Source: a virus (taxonomy: Duplodnaviria; Heunggongvirae; Uroviricota; Caudoviricetes). Taken from it: a DNA stretch of 45,219 bases. The DNA is taken from IMG/VR virus record IMGVR_UViG_646206259_000004. One strand, written 5' to 3'. The number at the start of each line of letters is the position of its first letter. Position 1 is the stretch's first letter. Positions 1 through 45,219 of the stretch are shown in pieces. Under the pieces are notes generated by a model. It saw only the letters and a list, made by a program, of their open reading frames with translations. It was not told where the DNA came from and did no database searches. The position numbers were made by a program, and so were the translations under genes.

Positions 1-1131
1 TCAAATGACCAGTTTTTTCCATTCCTTACCGCGTGCGTCGTTGTAAATATCGGTCATTTTTTGATTCGAATGGCCCAGCAAAATTTTGGTATCAACCCCC
101 TGCTCTCTGAACAATCGCTCTGATAAAGATCTCTGCTCATGGAAAGAGGGTGGGGTGCCATTAGCACGCCAGTTGTAATCCACAGAATCCCGGGCTTTTT
201 TAAATGCAACGGTTAATGTTGCTGGCTTAACCATCCCGCCGCGCTTAGCTGTCCCTTTCGCGTGATGGTGGTGCAATAGCCACGGACTAAGAACGCAATC
301 GCGGCAGGATGACACCACATCATCTAGGGTGAGATTTAATTTATCGCAACGCAGAGCCAGAGGGATGGCAATCCGGGTTCCTGTTTTTTGCTGTTCGACA
401 TGAAGATAACCATCCCGGATATCCGAAAATTGCATTTTGCAAATATCTGAAAGGCGCTGGCCTGTCATCAGTGCCAGCAGCATACCGCGCTGTAAAAAGT
501 AACCATCCTTTTCCGCTGCGTTATAAATCATCATCCACTCATCAAAAGTCAGTCGCTGTCTTGATATCCGCACCTGCGGTTTTTTTGCCGATTCTGCAGG
601 GTTAAAGCCTGGCGGGACATCGCCCGTTTGCTGAGCTTCCCGGAAAACATCGATCAGTACTTTCCTGAAAATTTGTCCCATTCTGTTATGTCCTCTGGCC
701 TTGTACTCTTCCAGTACTGATACCACATCTTTTACGGTTATGGCATCTAACGGTCTGGTGCCAAAACGTTCATCAAATACCCTGAGAGGGGCCGCTTTCT
801 GTTTCAGCGTGTTGAGTTTGATCTCGCCGTTTTCATATCTTTCCTGTTGAATTTTTCTGTAATTATTCAGAAAAATGGTAACGGTTGATGAACCGCCGGT
901 GTCACTAATAATTTTCTCCTGCAGACTGAGCATTTGTTCCATTTGCTGCCGGGCAAGACGGCTGTTCGCTTCTGCTGCAATAGTTTCTGCCAGTTTCTGG
1001 TCAATACTGCCGAGACCGTGATTTTTGCCTGTTATGGGATGCCTGTAACGCCAGTAAACTTTGTTATTTCTTTTGTCAAAATACGGAGATAATCCCGGAA
1101 CATCGGTTTTATATTTTCGCGGGCGCGCCAT
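1..1131 (-). CDS. int: Tyrosine integrase (lambda Int family)
   Basis: 376 aa ORF at the prophage end; C-terminal LLGHSNQKMTDIY motif typical of the catalytic His/Tyr region of tyrosine recombinases; adjacent overlapping excisionase-like gene. Confidence 0.9.
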   Translation of the reverse strand: MARPRKYKTDVPGLSPYFDKRNNKVYWRYRHPITGKNHGLGSIDQKLAETIAAEANSRLARQQMEQMLSLQEKIISDTGGSSTVTIFLNNYRKIQQERYENGEIKLNTLKQKAAPLRVFDERFGTRPLDAITVKDVVSVLEEYKARGHNRMGQIFRKVLIDVFREAQQTGDVPPGFNPAESAKKPQVRISRQRLTFDEWMMIYNAAEKDGYFLQRGMLLALMTGQRLSDICKMQFSDIRDGYLHVEQQKTGTRIAIPLALRCDKLNLTLDDVVSSCRDCVLSPWLLHHHHAKGTAKRGGMVKPATLTVAFKKARDSVDYNWRANGTPPSFHEQRSLSERLFREQGVDTKILLGHSNQKMTDIYNDARGKEWKKLVI

Positions 1132-1357
1132 CTTCCAGTATCCTCTTCAAAGCAGGGTGATCTGTGGCGATCACCTCCGGCTTGTTTACCATTCCGACAA
1201 AGCGAGCTTGCGGATCCACTCGCCAGCGTCTTCCAACTTTTTTGGGGAGAGGAAATATCATTCCGGCTTTAGCGTATTTACTTAACGTACTCGGAGTAGG
1301 GACCGGTTCACTGAATTCCTCCTTTGCCCACTCAGTGAGCAGAATAAGTCTTGCCAT
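1109..1357 (-). CDS. xis: Excisionase (Xis-like)
   Basis: 82 aa ORF overlapping the int start by 23 nt; pattern LLTEW...IFPLPKKVGRRWRV resembles lambda Xis (EW...IFPPPVKDGREY). Confidence 0.75.
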   Translation of the reverse strand: MARLILLTEWAKEEFSEPVPTPSTLSKYAKAGMIFPLPKKVGRRWRVDPQARFVGMVNKPEVIATDHPALKRILEDGAPAKI

Positions 1358-1421
1358 GAGCGTCGTTCGCTAATCATGGTCGCCGCCACTATAGCTGGTG
1401 GGCAACGACCGGGGTTGAACA

Positions 1422-3893
1422 TTAAAAATCAGCCTGATTTGGGATCAGTTTTTGCCAGATAGCTGAAACGTATTTTGCCTGGTAACGGGCGTCATCAAGT
1501 GCATTATGGCGCTCACCTTCGAATGGAATAGCCGTTCTGGCATCGAAGTCTATGGCTTTCCCCAGCTCAACGATTGTGCGTACATCGCGATCGTTGTAGT
1601 AACGCCACGGGCAGGGGATCCCCTGCCGTTCGTATGAACGGCGCAAAATCGTGTTGTCGAAGTTGGCTCCATTTCCCCAAACCTGAACAAAAAATTCACC
1701 GGAGTTTTCGTCGATAAATTCCCGCAATTGTAACAGTGCATCATCTAACGGGATTTCATCGGTCATAATGGCAGATTGCGCTTCGCGTGATTGCTTAAGC
1801 CACCATTTAATGGTGTCCCGATCAATGACTCCGCCAGCAGTTTCCAGATCGATAGTCTTACTAAATTCCGGTCCCATATCTCCGGTTTGCGGATCGAAAA
1901 ATATTGCACCTATTGAGATGATCGGGGCATCAGGATTTTTTCCCATGGTTTCAAGGTCGATCATTAGATGGTCACACGTCCTGCTGGTGGATGTGATTTC
2001 GTGATGACCGTTCACCTTAATTGGGTGATCTGCCGTCTCGCCAGTTTCATTATCGCTATTGTGATGCTGATTGCCGCCAGTGTTCTCCTTGTGTGGATGT
2101 TCAGCGCCTTCCATTTCCTCCGGATCATCTTCCTGAACTTCAACCTGATACTCTTCATCGAATGTTTCTTGGTATGTTGCGTCGCCCATCACCGCGCCAC
2201 AATCAGGACAGTTGCCGCCGCCGGTCTGACCGCAGGCGGTGCAGGCTTTTTCCACTTCCTGGTGCGCCACTGGTTCAGGCTGTTTCGTTTCTGGCTCGTT
2301 TTGTAACGCATTTGGACTGTTTTGTTCCGCTTTTTGGTAGTTCCGTTCCGATTCATGCTGGTTCTGGCTCACAGAATCGCGGGTCTGGATCCCCTTAATC
2401 CATTTCGGATCATTCGGGTCACTAATCCCTTCAACAAATTCACCACGTGATGCAGCAAGCAACTTATCGGCGTCAGGCTGGCTGATATTGGCTGCCTGCA
2501 TAATTTTGTTTACTTCGTCAGCGGTAACTTTTATCGGCTCTGGTTGTTCTGAATCTTCAGCGGTATCTACATTTTGCGGTAAGCCCGTGTATGTGCCATT
2601 TTTTCGGGCAAAATATTCTTCTTTTGTGATTTCAGTGGCGCCAGCAGCCAGTGCCTTATCCAGACCAGAAAGTTTGTTTGCGCGACCGTATTTTTCTCCG
2701 TCCTTATCTGCGAAGAGGAAATAGAACGGCCCCTCACGCTCTACAGATGGTTCAGCTTCCGGCGCGGTTTCATTTTTTGGGATATCAGATACCTCAGTTT
2801 CCACTGCATCAGTTTGTGTTTCTGATGACTGGAGAACATCAACAGTGCCCAGGTCTGTTTCTTCATTCTCAAACACGCCCTTTGTCGTCAGGTATTCGCA
2901 GATATATTTGTTCAGTGCTACGGGATCTTTGTGAATGTCGATCGGACGCTCACGGACAAGGCCAAAAATAGTTTGGCGGTCGTAGCGAAGGGCATCAGGC
3001 TGTTTGCGCATTGATGCCGAGATACGCTTCCAGTCTTCGCGGTCGTTGTCGATAACTTCTTTTTTTGCCCAGCGATGGATGCTGCCGTCAATGTTTCCGG
3101 CATCCACATCACCAGGCCAGAGAGCGTAGGCCAGTTCGTCATCCAGTGTTTTCCATGTCTGCTTGTATTCGCGATGAATGGCAGCAATGACCGGGCTGAT
3201 TTTTCCTGTTGAATTTTCAGTGTACTGTTGATTGGCTCTGGCGCGGGCGAGATCAACAACAGACGTGTATTTTCCGGTTTCCTTGCGTTCACCTTCGCGA
3301 CGTTTTTTCCAGATGCGCATCTCTGCCTGAATTTCGGGCCATTTAGCACCAGGAATACATTTATGCTTAACCCACCCAATGGCGTGCAACTTAAGCTCCG
3401 GATACATGGCGTTAACTTCTGGCATTTTCATCAACGCTTCAACGATATGTCCGTCGAATGTTGCCATGTCTTCCTGCAACAATTCCTGTGCGCTAATAAC
3501 CATATCAACGGTGATGTTTTCACATGTGTCGAACTTAACCATGACAGCGTTCTGTACTTCAGGGGCCAGCTTGTCAAAAGTGACGTTCATCGGATCGGAT
3601 TCAGTCTCGACCGGAACAAAGGAAGCAGACGCCTCATCCCAGCGGTTTTCCTGCATATATTCAGCATCCCAGGAATCGAGGGCAGGGCGGGGTATACCGG
3701 GTTTATCCTCGCAAACAAGAAATTTATAAGCGCAGTCCTGAGCAGCCGGATAATGTTCCAGGAATTGCCAGTGAAATTTTGCGCGGGCGCGACGTTCATC
3801 ACCGGCTTCAATGGCAGTGGCTACAGCGACGGCACCTTCTTCCTTTATTGCCTGTTCGTCCGGAATGGCGGCGCAAATAAAGACTTTACTCAT
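1422..3893 (-). CDS. Phage exonuclease with C-terminal DEDDh (DnaQ-like) 3'-5' exonuclease domain
   Basis: 823 aa ORF; C-terminal region carries MIDLETMG, GNGANFD and HNALDDA motifs (DEDDh exonuclease signature); central CxxC...CxxC zinc-ribbon-like segment and long acidic linker. Position after xis matches the exo slot of lambdoid prophages. Confidence 0.7.
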   Translation of the reverse strand: MSKVFICAAIPDEQAIKEEGAVAVATAIEAGDERRARAKFHWQFLEHYPAAQDCAYKFLVCEDKPGIPRPALDSWDAEYMQENRWDEASASFVPVETESDPMNVTFDKLAPEVQNAVMVKFDTCENITVDMVISAQELLQEDMATFDGHIVEALMKMPEVNAMYPELKLHAIGWVKHKCIPGAKWPEIQAEMRIWKKRREGERKETGKYTSVVDLARARANQQYTENSTGKISPVIAAIHREYKQTWKTLDDELAYALWPGDVDAGNIDGSIHRWAKKEVIDNDREDWKRISASMRKQPDALRYDRQTIFGLVRERPIDIHKDPVALNKYICEYLTTKGVFENEETDLGTVDVLQSSETQTDAVETEVSDIPKNETAPEAEPSVEREGPFYFLFADKDGEKYGRANKLSGLDKALAAGATEITKEEYFARKNGTYTGLPQNVDTAEDSEQPEPIKVTADEVNKIMQAANISQPDADKLLAASRGEFVEGISDPNDPKWIKGIQTRDSVSQNQHESERNYQKAEQNSPNALQNEPETKQPEPVAHQEVEKACTACGQTGGGNCPDCGAVMGDATYQETFDEEYQVEVQEDDPEEMEGAEHPHKENTGGNQHHNSDNETGETADHPIKVNGHHEITSTSRTCDHLMIDLETMGKNPDAPIISIGAIFFDPQTGDMGPEFSKTIDLETAGGVIDRDTIKWWLKQSREAQSAIMTDEIPLDDALLQLREFIDENSGEFFVQVWGNGANFDNTILRRSYERQGIPCPWRYYNDRDVRTIVELGKAIDFDARTAIPFEGERHNALDDARYQAKYVSAIWQKLIPNQADF

Positions 3894-3985
3894 TTTGTTT
3901 TACCTCATTACAGATTTAAGGGTGAACAAATCCCTGCCATTGCTGGCATATAAGAATGAAATCGGATGTTTATTACGGAACTGTT

Positions 3986-4186
3986 TTAAAGACCTGCCGG
4001 GATTTCGTTATTATCCTGGTGAATAACTTTATCGACCGGGTAACAGTTACCGGGAATTTTCTGTTCGGTTGCTGCAGTCACACACTCCTGCATTGTCCTG
4101 TGAACACTGACTGCAGTATCAACTGGCTCTCCGGAAACAAGAAAAACTGTCAGAACAAGTGCAAATGCTGTATTCATTGCCAGCAT
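3986..4186 (-). CDS. ydfD: YdfD-like small membrane (lysis) protein
   Basis: 66 aa from the internal ATG with AAGGA RBS; hydrophobic N-terminus (AFALVLTVFLVSG) then ...VSVHRTMQEC...GNCYPVDKVIHQDN..., matching my recollection of Qin YdfD; overlaps the dicB stop by 13 nt. Confidence 0.55.
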   Translation of the reverse strand: MLAMNTAFALVLTVFLVSGEPVDTAVSVHRTMQECVTAATEQKIPGNCYPVDKVIHQDNNEIPAGL

Positions 4187-4362
4187 CCTTTTTGTATCGG
4201 ACGTAAACGGGCCAACATTGAAAGAATGCATATTTTATTTAATAGCTCCCGTTCGTGTTTTCTCTTGTTAATGGCATCTTCAGTAAATACAGGGTTACTG
4301 ATAGTGACACCAATTTCAAAACAACCTTCAGACGTATTAACGTTTGGTAATAACGTTTCCAT
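4174..4362 (-). CDS. dicB: Cell-division inhibitor DicB
   Basis: 62 aa ORF METLLPNVNTSEGCFEIGVTISNPVFTEDAINKRK...LNKICI.SMLARLR...KGC.Q, recognised as DicB; lies immediately downstream of DicF as in Qin. The 97 aa ORF in the track is an upstream over-extension. Confidence 0.8.
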   Translation of the reverse strand: METLLPNVNTSEGCFEIGVTISNPVFTEDAINKRKHERELLNKICILSMLARLRPIQKGCWQ

Positions 4363-4531
4363 TATCGCGTCCTCAACAATGAATTTTGTGATGCGGTGCC
4401 TGGTGCTTCCAGGTGACGTTAACCAGTTAACAATTAACGCCGGATACAGAGAATCCACCCATAACACTGTTTTTGGTTTTAACTGTTCCGCGTGCGCTTA
4501 GCCGCATTCACCGCATCACAAAATTCACTTT

Positions 4532-4589
4532 AAAAAGGGCGGCAGAGCAGTCACGGAGTAAAACTGATACCGCCAAACGTCACCAGAAA
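4532..4589 (-). ncRNA. dicF: DicF small RNA
   Basis: Reverse complement reads TTTCTGGTGACGTTTGGCGGTATCAGTTTTACTCCGTGACTGCTCTGCCGCCCTTTTT, recognised as DicF including its GC hairpin and U-run terminator; sits between the ydfC-like gene and dicB. Confidence 0.75.
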
Positions 4590-4927
4590 ATTGATAACAG
4601 AGGGCGTTGCAGCGGGGTTGTCACTTAAGCGTATGGTCAACCTGACAACCCGGTGTCCTCAACGGTGGAAGGAATAACCCCGCCATACTTACCGCCGCGC
4701 CATTTCGCGGATTGCCACAACCGGAAGCGCACGGTCGACGAAAATTTAACGACAGGCTATCTATGAACCAGCTACCTCGCCGTGCGCTTTCGCGTTATGG
4801 TCTGACTTTTCAGGGAAATATCCTTTCAGTAAACTGTCAGTGCCGGATGCTCACCCGTGTCCGGCGCACGCACTCCACCTCACCCGTGGAGAACTCCTTA
4901 ATTACCAACCTTAGCTTCGTTGGTTAG

Positions 4928-5149
4928 CTATTCACGCGGGTATGTAATCATTCTGGCAATGCTTAATGCCGCTGCTTTTTCCAGATTGGTGATATCCTGC
5001 TCCAGAGCGGACAGATTTTCAGCCTGCTTAGCCCTGGCTTCATTGGCCCATTTCAAATCCTGCGCTGCATTAATTTTCTGGCGCATCCACTCATAAAGTT
5101 CATCATTGGTATAGTCTGGCGCGATGATGACGGGTTCTCGTTTCTGCAT
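4928..5149 (-). CDS. ydfC: YdfC-like small protein
   Basis: 73 aa ORF directly upstream of DicF in the same operon orientation; size and position match Qin ydfC. Confidence 0.55.
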   Translation of the reverse strand: MQKREPVIIAPDYTNDELYEWMRQKINAAQDLKWANEARAKQAENLSALEQDITNLEKAAALSIARMITYPRE

Positions 5150-5178
5150 ACTGATTCCTCGCGGTGCTGCTTCGCTTA

Positions 5179-5307
5179 TCAGCCGTTAGATTTTGCCGAG
5201 CTGGAAAGCGCCTGTTTAAACTCACTGAAGCTGAGAGCTTCTTCGCCTTCGGCAAGGCCTTCGAAGTATTCTTCGTAAGCCTTTTCCATGATTGTGTCGA
5301 AATCCAT
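5179..5307 (-). CDS. ydfB: YdfB-like small protein (42 aa)
   Basis: Short ORF found by hand, below the track threshold: MDFDTIMEKAYEEYFEGLAEGEEALSFSEFKQALSSSAKSNG; fills the gap between the ydfA-like and ydfC-like genes. The track ORF 5103..5312 is the wrong frame. Confidence 0.5.
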   Translation of the reverse strand: MDFDTIMEKAYEEYFEGLAEGEEALSFSEFKQALSSSAKSNG

Positions 5308-5308
5308 A

Positions 5309-5464
5309 TCACTCACCTGAGTTTCTTTCCAGCCAGCGACGGGCACCATTTTCGGTTTTAAACGTTTTGCTTTTGGTATACGTCATCGCGGTGAACGTAC
5401 CGTCCTGGTTGGGGAACACGCCACATACCAGAGATTCGCTGTTGCCAAGATCGATAGTATCCAT
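5309..5464 (-). CDS. ydfA: YdfA-like small protein (51 aa)
   Basis: Internal start MDTIDLGNSE... preceded by a GAGG RBS; 51 aa matches the size of Qin YdfA; first gene downstream of the repressor on the minus strand. Confidence 0.5.
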   Translation of the reverse strand: MDTIDLGNSESLVCGVFPNQDGTFTAMTYTKSKTFKTENGARRWLERNSGE

Positions 5465-5756
5465 GCTGACCTCATTTCCCCTTAACGCCGGGGTAGCGGA
5501 ACAAAAACCTGCTGCATAGTTATTAAAGTTGAACCCTGCCGTCATGTTCTTACGCCTCGGGCTGGCTACTTAACCCCTGACCACTGCCTGGTAACTAGAA
5601 GTATTGCCCTGCATTCTGTGGGGTGGGGAGAGGGAATGAATTAAGTTTAGAAAAATGAACTTTTCAGGTCAATGTTTTTTTATCAAAACATTTTAAGCAG
5701 GCAGCTGTTAAGCCATCACCACGATGGCATACAGTTAATCAAATAGATGAGGTCGG

Positions 5757-6395
5757 TTAAATATTTTGTTGAATTTTAAAGCATACGCCCAATATGCAAG
5801 ATAGATCATCCAGCATAATTGAAGGGTAGCGAGGATTCGTGGGGACTAAAAGAATATCCGGCCCTTCTATCTCCAGTTTACGAATGACAGGTGTTGTGGT
5901 CCCTTTGGGTAAGGCAAGGACAATATTTCCTGGTTGTACGGTTCGATCGGGATCAACAAAAACTGTTGAACCATTTGGGATGGAAACTCCCCCACCAGAT
6001 GTTGACATACTGTCACTCTCTAGAACAACTGCAAAGGTATTGGCCGGGATTTCTCCGACAAGCTGCACACAAGAGGTTATTGAGGAATTTTTCATATAAT
6101 CACTCCAGCTTGCTGCCTGCTGAAGTGATAGTAGCGGAACCGTTTTTATCGGCGGTAAAGATAGATCAAGCGAATCACCTGTATTTAACTCTCCTCCATT
6201 AAGAAGCCAATTTTCGTTTACTTTCAATATTTTTGCCAGTGAACTTATGTAACGCGAGGACGGCGCTCCTCCACCGTTCATCCATTGACTTACGGAGCCT
6301 TTTGATGCGCCAGTGGCATTGACAAGGTCTTTGCCTTTCAGGTTTAGCGCATGCATACGTTGGGTTATGCGTTCAGATATTGTTTGCTTGTTCAT
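5757..6395 (-). CDS. CI-like prophage repressor (HTH plus S24 LexA-like peptidase domain)
   Basis: 212 aa; N-terminal HTH (LKGKDLVNATGASKGSVSQWMNG), C-terminal S24 autocleavage module with the SDSMS serine motif and downstream Lys (VIRKLE); divergent from the cro-like gene. Confidence 0.85.
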   Translation of the reverse strand: MNKQTISERITQRMHALNLKGKDLVNATGASKGSVSQWMNGGGAPSSRYISSLAKILKVNENWLLNGGELNTGDSLDLSLPPIKTVPLLSLQQAASWSDYMKNSSITSCVQLVGEIPANTFAVVLESDSMSTSGGGVSIPNGSTVFVDPDRTVQPGNIVLALPKGTTTPVIRKLEIEGPDILLVPTNPRYPSIMLDDLSCILGVCFKIQQNI

Positions 6396-6486
6396 GTTTT
6401 GATTTTAAAACACAGATGGTTTTGTTTCTTGACTTTCTTTGGTTTTGATTATTAAACTTTTGGCGTTCAGTTTTATGGAGCGACTC
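6396..6486. promoter_or_regulatory. Divergent immunity promoter/operator region between the repressor and cro-like gene
   Basis: 91 bp AT-rich spacer with repeated TTTTGATT motifs, a GTTTTAAAAC palindrome and a TTGACT (-35)-like hexamer followed by TATTAA. Confidence 0.45.
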
Positions 6487-6729
6487 ATGAAAAAATCAGA
6501 AGTATTAGGCTATTTTGGCGGAGTTGTTAAAACAGCCGCAGCTCTAGGAACGTCAAAAACCACAGTCAGCATGTGGGGGGAAGAGGTTCCGTGGAAATGG
6601 GCGTTGCTAATTCAGGCAGTCACTGCCGGGGCGCTCAAATATGAGTTACACATACCGACGGTTGTCATTCCCGGTTCTGATCATAATCCGCCTTCTAACC
6701 AAGGGGGGATTCATGAAAATCAAGCATGA
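6487..6729 (+). CDS. Cro-like / YdaS-like small DNA-binding protein
   Basis: Starts MKKSEVLGYFGG... after a GGAG RBS; divergent from the repressor; HTH-like segment (AAALGTSKTTVSMW). C-terminal extent uncertain because it overlaps the next gene. Confidence 0.5.
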   Translation: MKKSEVLGYFGGVVKTAAALGTSKTTVSMWGEEVPWKWALLIQAVTAGALKYELHIPTVVIPGSDHNPPSNQGGIHENQA

Positions 6730-7138
6730 ACACATCCGCATGGCGATGAATGCCTGGGCGCGTCCTGATGGCGAAAAAGTTCCGGCAGCTGGAATAACCC
6801 AGGCTTATTTTGAGTTGGGTATGACGTTTCCTGAACTGTACGACGACAGCCATCCGGAAGCCCTGGCTCGCAATACCCAGAAAATTTTCCGCTGGATAGA
6901 GAAAGACACCCCTGATGCAGTTGAAAAAATTCAGGCGTTGTTACCAGCGATCGAAAAGGCAATGCCACCTTTGCTGGTGGCCAGAATGCGCAGCCACAGT
7001 TCAGCTTATTTTCGGGAGCTGGTGGAGACGCGGGAGCGACTGGTGAGAGACGCTGATGATTTTGTCGCAGTGGCAATCGCCGGTTTCAATCAGATGAACC
7101 GTGGTGGCCCGGCAGGAAATGCTGTGGCAGTACATTGA
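6713..7138 (+). CDS. CII-like / YdaT-like regulator
   Basis: 141 aa from MKIKHEHI... with a strong AAGGGGGG RBS; second gene of the early rightward operon; N-terminus resembles Rac YdaT from memory. Confidence 0.5.
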   Translation: MKIKHEHIRMAMNAWARPDGEKVPAAGITQAYFELGMTFPELYDDSHPEALARNTQKIFRWIEKDTPDAVEKIQALLPAIEKAMPPLLVARMRSHSSAYFRELVETRERLVRDADDFVAVAIAGFNQMNRGGPAGNAVAVH

Positions 7139-7203
7139 CTGACAATAGCCATATCGAATCGCTTCCGGCAACTCGTGAGTAAAAAGATTCGGTATCAGAA
7201 GAG

Positions 7204-8280
7204 GTGAGTATGGCTAACGCCTGGCTCAGATTATGGCATGACATGCCAAATGACCCTAAGTGGCGAACAATTGCCAGGGTGTCAGGGCAGCCAATTGCAA
7301 CAGTGATGGCAGTGTATATCCACCTCCTGGTGAGCGCGTCACGAAATGTCACGCGAGGTCACATTGATGTCACGACAGAAGATTTGGCAAGTGCGCTCGA
7401 CGTGACAGAAGAGGTAATTGATTCAATTTTGCAGACGATGCAGGGGCGGGTACTTGATGGTGATTTAATCACTGGATGGGAAAAACGCCAGGTGCTTAAA
7501 GAGGACAACGGCAATATTTCGCAAACCGCAAAATCTCCTGCAGAGCGCAAGAGGGCGCAGCGAGAGAGGGAAAGAAAGCGGGAACAAAATGGCGATTGTC
7601 ACGGCGCGTCACGAAATGTCACGCACATGTCACGACGAGTCACGACAGATAAAGATACAGATAAAGATACAGATCAAGAAGATCAAAACACTATGGTCCA
7701 TGGCGTAAAAAACGCCACGAACCAGGCAGGGGATGTTCAGACCGTCAATCTTGGTCAGCCAGCAGGCACGACACCGGAAGCCGATTCAGCGTATGCGCTG
7801 AAAGCCGATTCGGGCGCTGTGCAGCAGGTGATGACCGCAAGGCCGGAGCAATCACACCAACTGCAGCAGCCCGAAGCCGATTCCGCCATTCAGCGGGAAG
7901 CCGATCGGGTAGTCCCGGAAAACACCGGGCAGTCTGTGGGACGAGTGGATTATCCGGATGTGTTCGAACAGGTCTGGCGGGAGTACCCGTTGCGTGCTGG
8001 GGCAAACCCGAAGAAATCCGCTTTCAGTGCCTGGAAGGCCAGATTACGCGAGGGGGTGCCACCAGAGGCCATGCTGGATGGCGTGAGGCGTTACGCAAGA
8101 TACTTGGCGGCTACCGGGAAAACGGGAACGGAATTTGTTCAGCGAGCGACGACGTTTTTTGGACCGGACCGGAATTTTGAGAACCCCTGGTTGCTCCCGG
8201 TAAGCGGCACGAACAACCAGCGTTGTGTGAATCATATTTCTGAACCGGATAACGAAATTCCGCCGGGCTTCAGGGGGTAA
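7204..8280 (+). CDS. Replication-initiator-like protein (O-like) containing iteron-like repeats
   Basis: 358 aa ORF in the replication slot; carries internal phased GTCAC(G) repeats and an adjacent A-rich tandem element, as lambda O carries ori. Confidence 0.5.
   Translation: MSMANAWLRLWHDMPNDPKWRTIARVSGQPIATVMAVYIHLLVSASRNVTRGHIDVTTEDLASALDVTEEVIDSILQTMQGRVLDGDLITGWEKRQVLKEDNGNISQTAKSPAERKRAQRERERKREQNGDCHGASRNVTHMSRRVTTDKDTDKDTDQEDQNTMVHGVKNATNQAGDVQTVNLGQPAGTTPEADSAYALKADSGAVQQVMTARPEQSHQLQQPEADSAIQREADRVVPENTGQSVGRVDYPDVFEQVWREYPLRAGANPKKSAFSAWKARLREGVPPEAMLDGVRRYARYLAATGKTGTEFVQRATTFFGPDRNFENPWLLPVSGTNNQRCVNHISEPDNEIPPGFRG
7335..7690. repeat. Iteron-like GTCACG repeats (two clusters, about 10 bp phasing) plus A-rich tandem repeat: putative ori
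   Basis: GTCAC at 7338, 7348, 7358, 7369 and again at 7598, 7608, 7618, 7629, 7639; followed by GATAAAGATACA x2 and an A-rich stretch (7647-7690). Confidence 0.5.
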
Positions 8281-8320
8281 GTGTTAATTTCTGGTCATGA
8301 GGTAATTTTCAGGAGGGCTT

Positions 8321-8743
8321 GTGGCAAAAGTTTTTACACAAGAAGAGCGGGAAAAAATTAAAGGACAGGTTGTTGAACTCGTACGCCAGAGTGGGCGTGA
8401 GACGTTACGGCAACTGGAAGTCAAGACAGGTGCGACAAGATATCTGATGAGCGTTCTCGCAAGAGAGCTGGTTGCCAGCGGCGATGTATGCAACTCTGGT
8501 TACGGGTTATTCCCGTCTGAACAGGCGCGTAAGGACTGGCAAAATGCCCGTAAAAAGCTCTCAAGGGCAAAGCTGAAGAAACCATCTGCGGTTGATCCGG
8601 ACCTTATCTGGTCATTACCTGACGGAGAAATACGTCGCTACGACAGGCGTCAGAACATAATCTGTCGCGAGTGCCGGAAGAGTGAAGTTATGCAGCGCAT
8701 ATTGTCGTTTTATCAGGGTGATGTTCGGTATTTATTGAAGTGA
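8321..8743 (+). CDS. Hypothetical phage protein
   Basis: 140 aa ORF with GTG start 5 nt after an AGGAGG RBS; basic C-terminus with a CRECRK motif; no family recognised. Confidence 0.5.
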   Translation: MAKVFTQEEREKIKGQVVELVRQSGRETLRQLEVKTGATRYLMSVLARELVASGDVCNSGYGLFPSEQARKDWQNARKKLSRAKLKKPSAVDPDLIWSLPDGEIRRYDRRQNIICRECRKSEVMQRILSFYQGDVRYLLK

Positions 8744-8874
8744 CGAGATTAAAGTGCATTAGTTCAGATGCAAATTGACATTTTGTGGCACAGGGTAGAG
8801 CTAGCGTGGTTGTCCGCTTTGTGCCAATAGCGGACATTGCTGGCTCATGGTATGTTAGTTTAAGGAGGCAGGTT

Positions 8875-9897
8875 ATGCCCTGTATTTCGCTGTGGTATAA
8901 TAGTTGCGCAATTGATACAAGGGAGCGTTACATCGTGAAAATTGTTTTCGAGGTTAATGGAAAGAAAGTTCCACTAAAATCTTTAAAATACATAAGCAAA
9001 AAAGATCAACTCGAAGTAATGAAAAACTGGTTCTTTGAAAACTTTGAAGATCCGGCAAATGCTTGTCCGTATGAAAGTAGAGAAGGTGGCTATGCTTACA
9101 TATATGGCGGGCCGTATGATGCGAGCGAAGAACTACAATCCATCTTCGGTCAATATGTTAAATCTGAGTATATTGAGGAATTAGTAGATGAATTACAAAC
9201 ACAATGTTTTGACTGGTCTGGAAACTCAAATAATATAGATGATTGGTACGATGATGATATCTACGACGCTGTAACGTCTTCCGGTAATCCGTATTTAAAA
9301 TTCATTGATAATATCGATAAAATAAAAAAACTTGCAAAAGATAAAACTGAACAACAGCAAAAAAACCACTTGCTTAGTTTGCTCTACACGAATGTTATTA
9401 CAGCTTTGGAAACGCTTTATGTTGAGCTATTCATTAATTCTATAGAGAAAGATGATGTCTACATAGCCAATTGTATAGAAAAAGGTAAGACTGAATTTAA
9501 AGTAAGCAAAGATATTGCTGCGTTGCCTTTCAAGGGTGAACCCATCGAGAAAATTAGGGGAGAGCTAATCAGGTCAATCAAGGAACACTTGATCAGTGCA
9601 AGCTGGCATAGCACTAAAAAGGTAATCGACCGCTATGAAGCTACATTCGATATAAAAGTACAAAAAGACTGTCCGATAGAAGCTATTGAATTGGCAACCC
9701 TCAATCGAAATCACTTAGTGCATCGTGGTGGAAAGGATAAAGAAGGGAACCTCGTAGTGATTACAGACCAGGATCTTGAAACGCTGATTGAAAATGCATC
9801 GAACCTGGCAATTATGCTCTACAACAGTTTAAATGTAGCAACGAATAAAACCACCATTTTGCAACCAGATGACAAACCGTTCATTCATGAATTTTAA
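8875..9897 (+). CDS. Hypothetical protein, gene A of AT-rich cassette (possible HEPN-like C-terminal region)
   Basis: ATG at 8875 six nt after AGGAGG; alternative in-frame GTG at 8935 downstream of an extended -10-like TGGTATAAT (8892-8900). Strongly AT-rich codon usage unlike flanking genes. C-terminal LNRNHLVHRGG fits an Rx4H HEPN-like motif (by eye only). Confidence 0.6.
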   Translation: MPCISLWYNSCAIDTRERYIVKIVFEVNGKKVPLKSLKYISKKDQLEVMKNWFFENFEDPANACPYESREGGYAYIYGGPYDASEELQSIFGQYVKSEYIEELVDELQTQCFDWSGNSNNIDDWYDDDIYDAVTSSGNPYLKFIDNIDKIKKLAKDKTEQQQKNHLLSLLYTNVITALETLYVELFINSIEKDDVYIANCIEKGKTEFKVSKDIAALPFKGEPIEKIRGELIRSIKEHLISASWHSTKKVIDRYEATFDIKVQKDCPIEAIELATLNRNHLVHRGGKDKEGNLVVITDQDLETLIENASNLAIMLYNSLNVATNKTTILQPDDKPFIHEF

Positions 9898-9912
9898 TAG
9901 CGCAGGTCATAC

Positions 9913-10914
9913 ATGGATATTCGCACACGAAAGACAAAATTTTTAGAGTCGTTAGATTCAACTGAAGTGATACGCAAAGCAGTAAGTCTCGCTATAGATT
10001 GCATTATTGATAATCATAATAGTAATGAAGATACCCCCTTAGTTATTACCAGCTATGATGATCTCTGTAGAATCCAGGTGCTAAATTATGTACAGGAGTT
10101 TTGCGAAGCTGCATTCCCTGATATGGATGAATATTACTTTAGTCCTAACATACTTCGCATCAACGGCAAGACTAGTGAAGAAGCTTGTATTAACTTAATT
10201 AAACTCTTAAGAAGTACAAAAGGCATGCTATTCTGGTCCGATGCCCCATCGTGGTTCGCTAGCCTCCCCGACGGATTATTCCATGTTGTTAACATTGATC
10301 AAAAAATCGTTACTCGCGGCCTTAATAAGAAAAACTCTAAGCCGACAATAATCAATAAAGATTACAGTGTAGATACACTACTATCAGAGCTATTTTTGAA
10401 TGGCGCACACATGGAGCAACCCAACGTACACAACGTTTCTGAGGGAAACATGAAGTTCTATGATGAATGCCATGCTGGATTAATCAGACCAATACCCGCT
10501 CCAATAGGCGCGTCATACGATGAAGAGATCACAATTAATTCTCCAGATTGGCAAAAGCTCGCGTGTGTAGCTTTACGCCGCTATCAGTCGAAGGAATGTC
10601 ATGACGGAATGCAATGGGATACAACCGATCATGGTTGGACTGATGTAATCGCGTATCCATTCGTCGAAGAAATACAATCAATGGATAATAGTGGTTATCG
10701 ACAATGTTTAGTTGGGCTGGTCACAATAAACAATTCAAATGCAAATTCTCCGTACCTATCTACCGTTTGGATACATCCATTTTATCGCAGGAGAGGGTTA
10801 TTAAGTAAGTTATGGCCAAAATTACAAGAGTTATATGGAAGTAACTTCGAAATTGAGCGACCTAATGAAAATATGAAAGCATTTCTGAAAAGTGCGAAAC
10901 ACGCAGATTACTAA
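9913..10914 (+). CDS. Hypothetical protein, gene B of AT-rich cassette (possible GNAT-like C-terminal fold)
   Basis: 333 aa ORF 15 nt downstream of gene A, same strand and AT-rich composition; C-terminal VWIHPFYRRRGLLSKLW resembles GNAT motif A (by eye only). Confidence 0.6.
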   Translation: MDIRTRKTKFLESLDSTEVIRKAVSLAIDCIIDNHNSNEDTPLVITSYDDLCRIQVLNYVQEFCEAAFPDMDEYYFSPNILRINGKTSEEACINLIKLLRSTKGMLFWSDAPSWFASLPDGLFHVVNIDQKIVTRGLNKKNSKPTIINKDYSVDTLLSELFLNGAHMEQPNVHNVSEGNMKFYDECHAGLIRPIPAPIGASYDEEITINSPDWQKLACVALRRYQSKECHDGMQWDTTDHGWTDVIAYPFVEEIQSMDNSGYRQCLVGLVTINNSNANSPYLSTVWIHPFYRRRGLLSKLWPKLQELYGSNFEIERPNENMKAFLKSAKHADY

Positions 10915-11230
10915 TTTATGAATCAGTCTGTGGAGTTAGGGTTGGTGTCAACAAGTAGGGTAAGAGCCTCAACGTGATGCTATGCCGACCTGCTCCCTGA
11001 GAATTCACACAGAAGGCTGCTAGCAATGTCTGCAGATCGCTCAAAGCGGACTAGAAGGTTAGCTTGCGTCGGACTTGGCGTATTTAAAGAAGTGCTGGTG
11101 GTGACTGGTTGTTGTGTTCCATTTCTACAGAACAAAATCACAGAAACTATACCCAATAGTTATATTGAATCAATGATGAGACAGCCTCATATTTATCAGA
11201 ACTGGTGTACGTCCAATACAGGAGGTTGTC

Positions 11231-11320
11231 GTGCTGGTTCTCAAATGTGCGCTAGCTATTGCGGCTGTAATGGCAATTTATTGTCTTGCTGTTGTTCTTA
11301 TGGATCGCCTTTCTGATTGA
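11231..11320 (+). CDS. Candidate small hydrophobic peptide (29 aa)
   Basis: GTG start 5 nt after a perfect AGGAGG; VLVLKCALAIAAVMAIYCLAVVLMDRLSD is a single predicted transmembrane helix; overlaps the 3' end of the 96 aa Cys-rich ORF in another frame. Confidence 0.3.
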   Translation: MLVLKCALAIAAVMAIYCLAVVLMDRLSD

Positions 11321-11474
11321 TTTTATATTGGCGAGGTGACGGGAGTTAAGTAGAATTGCTGCGGGTGCTTGAGGCTATCTGCCTCAGGCATGAACACCAA
11401 AGGCAGATAGAGAAAAGCCCCAGTTAATATTACGCGTCCTGCAAGACGCTTAACATTAATCTGAGGCTCAATCT

Positions 11475-11687
11475 ATGAACGGCAAATCTAGGTTAGCCTC
11501 TTACGTGCCGAAAGGCAAGGAGAAGCAGGCTATGAAGCAGCAAAAGGCGATGTTAATCGCCCTGATCGTCATCTGTTTAACCGTCATAGTGACGGCACTG
11601 GTAACGAGGAAAGACCTCTGCGAGGTACGAATCCGAACCGGCCAGACGGAGGTCGCTGTCTTCACAGTTTACGAACCTGAGGAGTAA
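11475..11687 (+). CDS. mok: Mok-like reading frame (N-terminally extended Hok frame)
   Basis: 70 aa ORF containing Hok in frame, as in mokC/hokC loci. Confidence 0.55.
   Translation: MNGKSRLASYVPKGKEKQAMKQQKAMLIALIVICLTVIVTALVTRKDLCEVRIRTGQTEVAVFTVYEPEE
11532..11687 (+). CDS. hok: Hok/Gef family type I toxin
   Basis: 51 aa MKQQKAMLIALIVICLTVIVTALVTRKDLCEVRIRTGQTEVAVFTVYEPEE, a near-match to the Hok/Gef/RelF family; mRNA-like context with upstream inverted repeats and a downstream fold-back/terminator. Confidence 0.85.
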   Translation: MKQQKAMLIALIVICLTVIVTALVTRKDLCEVRIRTGQTEVAVFTVYEPEE

Positions 11688-11755
11688 GAGACCCGGCGAG
11701 GGAGAAATCCCTCGCCACCTCTGATGTGTCAGGCATCCTCAACGCACCCGCACGT

Positions 11756-11782
11756 AACCCGCTTCGGCGGGTTTTGTTTTTT
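11756..11782 (+). terminator. Intrinsic terminator / fbi-like 3' hairpin of the hok mRNA
   Basis: AACCCGCTTCGGCGGGTTTTGTTTTTT: GC stem with short loop followed by a T-run. Confidence 0.6.
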
Positions 11783-11854
11783 CCTGGCATTCTGGTTTAC
11801 AATTCGCACGCCAGCCTGAACAACTGGCACCTGCTGCGCCAGCAGAGACAACCG

Positions 11855-12133
11855 ATGGCGCACGATACCAAATTACACAATTCTGATGATTCTGCCGTCT
11901 TTGCCAGCAGGCACGGGCGGCGTTCCCGCACTTTCAAATCTGACTGGTTCCAGCATCCCCCATGCACTGAAGAACAGGCCGAGTGGCTAATTCAGTGCTA
12001 CCGCAGACACGGATACGAGATTAAGAAAGCCCTCAGCCTCGATTATCGTCACTGGATAATCTCCGTCAGGCTTCCTTACTCCGAACGATCACCGCGTCCG
12101 TCCCGCACATTCCAGCAACGCATCTGGAGGTAA
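11855..12133 (+). CDS. Hypothetical protein (92 aa)
   Basis: ATG downstream of the hok terminator; its stop lies 2 nt before the DUF968 GTG start, suggesting translational coupling; the 135 aa track ORF probably over-extends into the hok 3' UTR. Confidence 0.4.
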   Translation: MAHDTKLHNSDDSAVFASRHGRRSRTFKSDWFQHPPCTEEQAEWLIQCYRRHGYEIKKALSLDYRHWIISVRLPYSERSPRPSRTFQQRIWR

Positions 12134-12134
12134 C

Positions 12135-13181
12135 GTGCGAGTATTACTTCGACCTGTTCTGGTACCGGAACTCGGGCTGGTGATCGTTAAGCCGGGCCGT
12201 GAATCCATGCCGGTATTCCACAATACCCGGGTACTGGTGGAGCCGGAACCGAAAAGCATGCGTAATCTGCCGTCCGGGGTTGTTCCTGCCGTTCGCCAGC
12301 CGCTAGTGGAAGACAAAACATTGCTGCCGTTTTTCAGTAACGCACGGGTGATTCGTGCTGCTGGTGGTGCTGGTGCATTGTCTGACTGGCTGTTGCGCCA
12401 TATTAAATCCTGCCAGTGGCCACACGGCGATTATCATCACAGCGAAACCGTCATTCACCGTTATGGTACCGGCGCAATGGTGTTGTGCTGGCACTGCGAC
12501 AACCAGCTGCGTGACCAGACATCCGAATCACTCGAGCAACTTGCTCATCAAAACCTGTCAGCATGGATGATTGACGTCATACTCCATGCAATGAATGGCT
12601 CGCAGGAACGGGAATTATCGCTGGCTGAATTATCCTGGTGGGCGGTCCGCAATCAGGTGGCGGACGCGCTACCGGAAGCGGTATTACGTCGTTCGCTGGG
12701 GTTGCGTGCGGAAAAAATCCGCTCAATGTACCGTGAAAGCGACATCGTACCGGGAGAGCAGACCGCCACCAGCATACTGAAGCAGCGCACAAAAAATCTT
12801 GCGCCGCTGCCTCACGCCCACCAGCAAAACCCGCCACAGGAAGAGACGGTGGTCAGCATTGCCGTTGATCCTGAGTCTCCGGAATCTTTCATGAAACGAC
12901 CTAAACGTCGCCGCTGGGTTAACGAGAAATACACACGCTGGGTGAAGACACAGCCGTGTGCGTGTTGTGGTAAGCCAGCCGACGATCCCCATCACCTGAT
13001 TGGTCATGGTCAGGGCGGAATGGGGACAAAATCTCACGATATTTTCACGCTACCGCTGTGTCGGGAGCATCACAACGAGCTTCATGCGGATCCTCTGGCG
13101 TTCGAAGAAAAGCATGGTTCTCAGGTTGATTTAATTTTTCGTTTTCTTGATCACGCCTTTGCAACTGGCGTGCTTGGGTAA
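12135..13181 (+). CDS. DUF968-like protein (YdfU-like) with C-terminal HNH-like zinc-binding motif
   Basis: 348 aa; GTG start after GGAGG; C-terminal CACCGKPADDPHHLIGHG...LPLCREHHNELH; size and position upstream of rusA match Qin ydfU. Confidence 0.65.
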   Translation: MRVLLRPVLVPELGLVIVKPGRESMPVFHNTRVLVEPEPKSMRNLPSGVVPAVRQPLVEDKTLLPFFSNARVIRAAGGAGALSDWLLRHIKSCQWPHGDYHHSETVIHRYGTGAMVLCWHCDNQLRDQTSESLEQLAHQNLSAWMIDVILHAMNGSQERELSLAELSWWAVRNQVADALPEAVLRRSLGLRAEKIRSMYRESDIVPGEQTATSILKQRTKNLAPLPHAHQQNPPQEETVVSIAVDPESPESFMKRPKRRRWVNEKYTRWVKTQPCACCGKPADDPHHLIGHGQGGMGTKSHDIFTLPLCREHHNELHADPLAFEEKHGSQVDLIFRFLDHAFATGVLG

Positions 13182-13193
13182 AAGAGGTGACTG

Positions 13194-13568
13194 ATGCTCA
13201 TAGATTTGGTTTTACCTTACCCGCCGACGGTGAACACTTACTGGCGACGCCGTGGCAGCACATATTTTATCTCGGAGGAGGGAAAGCGTTATCGCCGGGC
13301 TGTGGCGCTTATTGTTCGCCAGCAGCGGCTGAAATTAAGCCTGTCCGGAAGGCTGGCGATAAAGGTGATTGCAGAGCCACCGGATAAGCGTCGTCGCGAC
13401 CTGGACAATATCCTGAAAGCACCGCTGGATGCGCTGACGCATGCGGGAGTGTTAATGGACGATGAGCAGTTTGATGAAATCAATATCGTTCGTGGTCAGC
13501 CAGTATCTGGTGGACGTATGGGGGTGAAGATTTACCCCATAATGCATGAAGAGCAGGTCAAAAAATGA
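13194..13568 (+). CDS. rusA: Holliday junction resolvase RusA
   Basis: 124 aa; LPYPPTVNTYWRRRG... and RRRDLDNILKAPLDAL motifs characteristic of RusA. Confidence 0.85.
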   Translation: MLIDLVLPYPPTVNTYWRRRGSTYFISEEGKRYRRAVALIVRQQRLKLSLSGRLAIKVIAEPPDKRRRDLDNILKAPLDALTHAGVLMDDEQFDEINIVRGQPVSGGRMGVKIYPIMHEEQVKK

Positions 13569-14386
13569 AACTGGAAGATTTACCGAAATACTACTCCCCA
13601 AAATCCCCTGGCCTGACCGATGCATCGGCCTCAACGTCAAAAGATGCGCTGAGTATCACTGATGTGATGGCCGCGCAGGGCATGACACAGAATCGGGCTG
13701 AGATGGGGTTTTCTGCGTTCCTGGGGAAAATGGGCATCAGTATGAATGACAGGGCGCGGGCAACAGAATTACTGGCAGATTATGCACTCAGTCGGTGCGA
13801 TCGTGTGGCGGCGTTGAGAAAACTTCCGGCAGAAATAAAACCGGTAGTGATGCGCATTATGGCTTCGTATGCGTTTGAAGATTATGCCCGTAGCGCGGCG
13901 AGCAAAAAACAGTGCCCTTGCTGTCACGGAAAAAAATTTATTGAAAGCGAGGTTTTTACAAACAAGATCCAGTATCCGGATGGTAAGCCACCAGTGTGGG
14001 CAAAGTGCACAAAAGGCGTGTATCCGTCTTACTGGGAAGAATGGAAAAAAGTCAGGGAGGTGGTAAAAGTTGCCTGTCCGGAGTGTGGCGGAAAGGGTGA
14101 GGTTTCCACCGCCTGTAAGGATTGCCGTGGGCGTGGTGTCGCCATTCATCGTGAAGAGTCGGTAAAACGTGGTATGCCTGTTATCAGAGATTGCCAGCGT
14201 TGTGGTGGTCGTGGCTGTGAAAGGCTGCCATCAACGGAGGCATTTAATGCCATATGCAAAGTGACGAGTGCTATCACGCTTGATACGTGGAAAAAATCAG
14301 TGAAACGCTTTTACGATACGTTGGTGGTTCGGTTTGACATTGAAGAGGCATGGGCGGAGCGGCAGTTAAAGAGGGTAACGCGATAG
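13565..14386 (+). CDS. Late gene antiterminator Q
   Basis: 273 aa, multiple CxxC zinc-finger motifs (CPCCHGK, CPECGGKG, CKDCRGRG, CQRCGGRG); overlaps the rusA stop; followed by promoter/terminator-like signals. Confidence 0.8.
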   Translation: MKLEDLPKYYSPKSPGLTDASASTSKDALSITDVMAAQGMTQNRAEMGFSAFLGKMGISMNDRARATELLADYALSRCDRVAALRKLPAEIKPVVMRIMASYAFEDYARSAASKKQCPCCHGKKFIESEVFTNKIQYPDGKPPVWAKCTKGVYPSYWEEWKKVREVVKVACPECGGKGEVSTACKDCRGRGVAIHREESVKRGMPVIRDCQRCGGRGCERLPSTEAFNAICKVTSAITLDTWKKSVKRFYDTLVVRFDIEEAWAERQLKRVTR

Positions 14387-14390
14387 TGTT

Positions 14391-14420
14391 GTTGATTTTT
14401 CCCGAATCTGTGGTAAATTT
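14391..14420 (+). promoter_or_regulatory. Candidate late promoter pR' (Q-dependent)
   Basis: TTGATT (-35-like) and TGgTAAATT (extended -10-like) immediately after Q; exact spacing uncertain. Confidence 0.4.
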
Positions 14421-14468
14421 GCTCTAACGATGGGCGTTTTATGCCTGACGTTAGAAGATTTTTTACAC

Positions 14469-14490
14469 CCCGCCGCCTGGCGGGTTTTTT
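14469..14490 (+). terminator. tR'-like intrinsic terminator
   Basis: CCCGCCGCCTGGCGGGTTTTTT hairpin plus T-run about 80 nt downstream of the Q stop. Confidence 0.55.
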
Positions 14491-14610
14491 ATGACTGAAA
14501 TCGCGTCAGTACAGTAAACGCGCTGGTGGCGGTGAATACCTGTCTTTCAGCTTGCTGGCTTTTTCGACAAGAGTTATTGGTGTGTCACGTTAACCGGAAA
14601 AGGAAAAGAC

Positions 14611-14808
14611 ATGCTAAAACAGCAGGATATGACAGAAACCGCCAGAGTGGTGTTTAATGAATTAAGCGTTACCGACCCGGCGACAGTCGGGGAGATAGCG
14701 CAGAATACTTACCTTTCACGCGAACGCTGCCAGTTAATACTGACTCAGCTGGTTATGGCGGGTCTGGCAGACTATCAGTTCGGTTGTTACAGACGCCTTC
14801 CGCAGTGA
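14611..14808 (+). CDS. Hypothetical small protein (65 aa)
   Basis: ORF with AAAGGAAAAG RBS-like sequence; lies between tR' and the methyltransferase. Confidence 0.45.
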   Translation: MLKQQDMTETARVVFNELSVTDPATVGEIAQNTYLSRERCQLILTQLVMAGLADYQFGCYRRLPQ

Positions 14809-14958
14809 AGGCTTTTTTATTTGTGGTAAATGGGCGGCTGGTGGGTGTTAGGGGCACCCACCAGCCATCTGCTCATGCGTCCGGATCACAAGCAAACCTC
14901 AGGCCCACTGCTTTGCGCAAAAGCAGAATGAGCCTATCAGAGACAGGCTTAATGATCC

Positions 14959-16008
14959 ATGCTTAATACTGTAAAAATATCCAGTTGTGAGTTAATCAAC
15001 GCCGACTGCCTGGAATTTATCCGGTCGTTACCCGAAAATTCTGTTGACCTGATAGTCACGGACCCGCCGTACTTTAAAGTGAAGCCTGAGGGCTGGGATA
15101 ACCAGTGGAAGGGCGACGATGATTACCTGAAGTGGCTGGACCAGTGTCTGGCGCAGTTCTGGCGGGTGCTGAAACCTGCCGGAAGTCTTTACCTGTTCTG
15201 TGGTCATCGCCTGGCATCTGATATCGAAATCATGATGCGTGAACGCTTCAGTGTGCTGAACCATATTATCTGGGCGAAGCCGTCCGGACGCTGGAACGGA
15301 TGCAACAAGGAAAGCCTGCGGGCGTATTTCCCCGCCACAGAGCGCATTCTGTTCGCGGAACATTATCAGGGGCCGTATCGTCCGAAAGATGCCGGGTATG
15401 CGGCGAAGGGCAGTGCACTGAAACAGCATGTGATGGCCCCGCTGATTTCTTACTTTCGTGATGCGCGCGCGGCCCTGGGGATAACGGCAAAACAGATTGC
15501 AGATGCCACAGGAAAGAAAAACATGGTGTCGCACTGGTTCAGTGCCAGTCAGTGGCAGCTACCGAATGAAAGCGATTATCTGAAATTACAGGCGCTGTTT
15601 GCCCGGGTGGCAGAAGAGAAGCATCGGCGTGGTGAACTGGAAAAGCTCCACCACCAGCTGGTGGATACGTATACCTCACTGAACCGGCAGTATGCGGAGC
15701 TGCTGAGTGAATATAAACATCTGCGGCGGTATTTTGGCGTGACGGTGCAGGTGCCGTATACCGATGTGTGGACGCATAAACCGGTGCAGTTCTATCCCGG
15801 GAAACATCCGTGCGAAAAACCGGCAGAAATGCTGCAGCAGATAATCAGCGCAAGTAGCCGTCCTGGTGATCTGGTTGCGGATTTTTTCATGGGGTCGGGT
15901 TCAACGGTAAAAGCGGCGATGGCACTGGGGCGTCGTGCGATTGGTGTTGAGCTGGAGACCGGACGTTTTGAGCAGACAGTCAGGGAAGTTCAGGATTTAA
16001 TCGTTTGA
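14959..16008 (+). CDS. Orphan DNA methyltransferase (DPPY motif; N6-adenine or N4-cytosine class)
   Basis: 349 aa; LIVTDPPYF catalytic motif and C-terminal FFMGSGST SAM-binding motif; no adjacent restriction endonuclease gene. Confidence 0.85.
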   Translation: MLNTVKISSCELINADCLEFIRSLPENSVDLIVTDPPYFKVKPEGWDNQWKGDDDYLKWLDQCLAQFWRVLKPAGSLYLFCGHRLASDIEIMMRERFSVLNHIIWAKPSGRWNGCNKESLRAYFPATERILFAEHYQGPYRPKDAGYAAKGSALKQHVMAPLISYFRDARAALGITAKQIADATGKKNMVSHWFSASQWQLPNESDYLKLQALFARVAEEKHRRGELEKLHHQLVDTYTSLNRQYAELLSEYKHLRRYFGVTVQVPYTDVWTHKPVQFYPGKHPCEKPAEMLQQIISASSRPGDLVADFFMGSGSTVKAAMALGRRAIGVELETGRFEQTVREVQDLIV

Positions 16009-16057
16009 AACGGATGAGATTGCAGAATTAATTACGCACCATTATTATTCTGCTCCC

Positions 16058-16133
16058 GGCCCTTTAGCTCAGTGGTGAGAGCGAGCGACTCATAATCGCC
16101 AGGTCGCTGGTTCAAATCCAGCAAGGGCCACCA
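16058..16133 (+). tRNA. ileZ: tRNA with CAU anticodon (Ile2/lysidine type or Met; ileZ-like)
   Basis: Hand-folded cloverleaf: acceptor GGCCCTT/AAGGGCC, D-arm GCTC/GAGC, anticodon loop CTCATAA, T-loop TTCAAAT, 3' CCA encoded. Confidence 0.75.
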
Positions 16134-16140
16134 TCACATA

Positions 16141-16217
16141 CCGCCATTAGCTCATCAGGAAAGAGCGCCAGCCTTCGAAGCTGGTTGCGCGGAGTTCGGG
16201 TCCCCGAAGGCGGTCCA
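16141..16217 (+). tRNA. argN: tRNA-Arg (UCG anticodon; argN-like), atypical stems
   Basis: Cloverleaf folds with anticodon loop CTTCGAA and T-loop TTCGGGT, but with one mismatch each in the acceptor and T stems; needs tRNAscan confirmation. Confidence 0.5.
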
Positions 16218-16230
16218 TTATCTGTATCCT

Positions 16231-16307
16231 GCGTTGTTAGCTCAGCCGGACAGAGCAATTGCCTTCTAAGCAATCGGTCACTGGTTCGAATCCAGTACAA
16301 CGCGCCA
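16231..16307 (+). tRNA. argO: tRNA-Arg (UCU anticodon; argO-like)
   Basis: Acceptor GCGTTGT/ACAACGC, anticodon loop CTTCTAA, T-loop TTCGAAT, 3' CCA encoded. Confidence 0.75.
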
Positions 16308-16352
16308 CACTTATTTTCCCTGGCTCGCTTTTGCGGGCTTTTTTTTAAATGT

Positions 16353-16566
16353 CTCACAATTCAGGCGGTTGACTGTTGTCTGGTTTGCGGGGAGTTTGTT
16401 AAAAGAAACTGGCATGGTGAATCCCCCTGTGCGGAGGGGCAATCAGCGAGTAGGTATATGGGATAATCGCGGATTCAGGTGCTGGTACTGAATTCACCGG
16501 GAGGCACCCGGCACCATGCAATGGCACATAGCGCCACTCTCCAGCCCCTCTCCGGAGGGGCTTTTC
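16353..16566 (+). repeat. Structured non-coding module, copy 1 (candidate sRNA with own promoter-like motifs and intrinsic terminator)
   Basis: CTCACAATTCAG..GTTGAC...GGTGAATCCCCCTGTGCGGAGGGGC...(T)ATAAT...CACCGGGAGGCACCCGGCACCATG...CCCCTCTCCGGAGGGG+T-run; shares these blocks with copy 2. Confidence 0.4.
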
Positions 16567-16820
16567 TGTGCCGGATACATCACAGTTTCTGGAACCTTAG
16601 GTACTACAGTATCAGTCAGGGTGCTATATTTTCAGATGTGATGAAAGCCTGTCAGCAGGCAGGGCGTATCGGAAATGACCCAGTAGAGAAAACGTTGACT
16701 CAGATACCGGTGCTGAGTTACCGGGAAACCGGCATCACATGACCGCTATCCTTCCAGGCCCATCCGCTCCGGTGGGCCTTTTTACTGCAGAAAACAGGTT
16801 CCCCGTTAAATGCTATGTTG

Positions 16821-17055
16821 CTCACAATTCAGTAAGTTGACAGTTGCCTGTCAGACTGGGCATTTGTTAAAAAAATTTCGCATGGTGAATCCCCCTGAGC
16901 GGAGGGGCGACTGGTGACGGTATAATCTCTGATTATCAAAACGAGAATGACGCGGGTTTAGTGGCACCGGGCTGAACTCACCGGGAGGCACCCGGCACCA
17001 TGTGCATGATGATACAGATACGCGGCTTTAGCCCCTCTCCGGAGGGGTTTTCTTG
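16821..17055 (+). repeat. Structured non-coding module, copy 2
   Basis: Same conserved blocks as copy 1 in the same order, ending in the CCCCTCTCCGGAGGGG hairpin plus T-run; 468 bp downstream of copy 1. Confidence 0.4.
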
Positions 17056-17282
17056 TGGGCAAAAAAAGCCCGCGCTGGGAGACGCGGGCGGCAAGGAATA
17101 AACAATAAAACGTGAAGTAATATTTCAGCTGGCGAATAATACCCCATAGTAATCACTCTGCGCAACTGCGCGGTCTTTTTCGAATTGCGGGCTGTCGTCT
17201 CTCTTCTGCCATTGTCCTGTAACTTCCGGACTTCAGCCCGCTCCTTATTTTACTCACAATATTATCCCGGCCGGGAGGATTC

Positions 17283-17510
17283 ATGGCATTTAAACACTAT
17301 GACGTGGTCAGGGCGGTATCGCCGTCAGACCTTGCGAAACGACTGACACAAAAACTGAAGGAGGGCTGGCAGCCGTTTGGTAGTCCGGTGGCCATAACCC
17401 CTTATACCCTGATGCAGGCGATTGCAGCAGAAGGTGATGTGGTGGTCAGTGGTGCAACTGAGCCGGATTGGTACTACGTCATCGTACTGGCCCGGCATTC
17501 CAGGCCATAA
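17283..17510 (+). CDS. Hypothetical phage protein upstream of the lysis cassette
   Basis: 75 aa ORF with GGAGG RBS 5 nt before the ATG. Confidence 0.5.
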   Translation: MAFKHYDVVRAVSPSDLAKRLTQKLKEGWQPFGSPVAITPYTLMQAIAAEGDVVVSGATEPDWYYVIVLARHSRP

Positions 17511-17778
17511 AAGACAGTCTGGCAGTGGGACTAAATGCACTGACGCTGATGGATATTACCAAAAATGTAACGTATGGCGTTGAGATAGAAAGTCTGGCGC
17601 TGGAGATAAATGCACCGGCATCATCATAAAAAGTGAGCCAGTCAAATGGAAGGTATCGTTAAACTCACCGGTAGTGTCAGTGGGTCGTCTGAGACGCTTG
17701 CATGAGTTATCAGAGCCATCAGTAGTTAACTGGTGGCTTTTTTATTGTTTTCAGCTTCCGGATAACGGGAGACGGGGT

Positions 17779-17994
17779 ATGGACCAGATGGAAAAAATCA
17801 CAACAGGTGTGTCATACACCACGTCAGCGGTGGGAACGGGCTACTGGTTCCTGCAGTTGCTGGACAGGGTTTCCCCGTCTCAGTGGGCGGCAATAGGCGT
17901 GCTGGGGAGTCTGCTGTTTGGGCTGCTGACATATCTGACTAACCTGTATTTCAAAATCAGAGAGGACCGTCGTAAGGCGGCACGGGGAGAGTAA
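17779..17994 (+). CDS. S: S21-type pinholin (class II holin, dual-start)
   Basis: [71 protein letters not shown] closely resembles phage 21 S; Met1/Met4 dual start; the track ORF over-extends upstream. Confidence 0.85.
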
Positions 17995-17998
17995 TTCA

Positions 17999-18343
17999 AT
18001 GACTCAAAACTATGAACTGATTGTGAAAGGGATCCGCAATTTTGAGAATAAAGTTACGGTAACTTTAGCATTACAGGACAAAGAACGCTTTGACGGTGAA
18101 ATTTTTGACCTGGACATCTCGCTGGACCGTGTTGAAGGTGCTGCGCTGGAGTTTTATGAGGCAGCGGCCAGAAGGAGCATCAGACAGGTCTTCCTGGATG
18201 TCGCTGCCGGGTTATGTGAAGGGGATGAGCAGTCGCCGGAAAAGCGCCCCGTAATTTTAGAGGCGCAGAATGTATGGATAACCTACAAAGGAAAGCTACC
18301 GGGAAGGATTACTGGTTCCCTGAAGACTCCGCCGAAATGGTAG
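17999..18343 (+). CDS. Hypothetical protein inserted between holin and endolysin
   Basis: 114 aa ORF starting 5 nt after the holin stop; no family recognised; weak RBS. Confidence 0.45.
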   Translation: MTQNYELIVKGIRNFENKVTVTLALQDKERFDGEIFDLDISLDRVEGAALEFYEAAARRSIRQVFLDVAAGLCEGDEQSPEKRPVILEAQNVWITYKGKLPGRITGSLKTPPKW

Positions 18344-18581
18344 TTTTGCCAGCATAATTTTCTTCCAGCAATGCCGCCAGCCACTTGAAAGAATTTTGTT
18401 GTTCCTGGGACCATTTGGGGTTGCGTGATTCAAAATGAATGGATGCCAGCGTTGGCAGCATTTGCTCCCTGGGAATTGATAAGGCCAGATGTGAAAATGC
18501 AACAGTGAGGGCATTTACATCATCCCGAAGCCTGGAAATGCAGTCGAGCAACTCCTGTAGAGAAATGGTGCTATTGTCCAT
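18309..18581 (-). CDS. Hypothetical protein (minus strand) inside the lysis cassette
   Basis: 90 aa ORF with a good AAGAGGA RBS on the minus strand; convergent with and overlapping the previous ORF by 35 nt. Confidence 0.5.
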   Translation of the reverse strand: MDNSTISLQELLDCISRLRDDVNALTVAFSHLALSIPREQMLPTLASIHFESRNPKWSQEQQNSFKWLAALLEENYAGKTTISAESSGNQ

Positions 18582-18686
18582 AAATAATCCTCTTGATTGT
18601 CTTTACCTTTTCCCCGCCTGATTCAACAGGCCGGGACAGATAAACATATCCAGGGTTCAGAAACCGATAAATCCTGATAAATATCC

Positions 18687-19220
18687 ATGAACGCAAAAAT
18701 CAAATACGGCCTGTCAGCTGCAGTTCTGGCGCTGATTGGAGCAGGCGCATCAGCTCCTCAGATACTTGACCAGTTTCTGGATGAAAAAGAGGGTAACCAC
18801 ACTACGGCATACCGCGATGGTTCCGGCAACTGGACCATCTGTCGGGGGGCCACGATGGTGGATGGAAAACCCGTTTTTCCCGGTATGAAACTGTCGAAGG
18901 AAAAATGCGACCAGGTCAACGCCATTGAGCGTGATAAGGCGCTGGCATGGGTGGAGAAAAACATCAAAGTGCCATTGAGCGAACCCCAGAAAGCGGGGAT
19001 CGCGTCATTCTGTCCGTACAACATTGGTCCCGGTAAGTGTTTCCCGTCGACGTTTTATAAACGAATTAATGCAGGTGATCGCAGGGGAGCGTGTGAGGCG
19101 ATTCGCTGGTGGATTAAGGACGGTGGCAGAGACTGCCGTATTCGTTCAAACAACTGCTACGGTCAGGTATCCCGTCGTGACCAGGAGAGCGCGCTGGCGT
19201 GCTGGGGTATCGACAGATAA
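18687..19220 (+). CDS. R: SAR endolysin (R21-like lysozyme, GH24)
   Basis: 177 aa; N-terminal signal-anchor-release segment (LSAAVLALIGAGASA) and catalytic E...D...T triad (EGNHTTAYRDGSGNWT). Confidence 0.9.
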   Translation: MNAKIKYGLSAAVLALIGAGASAPQILDQFLDEKEGNHTTAYRDGSGNWTICRGATMVDGKPVFPGMKLSKEKCDQVNAIERDKALAWVEKNIKVPLSEPQKAGIASFCPYNIGPGKCFPSTFYKRINAGDRRGACEAIRWWIKDGGRDCRIRSNNCYGQVSRRDQESALACWGIDR

Positions 19221-19418
19221 GCAGAATATTTTGCTGAAAAATAAGGCATGGCCACGCGGGCGGATAACATGAAATCCTGCGAAGTGGCGAAACGTAAGTG
19301 AATAAAAGTAAAAACCCCGTTTGTTGGCACCAAGCGGGGTTTTGTGTTTCCTGACTCCGGAAAAGTCAAAGGAGAAAGTGTGTTTGATTTTAGCAAACTG
19401 ATTCGGGAGATTCGAGTG

Positions 19419-19517
19419 ATGGCTGAAAAATTATCCACCTGGAAGTTCATTCTTATCTGGCTGGTGTTTGTGATTATGGCCTCTGGTTATTTCATCGGTC
19501 AGATACGCTGGTGGTGA
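19419..19517 (+). CDS. Candidate small membrane protein (32 aa; 46 aa from GTG 19380)
   Basis: [32 protein letters not shown], a single hydrophobic helix; ends 1 nt before the Rz start; AGGAGA RBS upstream of the GTG alternative start. Confidence 0.3.
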
Positions 19518-19518
19518 A

Positions 19519-20145
19519 ATGAACCGCGTACTGTGCGTGGTCATCATTGCCCTGCTGGTGGCCTGTGGTGCGCTTAGTCTGGGGCTGAATCATTACCGTG
19601 ATAACGCCATTACCTACAAAGCCCAGCGCGACAAAAATGTCAGAGAACTGAAGCTGGCGAACGCGGCAATTACTGACATGNNNNNNNNNNNNNNNNNNNN
19701 NNNNNNNNNNNNNNNNNNNNNNNNNNNNNNNNNNNNNNNNNNNNNNNNNNNNNNNNNNNNNNNNNNNNNNNNNNNNNNNNNNNNNNNNNNNNNNNNNNNN
19801 NNNNNNNNNNNNNNNNNNNNNNNNNNNNNNNNNNNNNNNNNNNNNNNNNNNNNNNNNNNNNNNNNNNNNNNNNNNNNNNNNNNNNNNNNNNNNNNNNNNN
19901 NNNNNNNNNNNNNNNNNNNNNNNNNNNNNNNNNNNNNNNNNNNNNNNNNNNNNNNNNNNNNNNNNNNNNNNNNNNNNNNNNNNNNNNNNNNNNNNNNNNN
20001 NNNNNNNNNNNNNNNNNNNNNNNNNNNNNNNNNNNNNNNNNNNNNNNNNNNNNNNNNNNNNNNNNNNNNNNNNNCGCGACTGATAATAATGCAAAAACAA
20101 CTTGAAGGGGCACAGCTATACATTCGAGAGCAATGCCTCAGATAA
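19519..20145 (+). CDS. Rz: Rz i-spanin (interior N-masked; embedded Rz1 not visible)
   Basis: N-terminus ...[31 protein letters not shown] and C-terminus [20 protein letters not shown] match lambda Rz; 19681-20074 is N-masked. Confidence 0.8.
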
Positions 20146-20452
20146 AAACCGGCCAAGGATAATCCGCTGAAGATTCGCCGGTGGCTAAAGTGTGCCAAGA
20201 GTTCAATTTACGCAATTACTCCTGTCGATGCTATGTACCGTCTTTGTGAAGTCAATGGATACCTGATTTATTTCTGTGCGCTGTATCGTCGCTGTACTCT
20301 TGCATTAATTATGACTGTAGCCTGACGGGGAACTCCTTCTGCACAAGTGTGGGGGAATAATCAAAAACGATGCACACCGGGGTTACCGGGTACACATATT
20401 TCATCATGCCAGCGAGTCCGGTTCTGGCACGGAAGAAACCGGACGTTATGAT

Positions 20453-20863
20453 TTAGTGCGGAAATATTTGTGTAGTGTTCTGAATGTTCTCAGTAAAGAG
20501 TAATGAATTATCAAAGGTATAGTAATACCTTTTGTTTTCGTGGATATTTGTAATCCATCTGAAAACCCCTGCTGTAGCAAGATTTTTCCTGTATTCGTAA
20601 AATGATAACTCTCCTGATTTGAATCCTTTTAAGGTGGCTTCTATAAGGCATTTATTTTTTGAAAATCTTACATTTACAACCTTACCCTGTCCTTTTATTA
20701 AAACCGTATTATCGTTTTCAAGAACAAGATGAATATTCTCTGTGGCTAAATAGTAAATGTAATGTGAGACATTGTGACGTTTTAGTTCAGAATAAAACCA
20801 GTGATAGTTTAAATTATTTCGCACTTTATCGAATATTTGTTTAAAAATGGCAATCTGAGCCAT
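20453..20863 (-). CDS. DUF1398-like (YbcV/YdfO-like) moron protein
   Basis: 136 aa from MAQIAIF... with GGAAGG RBS; AT-rich; minus strand between Rz and cos, the position ybcV occupies in DLP12. Family assignment is from memory of size and context. Confidence 0.45.
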
Positions 20864-20920
20864 TGTAGTACCTTCCATGTGATATGAGGGGGGGTAGTCT
20901 GCACGATTATCTAAATTGCT

Positions 20921-21154
20921 TCAATCTGGTCTGACCTGTTTTCTGAGCAATTCAGTAATGTCACTCTTTTCTTTGTTTGCTTCAGGCGAAACTCTTTTTT
21001 CTGAGCACAGTCTCCGGCGGCAGGCTTCAATGACCCAGGCTGAGAAATTCCCGGACCCTTTTTGAACAAGAGCGATGTTAATTTGTTCAATCATTTGGTT
21101 AGGAAAGCGGATGTTGCGGGTTGTTGTTCTGCGGGTTCTGTTCTTCGTTGACAT
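20921..21154 (-). CDS. YlcI/YnfO-like (DUF3950) small protein
   Basis: 77 aa MSTKNRTRRTTTRNIRFPNQMIEQINIAL.QKGSGNFSAWVIEACRRRL... recognised as the YlcI/YnfO family. Confidence 0.6.
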   Translation of the reverse strand: MSTKNRTRRTTTRNIRFPNQMIEQINIALVQKGSGNFSAWVIEACRRRLCSEKRVSPEANKEKSDITELLRKQVRPD

Positions 21155-21299
21155 GAGGTTGCCCTGTATTCAGTGTCGCTGATTTGTATTGTCTGAAGTT
21201 GTTTTTACGTTAGGTTGATGCAGATCAATTAATACGATACCTGCGTCATAATTGATTATTTGACGTGGTTTGATGGCCTCCACGCACGTTGTGATATGT

Positions 21300-21540
21300 A
21301 GATGATAATCATTATCGCTTTACGGGTCCTTTCCGGTGATCCGACAGGTTACGGGGCGGCGACCTCGCGGTTTTTCACTATTTATGAAAATTTTTCAGGG
21401 AAAATCGTGTCGGTACTTCTCGAATATAACTTTTTGTTTTTTTTAATATTGCATTCATAAATGTCCGACATGAAAGTGTCCGAAAATGCCTTTTTCTGGC
21501 GTTTTCATGTCGGGCCTTGTATTTGATAATGGGTTGTTCT
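21300..21540 (+). other. cos packaging site (cosQ-cosN-cosB); cosN 12-nt cohesive end at 21354-21365
   Basis: ...CCGGTGATCCGACAGGTTACG GGGCGGCGACCT CGCGGTTTTTCACTATTTATGAAAATTTT... closely matches the lambda genome right end and left end. Confidence 0.85.
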
Positions 21541-21576
21541 ATGAAGGTTAATAAAAAGAGGCTTGCCGAAATTTTT
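21541..21576 (+). CDS. nu1: Terminase small subunit Nu1, first 12 codons only (rest N-masked)
   Basis: MKVNKKRLAEIF vs lambda Nu1 MEVNKKQLADIF; lies at the lambda-like distance from cosN. Confidence 0.7.
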
Positions 21577-23117
21577 NNNNNNNNNNNNNNNNNNNNNNNN
21601 NNNNNNNNNNNNNNNNNNNNNNNNNNNNNNNNNNNNNNNNNNNNNNNNNNNNNNNNNNNNNNNNNNNNNNNNNNNNNNNNNNNNNNNNNNNNNNNNNNNN
21701 NNNNNNNNNNNNNNNNNNNNNNNNNNNNNNNNNNNNNNNNNNNNNNNNNNNNNNNNNNNNNNNNNNNNNNNNNNNNNNNNNNNNNNNNNNNNNNNNNNNN
21801 NNNNNNNNNNNNNNNNNNNNNNNNNNNNNNNNNNNNNNNNNNNNNNNNNNNNNNNNNNNNNNNNNNNNNNNNNNNNNNNNNNNNNNNNNNNNNNNNNNNN
21901 NNNNNNNNNNNNNNNNNNNNNNNNNNNNNNNNNNNNNNNNNNNNNNNNNNNNNNNNNNNNNNNNNNNNNNNNNNNNNNNNNNNNNNNNNNNNNNNNNNNN
22001 NNNNNNNNNNNNNNNNNNNNNNNNNNNNNNNNNNNNNNNNNNNNNNNNNNNNNNNNNNNNNNNNNNNNNNNNNNNNNNNNNNNNNNNNNNNNNNNNNNNN
22101 NNNNNNNNNNNNNNNNNNNNNNNNNNNNNNNNNNNNNNNNNNNNNNNNNNNNNNNNNNNNNNNNNNNNNNNNNNNNNNNNNNNNNNNNNNNNNNNNNNNN
22201 NNNNNNNNNNNNNNNNNNNNNNNNNNNNNNNNNNNNNNNNNNNNNNNNNNNNNNNNNNNNNNNNNNNNNNNNNNNNNNNNNNNNNNNNNNNNNNNNNNNN
22301 NNNNNNNNNNNNNNNNNNNNNNNNNNNNNNNNNNNNNNNNNNNNNNNNNNNNNNNNNNNNNNNNNNNNNNNNNNNNNNNNNNNNNNNNNNNNNNNNNNNN
22401 NNNNNNNNNNNNNNNNNNNNNNNNNNNNNNNNNNNNNNNNNNNNNNNNNNNNNNNNNNNNNNNNNNNNNNNNNNNNNNNNNNNNNNNNNNNNNNNNNNNN
22501 NNNNNNNNNNNNNNNNNNNNNNNNNNNNNNNNNNNNNNNNNNNNNNNNNNNNNNNNNNNNNNNNNNNNNNNNNNNNNNNNNNNNNNNNNNNNNNNNNNNN
22601 NNNNNNNNNNNNNNNNNNNNNNNNNNNNNNNNNNNNNNNNNNNNNNNNNNNNNNNNNNNNNNNNNNNNNNNNNNNNNNNNNNNNNNNNNNNNNNNNNNNN
22701 NNNNNNNNNNNNNNNNNNNNNNNNNNNNNNNNNNNNNNNNNNNNNNNNNNNNNNNNNNNNNNNNNNNNNNNNNNNNNNNNNNNNNNNNNNNNNNNNNNNN
22801 NNNNNNNNNNNNNNNNNNNNNNNNNNNNNNNNNNNNNNNNNNNNNNNNNNNNNNNNNNNNNNNNNNNNNNNNNNNNNNNNNNNNNNNNNNNNNNNNNNNN
22901 NNNNNNNNNNNNNNNNNNNNNNNNNNNNNNNNNNNNNNNNNNNNNNNNNNNNNNNNNNNNNNNNNNNNNNNNNNNNNNNNNNNNNNNNNNNNNNNNNNNN
23001 NNNNNNNNNNNNNNNNNNNNNNNNNNNNNNNNNNNNNNNNNNNNNNNNNNNNNNNNNNNNNNNNNNNNNNNNNNNNNNNNNNNNNNNNNNNNNNNNNNNN
23101 NNNNNNNNNNNNNNNNA

Positions 23118-23213
23118 GCTTCTCTGGATGAGCTTAACCGGGCGATCAATGATGCGGAGTCGGTACTGGGGACAACCCGCCGTCGCCGTCGTCCGCTGGG
23201 AGTGAGGTTATGA
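23118..23213 (+). CDS. W: Head-tail joining protein W, C-terminal fragment visible after the mask
   Basis: ...ASLDELNRAINDAESVLGTTRRRRRPLGVRL with stop overlapping the portal ATG (ATGA), as in lambda W/B. Confidence 0.5.
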   Translation, partial: ASLDELNRAINDAESVLGTTRRRRRPLGVRL

Positions 23214-24766
23214 AACGAACGCCTGTCCTGATTGATGTGAACGGCGTTCCGCTTCGGGAGAGCCTCAGCTACACCGGTGGCGGTGCAGGATTTGGCGGGC
23301 AAATGGCAGAGTGGTTGCCACCCTCGCAGAGTGCCGATGCGGCCCTGCTGCCCGCGTTGCGTCTGGGGAATGCCCGTGCAGATGATCTGGTGCGCAATAA
23401 CGGAATAGCGGCCAATGCGGTGGCCCTGCATAAGGATCACATTGTCGGGCATATGTTTCTGATTAGCTACCGTCCGAACTGGCGCTGGCTGGGGATGCGG
23501 GAGACCGCGGCAAAAAGTTTTGTCGATGAGGTGGAGGCGGCCTGGTCAGAATACGCAGAAGGGATGTTTGGTGAGATCGACGTGGAAGGGAAACGCACGT
23601 TTACGGAATTTATCCGTGAAGGTGTGGGCGTTCATGCGTTTAACGGCGAAATCTTTGTGCAGCCGGTCTGGGATACGGAGAGTACGCAACTGTTTCGTAC
23701 GCGTTTTAAAGCCGTGAGTCCGAAACGGGTGGACACGCCAGGACACGGTATCGGGAACCGTTTTCTGCGGGCCGGTGTGGAGGTTGATCGATATGGCCGT
23801 GCCGTTGCGTACCATATCTGTGAGGATGATTTTCCTCGCTCCGGGAGTGGACGATGGGAACGGATCCCGCGTGAACTACCCACCGGGCGTCCGGCCATGC
23901 TGCATATTTTCGAGCCGGTGGAGGACGGGCAGACCCGTGGAGCCAATCAGTTTTACAGCGTTATGGAACGGCTGAAGATGCTCGATTCCCTGCAGGCAAC
24001 ACAGCTTCAGTCGGCCATAGTGAAGGCGATGTATGCAGCGACGATTGAAAGTGACCTTGATACCGAAAAGGCCTTTGAATATATCGCCGGTGCGCCGCAG
24101 GGGCAGAAGGATAATCCGCTTATTAATATTCTGGATAAGTTCTCCACCTGGTATGACACGAATAGCGTGACGCTGGGCGGTGTCAAAATTCCGCACCTTT
24201 TCCCCGGTGATGATCTGAAACTTCAGACCGCGCAGGATTCAGACAATGGATTTTCGGCGCTTGAACAGGCGCTGCTGCGGTATATCGCCGCCGGTCTTGG
24301 CGTTTCCTACGAACAGTTGTCCCGTGATTACTCGAAGGTCAGTTACTCAAGTGCCCGCGCATCCGCCAATGAGTCGTGGCGCTATTTTATGGGGCGGCGA
24401 AAATTTATTGCGTCCCGGCTGGCCACGCAGATGTTTTCCTGCTGGCTGGAAGAGGCACTTCTTCGGGGGATTATTCGTCCGCCACGGGCACGGTTTGATT
24501 TTTATCAGGCGCGATCAGCCTGGTCACGGGCTGAGTGGATTGGAGCCGGAAGAATGGCCATTGACGGGCTCAAGGAGGTTCAGGAATCAGTGATGCGCAT
24601 TGAGGCCGGACTGAGCACGTATGAGAAAGAGCTGGCGCTGATGGGCGAGGATTATCAGGACATTTTCCGCCAGCAGGTCAGGGAATCTGCAGAGCGGGAA
24701 AAAGCCGGACTCTCACGTCCGGTGTGGATAGCGCAGGCGTATCAGCAGCAGATAGCGGAGAGTCGC
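23210..24766 (+). CDS. B: Portal protein B (3' end N-masked)
   Basis: MKRTPVLIDVNGVPLRESLSYTGGGAGFGGQMAEWLPP... closely resembles lambda gpB; runs into the mask at 24767. Confidence 0.9.
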
Positions 24767-25934
24767 NNNNNNNNNNNNNNNNNNNNNNNNNNNNNNNNNN
24801 NNNNNNNNNNNNNNNNNNNNNNNNNNNNNNNNNNNNNNNNNNNNNNNNNNNNNNNNNNNNNNNNNNNNNNNNNNNNNNNNNNNNNNNNNNNNNNNNNNNN
24901 NNNNNNNNNNNNNNNNNNNNNNNNNNNNNNNNNNNNNNNNNNNNNNNNNNNNNNNNNNNNNNNNNNNNNNNNNNNNNNNNNNNNNNNNNNNNNNNNNNNN
25001 NNNNNNNNNNNNNNNNNNNNNNNNNNNNNNNNNNNNNNNNNNNNNNNNNNNNNNNNNNNNNNNNNNNNNNNNNNNNNNNNNNNNNNNNNNNNNNNNNNNN
25101 NNNNNNNNNNNNNNNNNNNNNNNNNNNNNNNNNNNNNNNNNNNNNNNNNNNNNNNNNNNNNNNNNNNNNNNNNNNNNNNNNNNNNNNNNNNNNNNNNNNN
25201 NNNNNNNNNNNNNNNNNNNNNNNNNNNNNNNNNNNNNNNNNNNNNNNNNNNNNNNNNNNNNNNNNNNNNNNNNNNNNNNNNNNNNNNNNNNNNNNNNNNN
25301 NNNNNNNNNNNNNNNNNNNNNNNNNNNNNNNNNNNNNNNNNNNNNNNNNNNNNNNNNNNNNNNNNNNNNNNNNNNNNNNNNNNNNNNNNNNNNNNNNNNN
25401 NNNNNNNNNNNNNNNNNNNNNNNNNNNNNNNNNNNNNNNNNNNNNNNNNNNNNNNNNNNNNNNNNNNNNNNNNNNNNNNNNNNNNNNNNNNNNNNNNNNN
25501 NNNNNNNNNNNNNNNNNNNNNNNNNNNNNNNNNNNNNNNNNNNNNNNNNNNNNNNNNNNNNNNNNNNNNNNNNNNNNNNNNNNNNNNNNNNNNNNNNNNN
25601 NNNNNNNNNNNNNNNNNNNNNNNNNNNNNNNNNNNNNNNNNNNNNNNNNNNNNNNNNNNNNNNNNNNNNNNNNNNNNNNNNNNNNNNNNNNNNNNNNNNN
25701 NNNNNNNNNNNNNNNNNNNNNNNNNNNNNNNNNNNNNNNNNNNNNNNNNNNNNNNNNNNNNNNNNNNNNNNNNNNNNNNNNNNNNNNNNNNNNNNNNNNN
25801 NNNNNNNNNNNNNNNNNNNNNNNNNNNNNNNNNNNNNNNNNNNNNNNNNNNNNNNNNNNNNNNNNNNNNNNNNNNNNNNNNNNNNNNNNNNNNNNNNNNN
25901 NNNNNNNNNNNNNNNNNNNNNNNNNNNNNNNNNT

Positions 25935-26186
25935 TCTGCAACACCGGCTCTGACGCCCCTGATGCTGGATGAAGCCACCGGGAAACTGGTGGTCTGGGAT
26001 GGACAGAAAGCCGGTAGTGCGGTTGGCATACTGGTACTGCCGCTTGAAGGCACAGAGACGGTGCTGACCTATTACAAGTCGGGGACCTTTGCGACGGAGG
26101 CAATCCGCTGGCCTGACAGTGTGGATGAACACAAAAAGGCAAATGCCTTTGCCGGCACAGCCCTGAGTCACGCGGCTCTGCCGTAA
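25935..26186 (+). CDS. D: Head decoration protein D, C-terminal part visible
   Basis: ...LMLDEATGKLVVWDGQKAGSAVGILVLP...TYYKSGTFATEAIRWPD...ANAFAGTA matches the lambda gpD C-terminal region. Confidence 0.85.
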   Translation, partial: SATPALTPLMLDEATGKLVVWDGQKAGSAVGILVLPLEGTETVLTYYKSGTFATEAIRWPDSVDEHKKANAFAGTALSHAALP

Positions 26187-26243
26187 CACGTTATCAGGCC
26201 ACCATGGTGACCTGACTGATTTCTGAATGAAAGGAACTGATTT

Positions 26244-27272
26244 ATGGGATTGTTTACGACCCGCCAGTTACTCGGTTATACCGAACAAAAAGTGAAATTC
26301 CGTGCGCTGTTTCTGGAGCTGTTTTTCCGCCGTACGGTGAATTTCCACACCGAAGAGGTGATGCTGGACAAAATTACCGGAAAAACGCCGGTGGCGGCCT
26401 ATGTCTCCCCGATCGTTGAAGGAAAAGTGCTTCGCCATCGCGGTGGTGAAACCCGCGTGTTACGTCCGGGCTACGTCAAGCCGAAACACGAATTTAATTA
26501 CCAGCAGGCGGTTGAGCGCCTTCCTGGTGAAGATCCGGCTCAGCTGAACGACCCGGCCTACCGTCGTCTGCGTATCATTACCGATAACCTCAAACAGGAA
26601 GAGCACGCCATTGTCCAGGTGGAAGAAATGCAGGCGGTGAATGCCGTGCTGTATGGCAAATACACCATGGAAGGGGATCAGTTTGATACTGTCGAGGTGG
26701 ATTTCGGGCGCTCTGAAGGAAATAACATTGAGCAGGCTGACGGTAAAAAATGGTCTGAGCAGGACCGTGATACGTTTGATCCGACGCATGATATTGACCT
26801 CTACTGCGATCAGGCCAGCGGCCTTGTGAATATCGCCATTATGGACGGTACGGTCTGGCGTCTGCTGAATGGCTTTAAGCTGTTCCGCGAAAAACTGGAT
26901 ACCCGTCGCGGCTCAAATTCACAACTCGAAACGGCAGTGAAAGATCTGGGCGCAGTGGTGTCCTTCAAGGGGTATTACGGCGATCTGGCCATTGTGGTGG
27001 CGAAAACGTCTTATGTGGCAGAGGACGGTACCGAAAAACGTTATCTGCCGGAGGGCATGCTGGTGTTGGGGAATACGGCGGCAGAGGGGATTCGTTGCTA
27101 TGGTGCCATTAAGGATGCACAGGCGTTGTCTGAAGGAGTGGTGGCTTCTTCCCGTTACCCGAAACACTGGCTGACCGTGGGCGATCCGTCCTGTGAATTC
27201 ACCATGACGCAGTCCGCTCCGCTGATGGTGCTGCCGGATCCGGATGAGTTTGTGGTGGTACAGGTGAAATAA
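26244..27272 (+). CDS. E: Major capsid protein E
   Basis: 342 aa; similar to lambda gpE over the full length (e.g. YVSPIV.G.V.R.RGG, RRGSNS.LETAVKDLG, FTM.QSAPLM.L.DPDEFV.VQ). Confidence 0.95.
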   Translation: MGLFTTRQLLGYTEQKVKFRALFLELFFRRTVNFHTEEVMLDKITGKTPVAAYVSPIVEGKVLRHRGGETRVLRPGYVKPKHEFNYQQAVERLPGEDPAQLNDPAYRRLRIITDNLKQEEHAIVQVEEMQAVNAVLYGKYTMEGDQFDTVEVDFGRSEGNNIEQADGKKWSEQDRDTFDPTHDIDLYCDQASGLVNIAIMDGTVWRLLNGFKLFREKLDTRRGSNSQLETAVKDLGAVVSFKGYYGDLAIVVAKTSYVAEDGTEKRYLPEGMLVLGNTAAEGIRCYGAIKDAQALSEGVVASSRYPKHWLTVGDPSCEFTMTQSAPLMVLPDPDEFVVVQVK

Positions 27273-27323
27273 TCCGTGAGCGGGGGCGAAATGCCCCCGT
27301 GTCTTTTTTCACAGGAGGCTGAG

Positions 27324-27707
27324 ATGGCAACAAAAGAAGAAAATCTGAATCGTCTTCGTCAACTGGCTGACCTGCTGGGGCGCGAGGCGGATATGTCGGG
27401 GAGTGCTGCGGATATTGCTCAACGTGTGTCTGAGTGGGAAGAGGAGCTTGCTGTTTCCCCGGAGGGCATTATGCACTCTGATGAGAGCGGGGCTGATCAA
27501 AATCACACAGACGATGGTGAGCAGTTGAACAACACGGATGCTCCGGATGATGTTAAAGCCGTCCGGGTACGGAAGTGCCTGCAAGTAATGGGGTATTGCC
27601 CGGAGACAGGTCGTCCCGTTGAGCTGGCGTTACGGGGTATGCGTGTTCTGGTGCCATCATCACTGGCAACGGCCATGATACAGCACGGAACGGCTGAATA
27701 TGCGTGA
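27324..27707 (+). CDS. FI: DNA packaging protein FI
   Basis: Start MATKEENLNRLRQ after an AGGAGG RBS; position and acidic middle region as in lambda FI; overlaps the FII start. Confidence 0.75.
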   Translation: MATKEENLNRLRQLADLLGREADMSGSAADIAQRVSEWEEELAVSPEGIMHSDESGADQNHTDDGEQLNNTDAPDDVKAVRVRKCLQVMGYCPETGRPVELALRGMRVLVPSSLATAMIQHGTAEYA

Positions 27708-28053
27708 TTTTCAGAATGCCTTTGATGCTGCCCTCGCCGGGGTAGACAGTACGATCGTTGAAGTGATGGGGCTCTGTGCGCAGTTCACCTCGGGGGCACA
27801 GTGTGGCAGCGAAGTTCAGGGGGTTTTTGATGATCCGGAGTCGCTGGGGTTTGCCGGTGGCGGGGTCCGTATTGAAGGAAGCAGCCCGTCATTATTTGTG
27901 CGGACGGATACGGTTCGTGCCGTGCGGCGTGGTGACACGCTGACCATTAATGGTGAGATATTCTGGGTGGATCGTGTTTCTCCGGATGACGGGGGCAGCT
28001 GTTATCTCTGGCTCAACCGTGGTCAACCACCCGCAGTTAACCGGCGACGATAA
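27700..28053 (+). CDS. FII: Head-tail joining protein FII
   Basis: 117 aa; ...VFDDPE...GVR.EGSSPSLFVRTD.VR..RRGDTLTI....FWVDRVSPDDGGSC.LWL.RG.PPAVNRRR nearly identical in pattern to lambda FII. Confidence 0.95.
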   Translation: MRDFQNAFDAALAGVDSTIVEVMGLCAQFTSGAQCGSEVQGVFDDPESLGFAGGGVRIEGSSPSLFVRTDTVRAVRRGDTLTINGEIFWVDRVSPDDGGSCYLWLNRGQPPAVNRRR

Positions 28054-28068
28054 ACGCAGGGTGAAATT

Positions 28069-28602
28069 ATGGCGATAAAAGGGCTTGATCAGGCGATTGA
28101 CAATCTGAGCCGGGTTCGTAAAAACGCCATTCCGGCGGCTTCAGCAATGGCCATTAACCGCGTGGCCACAACGGCGATTAATCAGTCTTCATCACAGGTT
28201 GCCCGGGAGACAAAGGTTCGCCGGAAACTGGTTAAGGAACGGTCCAGACTGAAACGGGCGACGGTCAGAAATCCGAATGCCAGAATTATCGTTAACCGCG
28301 GTGATCTCCCTGTGATTAAGCTGGGGATCAGGATGCTGGGGCGTCGCCCGAACAGCATACTTAAAGCCGGTCAGCATCGGTATCAGCGGGCATTTATTCA
28401 GAGATTAAAAAATGGTCGCTGGCATGTCATGCAGCGTGTGGCCGGGAAAAACCGTTACCCCATTGATGTGGTGAAAATCCCGATGGCGGCCCCACTGAAA
28501 CAGGCATTTGATGAGAATGTTGACCGTATCCGGCGTGAACGCCTGCCTAAAGAACTGGCATACGCGCTGAAACAACAACTGAGGATTGCAATAAAACGAT
28601 GA
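28069..28602 (+). CDS. Z: Tail protein Z
   Basis: MAIKGL.QA..NLSR....A.P.A.AMAINRVA..AI.QS.SQVARETKVRRKLVKER.RLKRATV.NP.ARI.VNRGDLPVIKLG... matches lambda gpZ. Confidence 0.95.
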   Translation: MAIKGLDQAIDNLSRVRKNAIPAASAMAINRVATTAINQSSSQVARETKVRRKLVKERSRLKRATVRNPNARIIVNRGDLPVIKLGIRMLGRRPNSILKAGQHRYQRAFIQRLKNGRWHVMQRVAGKNRYPIDVVKIPMAAPLKQAFDENVDRIRRERLPKELAYALKQQLRIAIKR

Positions 28603-28994
28603 AACACACTGACATTCGTGCCGCAGTGCTGGATGCACTCGAGCAGCATGAACACGGGGCGACGCTGTTTGATGGTCGCCCCGTTGTTTTTGACGAAGAG
28701 GATTTTCCTGCGATCGCGGTTTATCTGACGGATGCAGAGTATACCGGTGAAGAGCTGGATGCAGATACCTGGCGGGCCACGCTGCATATTGAGGTGTTTT
28801 TACCGGCACAGGTACCGGATTCAGAGCTTGATCAGTGGATGGAAAGCCGGATTTACCCGGCGATGACCGCGATCCCGGCACTGGCAGGACTGATTACCAC
28901 GATGGTTACGCAGGGCTATGAGTATCGTCGTGATGACGATATGGCGTTATGGAGTTCTGCAGATCTGACTTATTCCATTACATACGAGATGTGA
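28599..28994 (+). CDS. U: Tail terminator protein U
   Basis: 131 aa; [47 protein letters not shown]...[25 protein letters not shown] matches lambda gpU. Confidence 0.95.
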
Positions 28995-29001
28995 GGACGA
29001 T

Positions 29002-29754
29002 ATGGCAACACCAAATCCCCTTGAGCCGGTAAAAGGTGCCGGTACCACTCTGTGGGTTTACAACGGCAAGGGTGATGCTTATGCAAACCCGTTGTCAGAC
29101 GATGACTGGCAGCGACTGGCTAAGGTGAAGGATCTGACGCCGGGCGAGATGACGGCAGAATCCTACGATGATAACTACCTGGATGATGAAGACGCGGACT
29201 GGACCGCGACCGGGCAGGGGCAGAAATCTGCAGGTGATACCAGTTTTACGCTGGCCTGGAAACCGGGAGAGGAAGGCCAGAAAGGGCTTATAGGCTGGTT
29301 TGAAAGCGGCGATGTCCGGGCCTATAAAATCCGTTTTCCGAATGGCACGGTGGATGTGTTTCGTGGCTGGGTCAGCAGTATCGGTAAGGCCGTGACGGCG
29401 AAAGAAGTGATCACCCGCACGGTGAAAGTCACTAACGTGGGTAAACCTTCTGTAGCGGAAGAACGCAGCAAAATTACGCCGGTCAGTGCGATTAAGGTGA
29501 CGCCGACATCCGGTACGGTGGCAAAAGGGAAAACAACCACCCTGACGGTTTCTTTTGAGCCGGAAAGTGCAACCGACAAGACGTTCAGAGCGGTTTCCGC
29601 CGATCCGTCGAAAGCCACCATTAGTGTGAAAGATATGACAATTACGGTAAACGGCGTGGCGACAGGTAAGGTGCAGATCCCTGTGGTGAGCGGAAATGGT
29701 CAGTTCGCCGCAGTGGCTGAAGTCACCGTTACTGAAGCGGGCGCTGCAGGGTAA
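29002..29754 (+). CDS. V: Major tail protein V (with C-terminal Ig-like domain)
   Basis: 250 aa; [73 protein letters not shown] matches lambda gpV. Confidence 0.95.
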
Positions 29755-29767
29755 ACGGAGGTAATAC

Positions 29768-30199
29768 ATGTTTCTGAAAACAGAACAATTTGAATATAAC
29801 GGTGTGTCTGTCACGCTTTCCGAATTGTCTGCGCTGCAGCGTATCGAGCATCTTGCCCTCCTGAAACGGCGTGCAGAACAGGCAGAATCCTGCGGCAACC
29901 TGCAGGTAAGCGTGGAAGATCTCGTCAGAACCGGCGCGTTTCTGGTGGCGATGTCCCTGTGGCATAACCATCCACAGAAAACGCAGTCACCGTCAATGAA
30001 TGAGGCCGTGATGAAGATAGAGCAGGAAGTGCTCACCACCTGGCCTGCCGATGCCATTGCCCGGGCGGAAGACGTGGTGTTGTGCCTGTCCGGGATGATC
30101 GAAGCTGTTCGTCCGGATACTGATATTACTGAAGTGGCGAAAAATAACACGCTGACTGATGATGATTTTTCTGCGGGAAAGTCTTCGACGGCGAGCTGA
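29768..30199 (+). CDS. G: Tail assembly chaperone G
   Basis: 143 aa; MFLKTE.FE.NGVTVTLSELSALQRIEHLAL.KR.AEQAES matches lambda gpG; contains the GGGAAAG slippery site near its 3' end. Confidence 0.9.
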   Translation: MFLKTEQFEYNGVSVTLSELSALQRIEHLALLKRRAEQAESCGNLQVSVEDLVRTGAFLVAMSLWHNHPQKTQSPSMNEAVMKIEQEVLTTWPADAIARAEDVVLCLSGMIEAVRPDTDITEVAKNNTLTDDDFSAGKSSTAS

Positions 30200-30639
30200 A
30201 CTTTGCCCTCAGACTGGCGCGTGAGATGGGGAGACCCGACTGGCGCGCCATGCTTGCCGGGATGACATCCACCGAATATGCCGACTGGCACCGTTTTTAC
30301 CGCACGCATTATTTTCAGGATACCCAGCTGGATATGCATTTTTCCGGGCTGACGTACGCTGTACTCAGCCTGTTTTTTTGCGATCCGGATATGCATCCCT
30401 CTGATTTCAGTCTGCTTGTCCCCCGGCATGAGGAAGAGCAGGTGGAGAGGCCGGATGAGGACAAAATGCTGATGCAGAAAGCGGCAGGACTTGCCGGAGG
30501 CGTCCGGTTCGGTGGGGACGGAGGGCGCGATATTTTATCGTCTGCGGATGTGGCGGATGTCATGGTGGATGATGCCGCATTAATGATGGCTTCAGCGGGG
30601 ATTCCGGGAGGTGTGAGATATGTCCCAGCCGGTTGGTGA
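29768..30639 (+). CDS. T: G-T tail assembly chaperone fusion made by programmed -1 ribosomal frameshift at GGGAAAG (30175-30181)
   Basis: Slippery heptamer G GGA AAG at 30175-30181; the -1 frame is open from there to 30639 (T-like ORF 30226..30639); conserved lambda G/GT arrangement. Confidence 0.8.
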
Positions 30640-33324
30640 TCTTGTTATTGACCTGAGTCTGGATGCTGTCCGTTTCGATGAGCAGATGAGCCGGGTAAGG
30701 CGTCATTTTTCAGGTCTGGATACCGACGCCAGAAAAACCGCCAGTGCTGTTGAACAGGGCCTGAGCCGCCAGGCGCTGGCTGCACAAAAAGCCGGGATTT
30801 CCGTCGGGCAGTATAAAGCGGCCATGCGAACCCTGCCCGCACAGTTTACGGATATCGCCACGCAGCTTGCCGGTGGTCAGAATCCCTGGTTGATCCTGCT
30901 GCAACAGGGCGGTCAGGTGAAGGACTCCTTCGGCGGGATGATCCCCATGTTCAGGGGGCTTGCCGGTGCGATCACCCTGCCGATGGTCGGGGTCACCTCG
31001 CTGGCGGTGGCGACAGGTGCGCTGGCGTACGCCTGGTACCAGGGCGACGCCACGCTTTCAGAATTTAATAAAACGCTGGTCCTTTCCGGCAATCAGGCCG
31101 GACTGACTGCCGATCGTATGCTGACGCTCTCAAGAGCCGGGCAGGCAGCAGGGCTGACGTTTAACCAGGCGAGAGAGTCACTGGCAGCCTTGGTGAATGC
31201 CGGTGTGCGTGGTGGTGAACAGTTTGATGCCATCAACCAGAGTGTCGCGCGTTTTGCGTCTGCATCCGGTGTGGAGGTGGATNNNNNNNNNNNNNNNNNN
31301 NNNNNNNNNNNNNNNNNNNNNNNNNNNNNNNNNNNNNNNNNNNNNNNNNNNNNNNNNNNNNNNNNNNNNNNNNNNNNNNNNNNNNNNNNNNNNNNNNNNN
31401 NNNNNNNNNNNNNNNNNNNNNNNNNNNNNNNNNNNNNNNNNNNNNNNNNNNNNNNNNNNNNNNNNNNNNNNNNNNNNNNNNNNNNNNNNNNNNNNNNNNN
31501 NNNNNNNNNNNNNNNNNNNNNNNNNNNNNNNNNNNNNNNNNNNNNNNNNNNNNNNNNNNNNNNNNNNNNNNNNNNNNNNNNNNNNNNNNNNNNNNNNNNN
31601 NNNNNNNNNNNNNNNNNNNNNNNNNNNNNNNNNNNNNNNNNNNNNNNNNNNNNNNNNNNNNNNNNNNNNNNNNNNNNNNNNNNNNNNNNNNNNNNNNNNN
31701 NNNNNNNNNNNNNNNNNNNNNNNNNNNNNNNNNNNNNNNNNNNNNNNNNNNNNNNNNNNNNNNNNNNNNNNNNNNNNNNNNNNNNNNNNNNNNNNNNNNN
31801 NNNNNNNNNNNNNNNNNNNNNNNNNNNNNNNNNNNNNNNNNNNNNNNNNNNNNNNNNNNNNNNNNNNNNNNNNNNNNNNNNNNNNNNNNNNNGTTCCGTA
31901 ACGTGACGGCAGAGCAGATTGCGTATGTTGCACAGCTGCAGCGTTCCGGAGACGAGGCCGGGGCATTGCAGGCGGCGAACGATATCGCCACGAAAGGCTT
32001 TGATGAGCAGACCCGTCGCCTGAAAGAAAACATGGGAACACTGGAGACCTGGGCGGATAAAACAGGGAAGGCATTCAAATCGATGTGGGATGCCATTCTG
32101 GATATCGGTCGTCCGGAATCCTCAGCGGATATGCTCGCCAGTGCGCAGAAGGCATTTGATGAGGCGGATAAAAAATGGCAGTGGTACCAGAGCCGGAGCC
32201 AGCGCCGGGGAAAGACCTCCTCTTTTCGTGCGAACCTTCAGGGGGCATGGGATGACCGGGAAAATGCCCGTCTGGGTCTGGCAGCGGCCACGCTGCAGTC
32301 GGATATGGAAAAAGCCGGTGAACTGGCGGCAAGGGACAGGGCTGAGCGTGAGTCGTCACAGCTGAAGTATACCGGAGAGGCGCAGAAGGCGTATGAGCGC
32401 CTGCAGACGCCGCTGGATAAATATACCGCCCGTCAGAAAGAGCTGAATAAGGCCCTGAAAGACGGAAAAATCCTGCAGGCGGATTACAACACGCTGATGG
32501 CGTCGGCAAAAAAGGATTATGAATCGACGCTGAAAAAGCCGTCAGGTGTGAAGGTGTCTGCCGGTGAGCGCCAGGAAGACCGGGCGCATGCAGCCCTGCT
32601 GGCGCTTGAAACCGAGCTCAGGACGCTGGAAAAACACAGCGGTGTGAATGAGAAAATCAGCCAGCAGCGCCGGGATTTATGGGAAGCGGAAAGTCAGTAT
32701 GTGGTCCTGAAAGAGGCCGCCACGAAACGGCAGTTATCTGAGCAGGAAAAATCCCTGCTGGCTCATGAGAAAGAGACGCTGGAGTACAAACGCCAGCTGG
32801 CTGAGCTGGGAGACAAGATTGAACACCAGAAGCGGCTGAATGAGCTGGCACAGCAGGCGGCGCGGTTTGAACAGCAGCAAAGCGCGAAGCAGGCGGCAAT
32901 CAGCGCAAAAGCCCGCGGCCTCACCGACCGTCAGGCGCAGCGGGAGTCGGAAGAGCAGCGCCTTCGTGAGGTGTACGGTGATAATCCGGCTGCGCTGGCG
33001 AAGGCCACATCGGCACTGAAGAACACCTGGTCTGCGGAGGAGCAGCTTCGTGGAAGCTGGATGGCCGGGATGAAGTCCGGCTGGGGAGAGTGGGCGGAAA
33101 GTGCGACGGACAGTTTTTCGCAGGTTAAAAGTGTGGCCACGCAGACCTTTGACGGTATTGCACAGAATATGGCGGCGATGCTGACCGGCAGCGAACAGAA
33201 CTGGCGGGGATTCACCCGTTCCGTGCTGTCCATGATGACAGAAATTCTGCTTAAGCAGGCAATGGTGGGGATTGTCGGGAGTATCGGCAGCGCCATTGGC
33301 GGGGCTGTTGGTGGCGGCGCATCC
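30620..33324 (+). CDS. H: Tape measure protein H (two internal/3' stretches N-masked; continues beyond 33324)
   Basis: N-terminus MSQPVGDLVIDLSLDAVRFDEQMSRVRRHFSG... and later segments (AEQIAYVAQLQRSGDEAGALQAAN..., ...LLKQAMVGIVGSIGSAIGGAVGGGAS) match lambda gpH. The frame differs on the two sides of the 31283-31892 mask, so mask length is not codon-faithful. Confidence 0.9.
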
Positions 33325-34932
33325 NNNNNNNNNNNNNNNNNNNNNNNNNNNNNNNNNNNNNNNNNNNNNNNNNNNNNNNNNNNNNNNNNNNNNNNNNNNN
33401 NNNNNNNNNNNNNNNNNNNNNNNNNNNNNNNNNNNNNNNNNNNNNNNNNNNNNNNNNNNNNNNNNNNNNNNNNNNNNNNNNNNNNNNNNNNNNNNNNNNN
33501 NNNNNNNNNNNNNNNNNNNNNNNNNNNNNNNNNNNNNNNNNNNNNNNNNNNNNNNNNNNNNNNNNNNNNNNNNNNNNNNNNNNNNNNNNNNNNNNNNNNN
33601 NNNNNNNNNNNNNNNNNNNNNNNNNNNNNNNNNNNNNNNNNNNNNNNNNNNNNNNNNNNNNNNNNNNNNNNNNNNNNNNNNNNNNNNNNNNNNNNNNNNN
33701 NNNNNNNNNNNNNNNNNNNNNNNNNNNNNNNNNNNNNNNNNNNNNNNNNNNNNNNNNNNNNNNNNNNNNNNNNNNNNNNNNNNNNNNNNNNNNNNNNNNN
33801 NNNNNNNNNNNNNNNNNNNNNNNNNNNNNNNNNNNNNNNNNNNNNNNNNNNNNNNNNNNNNNNNNNNNNNNNNNNNNNNNNNNNNNNNNNNNNNNNNNNN
33901 NNNNNNNNNNNNNNNNNNNNNNNNNNNNNNNNNNNNNNNNNNNNNNNNNNNNNNNNNNNNNNNNNNNNNNNNNNNNNNNNNNNNNNNNNNNNNNNNNNNN
34001 NNNNNNNNNNNNNNNNNNNNNNNNNNNNNNNNNNNNNNNNNNNNNNNNNNNNNNNNNNNNNNNNNNNNNNNNNNNNNNNNNNNNNNNNNNNNNNNNNNNN
34101 NNNNNNNNNNNNNNNNNNNNNNNNNNNNNNNNNNNNNNNNNNNNNNNNNNNNNNNNNNNNNNNNNNNNNNNNNNNNNNNNNNNNNNNNNNNNNNNNNNNN
34201 NNNNNNNNNNNNNNNNNNNNNNNNNNNNNNNNNNNNNNNNNNNNNNNNNNNNNNNNNNNNNNNNNNNNNNNNNNNNNNNNNNNNNNNNNNNNNNNNNNNN
34301 NNNNNNNNNNNNNNNNNNNNNNNNNNNNNNNNNNNNNNNNNNNNNNNNNNNNNNNNNNNNNNNNNNNNNNNNNNNNNNNNNNNNNNNNNNNNNNNNNNNN
34401 NNNNNNNNNNNNNNNNNNNNNNNNNNNNNNNNNNNNNNNNNNNNNNNNNNNNNNNNNNNNNNNNNNNNNNNNNNNNNNNNNNNNNNNNNNNNNNNNNNNN
34501 NNNNNNNNNNNNNNNNNNNNNNNNNNNNNNNNNNNNNNNNNNNNNNNNNNNNNNNNNNNNNNNNNNNNNNNNNNNNNNNNNNNNNNNNNNNNNNNNNNNN
34601 NNNNNNNNNNNNNNNNNNNNNNNNNNNNNNNNNNNNNNNNNNNNNNNNNNNNNNNNNNNNNNNNNNNNNNNNNNNNNNNNNNNNNNNNNNNNNNNNNNNN
34701 NNNNNNNNNNNNNNNNNNNNNNNNNNNNNNNNNNNNNNNNNNNNNNNNNNNNNNNNNNNNNNNNNNNNNNNNNNNNNNNNNNNNNNNNNNNNNNNNNNNN
34801 NNNNNNNNNNNNNNNNNNNNNNNNNNNNNNNNNNNNNNNNNNNNNNNNNNNNNNNNNNNNNNNNNNNNNNNNNNNNNNNNNNNNNNNNNNNNNNNNNNNN
34901 NNNNNNNNNNNNNNNNNNNNNNNNNNNNNNNT

Positions 34933-35403
34933 GGCTGGTATCAGGTACGGATTGCCGGGCGGGATGCAGGAGAAACCGAATTATCATCCCGTCTTAATGA
35001 GCCGCTGGCAAATGGTGCCGTGATCCACATCGTGCCGCGTCTTGCGGGAGCAAAAAGTGGCGGTGTGTTTCAGGCGGTGCTGGGTGCGGCGTTGATTGCT
35101 ACGGCAATCTGGATGCCGGGGATCAGTATCGCTTTCAGTGACATTCTCTTTTCAATGGGTGCGGCGATGACGCTTGGTGGTGTGGCGCAGATGCTGGCAC
35201 CGAAAGCCAGAACTCCCCGTACACAGACAACGGATAACGGCAAACAGAACACCTATTTCTCCTCACTGGATAACATGGTTGCCCAGGGCAATGTCCTGCC
35301 TGTTCTGTACGGTGAAATGCGCGTGGGGTCACGTGTGGCATCTCAGGAGATCAGCACGGCAGATGAAGGGGATGGTGGTCAGGTTGTGGTAATTGGGCGG
35401 TAA
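34933..35403 (+). CDS. I: Tail assembly protein I, C-terminal part visible after the mask
   Basis: C-terminal ...VLPVLYGEMRVGSRVASQEISTADEGDGGQVVVIGR, lambda gpI-like; immediately upstream of the J region. Confidence 0.75.
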   Translation, partial: GWYQVRIAGRDAGETELSSRLNEPLANGAVIHIVPRLAGAKSGGVFQAVLGAALIATAIWMPGISIAFSDILFSMGAAMTLGGVAQMLAPKARTPRTQTTDNGKQNTYFSSLDNMVAQGNVLPVLYGEMRVGSRVASQEISTADEGDGGQVVVIGR

Positions 35404-35476
35404 TATTATTTTACTCATGTTCTAACTAATTTAATATTTATATCGAACACTGATAATTATTCTATTGGTTAGCTAT

Positions 35477-35815
35477 ATGAACAAAACGATTTTATTCTGC
35501 ACGATTATTGCCTTAACAGGATGTAAATCTTTGGATTACGTAAAATCCGGAAAACCTGTAATGGAAGGTAATTCATTAAAAAATATTGATGAATTGTCAG
35601 GCTGCATATCCAGACAATGGGCTGGTAATGGAACACCTATAACATCCCTTCCTATTGAGAATGGGGTAAGCCTTTTAGTTCCACAGGCTATGGGGGGATA
35701 TGATGTTGTGCTTGATATCAAAAAAGCAGGAAATGGCAGTAGTTTTACTCTTTATGAACGTGTACCAGCATTAACGCCAAAAATTTTTGCTGATAGTGTT
35801 AATGCATGTAAATAA
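35477..35815 (+). CDS. AT-rich lipoprotein moron between I and J (candidate superinfection-exclusion lipoprotein)
   Basis: 112 aa; signal peptide with lipobox (MNKTILFCTIIALTGC); strongly AT-rich gene and flanks unlike neighbouring tail genes; lambda has no gene here. Confidence 0.6.
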   Translation: MNKTILFCTIIALTGCKSLDYVKSGKPVMEGNSLKNIDELSGCISRQWAGNGTPITSLPIENGVSLLVPQAMGGYDVVLDIKKAGNGSSFTLYERVPALTPKIFADSVNACK

Positions 35816-35881
35816 TAGTTAATCCTGTCGTAACTCATGAGCCGCCTTTTGGGCGGCTTTGTTGTTTATGGAGTGTGAGGA

Positions 35882-38800
35882 ATGGGTAAAGGAAGCAGTA
35901 AGGGGCATACCCCGCGCGAAGCGAGGGACAACCTGAAGTCCACGCAGCTGCTGAGTGTGATCGATGCCATCAGCGAAGGGCCGGTTGAAGGTCCGGTGGA
36001 CGGATTAAAAAGCGTGCTGCTGAACAGTACGCCGGTGCTGGACAGTGAGGGGAATACCAATATATCCGGTGTCACGGTGGTGTTCCGGGCAGGTGAGCAG
36101 GAGCAGACACCGCCGGAGGGATTTGAATCCTCCGGCTCCGAGACGGTGCTGGGTACGGAAGTGAAATATGACACGCCGATCACCCGGACCATCACGTCGG
36201 CAAACATCGACCGTCTGCGCTTTACCTTCGGTGTGCAGGCACTGGTGGAAACCACCTCAAAGGGGGACAGGAATCCGTCGGAAGTCCGCCTGCTGGTTCA
36301 GATCCAGCGTAACGGTGGCTGGGTGACGGAAAAAGACATCACCATTAAGGGCAAAACCACCTCGCAGTATCTGGCCTCGGTGGTGGTGGATAACCTGCCG
36401 CCGCGCCCGTTTAATATCCGGATGCGCAGAATGACGCCGGACAGCACCACAGACCAGCNNNNNNNNNNNNNNNNNNNNNNNNNNNNNNNNNNNNNNNNNN
36501 NNNNNNNNNNNNNNNNNNNNNNNNNNNNNNNNNNNNNNNNNNNNNNNNNNNNNNNNNNNNNNNNNNNNNNNNNNNNNNNNNNNNNNNNNNNNNNNNNNNN
36601 NNNNNNNNNNNNNNNNNNNNNNNNNNNNNNNNNNNNNNNNNNNNNNNNNNNNNNNNNNNNNNNNNNNNNNNNNNNNNNNNNNNNNNNNNNNNNNNNNNNN
36701 NNNNNNNNNNNNNNNNNNNNNNNNNNNNNNNNNNNNNNNNNNNNNNNNNNNNNNNNNNNNNNNNNNNNNNNNNNNNNNNNNNNNNNNNNNNNNNNNNNNN
36801 NNNNNNNNNNNNNNNNNNNNNNNNNNNNNNNNNNNNNNNNNNNNNNNNNNNNNNNNNNNNNNNNNNNNNNNNNNNNNNNNNNNNNNNNNNNNNNNNNNNN
36901 NNNNNNNNNNNNNNNNNNNNNNNNNNNNNNNNNNNNNNNNNNNNNNNNNNNNNNNNNNNNNNNNNNNNNNNNNNNNNNNNNNNNNNNNNNNNNNNNNNNN
37001 NNNNNNNNNNNNNNNNNNNNNNNNNNNNNNNNNNNNNNNNNNNNNNNNNNNNNNNNNNNNNNNNNNNNNNNNNNNNNNNNNNNNNNNNNNNNNNNNNNNN
37101 NNNNNNNNNNNNNNNNNNNNNNNNNNNNNNNNNNNNNNNNNNNNNNNNNNNNNNNNNNNNNNNNNNNNNNNNNNNNNNNNNNNNNNNNNNNNNNNNNNNN
37201 NNNNNNNNNNNNNNNNNNNNNNNNNNNNNNNNNNNNNNNNNNNNNNNNNNNNNNNNNNNNNNNNNNNNNNNNNNNNNNNNNNNNNNNNNNNNNNNNNNNN
37301 NNNNNNNNNNNNNNNNNNNNNNNNNNNNNNNNNNNNNNNNNNNNNNNNNNNNNNNNNNNNNNNNNNNNNNNNNNNNNNNNNNNNNNNNNNNNNNNNNNNN
37401 NNNNNNNNNNNNNNNNNNNNNNNNNNNNNNNNNNNNNNNNNNNNNNNNNNNNNNNNNNNNNNNNNNNNNNNNNNNNNNNNNNNNNNNNNNNNNNNNNNNN
37501 NNNNNNNNNNNNNNNNNNNNNNNNNNNNNNNNNNNNNNNNNNNNNNNNNNNNNNNNNNNNNNNNNNNNNNNNNNNNNNNNNNNNNNNNNNNNNNNNNNNN
37601 NNNNNNNNNNNNNNNNNNNNNNNNNNNNNNNNNNNNNNNNNNNNNNNNNNNNNNNNNNNNNNNNNNNNNNNNNNNNNNNNNNNNNNNNNNNNNNNNNNNN
37701 NNNNNNNNNNNNNNNNNNNNNNNNNNNNNNNNNNNNNNNNNNNNNNNNNNNNNNNNNNNNNNNNNNNNNNNNNNNNNNNNNNNNNNNNNNNNNNNNNNNN
37801 NNNNNNNNNNNNNNNNNNNNNNNNNNNNNNNNNNNNNNNNNNNNNNNNNNNNNNNNNNNNNNNNNNNNNNNNNNNNNNNNNNNNNNNNNNNNNNNNNNNN
37901 NNNNNNNNNNNNNNNNNNNNNNNNNNNNNNNNNNNNNNNNNNNNNNNNNNNNNNNNNNNNNNNNNNNNNNNNNNNNNNNNNNNNNNNNNNNNNNNNGTCG
38001 GTATCGTTCCGGATTGCCGCACCGGCAGCACCGTCGAGGATTGAGCTGACGCCGGGCTATTTTCAGATAACCGCCACGCCGCATCTTGCTGTTTATGACC
38101 CGACGGTACAGTTTGAGTTCTGGTTCTCGGAAAAGCGGATTACCGATATCAGGCAGGTTGAAACCACAGCCCGCTATCTTGGTACGGCGCTGTACTGGAT
38201 AGCCGCCAGTATCAATATCAAACCGGGCCATGATTATTATTTTTACGTTCGCAGTGTGAACACCGTTGGCAAATCGGCATTCGTGGAGGCTGTCGGTCGG
38301 GCGAGCGATGATGCGGAAGGTTACCTGGATTTTTTCAAAGGAGAAATCGGGAAAACACATCTGGCCCAGGAGTTGTGGACGCAGATTGATAACGGTCAGC
38401 TTGCGCCGGACCTGGCTGAAATCAGGACGTCCATTACGAATGTCAGCAATGAAATCACGCAGACCGTCAATAAAAAACTGGAAGACCAGAGTGCGGCAAT
38501 CCAGCAGATACAGAAAGTTCAGGTTGATACAAATAATAACCTGAACAGCATGTGGGCCGTGAAACTGCAGCAGATGAAGGACGGACGCCTTTATATTGCG
38601 GGTATCGGAGCCGGTATTGAGAATACGCCAGCAGGTATGCAGAGTCAGGTGCTTCTGGCTGCTGACCGGATTGCGATGATTAATCCTGCGAATGGCAACA
38701 CAAAGCCGATGTTTGTTGGTCAGGGCGATCAGATATTCATGAACGACGTGTTCCTGAAACGCCTGACGGCTCCGACCATTACCAGCGGCGGTAATCCTCC

Positions 38801-39362
38801 GGCATTTTCCCTGACACCGGACGGGCGGCTGACGGCGAAAAATGCCGATATCAGCGGTAACGTGAATGCGAACTCCGGGACGCTCAACAACGTCACGATT
38901 AACGAGAACTGTCGGGTTCTGGGAAAATTGTCCGCCAACCAGATTGAAGGCGATCTCGTTAAAACAGTGGGCAAAGCTTTCCCCCGGGACTCCCGTGCAC
39001 CGGAACGGTGGCCATCAGGGACCATCACCGTCAGGGTTTATGACGATCAGCCGTTTGACCGGCAGATTGTTATTCCGGCGGTGGCATTCAGCGGCGCTAA
39101 ACATGAGCGGGAGAATAACGATATTTATTCGTCATGCCGCCTGATAGTACGGAAAAACGGTGCTGAAATTTATAACCGTACCGCGCTGGATAATACGCTG
39201 ATTTACAGTGGTGTTATTGATATGCCAGCTGGTCGCGGCCACATGACGCTGGAGTTTTCGGTGTCAGCATGGCTGGTGAATAACTGGTATCCCACAGCAA
39301 GTATCAGCGATTTGCTGGTTGTGGTGATGAAGAAAGCCACCGCAGGCATCAGTATCAGCTGA
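35882..39362 (+). CDS. J: Central tail fibre / host specificity protein J (interior N-masked)
   Basis: First ~190 aa nearly identical to lambda gpJ ([33 protein letters not shown]...); post-mask segment ...[44 protein letters not shown]... and C-terminal receptor-binding region are J-like. Frame differs across the 36459-37996 mask. Confidence 0.9.
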
Positions 39363-39381
39363 ATTTTATAACCCATATACG

Positions 39382-39406
39382 GGCGCCAGAAATGGCGCCT
39401 TTTTTA
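39382..39406 (+). terminator. Intrinsic terminator after J
   Basis: GGCGCCAGAAATGGCGCC hairpin followed by TTTTTTATT. Confidence 0.65.
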
Positions 39407-39429
39407 TTGCAGAAAAGCGAGAGGTAATT

Positions 39430-40029
39430 ATGCGTAAAGTTTGTGCAGTCATTTTGTCCGCAGCCATCTGTCTGTCCGTATCCGGTGCGCCTGCATGGGC
39501 GTCTGAACATCAGTCCACACTGAGCGCGGGGTATCTTCATGCCCGTACGAACGCTCCCGGCAGCGATAATCTGAACGGGATTAACGTGAAATACCGTTAT
39601 GAGTTTACGGACGCGCTGGGGCTGATTACGTCCTTCAGTTATGCCAATGCTGAGGATGAGCAAAAAACGCACTACAGCGATACCCGCTGGCATGAAGATT
39701 CCGTGCGTAACCGCTGGTTCAGCGTGATGGCGGGGCCGTCTGTACGCGTGAATGAATGGTTCAGCGCGTATTCGATGGCGGGTGTGGCTTACAGCCGTGT
39801 GTCGACTTTCTCCGGGGATTATCTCCGCGTAACTGACAACAAGGGGAAAACGCACGATGTGCTGACCGGAAGTGATGACGGTCGCCACAGCAACACGTCT
39901 CTGGCGTGGGGGGCTGGCGTGCAGTTTAACCCGACCGAATCCGTGACCATTGACCTTGCTTATGAAGGTTCCGGTAGTGGCGACTGGCGAACGGATGCAT
40001 TTATTGTTGGTATCGGATACCGTTTCTGA
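39430..40029 (+). CDS. lom: Lom outer-membrane protein (Ail/Lom family)
   Basis: 199 aa with signal peptide; GINVKYRYE.TD, SVMAGP, AYEGSGSGDWRTD.FIVG.GY.F motifs as in lambda Lom. Confidence 0.9.
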   Translation: MRKVCAVILSAAICLSVSGAPAWASEHQSTLSAGYLHARTNAPGSDNLNGINVKYRYEFTDALGLITSFSYANAEDEQKTHYSDTRWHEDSVRNRWFSVMAGPSVRVNEWFSAYSMAGVAYSRVSTFSGDYLRVTDNKGKTHDVLTGSDDGRHSNTSLAWGAGVQFNPTESVTIDLAYEGSGSGDWRTDAFIVGIGYRF

Positions 40030-40180
40030 CAACAGACGCCGATTTATCTTCTGTAAATATTGTTATGATACGCAGGTTCATCCACTTTATGGGGTGAACT
40101 GCGTTTGAGGAAACGTAAAGTTACACTGTCCTGAAGCCCGTGGCGTCACTGCTGCGGGCTTTTTTTATTGGTGGAAAAGT

Positions 40181-43100
40181 ATGACAGTAAAAATTTCTGG
40201 CGTGCTTAAAGATGGCACAGGAAAACCAGTACAGAACTGCACCATTGTGCTGAAGGCCAGACGAACCAGCAGCACGGTGGTGGTGAACACGGTGGCCTCT
40301 GAAAATCCGGATGAAGCCGGACGTTACAGCATGGATGTTGAGCATGGTCAGTACAGCGTCACCCTGCTGGTTGAAGGTTTTCCGCCTTCACATGCCGGGA
40401 CCATTACCGTCTATGAAGGTTCCAGACCAGGTACGCTGAATGATTTTCTCGGTGCCATGACGGAGGATGATGTCCGACCGGAGGCACTGCGCCGCTTTGA
40501 GCAGATGGTGGAAGAGGTGTCACGTAACGCCTCCGCGGTTGCACAGAATACGGCAGCCGCGAAAAAATCAGCCAGCGATGCCAGTGCATCAGCCAGCGAG
40601 GCGGCAACTCATGCAACCGATGCTGCAGCCTCAGCACGTGCCGCCAGCACGTGCCGCCAGCACGTCAGCCGGACAGGCCGCGTCGTCGGCTCAGTCAGCG
40701 TCTTCCAGCGCAGGAACGGCATCGACAAAGGCCCGTGAAGCAGCAAAAAGTGCTGCTGCTGCAGAGTCATCAAAAAGCGCGGCAGCTACCAGCGCCAGTG
40801 CCGCGAAAACGTCAGAAACGAATGCCGCAGCGTCACAACAATCAGCAGCCACTTCTGCATCCACCGCGACCACGAAAGCGTCAGAAGCAGCCACTTCAGC
40901 ACGGGATGCGTCGGCTTCAAAAGAGGCGGCAAAATCATCAGAAACGAACGCAGCCTCGAGCGCCAGCAGCGCAGCTTCCTCGGCAACGGCGGCAGCAAAT
41001 TCTGCGAAGGCGGCAAAAACGTCCGAGACGAACGCCAGGTCTTCTGAAACGGCAGCGGGACAGAGCGCCTCAGCTGCGGCAGACTCAAAAACAGCGGCTG
41101 CATTATCTGCCAGTGCCGCGTCAACAAGTGCCGGGCAGGCCTCAGCCAGTGCCACCGCCGCCGGAAAATCGGCAGAAAGTGCTGCATCGTCTGCTTCAAC
41201 AGCCACAACGAAGGCTGGCGAAGCCGCTGTACAGGCCAGCGCAGCAGCGAGGTCTGCTTCCGCAGCGAAGACATCCAAGACGAACGCGAAAGCGTCGGAA
41301 ACCAGCGCAGAATCCTCAAAAACGGCTGCCGCATCGTCCGCCAGTTCGGCGGCGTCATCGGCATCATCTGCGTCTGCTTCAAAAGATGAGGCGACCAGAC
41401 AGGCGTCAGCAGCAAAGGGCAGCGCCACGACGGCATCCACGAAGGCGACAGAGGCAGCTGGCAGTGCGACGGCGGCAGCTCAGAGCAAAAGTACGGCGGA
41501 ATCCGCGGCAACGCGCGCTGAGACAGCGGCAAAACGGGCAGAGGATATTGCATCCGCCGTGGCGCTTGAGGATGCGAGCACGACGAAAAAGGGGATAGTA
41601 CAGCTCAGCAGTGCGACTAACAGCACTTCCGAGTCACTGGCGGCAACGCCAAAAGCCGTTAAGGCCGCGTATGAGCTGGCTAACGGGAAATACACCGCAC
41701 AGGATGCAACGACAGCACAGAAAGGGATAGTTCAGCTTAGCAACGCGACCAACAGCACATCTGAAATGCTGGCGGCAACGCCAAAGTCGGTAAAGGCAGC
41801 CTATGACCTTGCTAACGGGAAATATACTGCTCAGGACGCTACGACAGCACAAAAAGGAATTGTCCAGCTCAGTAGTGCAACCAACAGCACATCTGAAATG
41901 CTGGCGGCAACGCCAAAGTCGGTAAAGGCAGCCTATGACCTTGCTAACGGGAAATATACTGCTCAGGACGCTACGACAGCACAAAAAGGAATTGTCCAGC
42001 TCAGTAGTGCAACCAACAGCGCATCTGAAACGCTTGCCGCGACACCGAAAGCAGTGAAAGCAGCTAATAATAATGCGAATGGTCGGGTACCTTCTGCCCG
42101 TAAGGTGAATGGTAAGGCGCTTTCAGCGGATATAACACTGACGCCGAAAGATATTGGTACGCTTAACTCAACAACAATGTCATTCAGCGGTGGTGCTGGT
42201 TGGTTCAAATTAGCAACGGTAACCATGCCACAGGCGAGTTCTGTTGTTTCAATTACGTTGATTGGTGGTGCGGGATTTAACGTGGGGTCACCTCAACAGG
42301 CAGGTATATCTGAACTTGTTTTGCGTGCAGGTAATGGTAATCCGAAGGGGATTACTGGTGCTTTATGGCAGCGCACATCGACAGGGTTTACAAATTTTGC
42401 CTGGGTCAATACATCTGGTGATACTTACGATATTTACGTTGCAATCGGAAATTATGCGACTGGTGTAAATATTCAATGGGATTATACCAGTAATGCCAGC
42501 GTGACGATTCATACGTCACCAGCATATTCTGCTAATAAGCCGGAAGGGTTAACGGACGGTACAGTTTATTCACTCTATACGCCATCAGAGCAGTTTTATC
42601 CGCCTGGCGCACCAATCCCGTGGCCATCAGATACCGTTCCGTCTGGCTATGCCCTGATGCAGGGGCAGACTTTTGACAAATCTGCATACCCGAAACTTGC
42701 AGCCGCTTATCCGTCAGGCGTGATCCCTGATATGCGTGGCTGGACGATTAAGGGCAAACCCGCCAGTGGTCGTGCCGTATTGTCTCAGGAACAGGACGGC
42801 ATTAAATCGCACACCCACAGCGCCAGCGCATCCAGTACGGATTTGGGGACGAAAAACACATCGTCGTTTGATTACGGAACCAAATCCACGAATAACACCG
42901 GGGCGCATACGCACAGTCTGAGTGGCTCTACGGGGTCTGCCGGTGATCATACTCATGGTAATGGTATTCGTTGGCCAGGAGGCGGCGGTTCTGCGTTAGC
43001 ATTTTATGATGGCGGTGGGTTCACTTATGTCCAGGATTCACAGTATCAAGTAAGCCCGGGGACTTCTTCCCGTAGATCGTATTATCAACGTATTCAGACA

Positions 43101-43301
43101 CAGTCAGCAGGTGCTCATACCCACTCGCTGTCTGGTACTGCAGCAAGTTCTGGCGCACATGCACATACTGTAGGTATTGGTGCGCATACGCACTCCGTTG
43201 CGATTGGTTCACATGGACACACCATCACCGTTAACGCTGCTGGTAACGCGGAAAACACCGTCAAAAACATCGCATTTAACTATATTGTGAGGCTTGCATA
43301 A
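40181..43301 (+). pseudogene. stf: Side tail fibre stf, split by a +1 frameshift caused by a 13-bp tandem duplication (40633-40658)
   Basis: N-terminus MTVKISGVLKDGTGKPVQNCTI.LKARR... and C-terminus ...[31 protein letters not shown] match lambda Stf; track ORFs 40181..40738 and 40467..43301 are in different frames; CAGCACGTGCCGC occurs twice in tandem and removing one copy restores a single frame. Confidence 0.8.
41577..42065 (+). repeat. In-frame 132-bp (44 aa) tandem repeats within stf, about 3.7 copies
   Basis: Repeated unit [44 protein letters not shown]; copies 2 and 3 nearly identical at the DNA level. Confidence 0.85.
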
Positions 43302-43885
43302 TGGCATTCAGAATGAGTGAACAAGCACGGACCATAAAAATTTATAATCTGCTGGCCGGAACTAATGAATTTATTGGTGAAGGTGACGCATATATTCCGC
43401 CTCATACAGGTCTGCCAGCAAACAGTACCGATATTGCACCACCAGATATTCCTGCTGGCTTTGTGGCTGTTTTCAACAGTGATGAGGCATCGTGGCATCT
43501 CGTTGAAGACCATCGGGGTAAAACGGTTTATGACGTAGCGTCAGGGGACGAGTTATTTATTTCTGAACTCGGTCCGTTACCGGAAAATGTTACCTGGTTA
43601 TCGCCGGAAGGGGAGTTTCAGAAGTGGAACGGCACAGCCTGGGTGAAGGATACGGAAGCAGAAAAAATGTTCCGGATCCGGGAGGCGGAAGAAACAAAAA
43701 ACAACCTGATGCAGGTAGCCAGTGAGCATATTGCGCCGCTTCAGGATGCTGCAGATCTGGAAATTGCAACGGAGGAAGAAACCTCATTGCTGGAAGCCTG
43801 GAAAAAGTATCGGGTGTTGCTGAACCGTGTTGATACATCAACTGCACCTGATATTGAGTGGCCTACGAACCCTGTCAGGGAGTAA
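43301..43885 (+). CDS. tfa: Tail fibre assembly protein Tfa
   Basis: 194 aa, near-identical in pattern to lambda Tfa ([82 protein letters not shown]...). Confidence 0.95.
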
Positions 43886-43939
43886 TCATTGGGATTATGC
43901 CGCAGCACGTCTTAAGCAAGAACGTGCTGCGGTTGGATG

Positions 43940-44608
43940 CTATTTTTTCCCTGAAGCGGAAAACATTACTACAGTACCTTGAACCTTGGTTTTAACATTC
44001 TCGAAATGCTCTGAGAGTATATGTGTTAAGCCTTCTTCGGAATCTTTTGTGTTTGAAAAGATGCCTTTCTGATTGTAAATGCGCATCAGTTTTTGACCGA
44101 AGCTATTGTGCACAACTCCATCGCCAAGAATTGTGGCTCCGTATAGAGTTCCATCGTCAGTTAAGGCCTGCGCCGCATTGCGTATTACACAGCTTTTTGT
44201 AGATATATTTCCAGGCAGGCAGTGAAGAAGGTAAAACATGGAAATGGAATCAAATTGACCATGTAACGCCGCGGGATAAGGTTCAAAAACATCATGGCTA
44301 ATTTTATGTTTAATTTTTGATTCCCCAGCCCTTGTAGATGCCGCGTTCAGGCTAGCTTCGTTCAAATCCATTAAAGATATCAGACTACTCTCAGGTACGT
44401 GAGTAAGGTAAAACCCAGTTCCAACACCAATATCCAGATGGTTGTTACCTACATGTTCCAGAAAGTGTGGAAGAAGGTGTTCCTTTGTAGGACATCCCCA
44501 TGCAAGCCGATTTGATACTCCCAAAACCCACCAGTCATAAAGCTTTAGGGTAAGTGGTGTGTAAATTTTAGCCCCATCATCTGTGTTTTTTTTCATTGAT
44601 TTCACCAT
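43940..44608 (-). CDS. Class I SAM-dependent methyltransferase-like moron protein
   Basis: 222 aa, AT-rich, opposite strand; motif I-like LDIGVGTGFY, acidic post-I (LISLMDL) and motif II-like FDSISMFYLLH. Confidence 0.55.
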   Translation of the reverse strand: MVKSMKKNTDDGAKIYTPLTLKLYDWWVLGVSNRLAWGCPTKEHLLPHFLEHVGNNHLDIGVGTGFYLTHVPESSLISLMDLNEASLNAASTRAGESKIKHKISHDVFEPYPAALHGQFDSISMFYLLHCLPGNISTKSCVIRNAAQALTDDGTLYGATILGDGVVHNSFGQKLMRIYNQKGIFSNTKDSEEGLTHILSEHFENVKTKVQGTVVMFSASGKK

Positions 44609-44664
44609 GTTATAGTTTTATTTGTGAATTAAATCAATTATGGCGATGAATTACAAGGGGTTAA

Positions 44665-44934
44665 ATGCTGCCGCAGCATAGCGATATTGAAATAGCCTGG
44701 TATGCTTCGATACAGCAGGAGCCGAATGGCTGGAAGACCGTCACCACACAGTTCTACATCCAGGAATTCAGTGAGTATATTGCGCCACTGCAGGATGCTG
44801 TAGATCTGGAAATCGCAACGGAGGAAGAAAGATCGTTGCTGGAGGCATGGAATAAATATCGGGTATTGTTGAATCGTGTTGATACATCAACTGCACCTGA
44901 TATTGAGTGGCCTGCAAATCCTGTCAGGGAGTAA
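44665..44934 (+). CDS. Second Tfa-like ORF / tfa C-terminal duplicate with a different N-terminus
   Basis: 89 aa; C-terminal 55 aa (...[52 protein letters not shown]) near-identical to the Tfa C-terminus; N-terminal 35 aa unrelated. Confidence 0.6.
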
Positions 44935-45219
44935 TCATTGGGATTATGCCGCAGACACGTCGTATGCAGGAACGTGCTGCGGTTAGTTTGTGAGCTTTCG
45001 ATAGTGGTTGTTATTTTTGCCCTTATTTGTTCCGGAGGCCATGGTTCAATGGTCCGTCTGCCCCCTGTGGTGATGTCAGCAAAATCAGCCACTGCGCGAA
45101 CCACAATAGCCCGGGAAGATGCTGAAGATCACCAGGTAAAGCTATCAGCGCAGAAACTGGAAGAACTGCTCGCATCAATGGTTAAGGATGAGGTTGATCG
45201 CAATGATGGGATTTATTGA

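What the first reader, a model, noticed from the sequence alone, without database searches (positions are those of the whole stretch)
17999..18581. Convergent overlapping gene pair inserted between the holin and endolysin
S21-type holin and SAR endolysin genes are normally adjacent. Here a 114-aa plus-strand ORF and a 90-aa minus-strand ORF (with its own good RBS, overlapping 35 nt tail to tail) sit between them. A minus-strand gene inside a late lysis operon implies an independently transcribed cargo or antisense-regulated pair, possibly a lysis-timing regulator or a toxin/antitoxin-like module.
Basis: seen in the sequence. Interest (0 to 1): 0.6.

Follow-up and report, generated by a model that had tools for sequence, protein, structure and literature searches.

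The report
Resident ydfR plus optional reverse moron
The two ORFs between the holin and endolysin genes are real but ordinary: one is ydfR, a standard gene of this prophage lysis cassette, and the other is an optional, reverse-oriented accessory gene of unknown function found in about a fifth of E. coli genomes, so they are not a functional pair.

Summary
ORF-A (17999-18343, +, 114 aa) and ORF-B (18309-18581, -, 90 aa) lie between an S21-type holin and a lysozyme and overlap tail to tail by 35 nt. The window is 100% identical to an E. coli UTI89 prophage in which all four genes are already annotated. ORF-A is YdfR (Pfam DUF1327). It is the usual occupant of this position: ydfR-like DNA occurs in 4349 of 5426 complete E. 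coli genomes, including K-12 Qin (essD-ydfR-rrrQ). ORF-B belongs to PHROG 2411 and is a real gene (dN/dS 0.14-0.5, third-position excess). It encodes a soluble, acidic protein predicted to form three helices, with no informative homologue. It sits on a ~290-bp cassette (18335-~18626) that begins right after ydfR codon 112. In related phages that slot is empty or holds unrelated reverse-strand genes. ORF-B also occurs without ydfR, on IncF plasmids, beside iha, and inside tail or terminase operons of other phages. The overlap is a by-product of the junction. Nothing supports a toxin-antitoxin module, and no minus-strand promoter scores above chance. My best reading is a resident late gene plus an independent moron. 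It is of low interest and the function remains unknown.

The parts
17712..17740 (+). Intrinsic-terminator-like hairpin just upstream of the holin gene. The late transcript presumably has to read through it by Q antitermination.
   Evidence: 12-pair stem followed by a T-run. Its role is inferred.
17779..17994 (+). S21-type class II holin (pinholin family), 71 aa, with the dual-start motif MDQM
   Evidence: PF04971 E 9e-33 and phrog_9876/phrog_20 'holin'. RefSeq calls it 'class II holin family protein'.
17999..18343 (+). ydfR (DUF1327), 114 aa. It starts 4 nt after the holin stop codon and is a resident late gene of this lysis cassette. Codons 1-112 are backbone; the last two codons and the stop lie in the cassette.
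   Evidence: PF07041 E 6.9e-44 and phrog_406. It is 84% identical to K-12 YdfR over aa 1-74. The core up to '...SLKTPP' is conserved in all slot variants. The AF2 model shows three beta-strands and a helix, then a low-confidence C-terminal part (pLDDT 68).
18335..18626 (.). Optional ~290-bp cassette, an indel relative to Stx2_EH2201 and vB_EcoS-640R1. It carries ORF-B, its ribosome-binding site and about 45 nt of upstream sequence. The right boundary is fuzzy (18620-18640).
   Evidence: DNA alignment A4. The cassette is present in 1221 of 5426 complete E. coli genomes. Its GC content is 44.8%, against 48.7% for ydfR and 53.2% for R.
18309..18581 (-). ORF-B, 90 aa, PHROG 2411. A soluble acidic protein (pI 4.95) predicted to form three helices with a disordered tail (aa 80-90). 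Its last ~8 codons are read antisense to the conserved ydfR tail.
18588..18594 (-). Shine-Dalgarno sequence AAGAGGA of ORF-B, 6 nt upstream of the ATG
   Evidence: Read from the sequence. It is partly conserved in alignment A9.
18602..18636 (.). Inverted repeat at the right end of the cassette (CCCGGCCTG-TTGAAT-CAGGCGGGG on the minus strand). It forms a stable hairpin in either transcript and has no U-run. Function unknown.
   Evidence: strand folding gives -23.7 kcal/mol, z = -3.77, and 0 of 200 shuffles fold as well.
18687..19220 (+). Phage lysozyme (R, annotated rrrQ in UTI89), 177 aa, with a Gly/Ala-rich N-terminal segment typical of SAR endolysins
   Evidence: PF00959 E 4e-24 and phrog_7. 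The SAR character was judged from the sequence only. The ~60 nt upstream of R are conserved in all slot variants.

Best explanation
The interval holds two evolutionarily independent genes, not a module.

(1) ydfR (DUF1327) is a normal resident of the S21-type lysis cassette of E. coli lambdoid prophages. It starts 4 nt after the holin stop and is presumably transcribed with S and R on the Q-dependent late transcript (inferred). Its N-terminal 74 residues are 84% identical to K-12 YdfR. In that protein residues 1-72 suffice for a two-hybrid interaction with RNase E, the full-length protein co-purifies with the catalytic N-terminal half of RNase E, and RNA comes down with it. The most likely activity is therefore binding of RNase E and/or RNA late in infection (by homology, not shown here).

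(2) ORF-B lies on a ~290-bp reverse-oriented cassette in a recombination hot-spot directly after ydfR codon 112. The conserved ydfR tail and the conserved leader of R act as homology arms, so phages exchange what sits between them: nothing, ORF-B, or unrelated reverse-strand genes. The 35-nt overlap arises because the ORF-B reading frame runs out of the cassette into the antisense of the ydfR tail until it meets a stop codon. That tail is predicted to be disordered, and it differs wherever ORF-B sits in another context.

ORF-B is a translated, selectively maintained, soluble, acidic small protein predicted to form three helices. It most likely acts as a moron: an accessory gene expressed independently of the late operon that works by binding some host or phage macromolecule. 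It is probably not a component of lysis. Its actual function and its promoter are unknown.
For: The window is 100% identical to UTI89, with all four genes annotated. ydfR is DUF1327. It lies between the holin and lysozyme genes in K-12 Qin, BL21 Rac, ST131 and Stx phages, and ydfR-like DNA is in 4349 of 5426 genomes.

The slot has several states. It is empty in L005, L006 and L028. It holds ORF-B in L002 and L007-L011. It holds an unrelated 86-aa reverse gene with a 211-aa YdfR in PhiR5_1, and an unrelated 104-aa reverse gene with a 268-aa YdfR in Stx2 phage 86. hhalign finds no relation among the reverse-strand occupants.

The cassette is in 1221 of 5426 genomes. ORF-B is coding: dN/dS 0.14-0.5, a third-position excess, and only its frame open in all copies.

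ORF-B also occurs without ydfR: downstream of an autotransporter adhesin on conjugative IncF plasmids (73 of the 75 matching plasmid records are 60-80% identical), next to iha together with a 23-nt remnant of R, and, as distant members at 24-34% identity, reverse-oriented between tail genes M and L or beside the terminase of other phages.

AF2 predicts three helices and a disordered tail at aa 80-90. The protein has pI 4.95 and no transmembrane segment. The K-12 YdfR-RNase E data are in PMC13232886, and the 84% identity over aa 1-74 is.
Against: No sigma-70-like promoter for ORF-B scores above chance in the 320 nt upstream. The best site scores 8/12 with a 19-nt spacer, and there are 5 sites against 7.2 +/- 3.5 in shuffles. 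No canonical terminator follows ORF-B, only a 7-bp hairpin with four U residues inside ydfR. Independent transcription is therefore inferred from orientation and distribution, not shown.

Distant family members repeatedly converge on a small forward-strand gene. That leaves some room for a functional meaning of the convergent layout.
Confidence: 0.72

Rival explanations
1. The convergent arrangement is itself functional. Transcription of ORF-B, or its 3' UTR running antisense through ydfR and possibly S, interferes with leaky late transcription in the lysogen or tunes S/ydfR/R expression. This would make it a lysis-timing or safety device, which is the first reader's 'antisense-regulated pair'.
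For: There is a 35-nt tail-to-tail overlap, and no strong terminator follows ORF-B, so its RNA could extend into ydfR. Members of the same protein family sit reverse-oriented inside late operons in at least three unrelated places: the lysis cassette, the tail M-L junction and next to the terminase. They often overlap a small convergent gene by 7-17 nt.
Against: The protein sequence itself is under purifying selection, so the gene is not merely an antisense RNA. Many phages with near-identical S, ydfR and R lack the cassette and are viable isolates, for example vB_EcoS-640R1 and the Stx phages. The family also occurs outside any operon it could oppose, on plasmids, beside iha and in a dinI-bssS intergenic position. 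No promoter is detectable. The overlap length and the overlapped partner are not conserved.
Confidence: 0.1
2. ydfR and ORF-B form a toxin-antitoxin-like addiction or abortive-infection pair.
For: Both are small and adjacent, they overlap, and they sit in a prophage. Convergent 3'-overlapping layouts are known for some type I systems (own knowledge).
Against: Neither protein hits any toxin, antitoxin or defence model in Pfam, NCBIfam or PADLOC. Neither has a hydrophobic peptide character (maximum 19-residue Kyte-Doolittle mean 0.69 and 0.83). Each gene is common without the other. In the K-12 study YdfR accumulated visibly on overproduction, and growth arrest was reported only for another protein, YegJ.
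Confidence: 0.03
3. ORF-B is a specific lysogenic-conversion or anti-phage (superinfection or anti-defence) factor. This is a sub-case of the moron reading that adds a definite biological role.
For: Its position and orientation resemble lambda bor and lom (own knowledge). It is a small acidic helical protein. It is kept intact in cryptic prophages such as BL21 Rac and in islands and plasmids next to adhesin genes. It is in 22.5% of E. coli genomes but in only 3 of 370 phage records that carry this lysis cassette, although that collection is heavily biased towards Stx phages.
Against: There is no homology or fold match to any known defence, anti-defence or virulence protein. The copies in islands and plasmids are nearly clonal (at least 99% identical within each context), so they may simply be hitch-hiking. 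Frameshifted and truncated alleles exist.
Confidence: 0.3
4. ORF-B is a spurious open frame or a decaying gene remnant.
For: No Pfam family, no promoter, and some frameshifted alleles of 94 aa or 50-56 aa.
Against: dN/dS is 0.14-0.5 even at dS of about 1. Third-position variation is in excess (p = 1.4e-4). Only this frame is open in all copies. There is a strong Shine-Dalgarno sequence. Homologues at 24-34% identity keep the same length and the same motif.
Confidence: 0.03

Closest known systems
E. coli K-12 Qin prophage lysis cassette: holin (annotated essD in W3110; essQ in EcoGene nomenclature) - ydfR - rrrQ - rzpQ
   Same: The order is the same: an S21-type holin, then ydfR (84% identical over aa 1-74), then the lysozyme. 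K-12 YdfR binds the RNase E N-terminal half and pulls down RNA (PMC13232886).
   Different: K-12 YdfR is 103 aa, has a different C-terminal part, and overlaps the start of rrrQ. K-12 has no reverse-strand cassette.
Phage 21 lysis cassette S21-R21-Rz/Rz1 (pinholin plus SAR endolysin)
   Same: The holin family (PF04971), the dual-start motif and a lysozyme with an N-terminal Gly/Ala-rich segment (sequence; the phage 21 organisation is from my own knowledge).
   Different: In phage 21 the S and R genes are adjacent. Here, and in most E. coli prophages with this cassette, ydfR is interposed, with or without a variable cassette.
Lambda morons bor and lom: reverse-oriented or autonomously expressed accessory genes inside the late region
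   Same: A single small gene, opposite in orientation to the late operon, polymorphic for presence or absence between related phages, with lower GC than its flanks. The moron concept is from my own knowledge.
   Different: bor and lom have recognised promoters and encode envelope proteins. ORF-B has no detectable promoter or terminator and encodes a cytoplasmic helical protein of unknown function.
Stx2 phage 86 orf5/orf6 and phage PhiR5_1 (211-aa DUF1327 protein plus a reverse-strand 86-aa gene)
   Same: The same slot after ydfR codon 112 is filled by a reverse-strand small gene that converges on ydfR.
   Different: The reverse-strand genes are unrelated to ORF-B (hhalign probability below 1%), and YdfR carries long C-terminal extensions.
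Phage-encoded RNase E modulators (phiKZ Dip, T7 gp0.7, T4 Srd)
   Same: The only resemblance is conceptual: a phage protein that contacts RNase E. That is by inference from K-12 YdfR. The examples are from my own knowledge.

Membership tests
YdfR / DUF1327 (Pfam PF07041) | Match to the family HMM above the gathering score | tested here: met
   148.4 bits against a cut-off of 25, E 6.9e-44, covering aa 1-112. Also phrog_406 over the full length.
YdfR / DUF1327 (Pfam PF07041) | Position between an S21-type holin and the lysozyme in a lambdoid lysis cassette | tested here: met
YdfR / DUF1327 (Pfam PF07041) | Binding to the RNase E N-terminal half and to RNA, as reported for K-12 YdfR | not testable with these tools
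   This rests on homology only: 84% identity over aa 1-74, where aa 1-72 sufficed for the interaction in PMC13232886.
PHROG 2411 (uncharacterised phage protein family) | Full-length match to the family profile | tested here: met
   E 5.5e-55, residues 1-90 against profile positions 1-90 of 90. Distant members P0064, P0067, P0070, P0071, P0073 and P0075 also match, with E from 1e-9 to 1e-19.
Moron (autonomous accessory gene in a phage late region) | Presence/absence polymorphism between otherwise collinear phage genomes | tested here: met
   A ~290-bp indel with conserved flanks, present in 1221 genomes against 4349 that carry ydfR.
Moron (autonomous accessory gene in a phage late region) | Own promoter and terminator | tested here: inconclusive
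   No sigma-70-like site above chance. Only a weak hairpin with UUUU lies downstream. Scans of homologues in other contexts were also unconvincing.
Moron (autonomous accessory gene in a phage late region) | Base composition different from the flanking genes | tested here: met
   GC 44.8% in the cassette, against 48.7% (ydfR), 54.2% (S) and 53.2% (R). The difference is modest.
Moron (autonomous accessory gene in a phage late region) | Expression from the repressed prophage | not testable with these tools
   This needs strand-specific RNA-seq or a reporter fusion.
Type II toxin-antitoxin module | Two co-inherited genes with recognisable toxin and antitoxin domains | tested here: not met
   No such domains in Pfam, NCBIfam or PADLOC. 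Each gene occurs widely without the other.
Type I toxin-antitoxin (convergent, 3'-overlapping) | A small hydrophobic membrane toxin peptide | tested here: not met
   The maximum 19-residue Kyte-Doolittle mean is 0.69 for YdfR and 0.83 for ORF-B, and both proteins are acidic and soluble. No Rfam antisense RNA family matched.
Pinholin / SAR-endolysin lysis system (phage 21 type) | S21-family holin and a lysozyme with an N-terminal signal-anchor-release segment | tested here: inconclusive
   Both HMMs are met (PF04971 and PF00959). The SAR segment (GLSAAVLALIGAGASA) was judged by eye only, and membrane release cannot be tested here.

The most novel reading that the evidence does not exclude
PHROG 2411 genes may be a dedicated 'counter-oriented' module that lambdoid phages place inside late operons (lysis cassette, tail M-L junction, next to the terminase). 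Either the convergent transcription or the small acidic protein would then hold back leaky late-gene expression in the lysogen, including holin and endolysin, acting as a safety catch on the prophage. Here that could work together with an RNase E-binding YdfR. The evidence does not exclude this, because the reverse orientation inside late operons recurs at 24-34% protein identity, and the transcription of ORF-B and the function of its protein are both unknown.
Probability: 0.08. Interest if true: 0.55.

Novelty: new member of a known kind. Interest (0 to 1): 0.2.

Why it matters
It matters little as a discovery. The sequence is identical to annotated UTI89 genes, and both families are already catalogued (Pfam DUF1327, PHROG 2411).

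The analysis does correct a plausible-looking misreading. ydfR is part of the standard S21-type cassette. The 35-nt overlap is an accident of the junction. The slot behind ydfR codon 112 is a cassette-exchange hot-spot.

Two modest leads remain.
1. A gene embedded in the lysis cassette of most E. coli prophages probably binds RNase E or RNA, which would link late mRNA stability to lysis.
2. An uncharacterised small protein family, present in about 22% of E. coli genomes including BL21 and ST131, sits repeatedly in reverse orientation inside phage late operons.

Both leads are cheap to test genetically.

Tried and rejected
- Sequence searches. The PDB by sequence gave nothing for either family. 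PADLOC gave nothing. NCBIfam gave only noise, including anti-silencing Mip at E 0.08. Rfam gave nothing relevant at 17000-19600.
- Are the reverse-strand genes in the same slot of PhiR5_1 and Stx2 phage 86 distant relatives of ORF-B? No. The 'DUF1823' label in PhiR5_1 falls below the Pfam threshold.
- Is there a conserved partner gene? The small genes that converge on the distant ORF-B homologues (71, 60 and 85 aa) are unrelated to one another and to DUF1327. A resemblance between the C-terminal peptides of YdfR (ITGSLKTPPKW) and the Atlantibacter 71-aa protein (IFGDLKKPPSY) has hhalign E 0.019 and no DNA similarity, so I treat it as chance.
- Promoter and terminator scans of the window and of four homologous contexts gave nothing above shuffles.
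- The search for related loci with the family alignment failed because no stretch was conserved enough.
- Literature. Nothing was found on ORF-B. For ydfR there is only the RNase E interaction paper and its citation of an envelope screen.

Full report
**1. The observation**

The ORF listing reports a 114-aa ORF at 17999-18343 (+) and a 90-aa ORF at 18309-18581 (-). They overlap tail to tail by 35 nt (18309-18343). Upstream lies a 71-aa ORF at 17779-17994 that matches the phage 21 holin family (PF04971, E 9e-33). Downstream lies a 177-aa lysozyme at 18687-19220 (PF00959, E 4e-24). On the minus strand ORF-B is preceded by AAGAGGA, 6 nt before its ATG.

**2. Identity of the locus**

The 1.7-kb stretch is 100% identical to the chromosome of E. 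coli UTI89 and many other ExPEC strains. RefSeq annotates it there as class II holin, YdfR family protein (WP_000193259.1), hypothetical protein on the opposite strand (WP_001351274.1), and lysozyme rrrQ. The setting is a lambdoid prophage: Q antiterminator, DNA methyltransferase and three tRNA genes upstream, and Rz, terminase and portal genes downstream.

**3. ORF-A is ydfR, a resident of this cassette rather than an insert**

- It matches Pfam DUF1327 at 148 bits against a cut-off of 25, and PHROG 406 over its full length.
- The order holin-ydfR-lysozyme is found in K-12 Qin, the BL21 Rac remnant, ST131, Stx2 phage 86, an Stx2a phage and several induced coliphages.
- ydfR-like DNA occurs in 4349 of 5426 complete E. 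coli genomes, at up to 10 places per genome.
- The premise that S and R are normally adjacent is true of phage 21 itself (own knowledge) but not of this cassette lineage.
- ydfR begins 4 nt after the holin stop codon, so it is presumably part of the late transcript (inferred).

The only functional data I found are for K-12 YdfR. Its first 72 residues were recovered in a two-hybrid screen. The protein interacts with RNase E constructs that contain the catalytic N-terminal half and co-purifies with Rne(1-598). It also brings down DNase-resistant nucleic acid. Overproduction changed few transcripts, and growth arrest was reported only for a different protein, YegJ (PMC13232886). The window protein is 84% identical to K-12 YdfR over residues 1-74.

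**4. ORF-B is a real gene on an optional cassette**

Evidence that it codes for protein:
- It matches PHROG 2411 end to end (E 5.5e-55). It has no Pfam, NCBIfam or PADLOC family.
- Homologues are few. A word-indexed search found 61 clusters. An exhaustive profile search of 1.84 billion proteins found only 20 representatives at the 50% identity level. Most are from Escherichia and Shigella.
- Six distant members of 81-97 aa at 24-34% identity share the motif L..EVN.L..AFSYLAFS...TI.AL.FES.N.
- Across eight diverged nucleotide copies only the ORF-B frame is open. Variable sites fall 21/18/47 on codon positions 1/2/3 in codons 1-78 (p = 1.4e-4). Pairwise dN/dS is 0.14-0.5, even at dS of about 1.

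The protein is acidic (pI 4.95) and has no hydrophobic segment. AF2 predicts three helices (8-35, 38-52, 59-78) and a disordered tail (80-90), with mean pLDDT 79. Neither PDB nor BFVD holds a significant structural match.

**5. Anatomy of the junction**

I aligned the window with lysis cassettes that lack ORF-B (Stx2_EH2201, vB_EcoS-640R1) and with others that have it (Chlobot, vB_EcoS-783R2). This defines an indel of about 290 bp, from 18335 to about 18626.
- The left flank ends exactly at ydfR codon 112 (...SLKTPP).
- The right flank is the conserved ~60-nt leader of R.
- The last two ydfR codons and its stop therefore lie in the cassette.
- The last ~8 codons of ORF-B (SAESSGNQ) are read from the antisense of the conserved ydfR tail.
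- That part of ORF-B is predicted to be disordered, and it is different wherever the gene sits elsewhere.

The overlap is thus a consequence of where the cassette joins the backbone. It is not a conserved design.

The same slot also holds other contents. In PhiR5_1 there is a 211-aa YdfR plus an 86-aa reverse-strand gene. In Stx2 phage 86 there is a 268-aa YdfR plus a 104-aa reverse-strand gene. These reverse-strand genes are unrelated to ORF-B. The slot is a cassette-exchange hot-spot with at least four states.

**6. Independence of the two genes**

- The cassette is in 1221 of 5426 genomes, against 4349 with ydfR.
- Homologues of ORF-B also occur without ydfR in several settings:
  - About 300 nt downstream of an AIDA/TibA-like autotransporter with its heptosyltransferase. 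This is seen on conjugative IncF plasmids (73 of the 75 matching plasmid records are 60-80% identical) and in a few chromosomes.
  - Divergently next to iha in about 57-60 genomes. There the homology runs on into a 23-nt remnant of the 5' end of R, which shows that this copy derives from a decayed lysis cassette.
- The distant members lie in yet other places:
  - Reverse-oriented between tail genes M and L of lambda-like prophages.
  - Reverse-oriented beside the terminase genes.
  - In one chromosome, between dinI and bssS.
- The small forward-strand genes they converge on are unrelated to each other and to DUF1327.

This pattern contradicts an obligate pair or a toxin-antitoxin module.

**7. 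Transcription**

This is the weak point of every reading.
- The consensus scan finds no minus-strand promoter.
- A more lenient scan of 18582-18900 gives a best score of 8/12 with a 19-nt spacer. It finds no more sites than shuffled sequence does (5 against 7.2 +/- 3.5).
- By eye, TTTATC-17 nt-TATGTT (18671-18643) is conserved in the phage and iha copies. It lies in the conserved leader of R, so that conservation is uninformative.
- Downstream of ORF-B there is only a 7-bp hairpin followed by UUUU, inside ydfR.
- The right end of the cassette folds into a stable hairpin (z = -3.77) of unknown role.
- No Rfam family matches.

**8. Verdict**

The best-supported account has two parts: a resident late gene (ydfR), probably an RNase E- and/or RNA-binding protein by homology, and an independent reverse-oriented moron (ORF-B) of unknown function. 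The tail-to-tail overlap is incidental.

The antisense or lysis-timing idea keeps a small probability, because the reverse-in-late-operon layout recurs in distant family members. The toxin-antitoxin idea and the spurious-ORF idea are effectively excluded.

The feature is already annotated and very common. What remains open is the function of two uncharacterised small proteins, which keeps the interest low.

Noticed in passing
window 19681-20074, 21577-23116, 24767-25933, 31283-31892, 33325-34931, 36459-37996: Six runs of N (394-1607 bases) are masked in the window. The first falls inside the Rz-type lysis gene downstream of the lysozyme, so that gene cannot be read here.
   Followed up: no
window 19311-19343: A 13-pair hairpin lies between the lysozyme and the Rz gene, flanked by an A-run on one side and a T-run on the other, so it looks like a bidirectional terminator. 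It would stop minus-strand transcription coming from the DUF1398/ynfO genes before it reached ORF-B. The late transcript must read through it.
   Followed up: partly
window 17712-17740: A terminator-like hairpin with a T-run lies about 40 nt upstream of the holin start, far downstream of the Q gene. It is presumably another terminator overridden by Q antitermination.
   Followed up: no
window 18602-18636: An inverted repeat at the right edge of the ORF-B cassette folds much better than shuffled sequence (-23.7 kcal/mol, z = -3.77). The inner stem GCCUG/CAGGC is kept in the 783R2/ST131 allele. It has no U-run on either strand and its function is unknown.
   Followed up: partly
L013 1146-1743 (E. 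coli L26; the same arrangement in about 57-60 genomes): An intact ORF-B homologue lies divergently upstream of the adhesin/siderophore-receptor gene iha, flanked by transposase remnants. Homology to the window continues through the leader of R and the first 23 nt of R. Part of the region upstream of iha is therefore a decayed phage lysis cassette.
   Followed up: partly
L015 5989-6267, L016 6001-6255, L014 1160-1429: An ORF-B homologue (about 65% identical) lies about 300 nt downstream of a large AIDA/TibA-like autotransporter gene and its O-heptosyltransferase, with an HTH-domain gene nearby. The arrangement is found on conjugative IncF plasmids from cattle, sheep and human isolates and in a few chromosomes.
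   Followed up: partly
L020 5001-5476; L027 456-869; L023 821-1325: Distant PHROG 2411 members sit reverse-oriented between the lambda-like tail genes M and L, or next to small minus-strand genes. Each overlaps a small convergent gene by 7-17 nt. The Atlantibacter 71-aa partner has a conserved N-terminus and a variable C-terminus, as ydfR does, and one variant ends in ...IFGDLKKPPSY, which resembles ...ITGSLKTPPKW of YdfR. hhalign gives E 0.019 and there is no DNA similarity, so this is probably chance.
   Followed up: partly
proteins P0036, P0046, P0050 (94 aa) and P0038, P0043, P0049, P0056 (50-56 aa): Some genomes carry frameshifted or truncated ORF-B alleles. The 94-aa forms switch after ...NPKWS into the frame of the window's 72-aa ORF at 18296-18514. 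These are either pseudogenes or sequencing or annotation errors, and they are a small minority of the clusters.
   Followed up: no
L012 1548 onward; hits H31 and H32: IS elements are inserted at or next to this lysis cassette in some strains. In strain WGS1363 ISEc52 starts right where the lysozyme gene should begin. In APEC E12053 an IS3-family element splits the 1.7-kb region.
   Followed up: no
L025 72-5730: One distant ORF-B family member (P0075) is chromosomal. It lies between dinI and bssS, a few kb from rne (RNase E), in an unidentified enterobacterial assembly. It is not in a phage context.
   Followed up: no
(collection statistics): ORF-B is in 22.5% of complete E. coli genomes but in only 3 of the 370 phage records that share this lysis cassette. 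It may be enriched in resident or cryptic prophages, or this may reflect the heavy Stx-phage bias of the phage collection.
   Followed up: no

What the first reader, a model, noticed from the sequence alone, without database searches (positions are those of the whole stretch)
35404..35881. AT-rich lipoprotein gene inserted between tail genes I and J
Lambda has no gene between I and J. Here a 112-aa lipoprotein (lipobox LTGC) with AT-rich sequence and flanks is inserted. Prophage-encoded lipoproteins at tail loci (Cor- or Llp-like) typically block the phage receptor to give superinfection exclusion, so this may be a receptor-masking exclusion factor.
Basis: partly seen in the sequence, partly recalled or inferred. 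Interest (0 to 1): 0.6.

Follow-up and report, generated by a model that had tools for sequence, protein, structure and literature searches.

The report
Orphan phage lipoprotein cassette between I and J
A 420-base, AT-rich extra gene sits between two tail genes of an E. coli prophage and encodes an outer-membrane lipoprotein from a widespread, uncharacterised phage family. It may protect the cell from other phages, but it is unrelated to the known receptor-blocking lipoproteins and is not tied to the phage's receptor-binding domain.

Summary
A 112-aa ORF (35477-35815, +) lies between tail genes I (stop 35403) and J (ATG 35882). It has a canonical lipoprotein signal (LTGC, Cys16, Lys at +2). 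Its GC is 36%, against 56-59% in the flanks. It is a 420-bp insertion: lambda and about 96% of homologous E. coli I-J junctions lack it.

The protein belongs to PHROG 914 (unknown function). It has no Pfam, PADLOC or PDB relative by sequence. Similarity to Cor and Llp stops at the signal peptide. The predicted fold is a TBP-like alpha+beta domain (nearest: Francisella Flpp3), with a family-invariant Cys pair.

Homologs occupy different slots in other phages: K|I, T|tape-measure, or directly downstream of CI-type repressors. Most have a hairpin terminator after them. So the gene is a mobile accessory ("moron") gene.

The same E. coli lipoprotein (98% or more identical) sits upstream of at least four different J receptor-binding domains. 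The window's J domain type occurs about 7,600 times in E. coli genomes, about 95% of them without the gene.

Superinfection exclusion at the envelope remains the best guess (about 0.4). The specific "masks its own J receptor, Cor/Llp-like" model gets no support. Expression timing and target are unknown.

The parts
34932..35403 (+). 3' end of tail assembly gene I (upstream part N-masked); left flank of the insertion
   Evidence: 0.56 GC
35404..35476 (+). AT-rich leader / possible promoter region; weak SD. Only sub-threshold sigma-70 candidates by eye: TTTACT-16-TAATAT at 35410-35437, and GATAAT at 35452-35457
   Evidence: sequence; the scan found no + strand promoter at 9/12 or better; GC 0.265 in 35400-35599
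35413..35419 (+). left copy of the 7-bp direct repeat ACTCATG, at the left edge of the insertion
35420..35839 (+). 420-bp insertion relative to lambda and to empty E. coli I-J junctions
   Evidence: alignment A4; 334 of 8786 homologous I-J places carry it
35477..35815 (+). lipoprotein CDS, 112 aa (PHROG 914; RefSeq WP_001332187.1 hypothetical protein)
35477..35524 (+). signal peptide with lipobox L13-T14-G15-C16 (Cys16 codon 35522-35524); Lys at +2 predicts outer-membrane sorting
   Evidence: lipobox present in 107/112 family representatives, no Asp at +2 in 44 aligned members
35603..35605 (+). Cys43 codon, invariant in the family; inferred disulfide partner of Cys111
35807..35809 (+). Cys111 codon, invariant in the family
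35833..35839 (+). right copy of the direct repeat ACTCATG
35839..35869 (+). hairpin GAGCCGCC-TTTT-GGGCGGCTT followed by a T-rich run (terminator-like). A homologous hairpin is already present in the lambda and empty-site I-J spacer
35882..39362 (+). gene J (central part N-masked); right flank. The C-terminal domain (38931-39359) is 'type A', only about 35-40% like lambda's over the last ~130 aa

Best explanation
The gap between I and J holds a horizontally acquired 420-bp accessory cassette (a 'moron'). Its product is exported by Sec and lipidated at Cys16. [quoted passage not shown] There a compact 97-residue alpha+beta domain would sit on a tether of about 10 residues, facing the periplasm, probably stapled by a Cys43-Cys111 disulfide.

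The most likely role (inferred, not shown) is a prophage-expressed envelope factor that interferes with entry of incoming phages (superinfection exclusion). It would act from the periplasmic side of the outer membrane. The comparative data say its target is not dictated by the J C-terminal receptor-binding domain. The target is therefore either an outer-membrane component used more generally, or a step after adsorption that lambda-like tails share.

Shown: the gene, the lipoprotein signal, the insertion, family membership, mobility between phage contexts, purifying selection, and lack of homology to Cor and Llp.

Inferred: outer-membrane location, the disulfide, expression in the lysogen, and the exclusion function.
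For: - Lipoprotein signal and OM-type +2 residue.
- A family of about 120 clusters at 50% identity, nearly all 105-125 aa, with three conserved Cys.
- Found almost only in phage or prophage DNA.
- Foreign composition; absent from about 96% of homologous junctions.
- A hairpin terminator follows the gene in most of the contexts examined.
- In three independent prophages (L081 and L087 are Burkholderia gladioli) the homolog is the first gene downstream of the CI-type repressor on the same strand. In L062 it lies 73 bp downstream of a CI-type HTH gene, inside an immI-like island (Arc, Bro-N, KilA-N). That position is typical of lysogen-expressed genes.
- 56/59 copies are intact and changes are mostly synonymous.
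- Characterised exclusion factors Llp and Rtp45 are also small OM lipoproteins that act from the periplasmic face (PMC12685063).
- The family also occurs in an Antarctic Pseudomonas phage and in metagenomes. This fits a phage-centred function better than a pathogen-centred one.
Against: - There is no experimental data and no homology to any exclusion or defence protein: PADLOC none; Cor and Llp align at the signal peptide only.
- No sigma-70 consensus promoter lies upstream here or in three homolog contexts, so lysogenic expression is unproven.
- The hairpin downstream also exists in empty sites.
- There is no linkage to a particular J receptor-binding domain.
- A few genomes carry 2-3 copies of the cassette. 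That is awkward for strong exclusion of like phages.
- 3/59 copies are frameshifted.
- The fold is generic (TBP-like/Flpp3/BamC-N).
Confidence: 0.4

Rival explanations
1. One reading: a Cor/Llp-type mask. The lipoprotein binds the periplasmic face of the very receptor recognised by this prophage's J protein and switches it off.
For: - Same kind of molecule (small OM lipoprotein) and a position inside the tail-tip gene cluster.
- Llp and Rtp45 work this way.
Against: - The same lipoprotein (98% or more identical) sits upstream of at least four J C-terminal domain types: 25 A, 6 B at 42% identity, 3 C at 60%, 2 D.
- Type A J domains occur at 7592 places in E. coli, but the cassette at only 352.
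- None of the 53 phage records with the same J domain at 95% or more has it.
- An identical Klebsiella homolog precedes J proteins of 3104-3367 aa.
- In other phages the gene is next to the tape-measure gene or the repressor, not next to the receptor-binding gene.
- Fraca has a homolog plus cor.
- No sequence or fold relation to Cor or Llp.
Confidence: 0.12
2. A lysogenic-conversion factor for the bacterium rather than against phages. It would be an OM lipoprotein that changes envelope properties (serum or complement resistance, stress tolerance, host interaction), as Bor/Iss does.
For: - Size and type are similar to lambda Bor.
- The E. coli cassette is seen in extraintestinal pathogens such as UTI89, APEC O1, S88 and IHE3034.
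- The nearest solved fold is Flpp3, deposited under the title 'F. tularensis Virulence Determinant' (2mu4).
- Repressor-adjacent homologs suggest lysogenic expression.
Against: - No Pfam hit to Bor or to any other family.
- Family members occur in environmental phages and metagenomes (Antarctic Pseudomonas phage). Serum resistance is irrelevant there.
- The strain distribution may simply follow one prophage lineage.
Confidence: 0.25
3. A late (lytic-cycle) gene read through with the tail operon. The lipoprotein would be made during virion production to stop progeny from being lost on debris or on already infected cells, or to tune envelope breakdown at lysis.
For: - Same strand as the late operon in every tail-module context, with gaps as short as 32 bp to the upstream gene.
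- No own promoter found.
- Exclusion factors are described as also preventing adsorption to cell fragments produced after lysis.
Against: - A terminator hairpin directly after the gene, and the repressor-side position of distant homologs, point to transcription outside the late operon.
- This is not exclusive with the main explanation.
Confidence: 0.13
4. A functionless hitch-hiker or decaying remnant.
For: - 3 of 59 copies are frameshifted.
- Weak SD and no promoter consensus.
Against: - Mostly synonymous variation, and 56/59 copies intact.
- Lipobox and two further Cys are conserved down to about 25% identity across Proteobacteria.
- A confident compact fold (pLDDT 84.5).
Confidence: 0.05

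Closest known systems
T5 Llp (lytic conversion lipoprotein; FhuA blocker) and Rtp45 (LptD blocker)
   Same: A phage-encoded lipoprotein with a classical lipobox, predicted to sit in the inner leaflet of the outer membrane. The gene lies within tail or host-recognition gene clusters.
   Different: - Mature domain is 97 aa (10.3 kDa), against about 6-7 kDa.
- Only the signal peptide aligns.
- The gene is not adjacent to, and not co-inherited with, the receptor-binding domain.
Cor (phi80/N15/HK022/T1 exclusion lipoprotein)
   Same: A lipoprotein encoded in the tail region of lambdoid or siphoviral genomes.
   Different: - hhalign against the cor gene annotated in phage Fraca aligns 30 columns, covering only the signal peptide and lipobox region.
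- The PHROG differs: 914, unknown function.
- Fraca carries both genes.
Lambda Bor / Iss
   Same: A lambdoid moron encoding an OM lipoprotein of about 100 aa.
   Different: No sequence relation (no Pfam hit). Different genome position.
Morons as defined for HK97/HK022 (Juhala et al. 2000; from my own knowledge)
   Same: An extra gene between two conserved late genes, absent from close relatives, with deviant base composition and a terminator hairpin after it.
   Different: No convincing own promoter was found. The hairpin is also present in the empty site.
Ltp of Streptococcus phage TP-J34 and gp15 of HK97 (exclusion at the DNA-injection step; from my own knowledge)
   Same: Prophage-encoded envelope proteins that act after adsorption. 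This would fit the lack of linkage to the receptor-binding domain and the adjacency to I or the tape-measure gene.
   Different: No homology was tested or expected. Ltp is Gram-positive, and gp15 is an inner-membrane protein.
Francisella Flpp3 (DUF3568), BamC N-terminal domain, DUF302 (TBP-like alpha+beta folds)
   Different: 6-12% identity, no Pfam match, and no functional inference possible.

Membership tests
Bacterial lipoprotein (Lgt/LspA substrate) | Positively charged n-region, hydrophobic h-region, and lipobox [LVI][ASTVI][GAS]C within the first ~35 residues | tested here: met
   MNK / TILFCTIIA / LTGC; mean KD 2.7; lipobox in 107/112 family representatives. SignalP and LipoP were not available.
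PHROG 914 (unknown function) | Full-length match to the family profile | tested here: met
   E 7.3e-33, residues 1-112 on profile positions 1-118 of 118
Cor | Sequence homology of the mature domain to Cor | tested here: not met
   hhalign of the family profile against Fraca Cor aligns only 30 columns (signal peptide and lipobox region)
Cor | Inactivates FhuA and excludes FhuA-dependent phages | not testable with these tools
   Needs plating and adsorption assays
Llp (T5) | Sequence or structural homology to Llp (PDB 8a60_B) | tested here: not met
Llp / Rtp45-type exclusion lipoproteins | Gene tightly linked to the receptor-binding protein whose receptor it blocks | tested here: not met
   At least four J C-terminal domain types lie downstream of the same lipoprotein. 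The same J domain usually occurs without it.
Moron | An extra gene between genes that are adjacent in relatives | tested here: met
   Absent in lambda and in 8452 of 8786 homologous E. coli I-J places
Moron | Base composition different from the flanks | tested here: met
   GC 0.36 against 0.56 and 0.59. Homologs in tail operons are 0.41-0.46 against 0.44-0.55.
Moron | Own terminator | tested here: inconclusive
   A hairpin plus T-run lies at 35839-35869, and one follows most homologs examined. But the same hairpin exists in the empty lambda site.
Moron | Own promoter, with expression from the prophage | tested here: inconclusive
   No + strand sigma-70 match at 9/12 or better; only weak candidates by eye. 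Repressor-adjacent homologs hint at lysogenic expression.
Bor/Iss | Match to the Pfam Bor family | tested here: not met
   No Pfam family at E up to 10. None in 45 family members apart from the lipid-attachment motif.
Known anti-phage defence proteins (PADLOC) | Match to any PADLOC model | tested here: not met
   0 families at E up to 10
Structural tail component | Homology to tail proteins, and a cytoplasmic location | tested here: not met
   No Pfam, PHROG or PDB structural hit. The export signal is conserved.

The most novel reading that the evidence does not exclude
The lipoprotein is an exclusion factor of a new type. It would not mask a receptor. Anchored under the outer membrane, it would recognise a conserved component that lambda-like tails eject through the membrane (gpI, or the tape-measure C-terminus) and block genome delivery after adsorption.

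This reading would explain several observations:
- The gene is repeatedly placed next to I (K|I, I|J) or next to the tape-measure gene.
- In Pseudomonas phage phiAH14a a family member travels together with a second, 79%-identical copy of gpI into the repressor-side region.
- The gene is independent of the J receptor-binding domain.
Probability: 0.12. Interest if true: 0.7.

Novelty: new variant of a known kind. Interest (0 to 1): 0.4.

Why it matters
Phage lipoproteins that close the door behind an infecting phage are known for only a few receptors (FhuA, LptD), and all are tiny proteins linked to the receptor-binding gene. This is a different, larger, widespread phage lipoprotein family (about 120 clusters at 50% identity, from Enterobacteriaceae to Burkholderia and Pseudomonas) with no assigned function. 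It is present in about 6% of complete E. coli genomes, including model uropathogens (UTI89) and the type strain.

If it excludes phages independently of the receptor-binding domain, it would reveal a new entry-blocking step. It would also bear on phage-therapy host range in ExPEC and Klebsiella. If it is instead a host-fitness factor, it is a new lysogenic-conversion gene in ST95-type pathogens. Either way it is cheap to test.

Tried and rejected
Searches that found nothing or failed:
- Megablast of the insert against 50,697 phage records: no match.
- Pfam, NCBIfam and PADLOC: nothing beyond a VirB7 signal-peptide hit at E 0.08.
- PDB sequence searches with the single protein and with the profile: nothing meaningful.
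- The afdb50 fold library was unavailable.
- The search for related loci could not use the wide alignments A3, A5 or A7. A6 found nothing.
- The species-representative genome scan gave a single Kluyvera locus.
- P0138 could not be looked up, and P0006 is not on record.
- Literature: no paper holds the RefSeq accession. Searches on prophage lipoproteins and exclusion gave nothing on this family.
- tblastn of a Burkholderia homolog against phage records: no match.

Ideas considered and dropped:
- The two long multi-stretch 'hits' P0089 and P0130 are repeat or low-complexity proteins, not family members.
- An immunity protein for the NlpC/P60 domain of gpK was considered because of the K|I adjacency. 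I dropped it because, from published domain analysis, K is thought to act on I in the cytoplasm, and because the gene also occurs far from K.
- I assumed from memory that this J C-terminus was lambda's LamB-binding domain. That was wrong: it is only about 35-40% identical over the last ~130 aa.

Full report
**1. The observation**

The window is a lambdoid prophage of the kind found in E. coli UTI89, and six stretches of it are N-masked. Gene I ends at 35403 and J begins at 35882.

Between them lies one ORF, 35477-35815 on the + strand, of 112 aa. RefSeq calls it WP_001332187.1 'hypothetical protein'.

Its N-terminus is a textbook lipoprotein signal: MNK, then TILFCTIIA, then LTGC with Cys16, and Lys at +2. 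That +2 residue predicts transfer to the outer membrane under the E. coli sorting rule (sequence; hydrophobicity).

The gene has 36% GC, against 56-59% in the flanks.

**2. It is an insertion**

I searched a 1-kb probe spanning the junction against 5,426 complete E. coli genomes. It finds 8,786 homologous I-J junctions in 4,351 genomes, and only 334 of them contain the extra DNA.

The insert alone is found at 352 places in 340 genomes. The 20 listed, all 100% identical, are mostly ExPEC/APEC strains (UTI89, APEC O1, S88, IHE3034, NU14), plus the type strain ATCC 11775.

Alignment with lambda and with an empty E. coli site (strain S40) puts the extra DNA at about 35420-35839.

A 7-bp direct repeat, ACTCATG, lies at both edges, 420 bp apart. 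There are eight repeats of 7 nt or more in this stretch, so the repeat itself is not rare. Its coincidence with both edges is suggestive, no more.

The hairpin and T-run after the gene (35839-35869) is not unique to the insert. A homologous hairpin, followed by the same TTTATGGAG before the J start, is present in lambda and in the empty site.

**3. The protein family**

- There is no Pfam family at E up to 10.
- NCBIfam gives only a signal-peptide hit to VirB7 at E 0.08.
- PADLOC gives nothing.
- PDB by sequence gives nothing meaningful.
- PHROG 914 ('unknown function') matches end to end at E 7e-33.

A word-seeded search found relatives at 48-62% identity in Klebsiella, Enterobacter, Kluyvera and Jejubacter. 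An exhaustive profile search of 1.84 billion representatives found 121 clusters at E below 1e-3, and nearly all are 105-125 aa.

Across 45 diverse members at 16-51% identity, only three columns are invariant: Cys16, Cys43 and Cys111. Of 112 full-size representatives, 107 carry a lipobox and 76 have exactly three Cys. No Asp occurs at +2.

I infer a periplasmic disulfide between Cys43 and Cys111. The model puts them in the two helices, but I could not measure the distance.

**4. The fold**

AlphaFold2 on an 11-sequence alignment gives pLDDT 84.5 and pTM 0.75. The model is a five-stranded sheet packed against two helices, following the signal peptide.

Foldseek against PDB gives Flpp3 at E 5e-3 and nothing better. 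Against predicted viral structures, the only good hit is an uncharacterised protein of Pseudomonas phage phiAH14a (E 2e-5; TM 0.70/0.83).

Llp is in the PDB (8a60_B) but does not appear among the best structural matches.

**5. Cor and Llp**

I compared the family profile with the cor gene annotated in phage Fraca and with T5 Llp. Only 30 and 20 columns align, covering the signal peptide and lipobox.

The mature protein is 97 aa and 10.3 kDa. The characterised exclusion lipoproteins are about 6-7 kDa (PMC12685063).

It is therefore not a member of either family.

**6. Where homologs sit**

In Enterobacteriaceae the gene is always inside a lambda-like tail operon, on the same strand, but in three different slots:

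- I|J in E. coli (this window).
- K|I in Klebsiella prophages, Klebsiella phage ST846-OXA48phi9.1, a Kluyvera genome (L073), several IMG/VR contigs, and the HK97-like phage Fraca. The LMessi homolog was not placed.
- Between the chaperone gene T and the tape-measure gene in Enterobacter and in four IMG/VR contigs.

The lipoprotein is more conserved than its structural neighbours between these lineages. It is 50-59% identical, against 30-40% for K, I and J. Together with the different slots, this shows that it moves independently of the tail genes.

More distant members (24-30% identity) sit elsewhere:

- In three prophages (L081 and L087 are Burkholderia gladioli) the gene is the first gene downstream of the CI-type repressor, on the same strand, opposite the cro-like and replication operon. 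In L081 and L087 it has its own hairpin terminator.
- In one case it is divergent from replication genes.
- In one case it lies on the opposite strand beside head genes of a small element.
- In one case it lies in a genomic island.
- In IMG/VR contig L062 the K-I gap holds a 4.8-kb island with Arc-like, Bro-N and KilA-N genes and a CI-type HTH gene. The lipoprotein gene follows that HTH gene by 73 bp on the same strand. The arrangement recalls P22 immI.

Most of the copies examined are followed by a hairpin and T-run, and copies in tail operons have lower GC than their flanks.

All this is the signature of a mobile accessory gene. The four repressor-adjacent cases are the best, though indirect, evidence that it is expressed from the prophage.

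Against that, a simple sigma-70 scan finds no + strand promoter upstream here or in three homolog contexts.

**7. Test of the receptor-mask idea**

If the protein masked the receptor used by its own phage, it should travel with the receptor-binding end of J. It does not.

- 36 IMG/VR loci (plus UTI89) have a complete J downstream of a lipoprotein gene that is about 98% or more identical at the DNA level. Their last 150 residues of J fall into four groups: 25 like the window, 6 at 42% identity, 3 at 60%, and 2 unalignable.
- The window's J end is the commonest type in E. coli, with 7,592 places in 3,379 genomes, against 352 cassette copies.
- That J end is 95% or more identical in 53 phage records (long-tailed Stx phages and others). 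None of them has the gene.
- An identical Klebsiella homolog precedes J proteins of 3,104 to 3,367 aa.
- Fraca has a homolog as well as an annotated cor gene.
- A few genomes hold two or three copies of the cassette.

These results do not exclude an exclusion function. They remove the comparative support for a mask specific to the phage's own receptor.

**8. Selection**

Of 59 complete near-identical copies in IMG/VR, 56 are intact and 3 are frameshifted. There are 16 DNA alleles but only 7 protein alleles, and the allelic differences are mostly synonymous.

The gene is maintained as a coding sequence.

**9. Interpretation**

What is established:

- It is a moron-like cassette.
- It encodes an exported, lipidated, disulfide-capable protein of 10 kDa.
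- The protein belongs to a phage-specific family of unknown function.

What is inferred:

- It sits under the outer membrane.
- It is made in the lysogen.

My best guess, at about 0.4, is superinfection exclusion acting from the periplasmic face of the outer membrane on a target that is not set by the J receptor-binding domain. The rivals:

| Rival | Confidence |
|---|---|
| Bor-like host-fitness factor | 0.25 |
| Purely late-expressed helper against loss of progeny on debris | 0.13 |
| No function | 0.05 |

The most novel reading not excluded is a block of genome delivery through recognition of ejected tail-tip proteins. It is prompted by two things. First, the gene is repeatedly adjacent to I or to the tape-measure gene. 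Second, in phiAH14a a full-length family member, followed by a terminator, sits beside a second copy of gpI. That copy is 79% identical to the phage's own gpI, and the pair lies in the repressor-side region. I give this reading about 0.12.

**10. Novelty**

The gene is annotated only as hypothetical. I found no paper on it.

A prophage lipoprotein moron is a familiar kind of thing. This family, its fold and its independence from the receptor-binding gene are not described. I rate it a new variant of a known kind, of moderate interest, and cheap to test.

Noticed in passing
window 35839-35881; L080 (lambda) 946-1005: Lambda's own I-J spacer, and empty E. coli sites, already contain a terminator-like hairpin (AAACCGCC-TGC-GGGCGGTTT) followed by TTTATGGAG. 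This is homologous to the hairpin after the lipoprotein gene. Very similar hairpins follow homologs in Fraca, in L072 and in Pseudomonas phage phiAH14a (GAGCCGCC-TAC-GGGCGGTTTTTTT). The lambda spacer may be the scar of a lost cassette, or a preferred insertion point.
   Followed up: partly
window 35413-35419 and 35833-35839: A 7-bp direct repeat, ACTCATG, lies at both edges of the 420-bp insertion. It could be a target duplication or the microhomology used for deletion.
   Followed up: partly
L098 (phage phiAH14a, KU708004) 13998-15003 minus strand; 44700-47309: A full 114-aa family member is mis-annotated as two ORFs (p34 and p33). It is followed by a terminator and by p32, a 79%-identical second copy of the phage's own gpI (p84), all in the repressor-side early region. 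The K-I gap of the phage's tail module holds another lipoprotein (p83, 140 aa) that aligns with the family only at the N-terminus.
   Followed up: partly
L062 (IMG/VR 2836662228_000003) 4063-8911: A 4.8-kb island lies between tail genes K and I. It holds Arc-like, Bro-N and KilA-N genes and a CI-type HTH gene, then the lipoprotein homolog and a 149-aa ORF. It is an immI-like secondary immunity region inside a tail operon.
   Followed up: partly
window 19681-20074, 21577-23116, 24767-25933, 31283-31892, 33325-34931, 36459-37996: Six runs of N mask parts of the terminase, portal, protease, tape-measure-to-I region and the middle of J. ORF calls across them are artefacts (e.g. the '1166-aa' ORF 31903-35403).
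   Followed up: yes
window 39430-40029: An Ail/Lom family outer-membrane beta-barrel gene lies directly after J, as in lambda. It is a second envelope-directed accessory gene in the same tail region.
   Followed up: no
window 16058-16307: Three tRNA genes lie before the lysis genes; in UTI89 they directly follow the DNA-methyltransferase gene. They are CAT (called Met by ARAGORN, annotated Ile in UTI89), Arg-TCG and Arg-TCT.
   Followed up: no
window 43940-44608 (- strand): A class I SAM-dependent methyltransferase gene on the opposite strand lies just after the tail-fibre assembly gene. Fragments of further tail-fibre assembly genes follow it. This looks like a cargo or recombination hotspot at the prophage end.
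   Followed up: no
window 38931-39359: This J C-terminal domain is only about 35-40% identical to lambda's LamB-binding end. It is nonetheless the commonest J end in E. coli (7,592 places, up to 10 per genome). I could not identify its receptor.
   Followed up: partly
window 35060-35200 (gene I): gpI carries two hydrophobic, membrane-like segments. A weak NfeD_membrane hit was seen in the phiAH14a paralog. This is relevant if tail-tip proteins insert into the envelope during ejection.
   Followed up: no

Follow-up and report, generated by a model that had tools for sequence, protein, structure and literature searches.

The window analysed here, a 45,219-nucleotide stretch of caudoviricete DNA (IMG/VR record IMGVR_UViG_646206259_000004), contains a complete-looking lambdoid prophage that is integrated in ompW and comprises int, xis, exo, repressor/cro, Q, lysis, terminase, head, tail, J, lom, stf and tfa genes. 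The position of lom fixes a lambda-like gene order, J-lom-stf-tfa, and the stop codon of the side tail fibre gene stf overlaps the ATG of the tail fibre assembly chaperone gene tfa (TAATG). Within stf, a 13-bp unit is repeated in tandem and the gene is divided between two reading frames. The features of this region are collected in Table 1.

Table 1. Features of the lom-stf-tfa region; positions are those of the window.
Feature	Position	Strand	Remarks
lom (Ail/Lom outer-membrane protein), directly upstream of stf	39430..40029	+	ORF map, RefSeq annotation
5' stf ORF, 185 aa	40181..40738	+	ORF map; ends with TGA
944-aa distal ORF	40467..43301	+	distal stf frame plus an out-of-frame leader
Period-13 tandem tract	40632..40665	+	full copies at 40632-40644 and 40645-40657; partial third copy CAGCACGT at 40658-40665
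Distal stf reading frame	40665..43301	+	corresponds to intact-protein residues 158-1035; shifted by +1 from the start codon
132-bp tandem repeat in stf	41587..42034	+	3.4 copies, 88% matches; encodes the Phage_fiber_2 repeats
tfa (tail fibre assembly chaperone), 194 aa	43301..43885	+	PF02413, E=1.3e-44

A 920-bp query across the duplicated site returned a single match of 100% identity, namely Escherichia coli N68 (NZ_CM165878.1). N68 was isolated from cerebrospinal fluid and belongs to a Dutch collection of neonatal meningitis strains of 1989-1997; its genome was assembled with hifiasm from PacBio Sequel II HiFi reads (SRR36640876) at 31x (PMC13460096). The unmasked segments of the window are identical to the N68 record except for one SNP at 23983, where the window has C while both N68 and the E. 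coli type strain ATCC 11775 have G; by coordinate conversion this position falls in the portal gene region, and the window may derive from a strain very closely related to N68, or else from another version of the record. Six runs of N interrupt the window (19681-20074, 21577-23116, 24767-25933, 31283-31892, 33325-34931 and 36459-37996). Their lengths do not equal those of the N68 sequence that they replace (394 N for 232 bases and 1540 N for 2506, for example), so that colinearity between the window and the public record is lost upstream of 37997.

Two further regions of the prophage may be described here. On the attR side, beyond tfa, positions 43940-45104 form a cargo and remnant region with a class I SAM-dependent methyltransferase gene on the minus strand (43940-44608), a second, fragmentary tail fibre assembly gene (44665-44934), and DUF4376 and ompW fragments that mark the attR end; this region looks like debris of earlier tail-fibre module exchanges. 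On the late-region side of the N68 prophage, three tRNA genes (Arg, Arg, Ile; 31292-31541 in N68 locus numbering) lie beside a DNA methyltransferase gene, an arrangement typical of lambdoid and Stx-like phages.

The tandem tract was recovered by Tandem Repeats Finder as a period-13 array of 2.6 copies with 100% matches and the consensus CAGCACGTGCCGC. Window positions 40620-40670 read ATGCTGCAGCCT CAGCACGTGCCGC CAGCACGTGCCGC CAGCACGT CAGCCGG, and an exact search of both strands of the entire window located the full unit at 40632 and 40645 only. The preliminary description of this DNA had placed the two copies at 40633-40645 and 40646-40658. The tandem repeat and its two full copies were recovered, but those positions need to be moved one base to the left, and CAGCACGT, the partial third copy, had been overlooked. 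The chance of 21 consecutive matches at a fixed lag is 2.3e-13 per position, or about 1e-6 for the entire window and 100 lags. A chance origin of the tract is negligible and is excluded, because the 13 bases constitute an insertion relative to 931 E. coli records in which the exact 101-bp single-copy context is found. The core of the unit, GCACGTGC, is a perfect 8-bp palindrome that occurs at 40634-40641 and again at 40647-40654, and it might have favoured template misalignment at the tract.

The duplication affects codons 151-157, just past the N-terminal collar domain. Since 13 bases are 12 plus 1, everything downstream is moved by +1 relative to the start codon. A codon count from the translations shows that the 185-aa product consists of native residues 1-157 followed by 28 out-of-frame residues; it contains the complete prophage tail fibre N-terminal (collar) domain. 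The distal frame encodes an Ala/Ser-rich shaft, four Phage_fiber_2 repeats, a collar domain and a receptor-binding tip like that of T4 gp37, and it has no convincing start of its own. The 132-bp repeat within this frame is a normal part of the intact stf allele. When one copy of the unit was deleted in silico, a single ORF of 1035 aa was obtained that runs from 40181 to the stop at 43301. Both the division of stf into 185-aa and 944-aa ORFs and the return of a continuous Stf-like frame upon removal of one copy, as had been proposed before, were thereby reproduced. The intact protein measures 1035 aa and not 185 plus 944 aa, because the beginning of the 944-aa ORF is an out-of-frame overlap. 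The one continuous reading frame of a functional lambda Stf-type gene is absent from the N68-type stf, which is filed as a pseudogene allele of the Stf family because it is split into these two ORFs. As the stf stop codon overlaps the tfa start, tfa may in addition suffer from polarity or under-expression caused by the premature stop in stf.

The identification of the gene as a side tail fibre gene, which had been made from the letters alone, was upheld by domain matches, structural matches and gene order. In the intact protein, Pfam places PF08400 (prophage tail fibre N-terminal domain) at residues 1-134 (E=1.5e-71), and further matches to PF03406 (four times), PF07484 and PF03335 account for four Phage_fiber_2 repeats, a collar domain and a Phage_fiber repeat beside the N-terminal domain. 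Among PDB entries, residues 1-94 match the lambda Stf collar chains in the Ur-lambda structures 9E7M and 9MGH (E=3.8e-47), while residues 788-1035 of the restored protein match the T4 gp37 receptor-binding tip 2XGF (E=1.6e-81), a region that falls in the distal frame of the window. The gene follows J and lom and directly precedes tfa, which is the position of a lambda Stf-type gene. On account of the PF08400 and collar matches, the gp37-like tip and the place between lom and tfa, the gene is classified by its sequence as a side tail fibre gene of the lambda Stf type.

To place the N68 allele among those of related prophages, a comparison that the preliminary description had called for, stf of N68 was aligned with the alleles of N61, ATCC 11775 and IHE3034. 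The tract holds exactly 13 extra bases relative to the three other alleles, and one 13-bp unit is in surplus when compared with every intact allele. ATCC 11775 encodes the orthologue as a continuous protein of 1035 aa (WP_000216497.1), and over 3.1 kb the N68 gene differs from that of ATCC 11775 by the 13-bp insertion and nothing else. When the comparison of these two strains was extended to 49 kb of prophage and flank, 75 events were counted within the aligned span, most of them clustered substitutions in J, terminase and portal genes. Two of the 75 are indels, namely the 13-bp duplication and a 1-bp indel in the lysozyme gene rrrQ. It is ATCC 11775 whose rrrQ is frameshifted by the latter (28366-28900 of its locus, at about window position 17451), and the N68 gene is intact. 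Eight sister strains sequenced in the same project and with the same pipeline as N68 (N61, N1, N56, N21, N58, N66, N44 and N54) are single-copy with an intact stf. Since they carry the same prophage, the pipeline as such does not create the duplication.

A decayed stf was also found in IHE3034 (NC_017628.1), where the same prophage occupies the same chromosomal site and the gene is annotated as 'frameshifted'. In contrast to N68, IHE3034 lacks the 13-bp duplication; the frame is broken there by an independent event, the loss of one base at gene position 835 (equivalent to window position 41015), which may be genuine or may stem from an old error in sequencing. Prophages lose stf repeatedly, through different lesions.

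Among 5,426 complete E. coli genomes, the duplication junction is present in one, N68. Searches of GTDB species representatives, IMG/VR and JGI metagenomes did not return the junction; three-copy alleles were absent from the approximately 932 complete-genome records with the tract context, and no record searched has the reciprocal allele with 13 bp deleted. An exact-sequence look-up of the 185-aa product gave seven further public contigs: three of more than 1 Mb (GCA_964045375.1 among them), a short draft contig (GCA_958312195.1), two from ENA gut-metagenome assemblies (ERZ28569419 and ERZ28597847), and one from the Logan assembly of SRR28295946. As the product includes the out-of-frame tail, an exact match requires the frameshift. 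The duplication was confirmed in all five carrier contigs that could be read, in four by the identical duplicated string and in the fifth (GCA_958312195.1) by 100% identity to N68 across the site. In the 90% protein cluster, of whose 219 members 40 were covered, the nine that were read in addition to the query are normal-frame partial sequences at contig ends and lack the out-of-frame tail. No literature naming the accession numbers of the other carrier samples was found.

The sequence around the duplication was then compared between carriers and non-carriers. Over 16,019 bp, chromosomal flank included, GCA_964045375.1 and N68 agree at 100% identity, a span in which ATCC 11775 differs from N68 at 33 sites. 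GCA_958312195.1 (6.6 kb) and the Logan contig (1.7 kb) are likewise 100% identical to N68, and the nearest single-copy complete genome, N61, differs from N68 at 9 sites in 7.8 kb. Between N68 and the two metagenome carrier contigs there are 4 and 10 differences, which lie in J and the repeat-rich part of stf, and one of these contigs has a 100-N gap. In these short-read assemblies the 132-bp repeat region is collapsed or gapped. The simplest reading of the metagenome variants is chimeric assembly of paralogous prophage genes, although they could also mean that the sequences diverged or recombined once the duplication existed, or that it had a second origin. A second genetic background was considered for the more divergent of these contigs and rejected, as no single-copy allele was found that matches it better than N68 does. 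Because the isolate and Logan carrier contigs that were read match N68 exactly, the sequences of the carriers fit descent from one origin.

The preliminary description had left three readings of the duplication side by side, and an assembly error was one of them. An extra unit that exists in the assembly only, in a genome that is truly single-copy, would agree with the occurrence of the junction in a single complete genome and with the fact that N68 is known from its assembly. However, the exact product and the junction recur in seven contigs of other projects that comprise long contigs, a short-read draft, metagenomes and a Logan unitig; the method by which N68 was sequenced is sound, with 31x HiFi reads of which any one spans the 34-bp tract; the same pipeline gave a single copy in eight sister strains; and the sole other indel that separates N68 from ATCC 11775 in 49 kb leaves the N68 gene intact. 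Since all five readable carrier contigs hold the same lesion, an assembly error is effectively excluded for the allele as such, N68 itself being judged from its assembly, and we consider that there is next to no probability that an artefact accounts for the extra unit. A similarly minute probability attaches to the idea that the split gene still functions, with the fibre being rebuilt from the collar piece and a separately initiated C-terminal fragment or by ribosomal frameshifting. A GGAGG motif lies 3 nt ahead of an ATG at 40470 in the distal frame, and gene callers give a distal ORF of 580 aa from a GTG at 41559. Yet all relatives encode one continuous 1035-aa protein, so that the two-frame architecture is not conserved, in contrast to the programmed ribosomal frameshift of lambda G/GT; inspection of the junction by reading disclosed no recognisable slippery heptamer; and a fragment without residues 1-94 would lack the collar by which Stf is attached to the Ur-lambda tail (PMC12617516). 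Rescue by an internal restart or by frameshifting was accordingly judged unlikely, given the unconvincing distal start and the single frame of the relatives.

The two remaining alternatives concern the behaviour of the tract over time. If it were a switch that turns side-fibre production on and off reversibly and at high frequency by alternating between one and two copies, as had also been proposed, the 21 bp of self-homology could in principle allow reversion by the same slippage, and phage that lose Stf can gain an advantage where the habitat is structured (PMC2762979). Like the simple-sequence contingency loci, the tract is a tandem repeat in a coding region whose copy number sets the frame; but its unit is 13 nt, the alternatives are merely 1.6 and 2.6 copies, and there is no long simple-sequence tract. 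The copy-number polymorphism among close relatives that characterises a phase-variable locus was found neither in the carrier haplotype nor in the 931 related records: one in approximately 932 complete-genome records is two-copy, three-copy and deletion alleles are absent, and GTDB representatives, IMG/VR and JGI metagenomes lack the junction. Moreover, the three isolate and Logan carrier contigs that were read have exactly the haplotype of N68, and those single-copy genomes that come closest have different ones, which points to a single, stably inherited event and not to frequent switching. The proposal of a slippage-prone switch is therefore not sustained, and we regard frequent switching as very unlikely. 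A slow, low-copy version, in which slippage remains reversible and the two-copy 'off' phase is kept by selection in one extraintestinal pathogenic clone, is the sole non-trivial reading left, and it too is highly improbable; if it were true, there would be a trade-off between fast adsorption and spread through structured habitats, for example gut mucus or biofilm. Alternatively, the site could be a mutational hot spot at which the duplication arose several times independently. The 8-bp repeat context is available in at least 931 records, and the two metagenome carriers depart from the N68 sequence. Against this, three isolate and Logan contigs are fully identical to N68 over 1.7-16 kb, no single-copy allele lies nearer to the variant metagenome contig than N68, and the variants sit in J and the repeat-rich stf, where paralogous prophage copies become mixed in metagenome assemblies from short reads; one of the two contigs is gapped. 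Repeated origin is likewise improbable to a high degree.

Taken together, our results suggest that the duplication very probably represents a genuine, heritable loss-of-function allele of stf that arose once, by slippage, in an ompW-integrated lambda-like prophage of an extraintestinal (neonatal meningitis) E. coli lineage. The claim of a 13-bp tandem duplication that frameshifts a lambda-Stf-like side tail fibre gene is agreed upon by the sequence, the ORFs and the intact alleles. Of the three readings put forward at the outset, the one that stands is the inactivating mutation comparable to the stf frameshift of laboratory lambda at another site, as the lesion recurs in the carriers and the intact alleles are single-copy.

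The ancestral sequence, CAGCACGT-GCCGC-CAGCACGT, is an 8-bp direct repeat with a 13-bp period, and short direct repeats at a fixed spacing are a classic substrate of replication slippage. We infer slippage from this anatomy, since a backward slip by one period yields exactly the product observed. During replication, the nascent strand would have slipped back by one 13-bp period and the unit would have been copied twice. Translation would then stop after 157 native and 28 missense residues, leaving the N-terminal collar domain in place but severed from the shaft and the gp37-like receptor-binding tip. Virions would be expected to lack side fibres and to depend on the central J fibre only, as do those of lambda PaPa, and the allele, having arisen once, would have been inherited stably in a clone that was sampled repeatedly. 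As in the slipped-strand mutations of the Streisinger and Albertini type, the duplication is perfect and its period equals the spacing of a pre-existing 8-bp repeat. There is nothing unusual about the present example relative to that type, and the reciprocal 13-bp deletion is found in no genome.

The expected phenotype may be read from lambda. In PaPa, stf is frameshifted some 400 codons from its start, at the boundary of orf401 and orf314 and far from codons 151-157, so that lesion and site differ between the two alleles, the N68 lesion being a 13-bp tandem duplication. The gene and its J-lom-stf-tfa context are the same, and in both cases a frameshift separates a collar-bearing N-terminal ORF from a distal ORF with the tip; in N68, too, the collar is parted from shaft and tip, as is typical of a PaPa-like loss-of-function allele. 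The two alleles differ further in that the intact protein of the N68-type gene measures 1035 aa, and in that PaPa derives from a laboratory stock whereas the N68 allele comes from natural clinical and gut E. coli lineages. In Ur-lambda, four trimeric fibres are anchored by a dodecameric collar that is built from Stf residues 1-94 and sits at the gpV/gpM junction; in PaPa, the frameshift blocks synthesis and assembly of the side fibres, and the phage is viable and plates undiminished but adsorbs 10-30x more slowly to OmpC+ cells (PMC12617516). Frameshifts in stf are readily selected in structured environments or where high adsorption is harmful, and one was present in 15 of 21 evolved lambda isolates (PMC2762979). 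By analogy with lambda, phage from the N68-type prophage would be expected to be viable, to lack side fibres and to adsorb more slowly.

The event is an ordinary slipped-strand duplication that has led to a pseudogene, is common to a small clone and is already flagged in the public annotation, where RefSeq/PGAP labels the N68 gene ACYX5J_RS13330 as 'phage tail protein, frameshifted'. It has little importance past bookkeeping, and no new question is opened by the N68 stf allele. In practical terms, the duplication can be used as a lineage marker for the carrier clone, and the allele needs repair by a 13-bp deletion if this prophage is to be induced or engineered, for instance with regard to the gp37-like Stf tip and host range. 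As regards the family, it is a new allele of a well-known kind and a further example of the decay of prophage tail-fibre genes by replication slippage: a natural counterpart of the famous lambda PaPa stf frameshift, persisting in a clinical E. coli clone.
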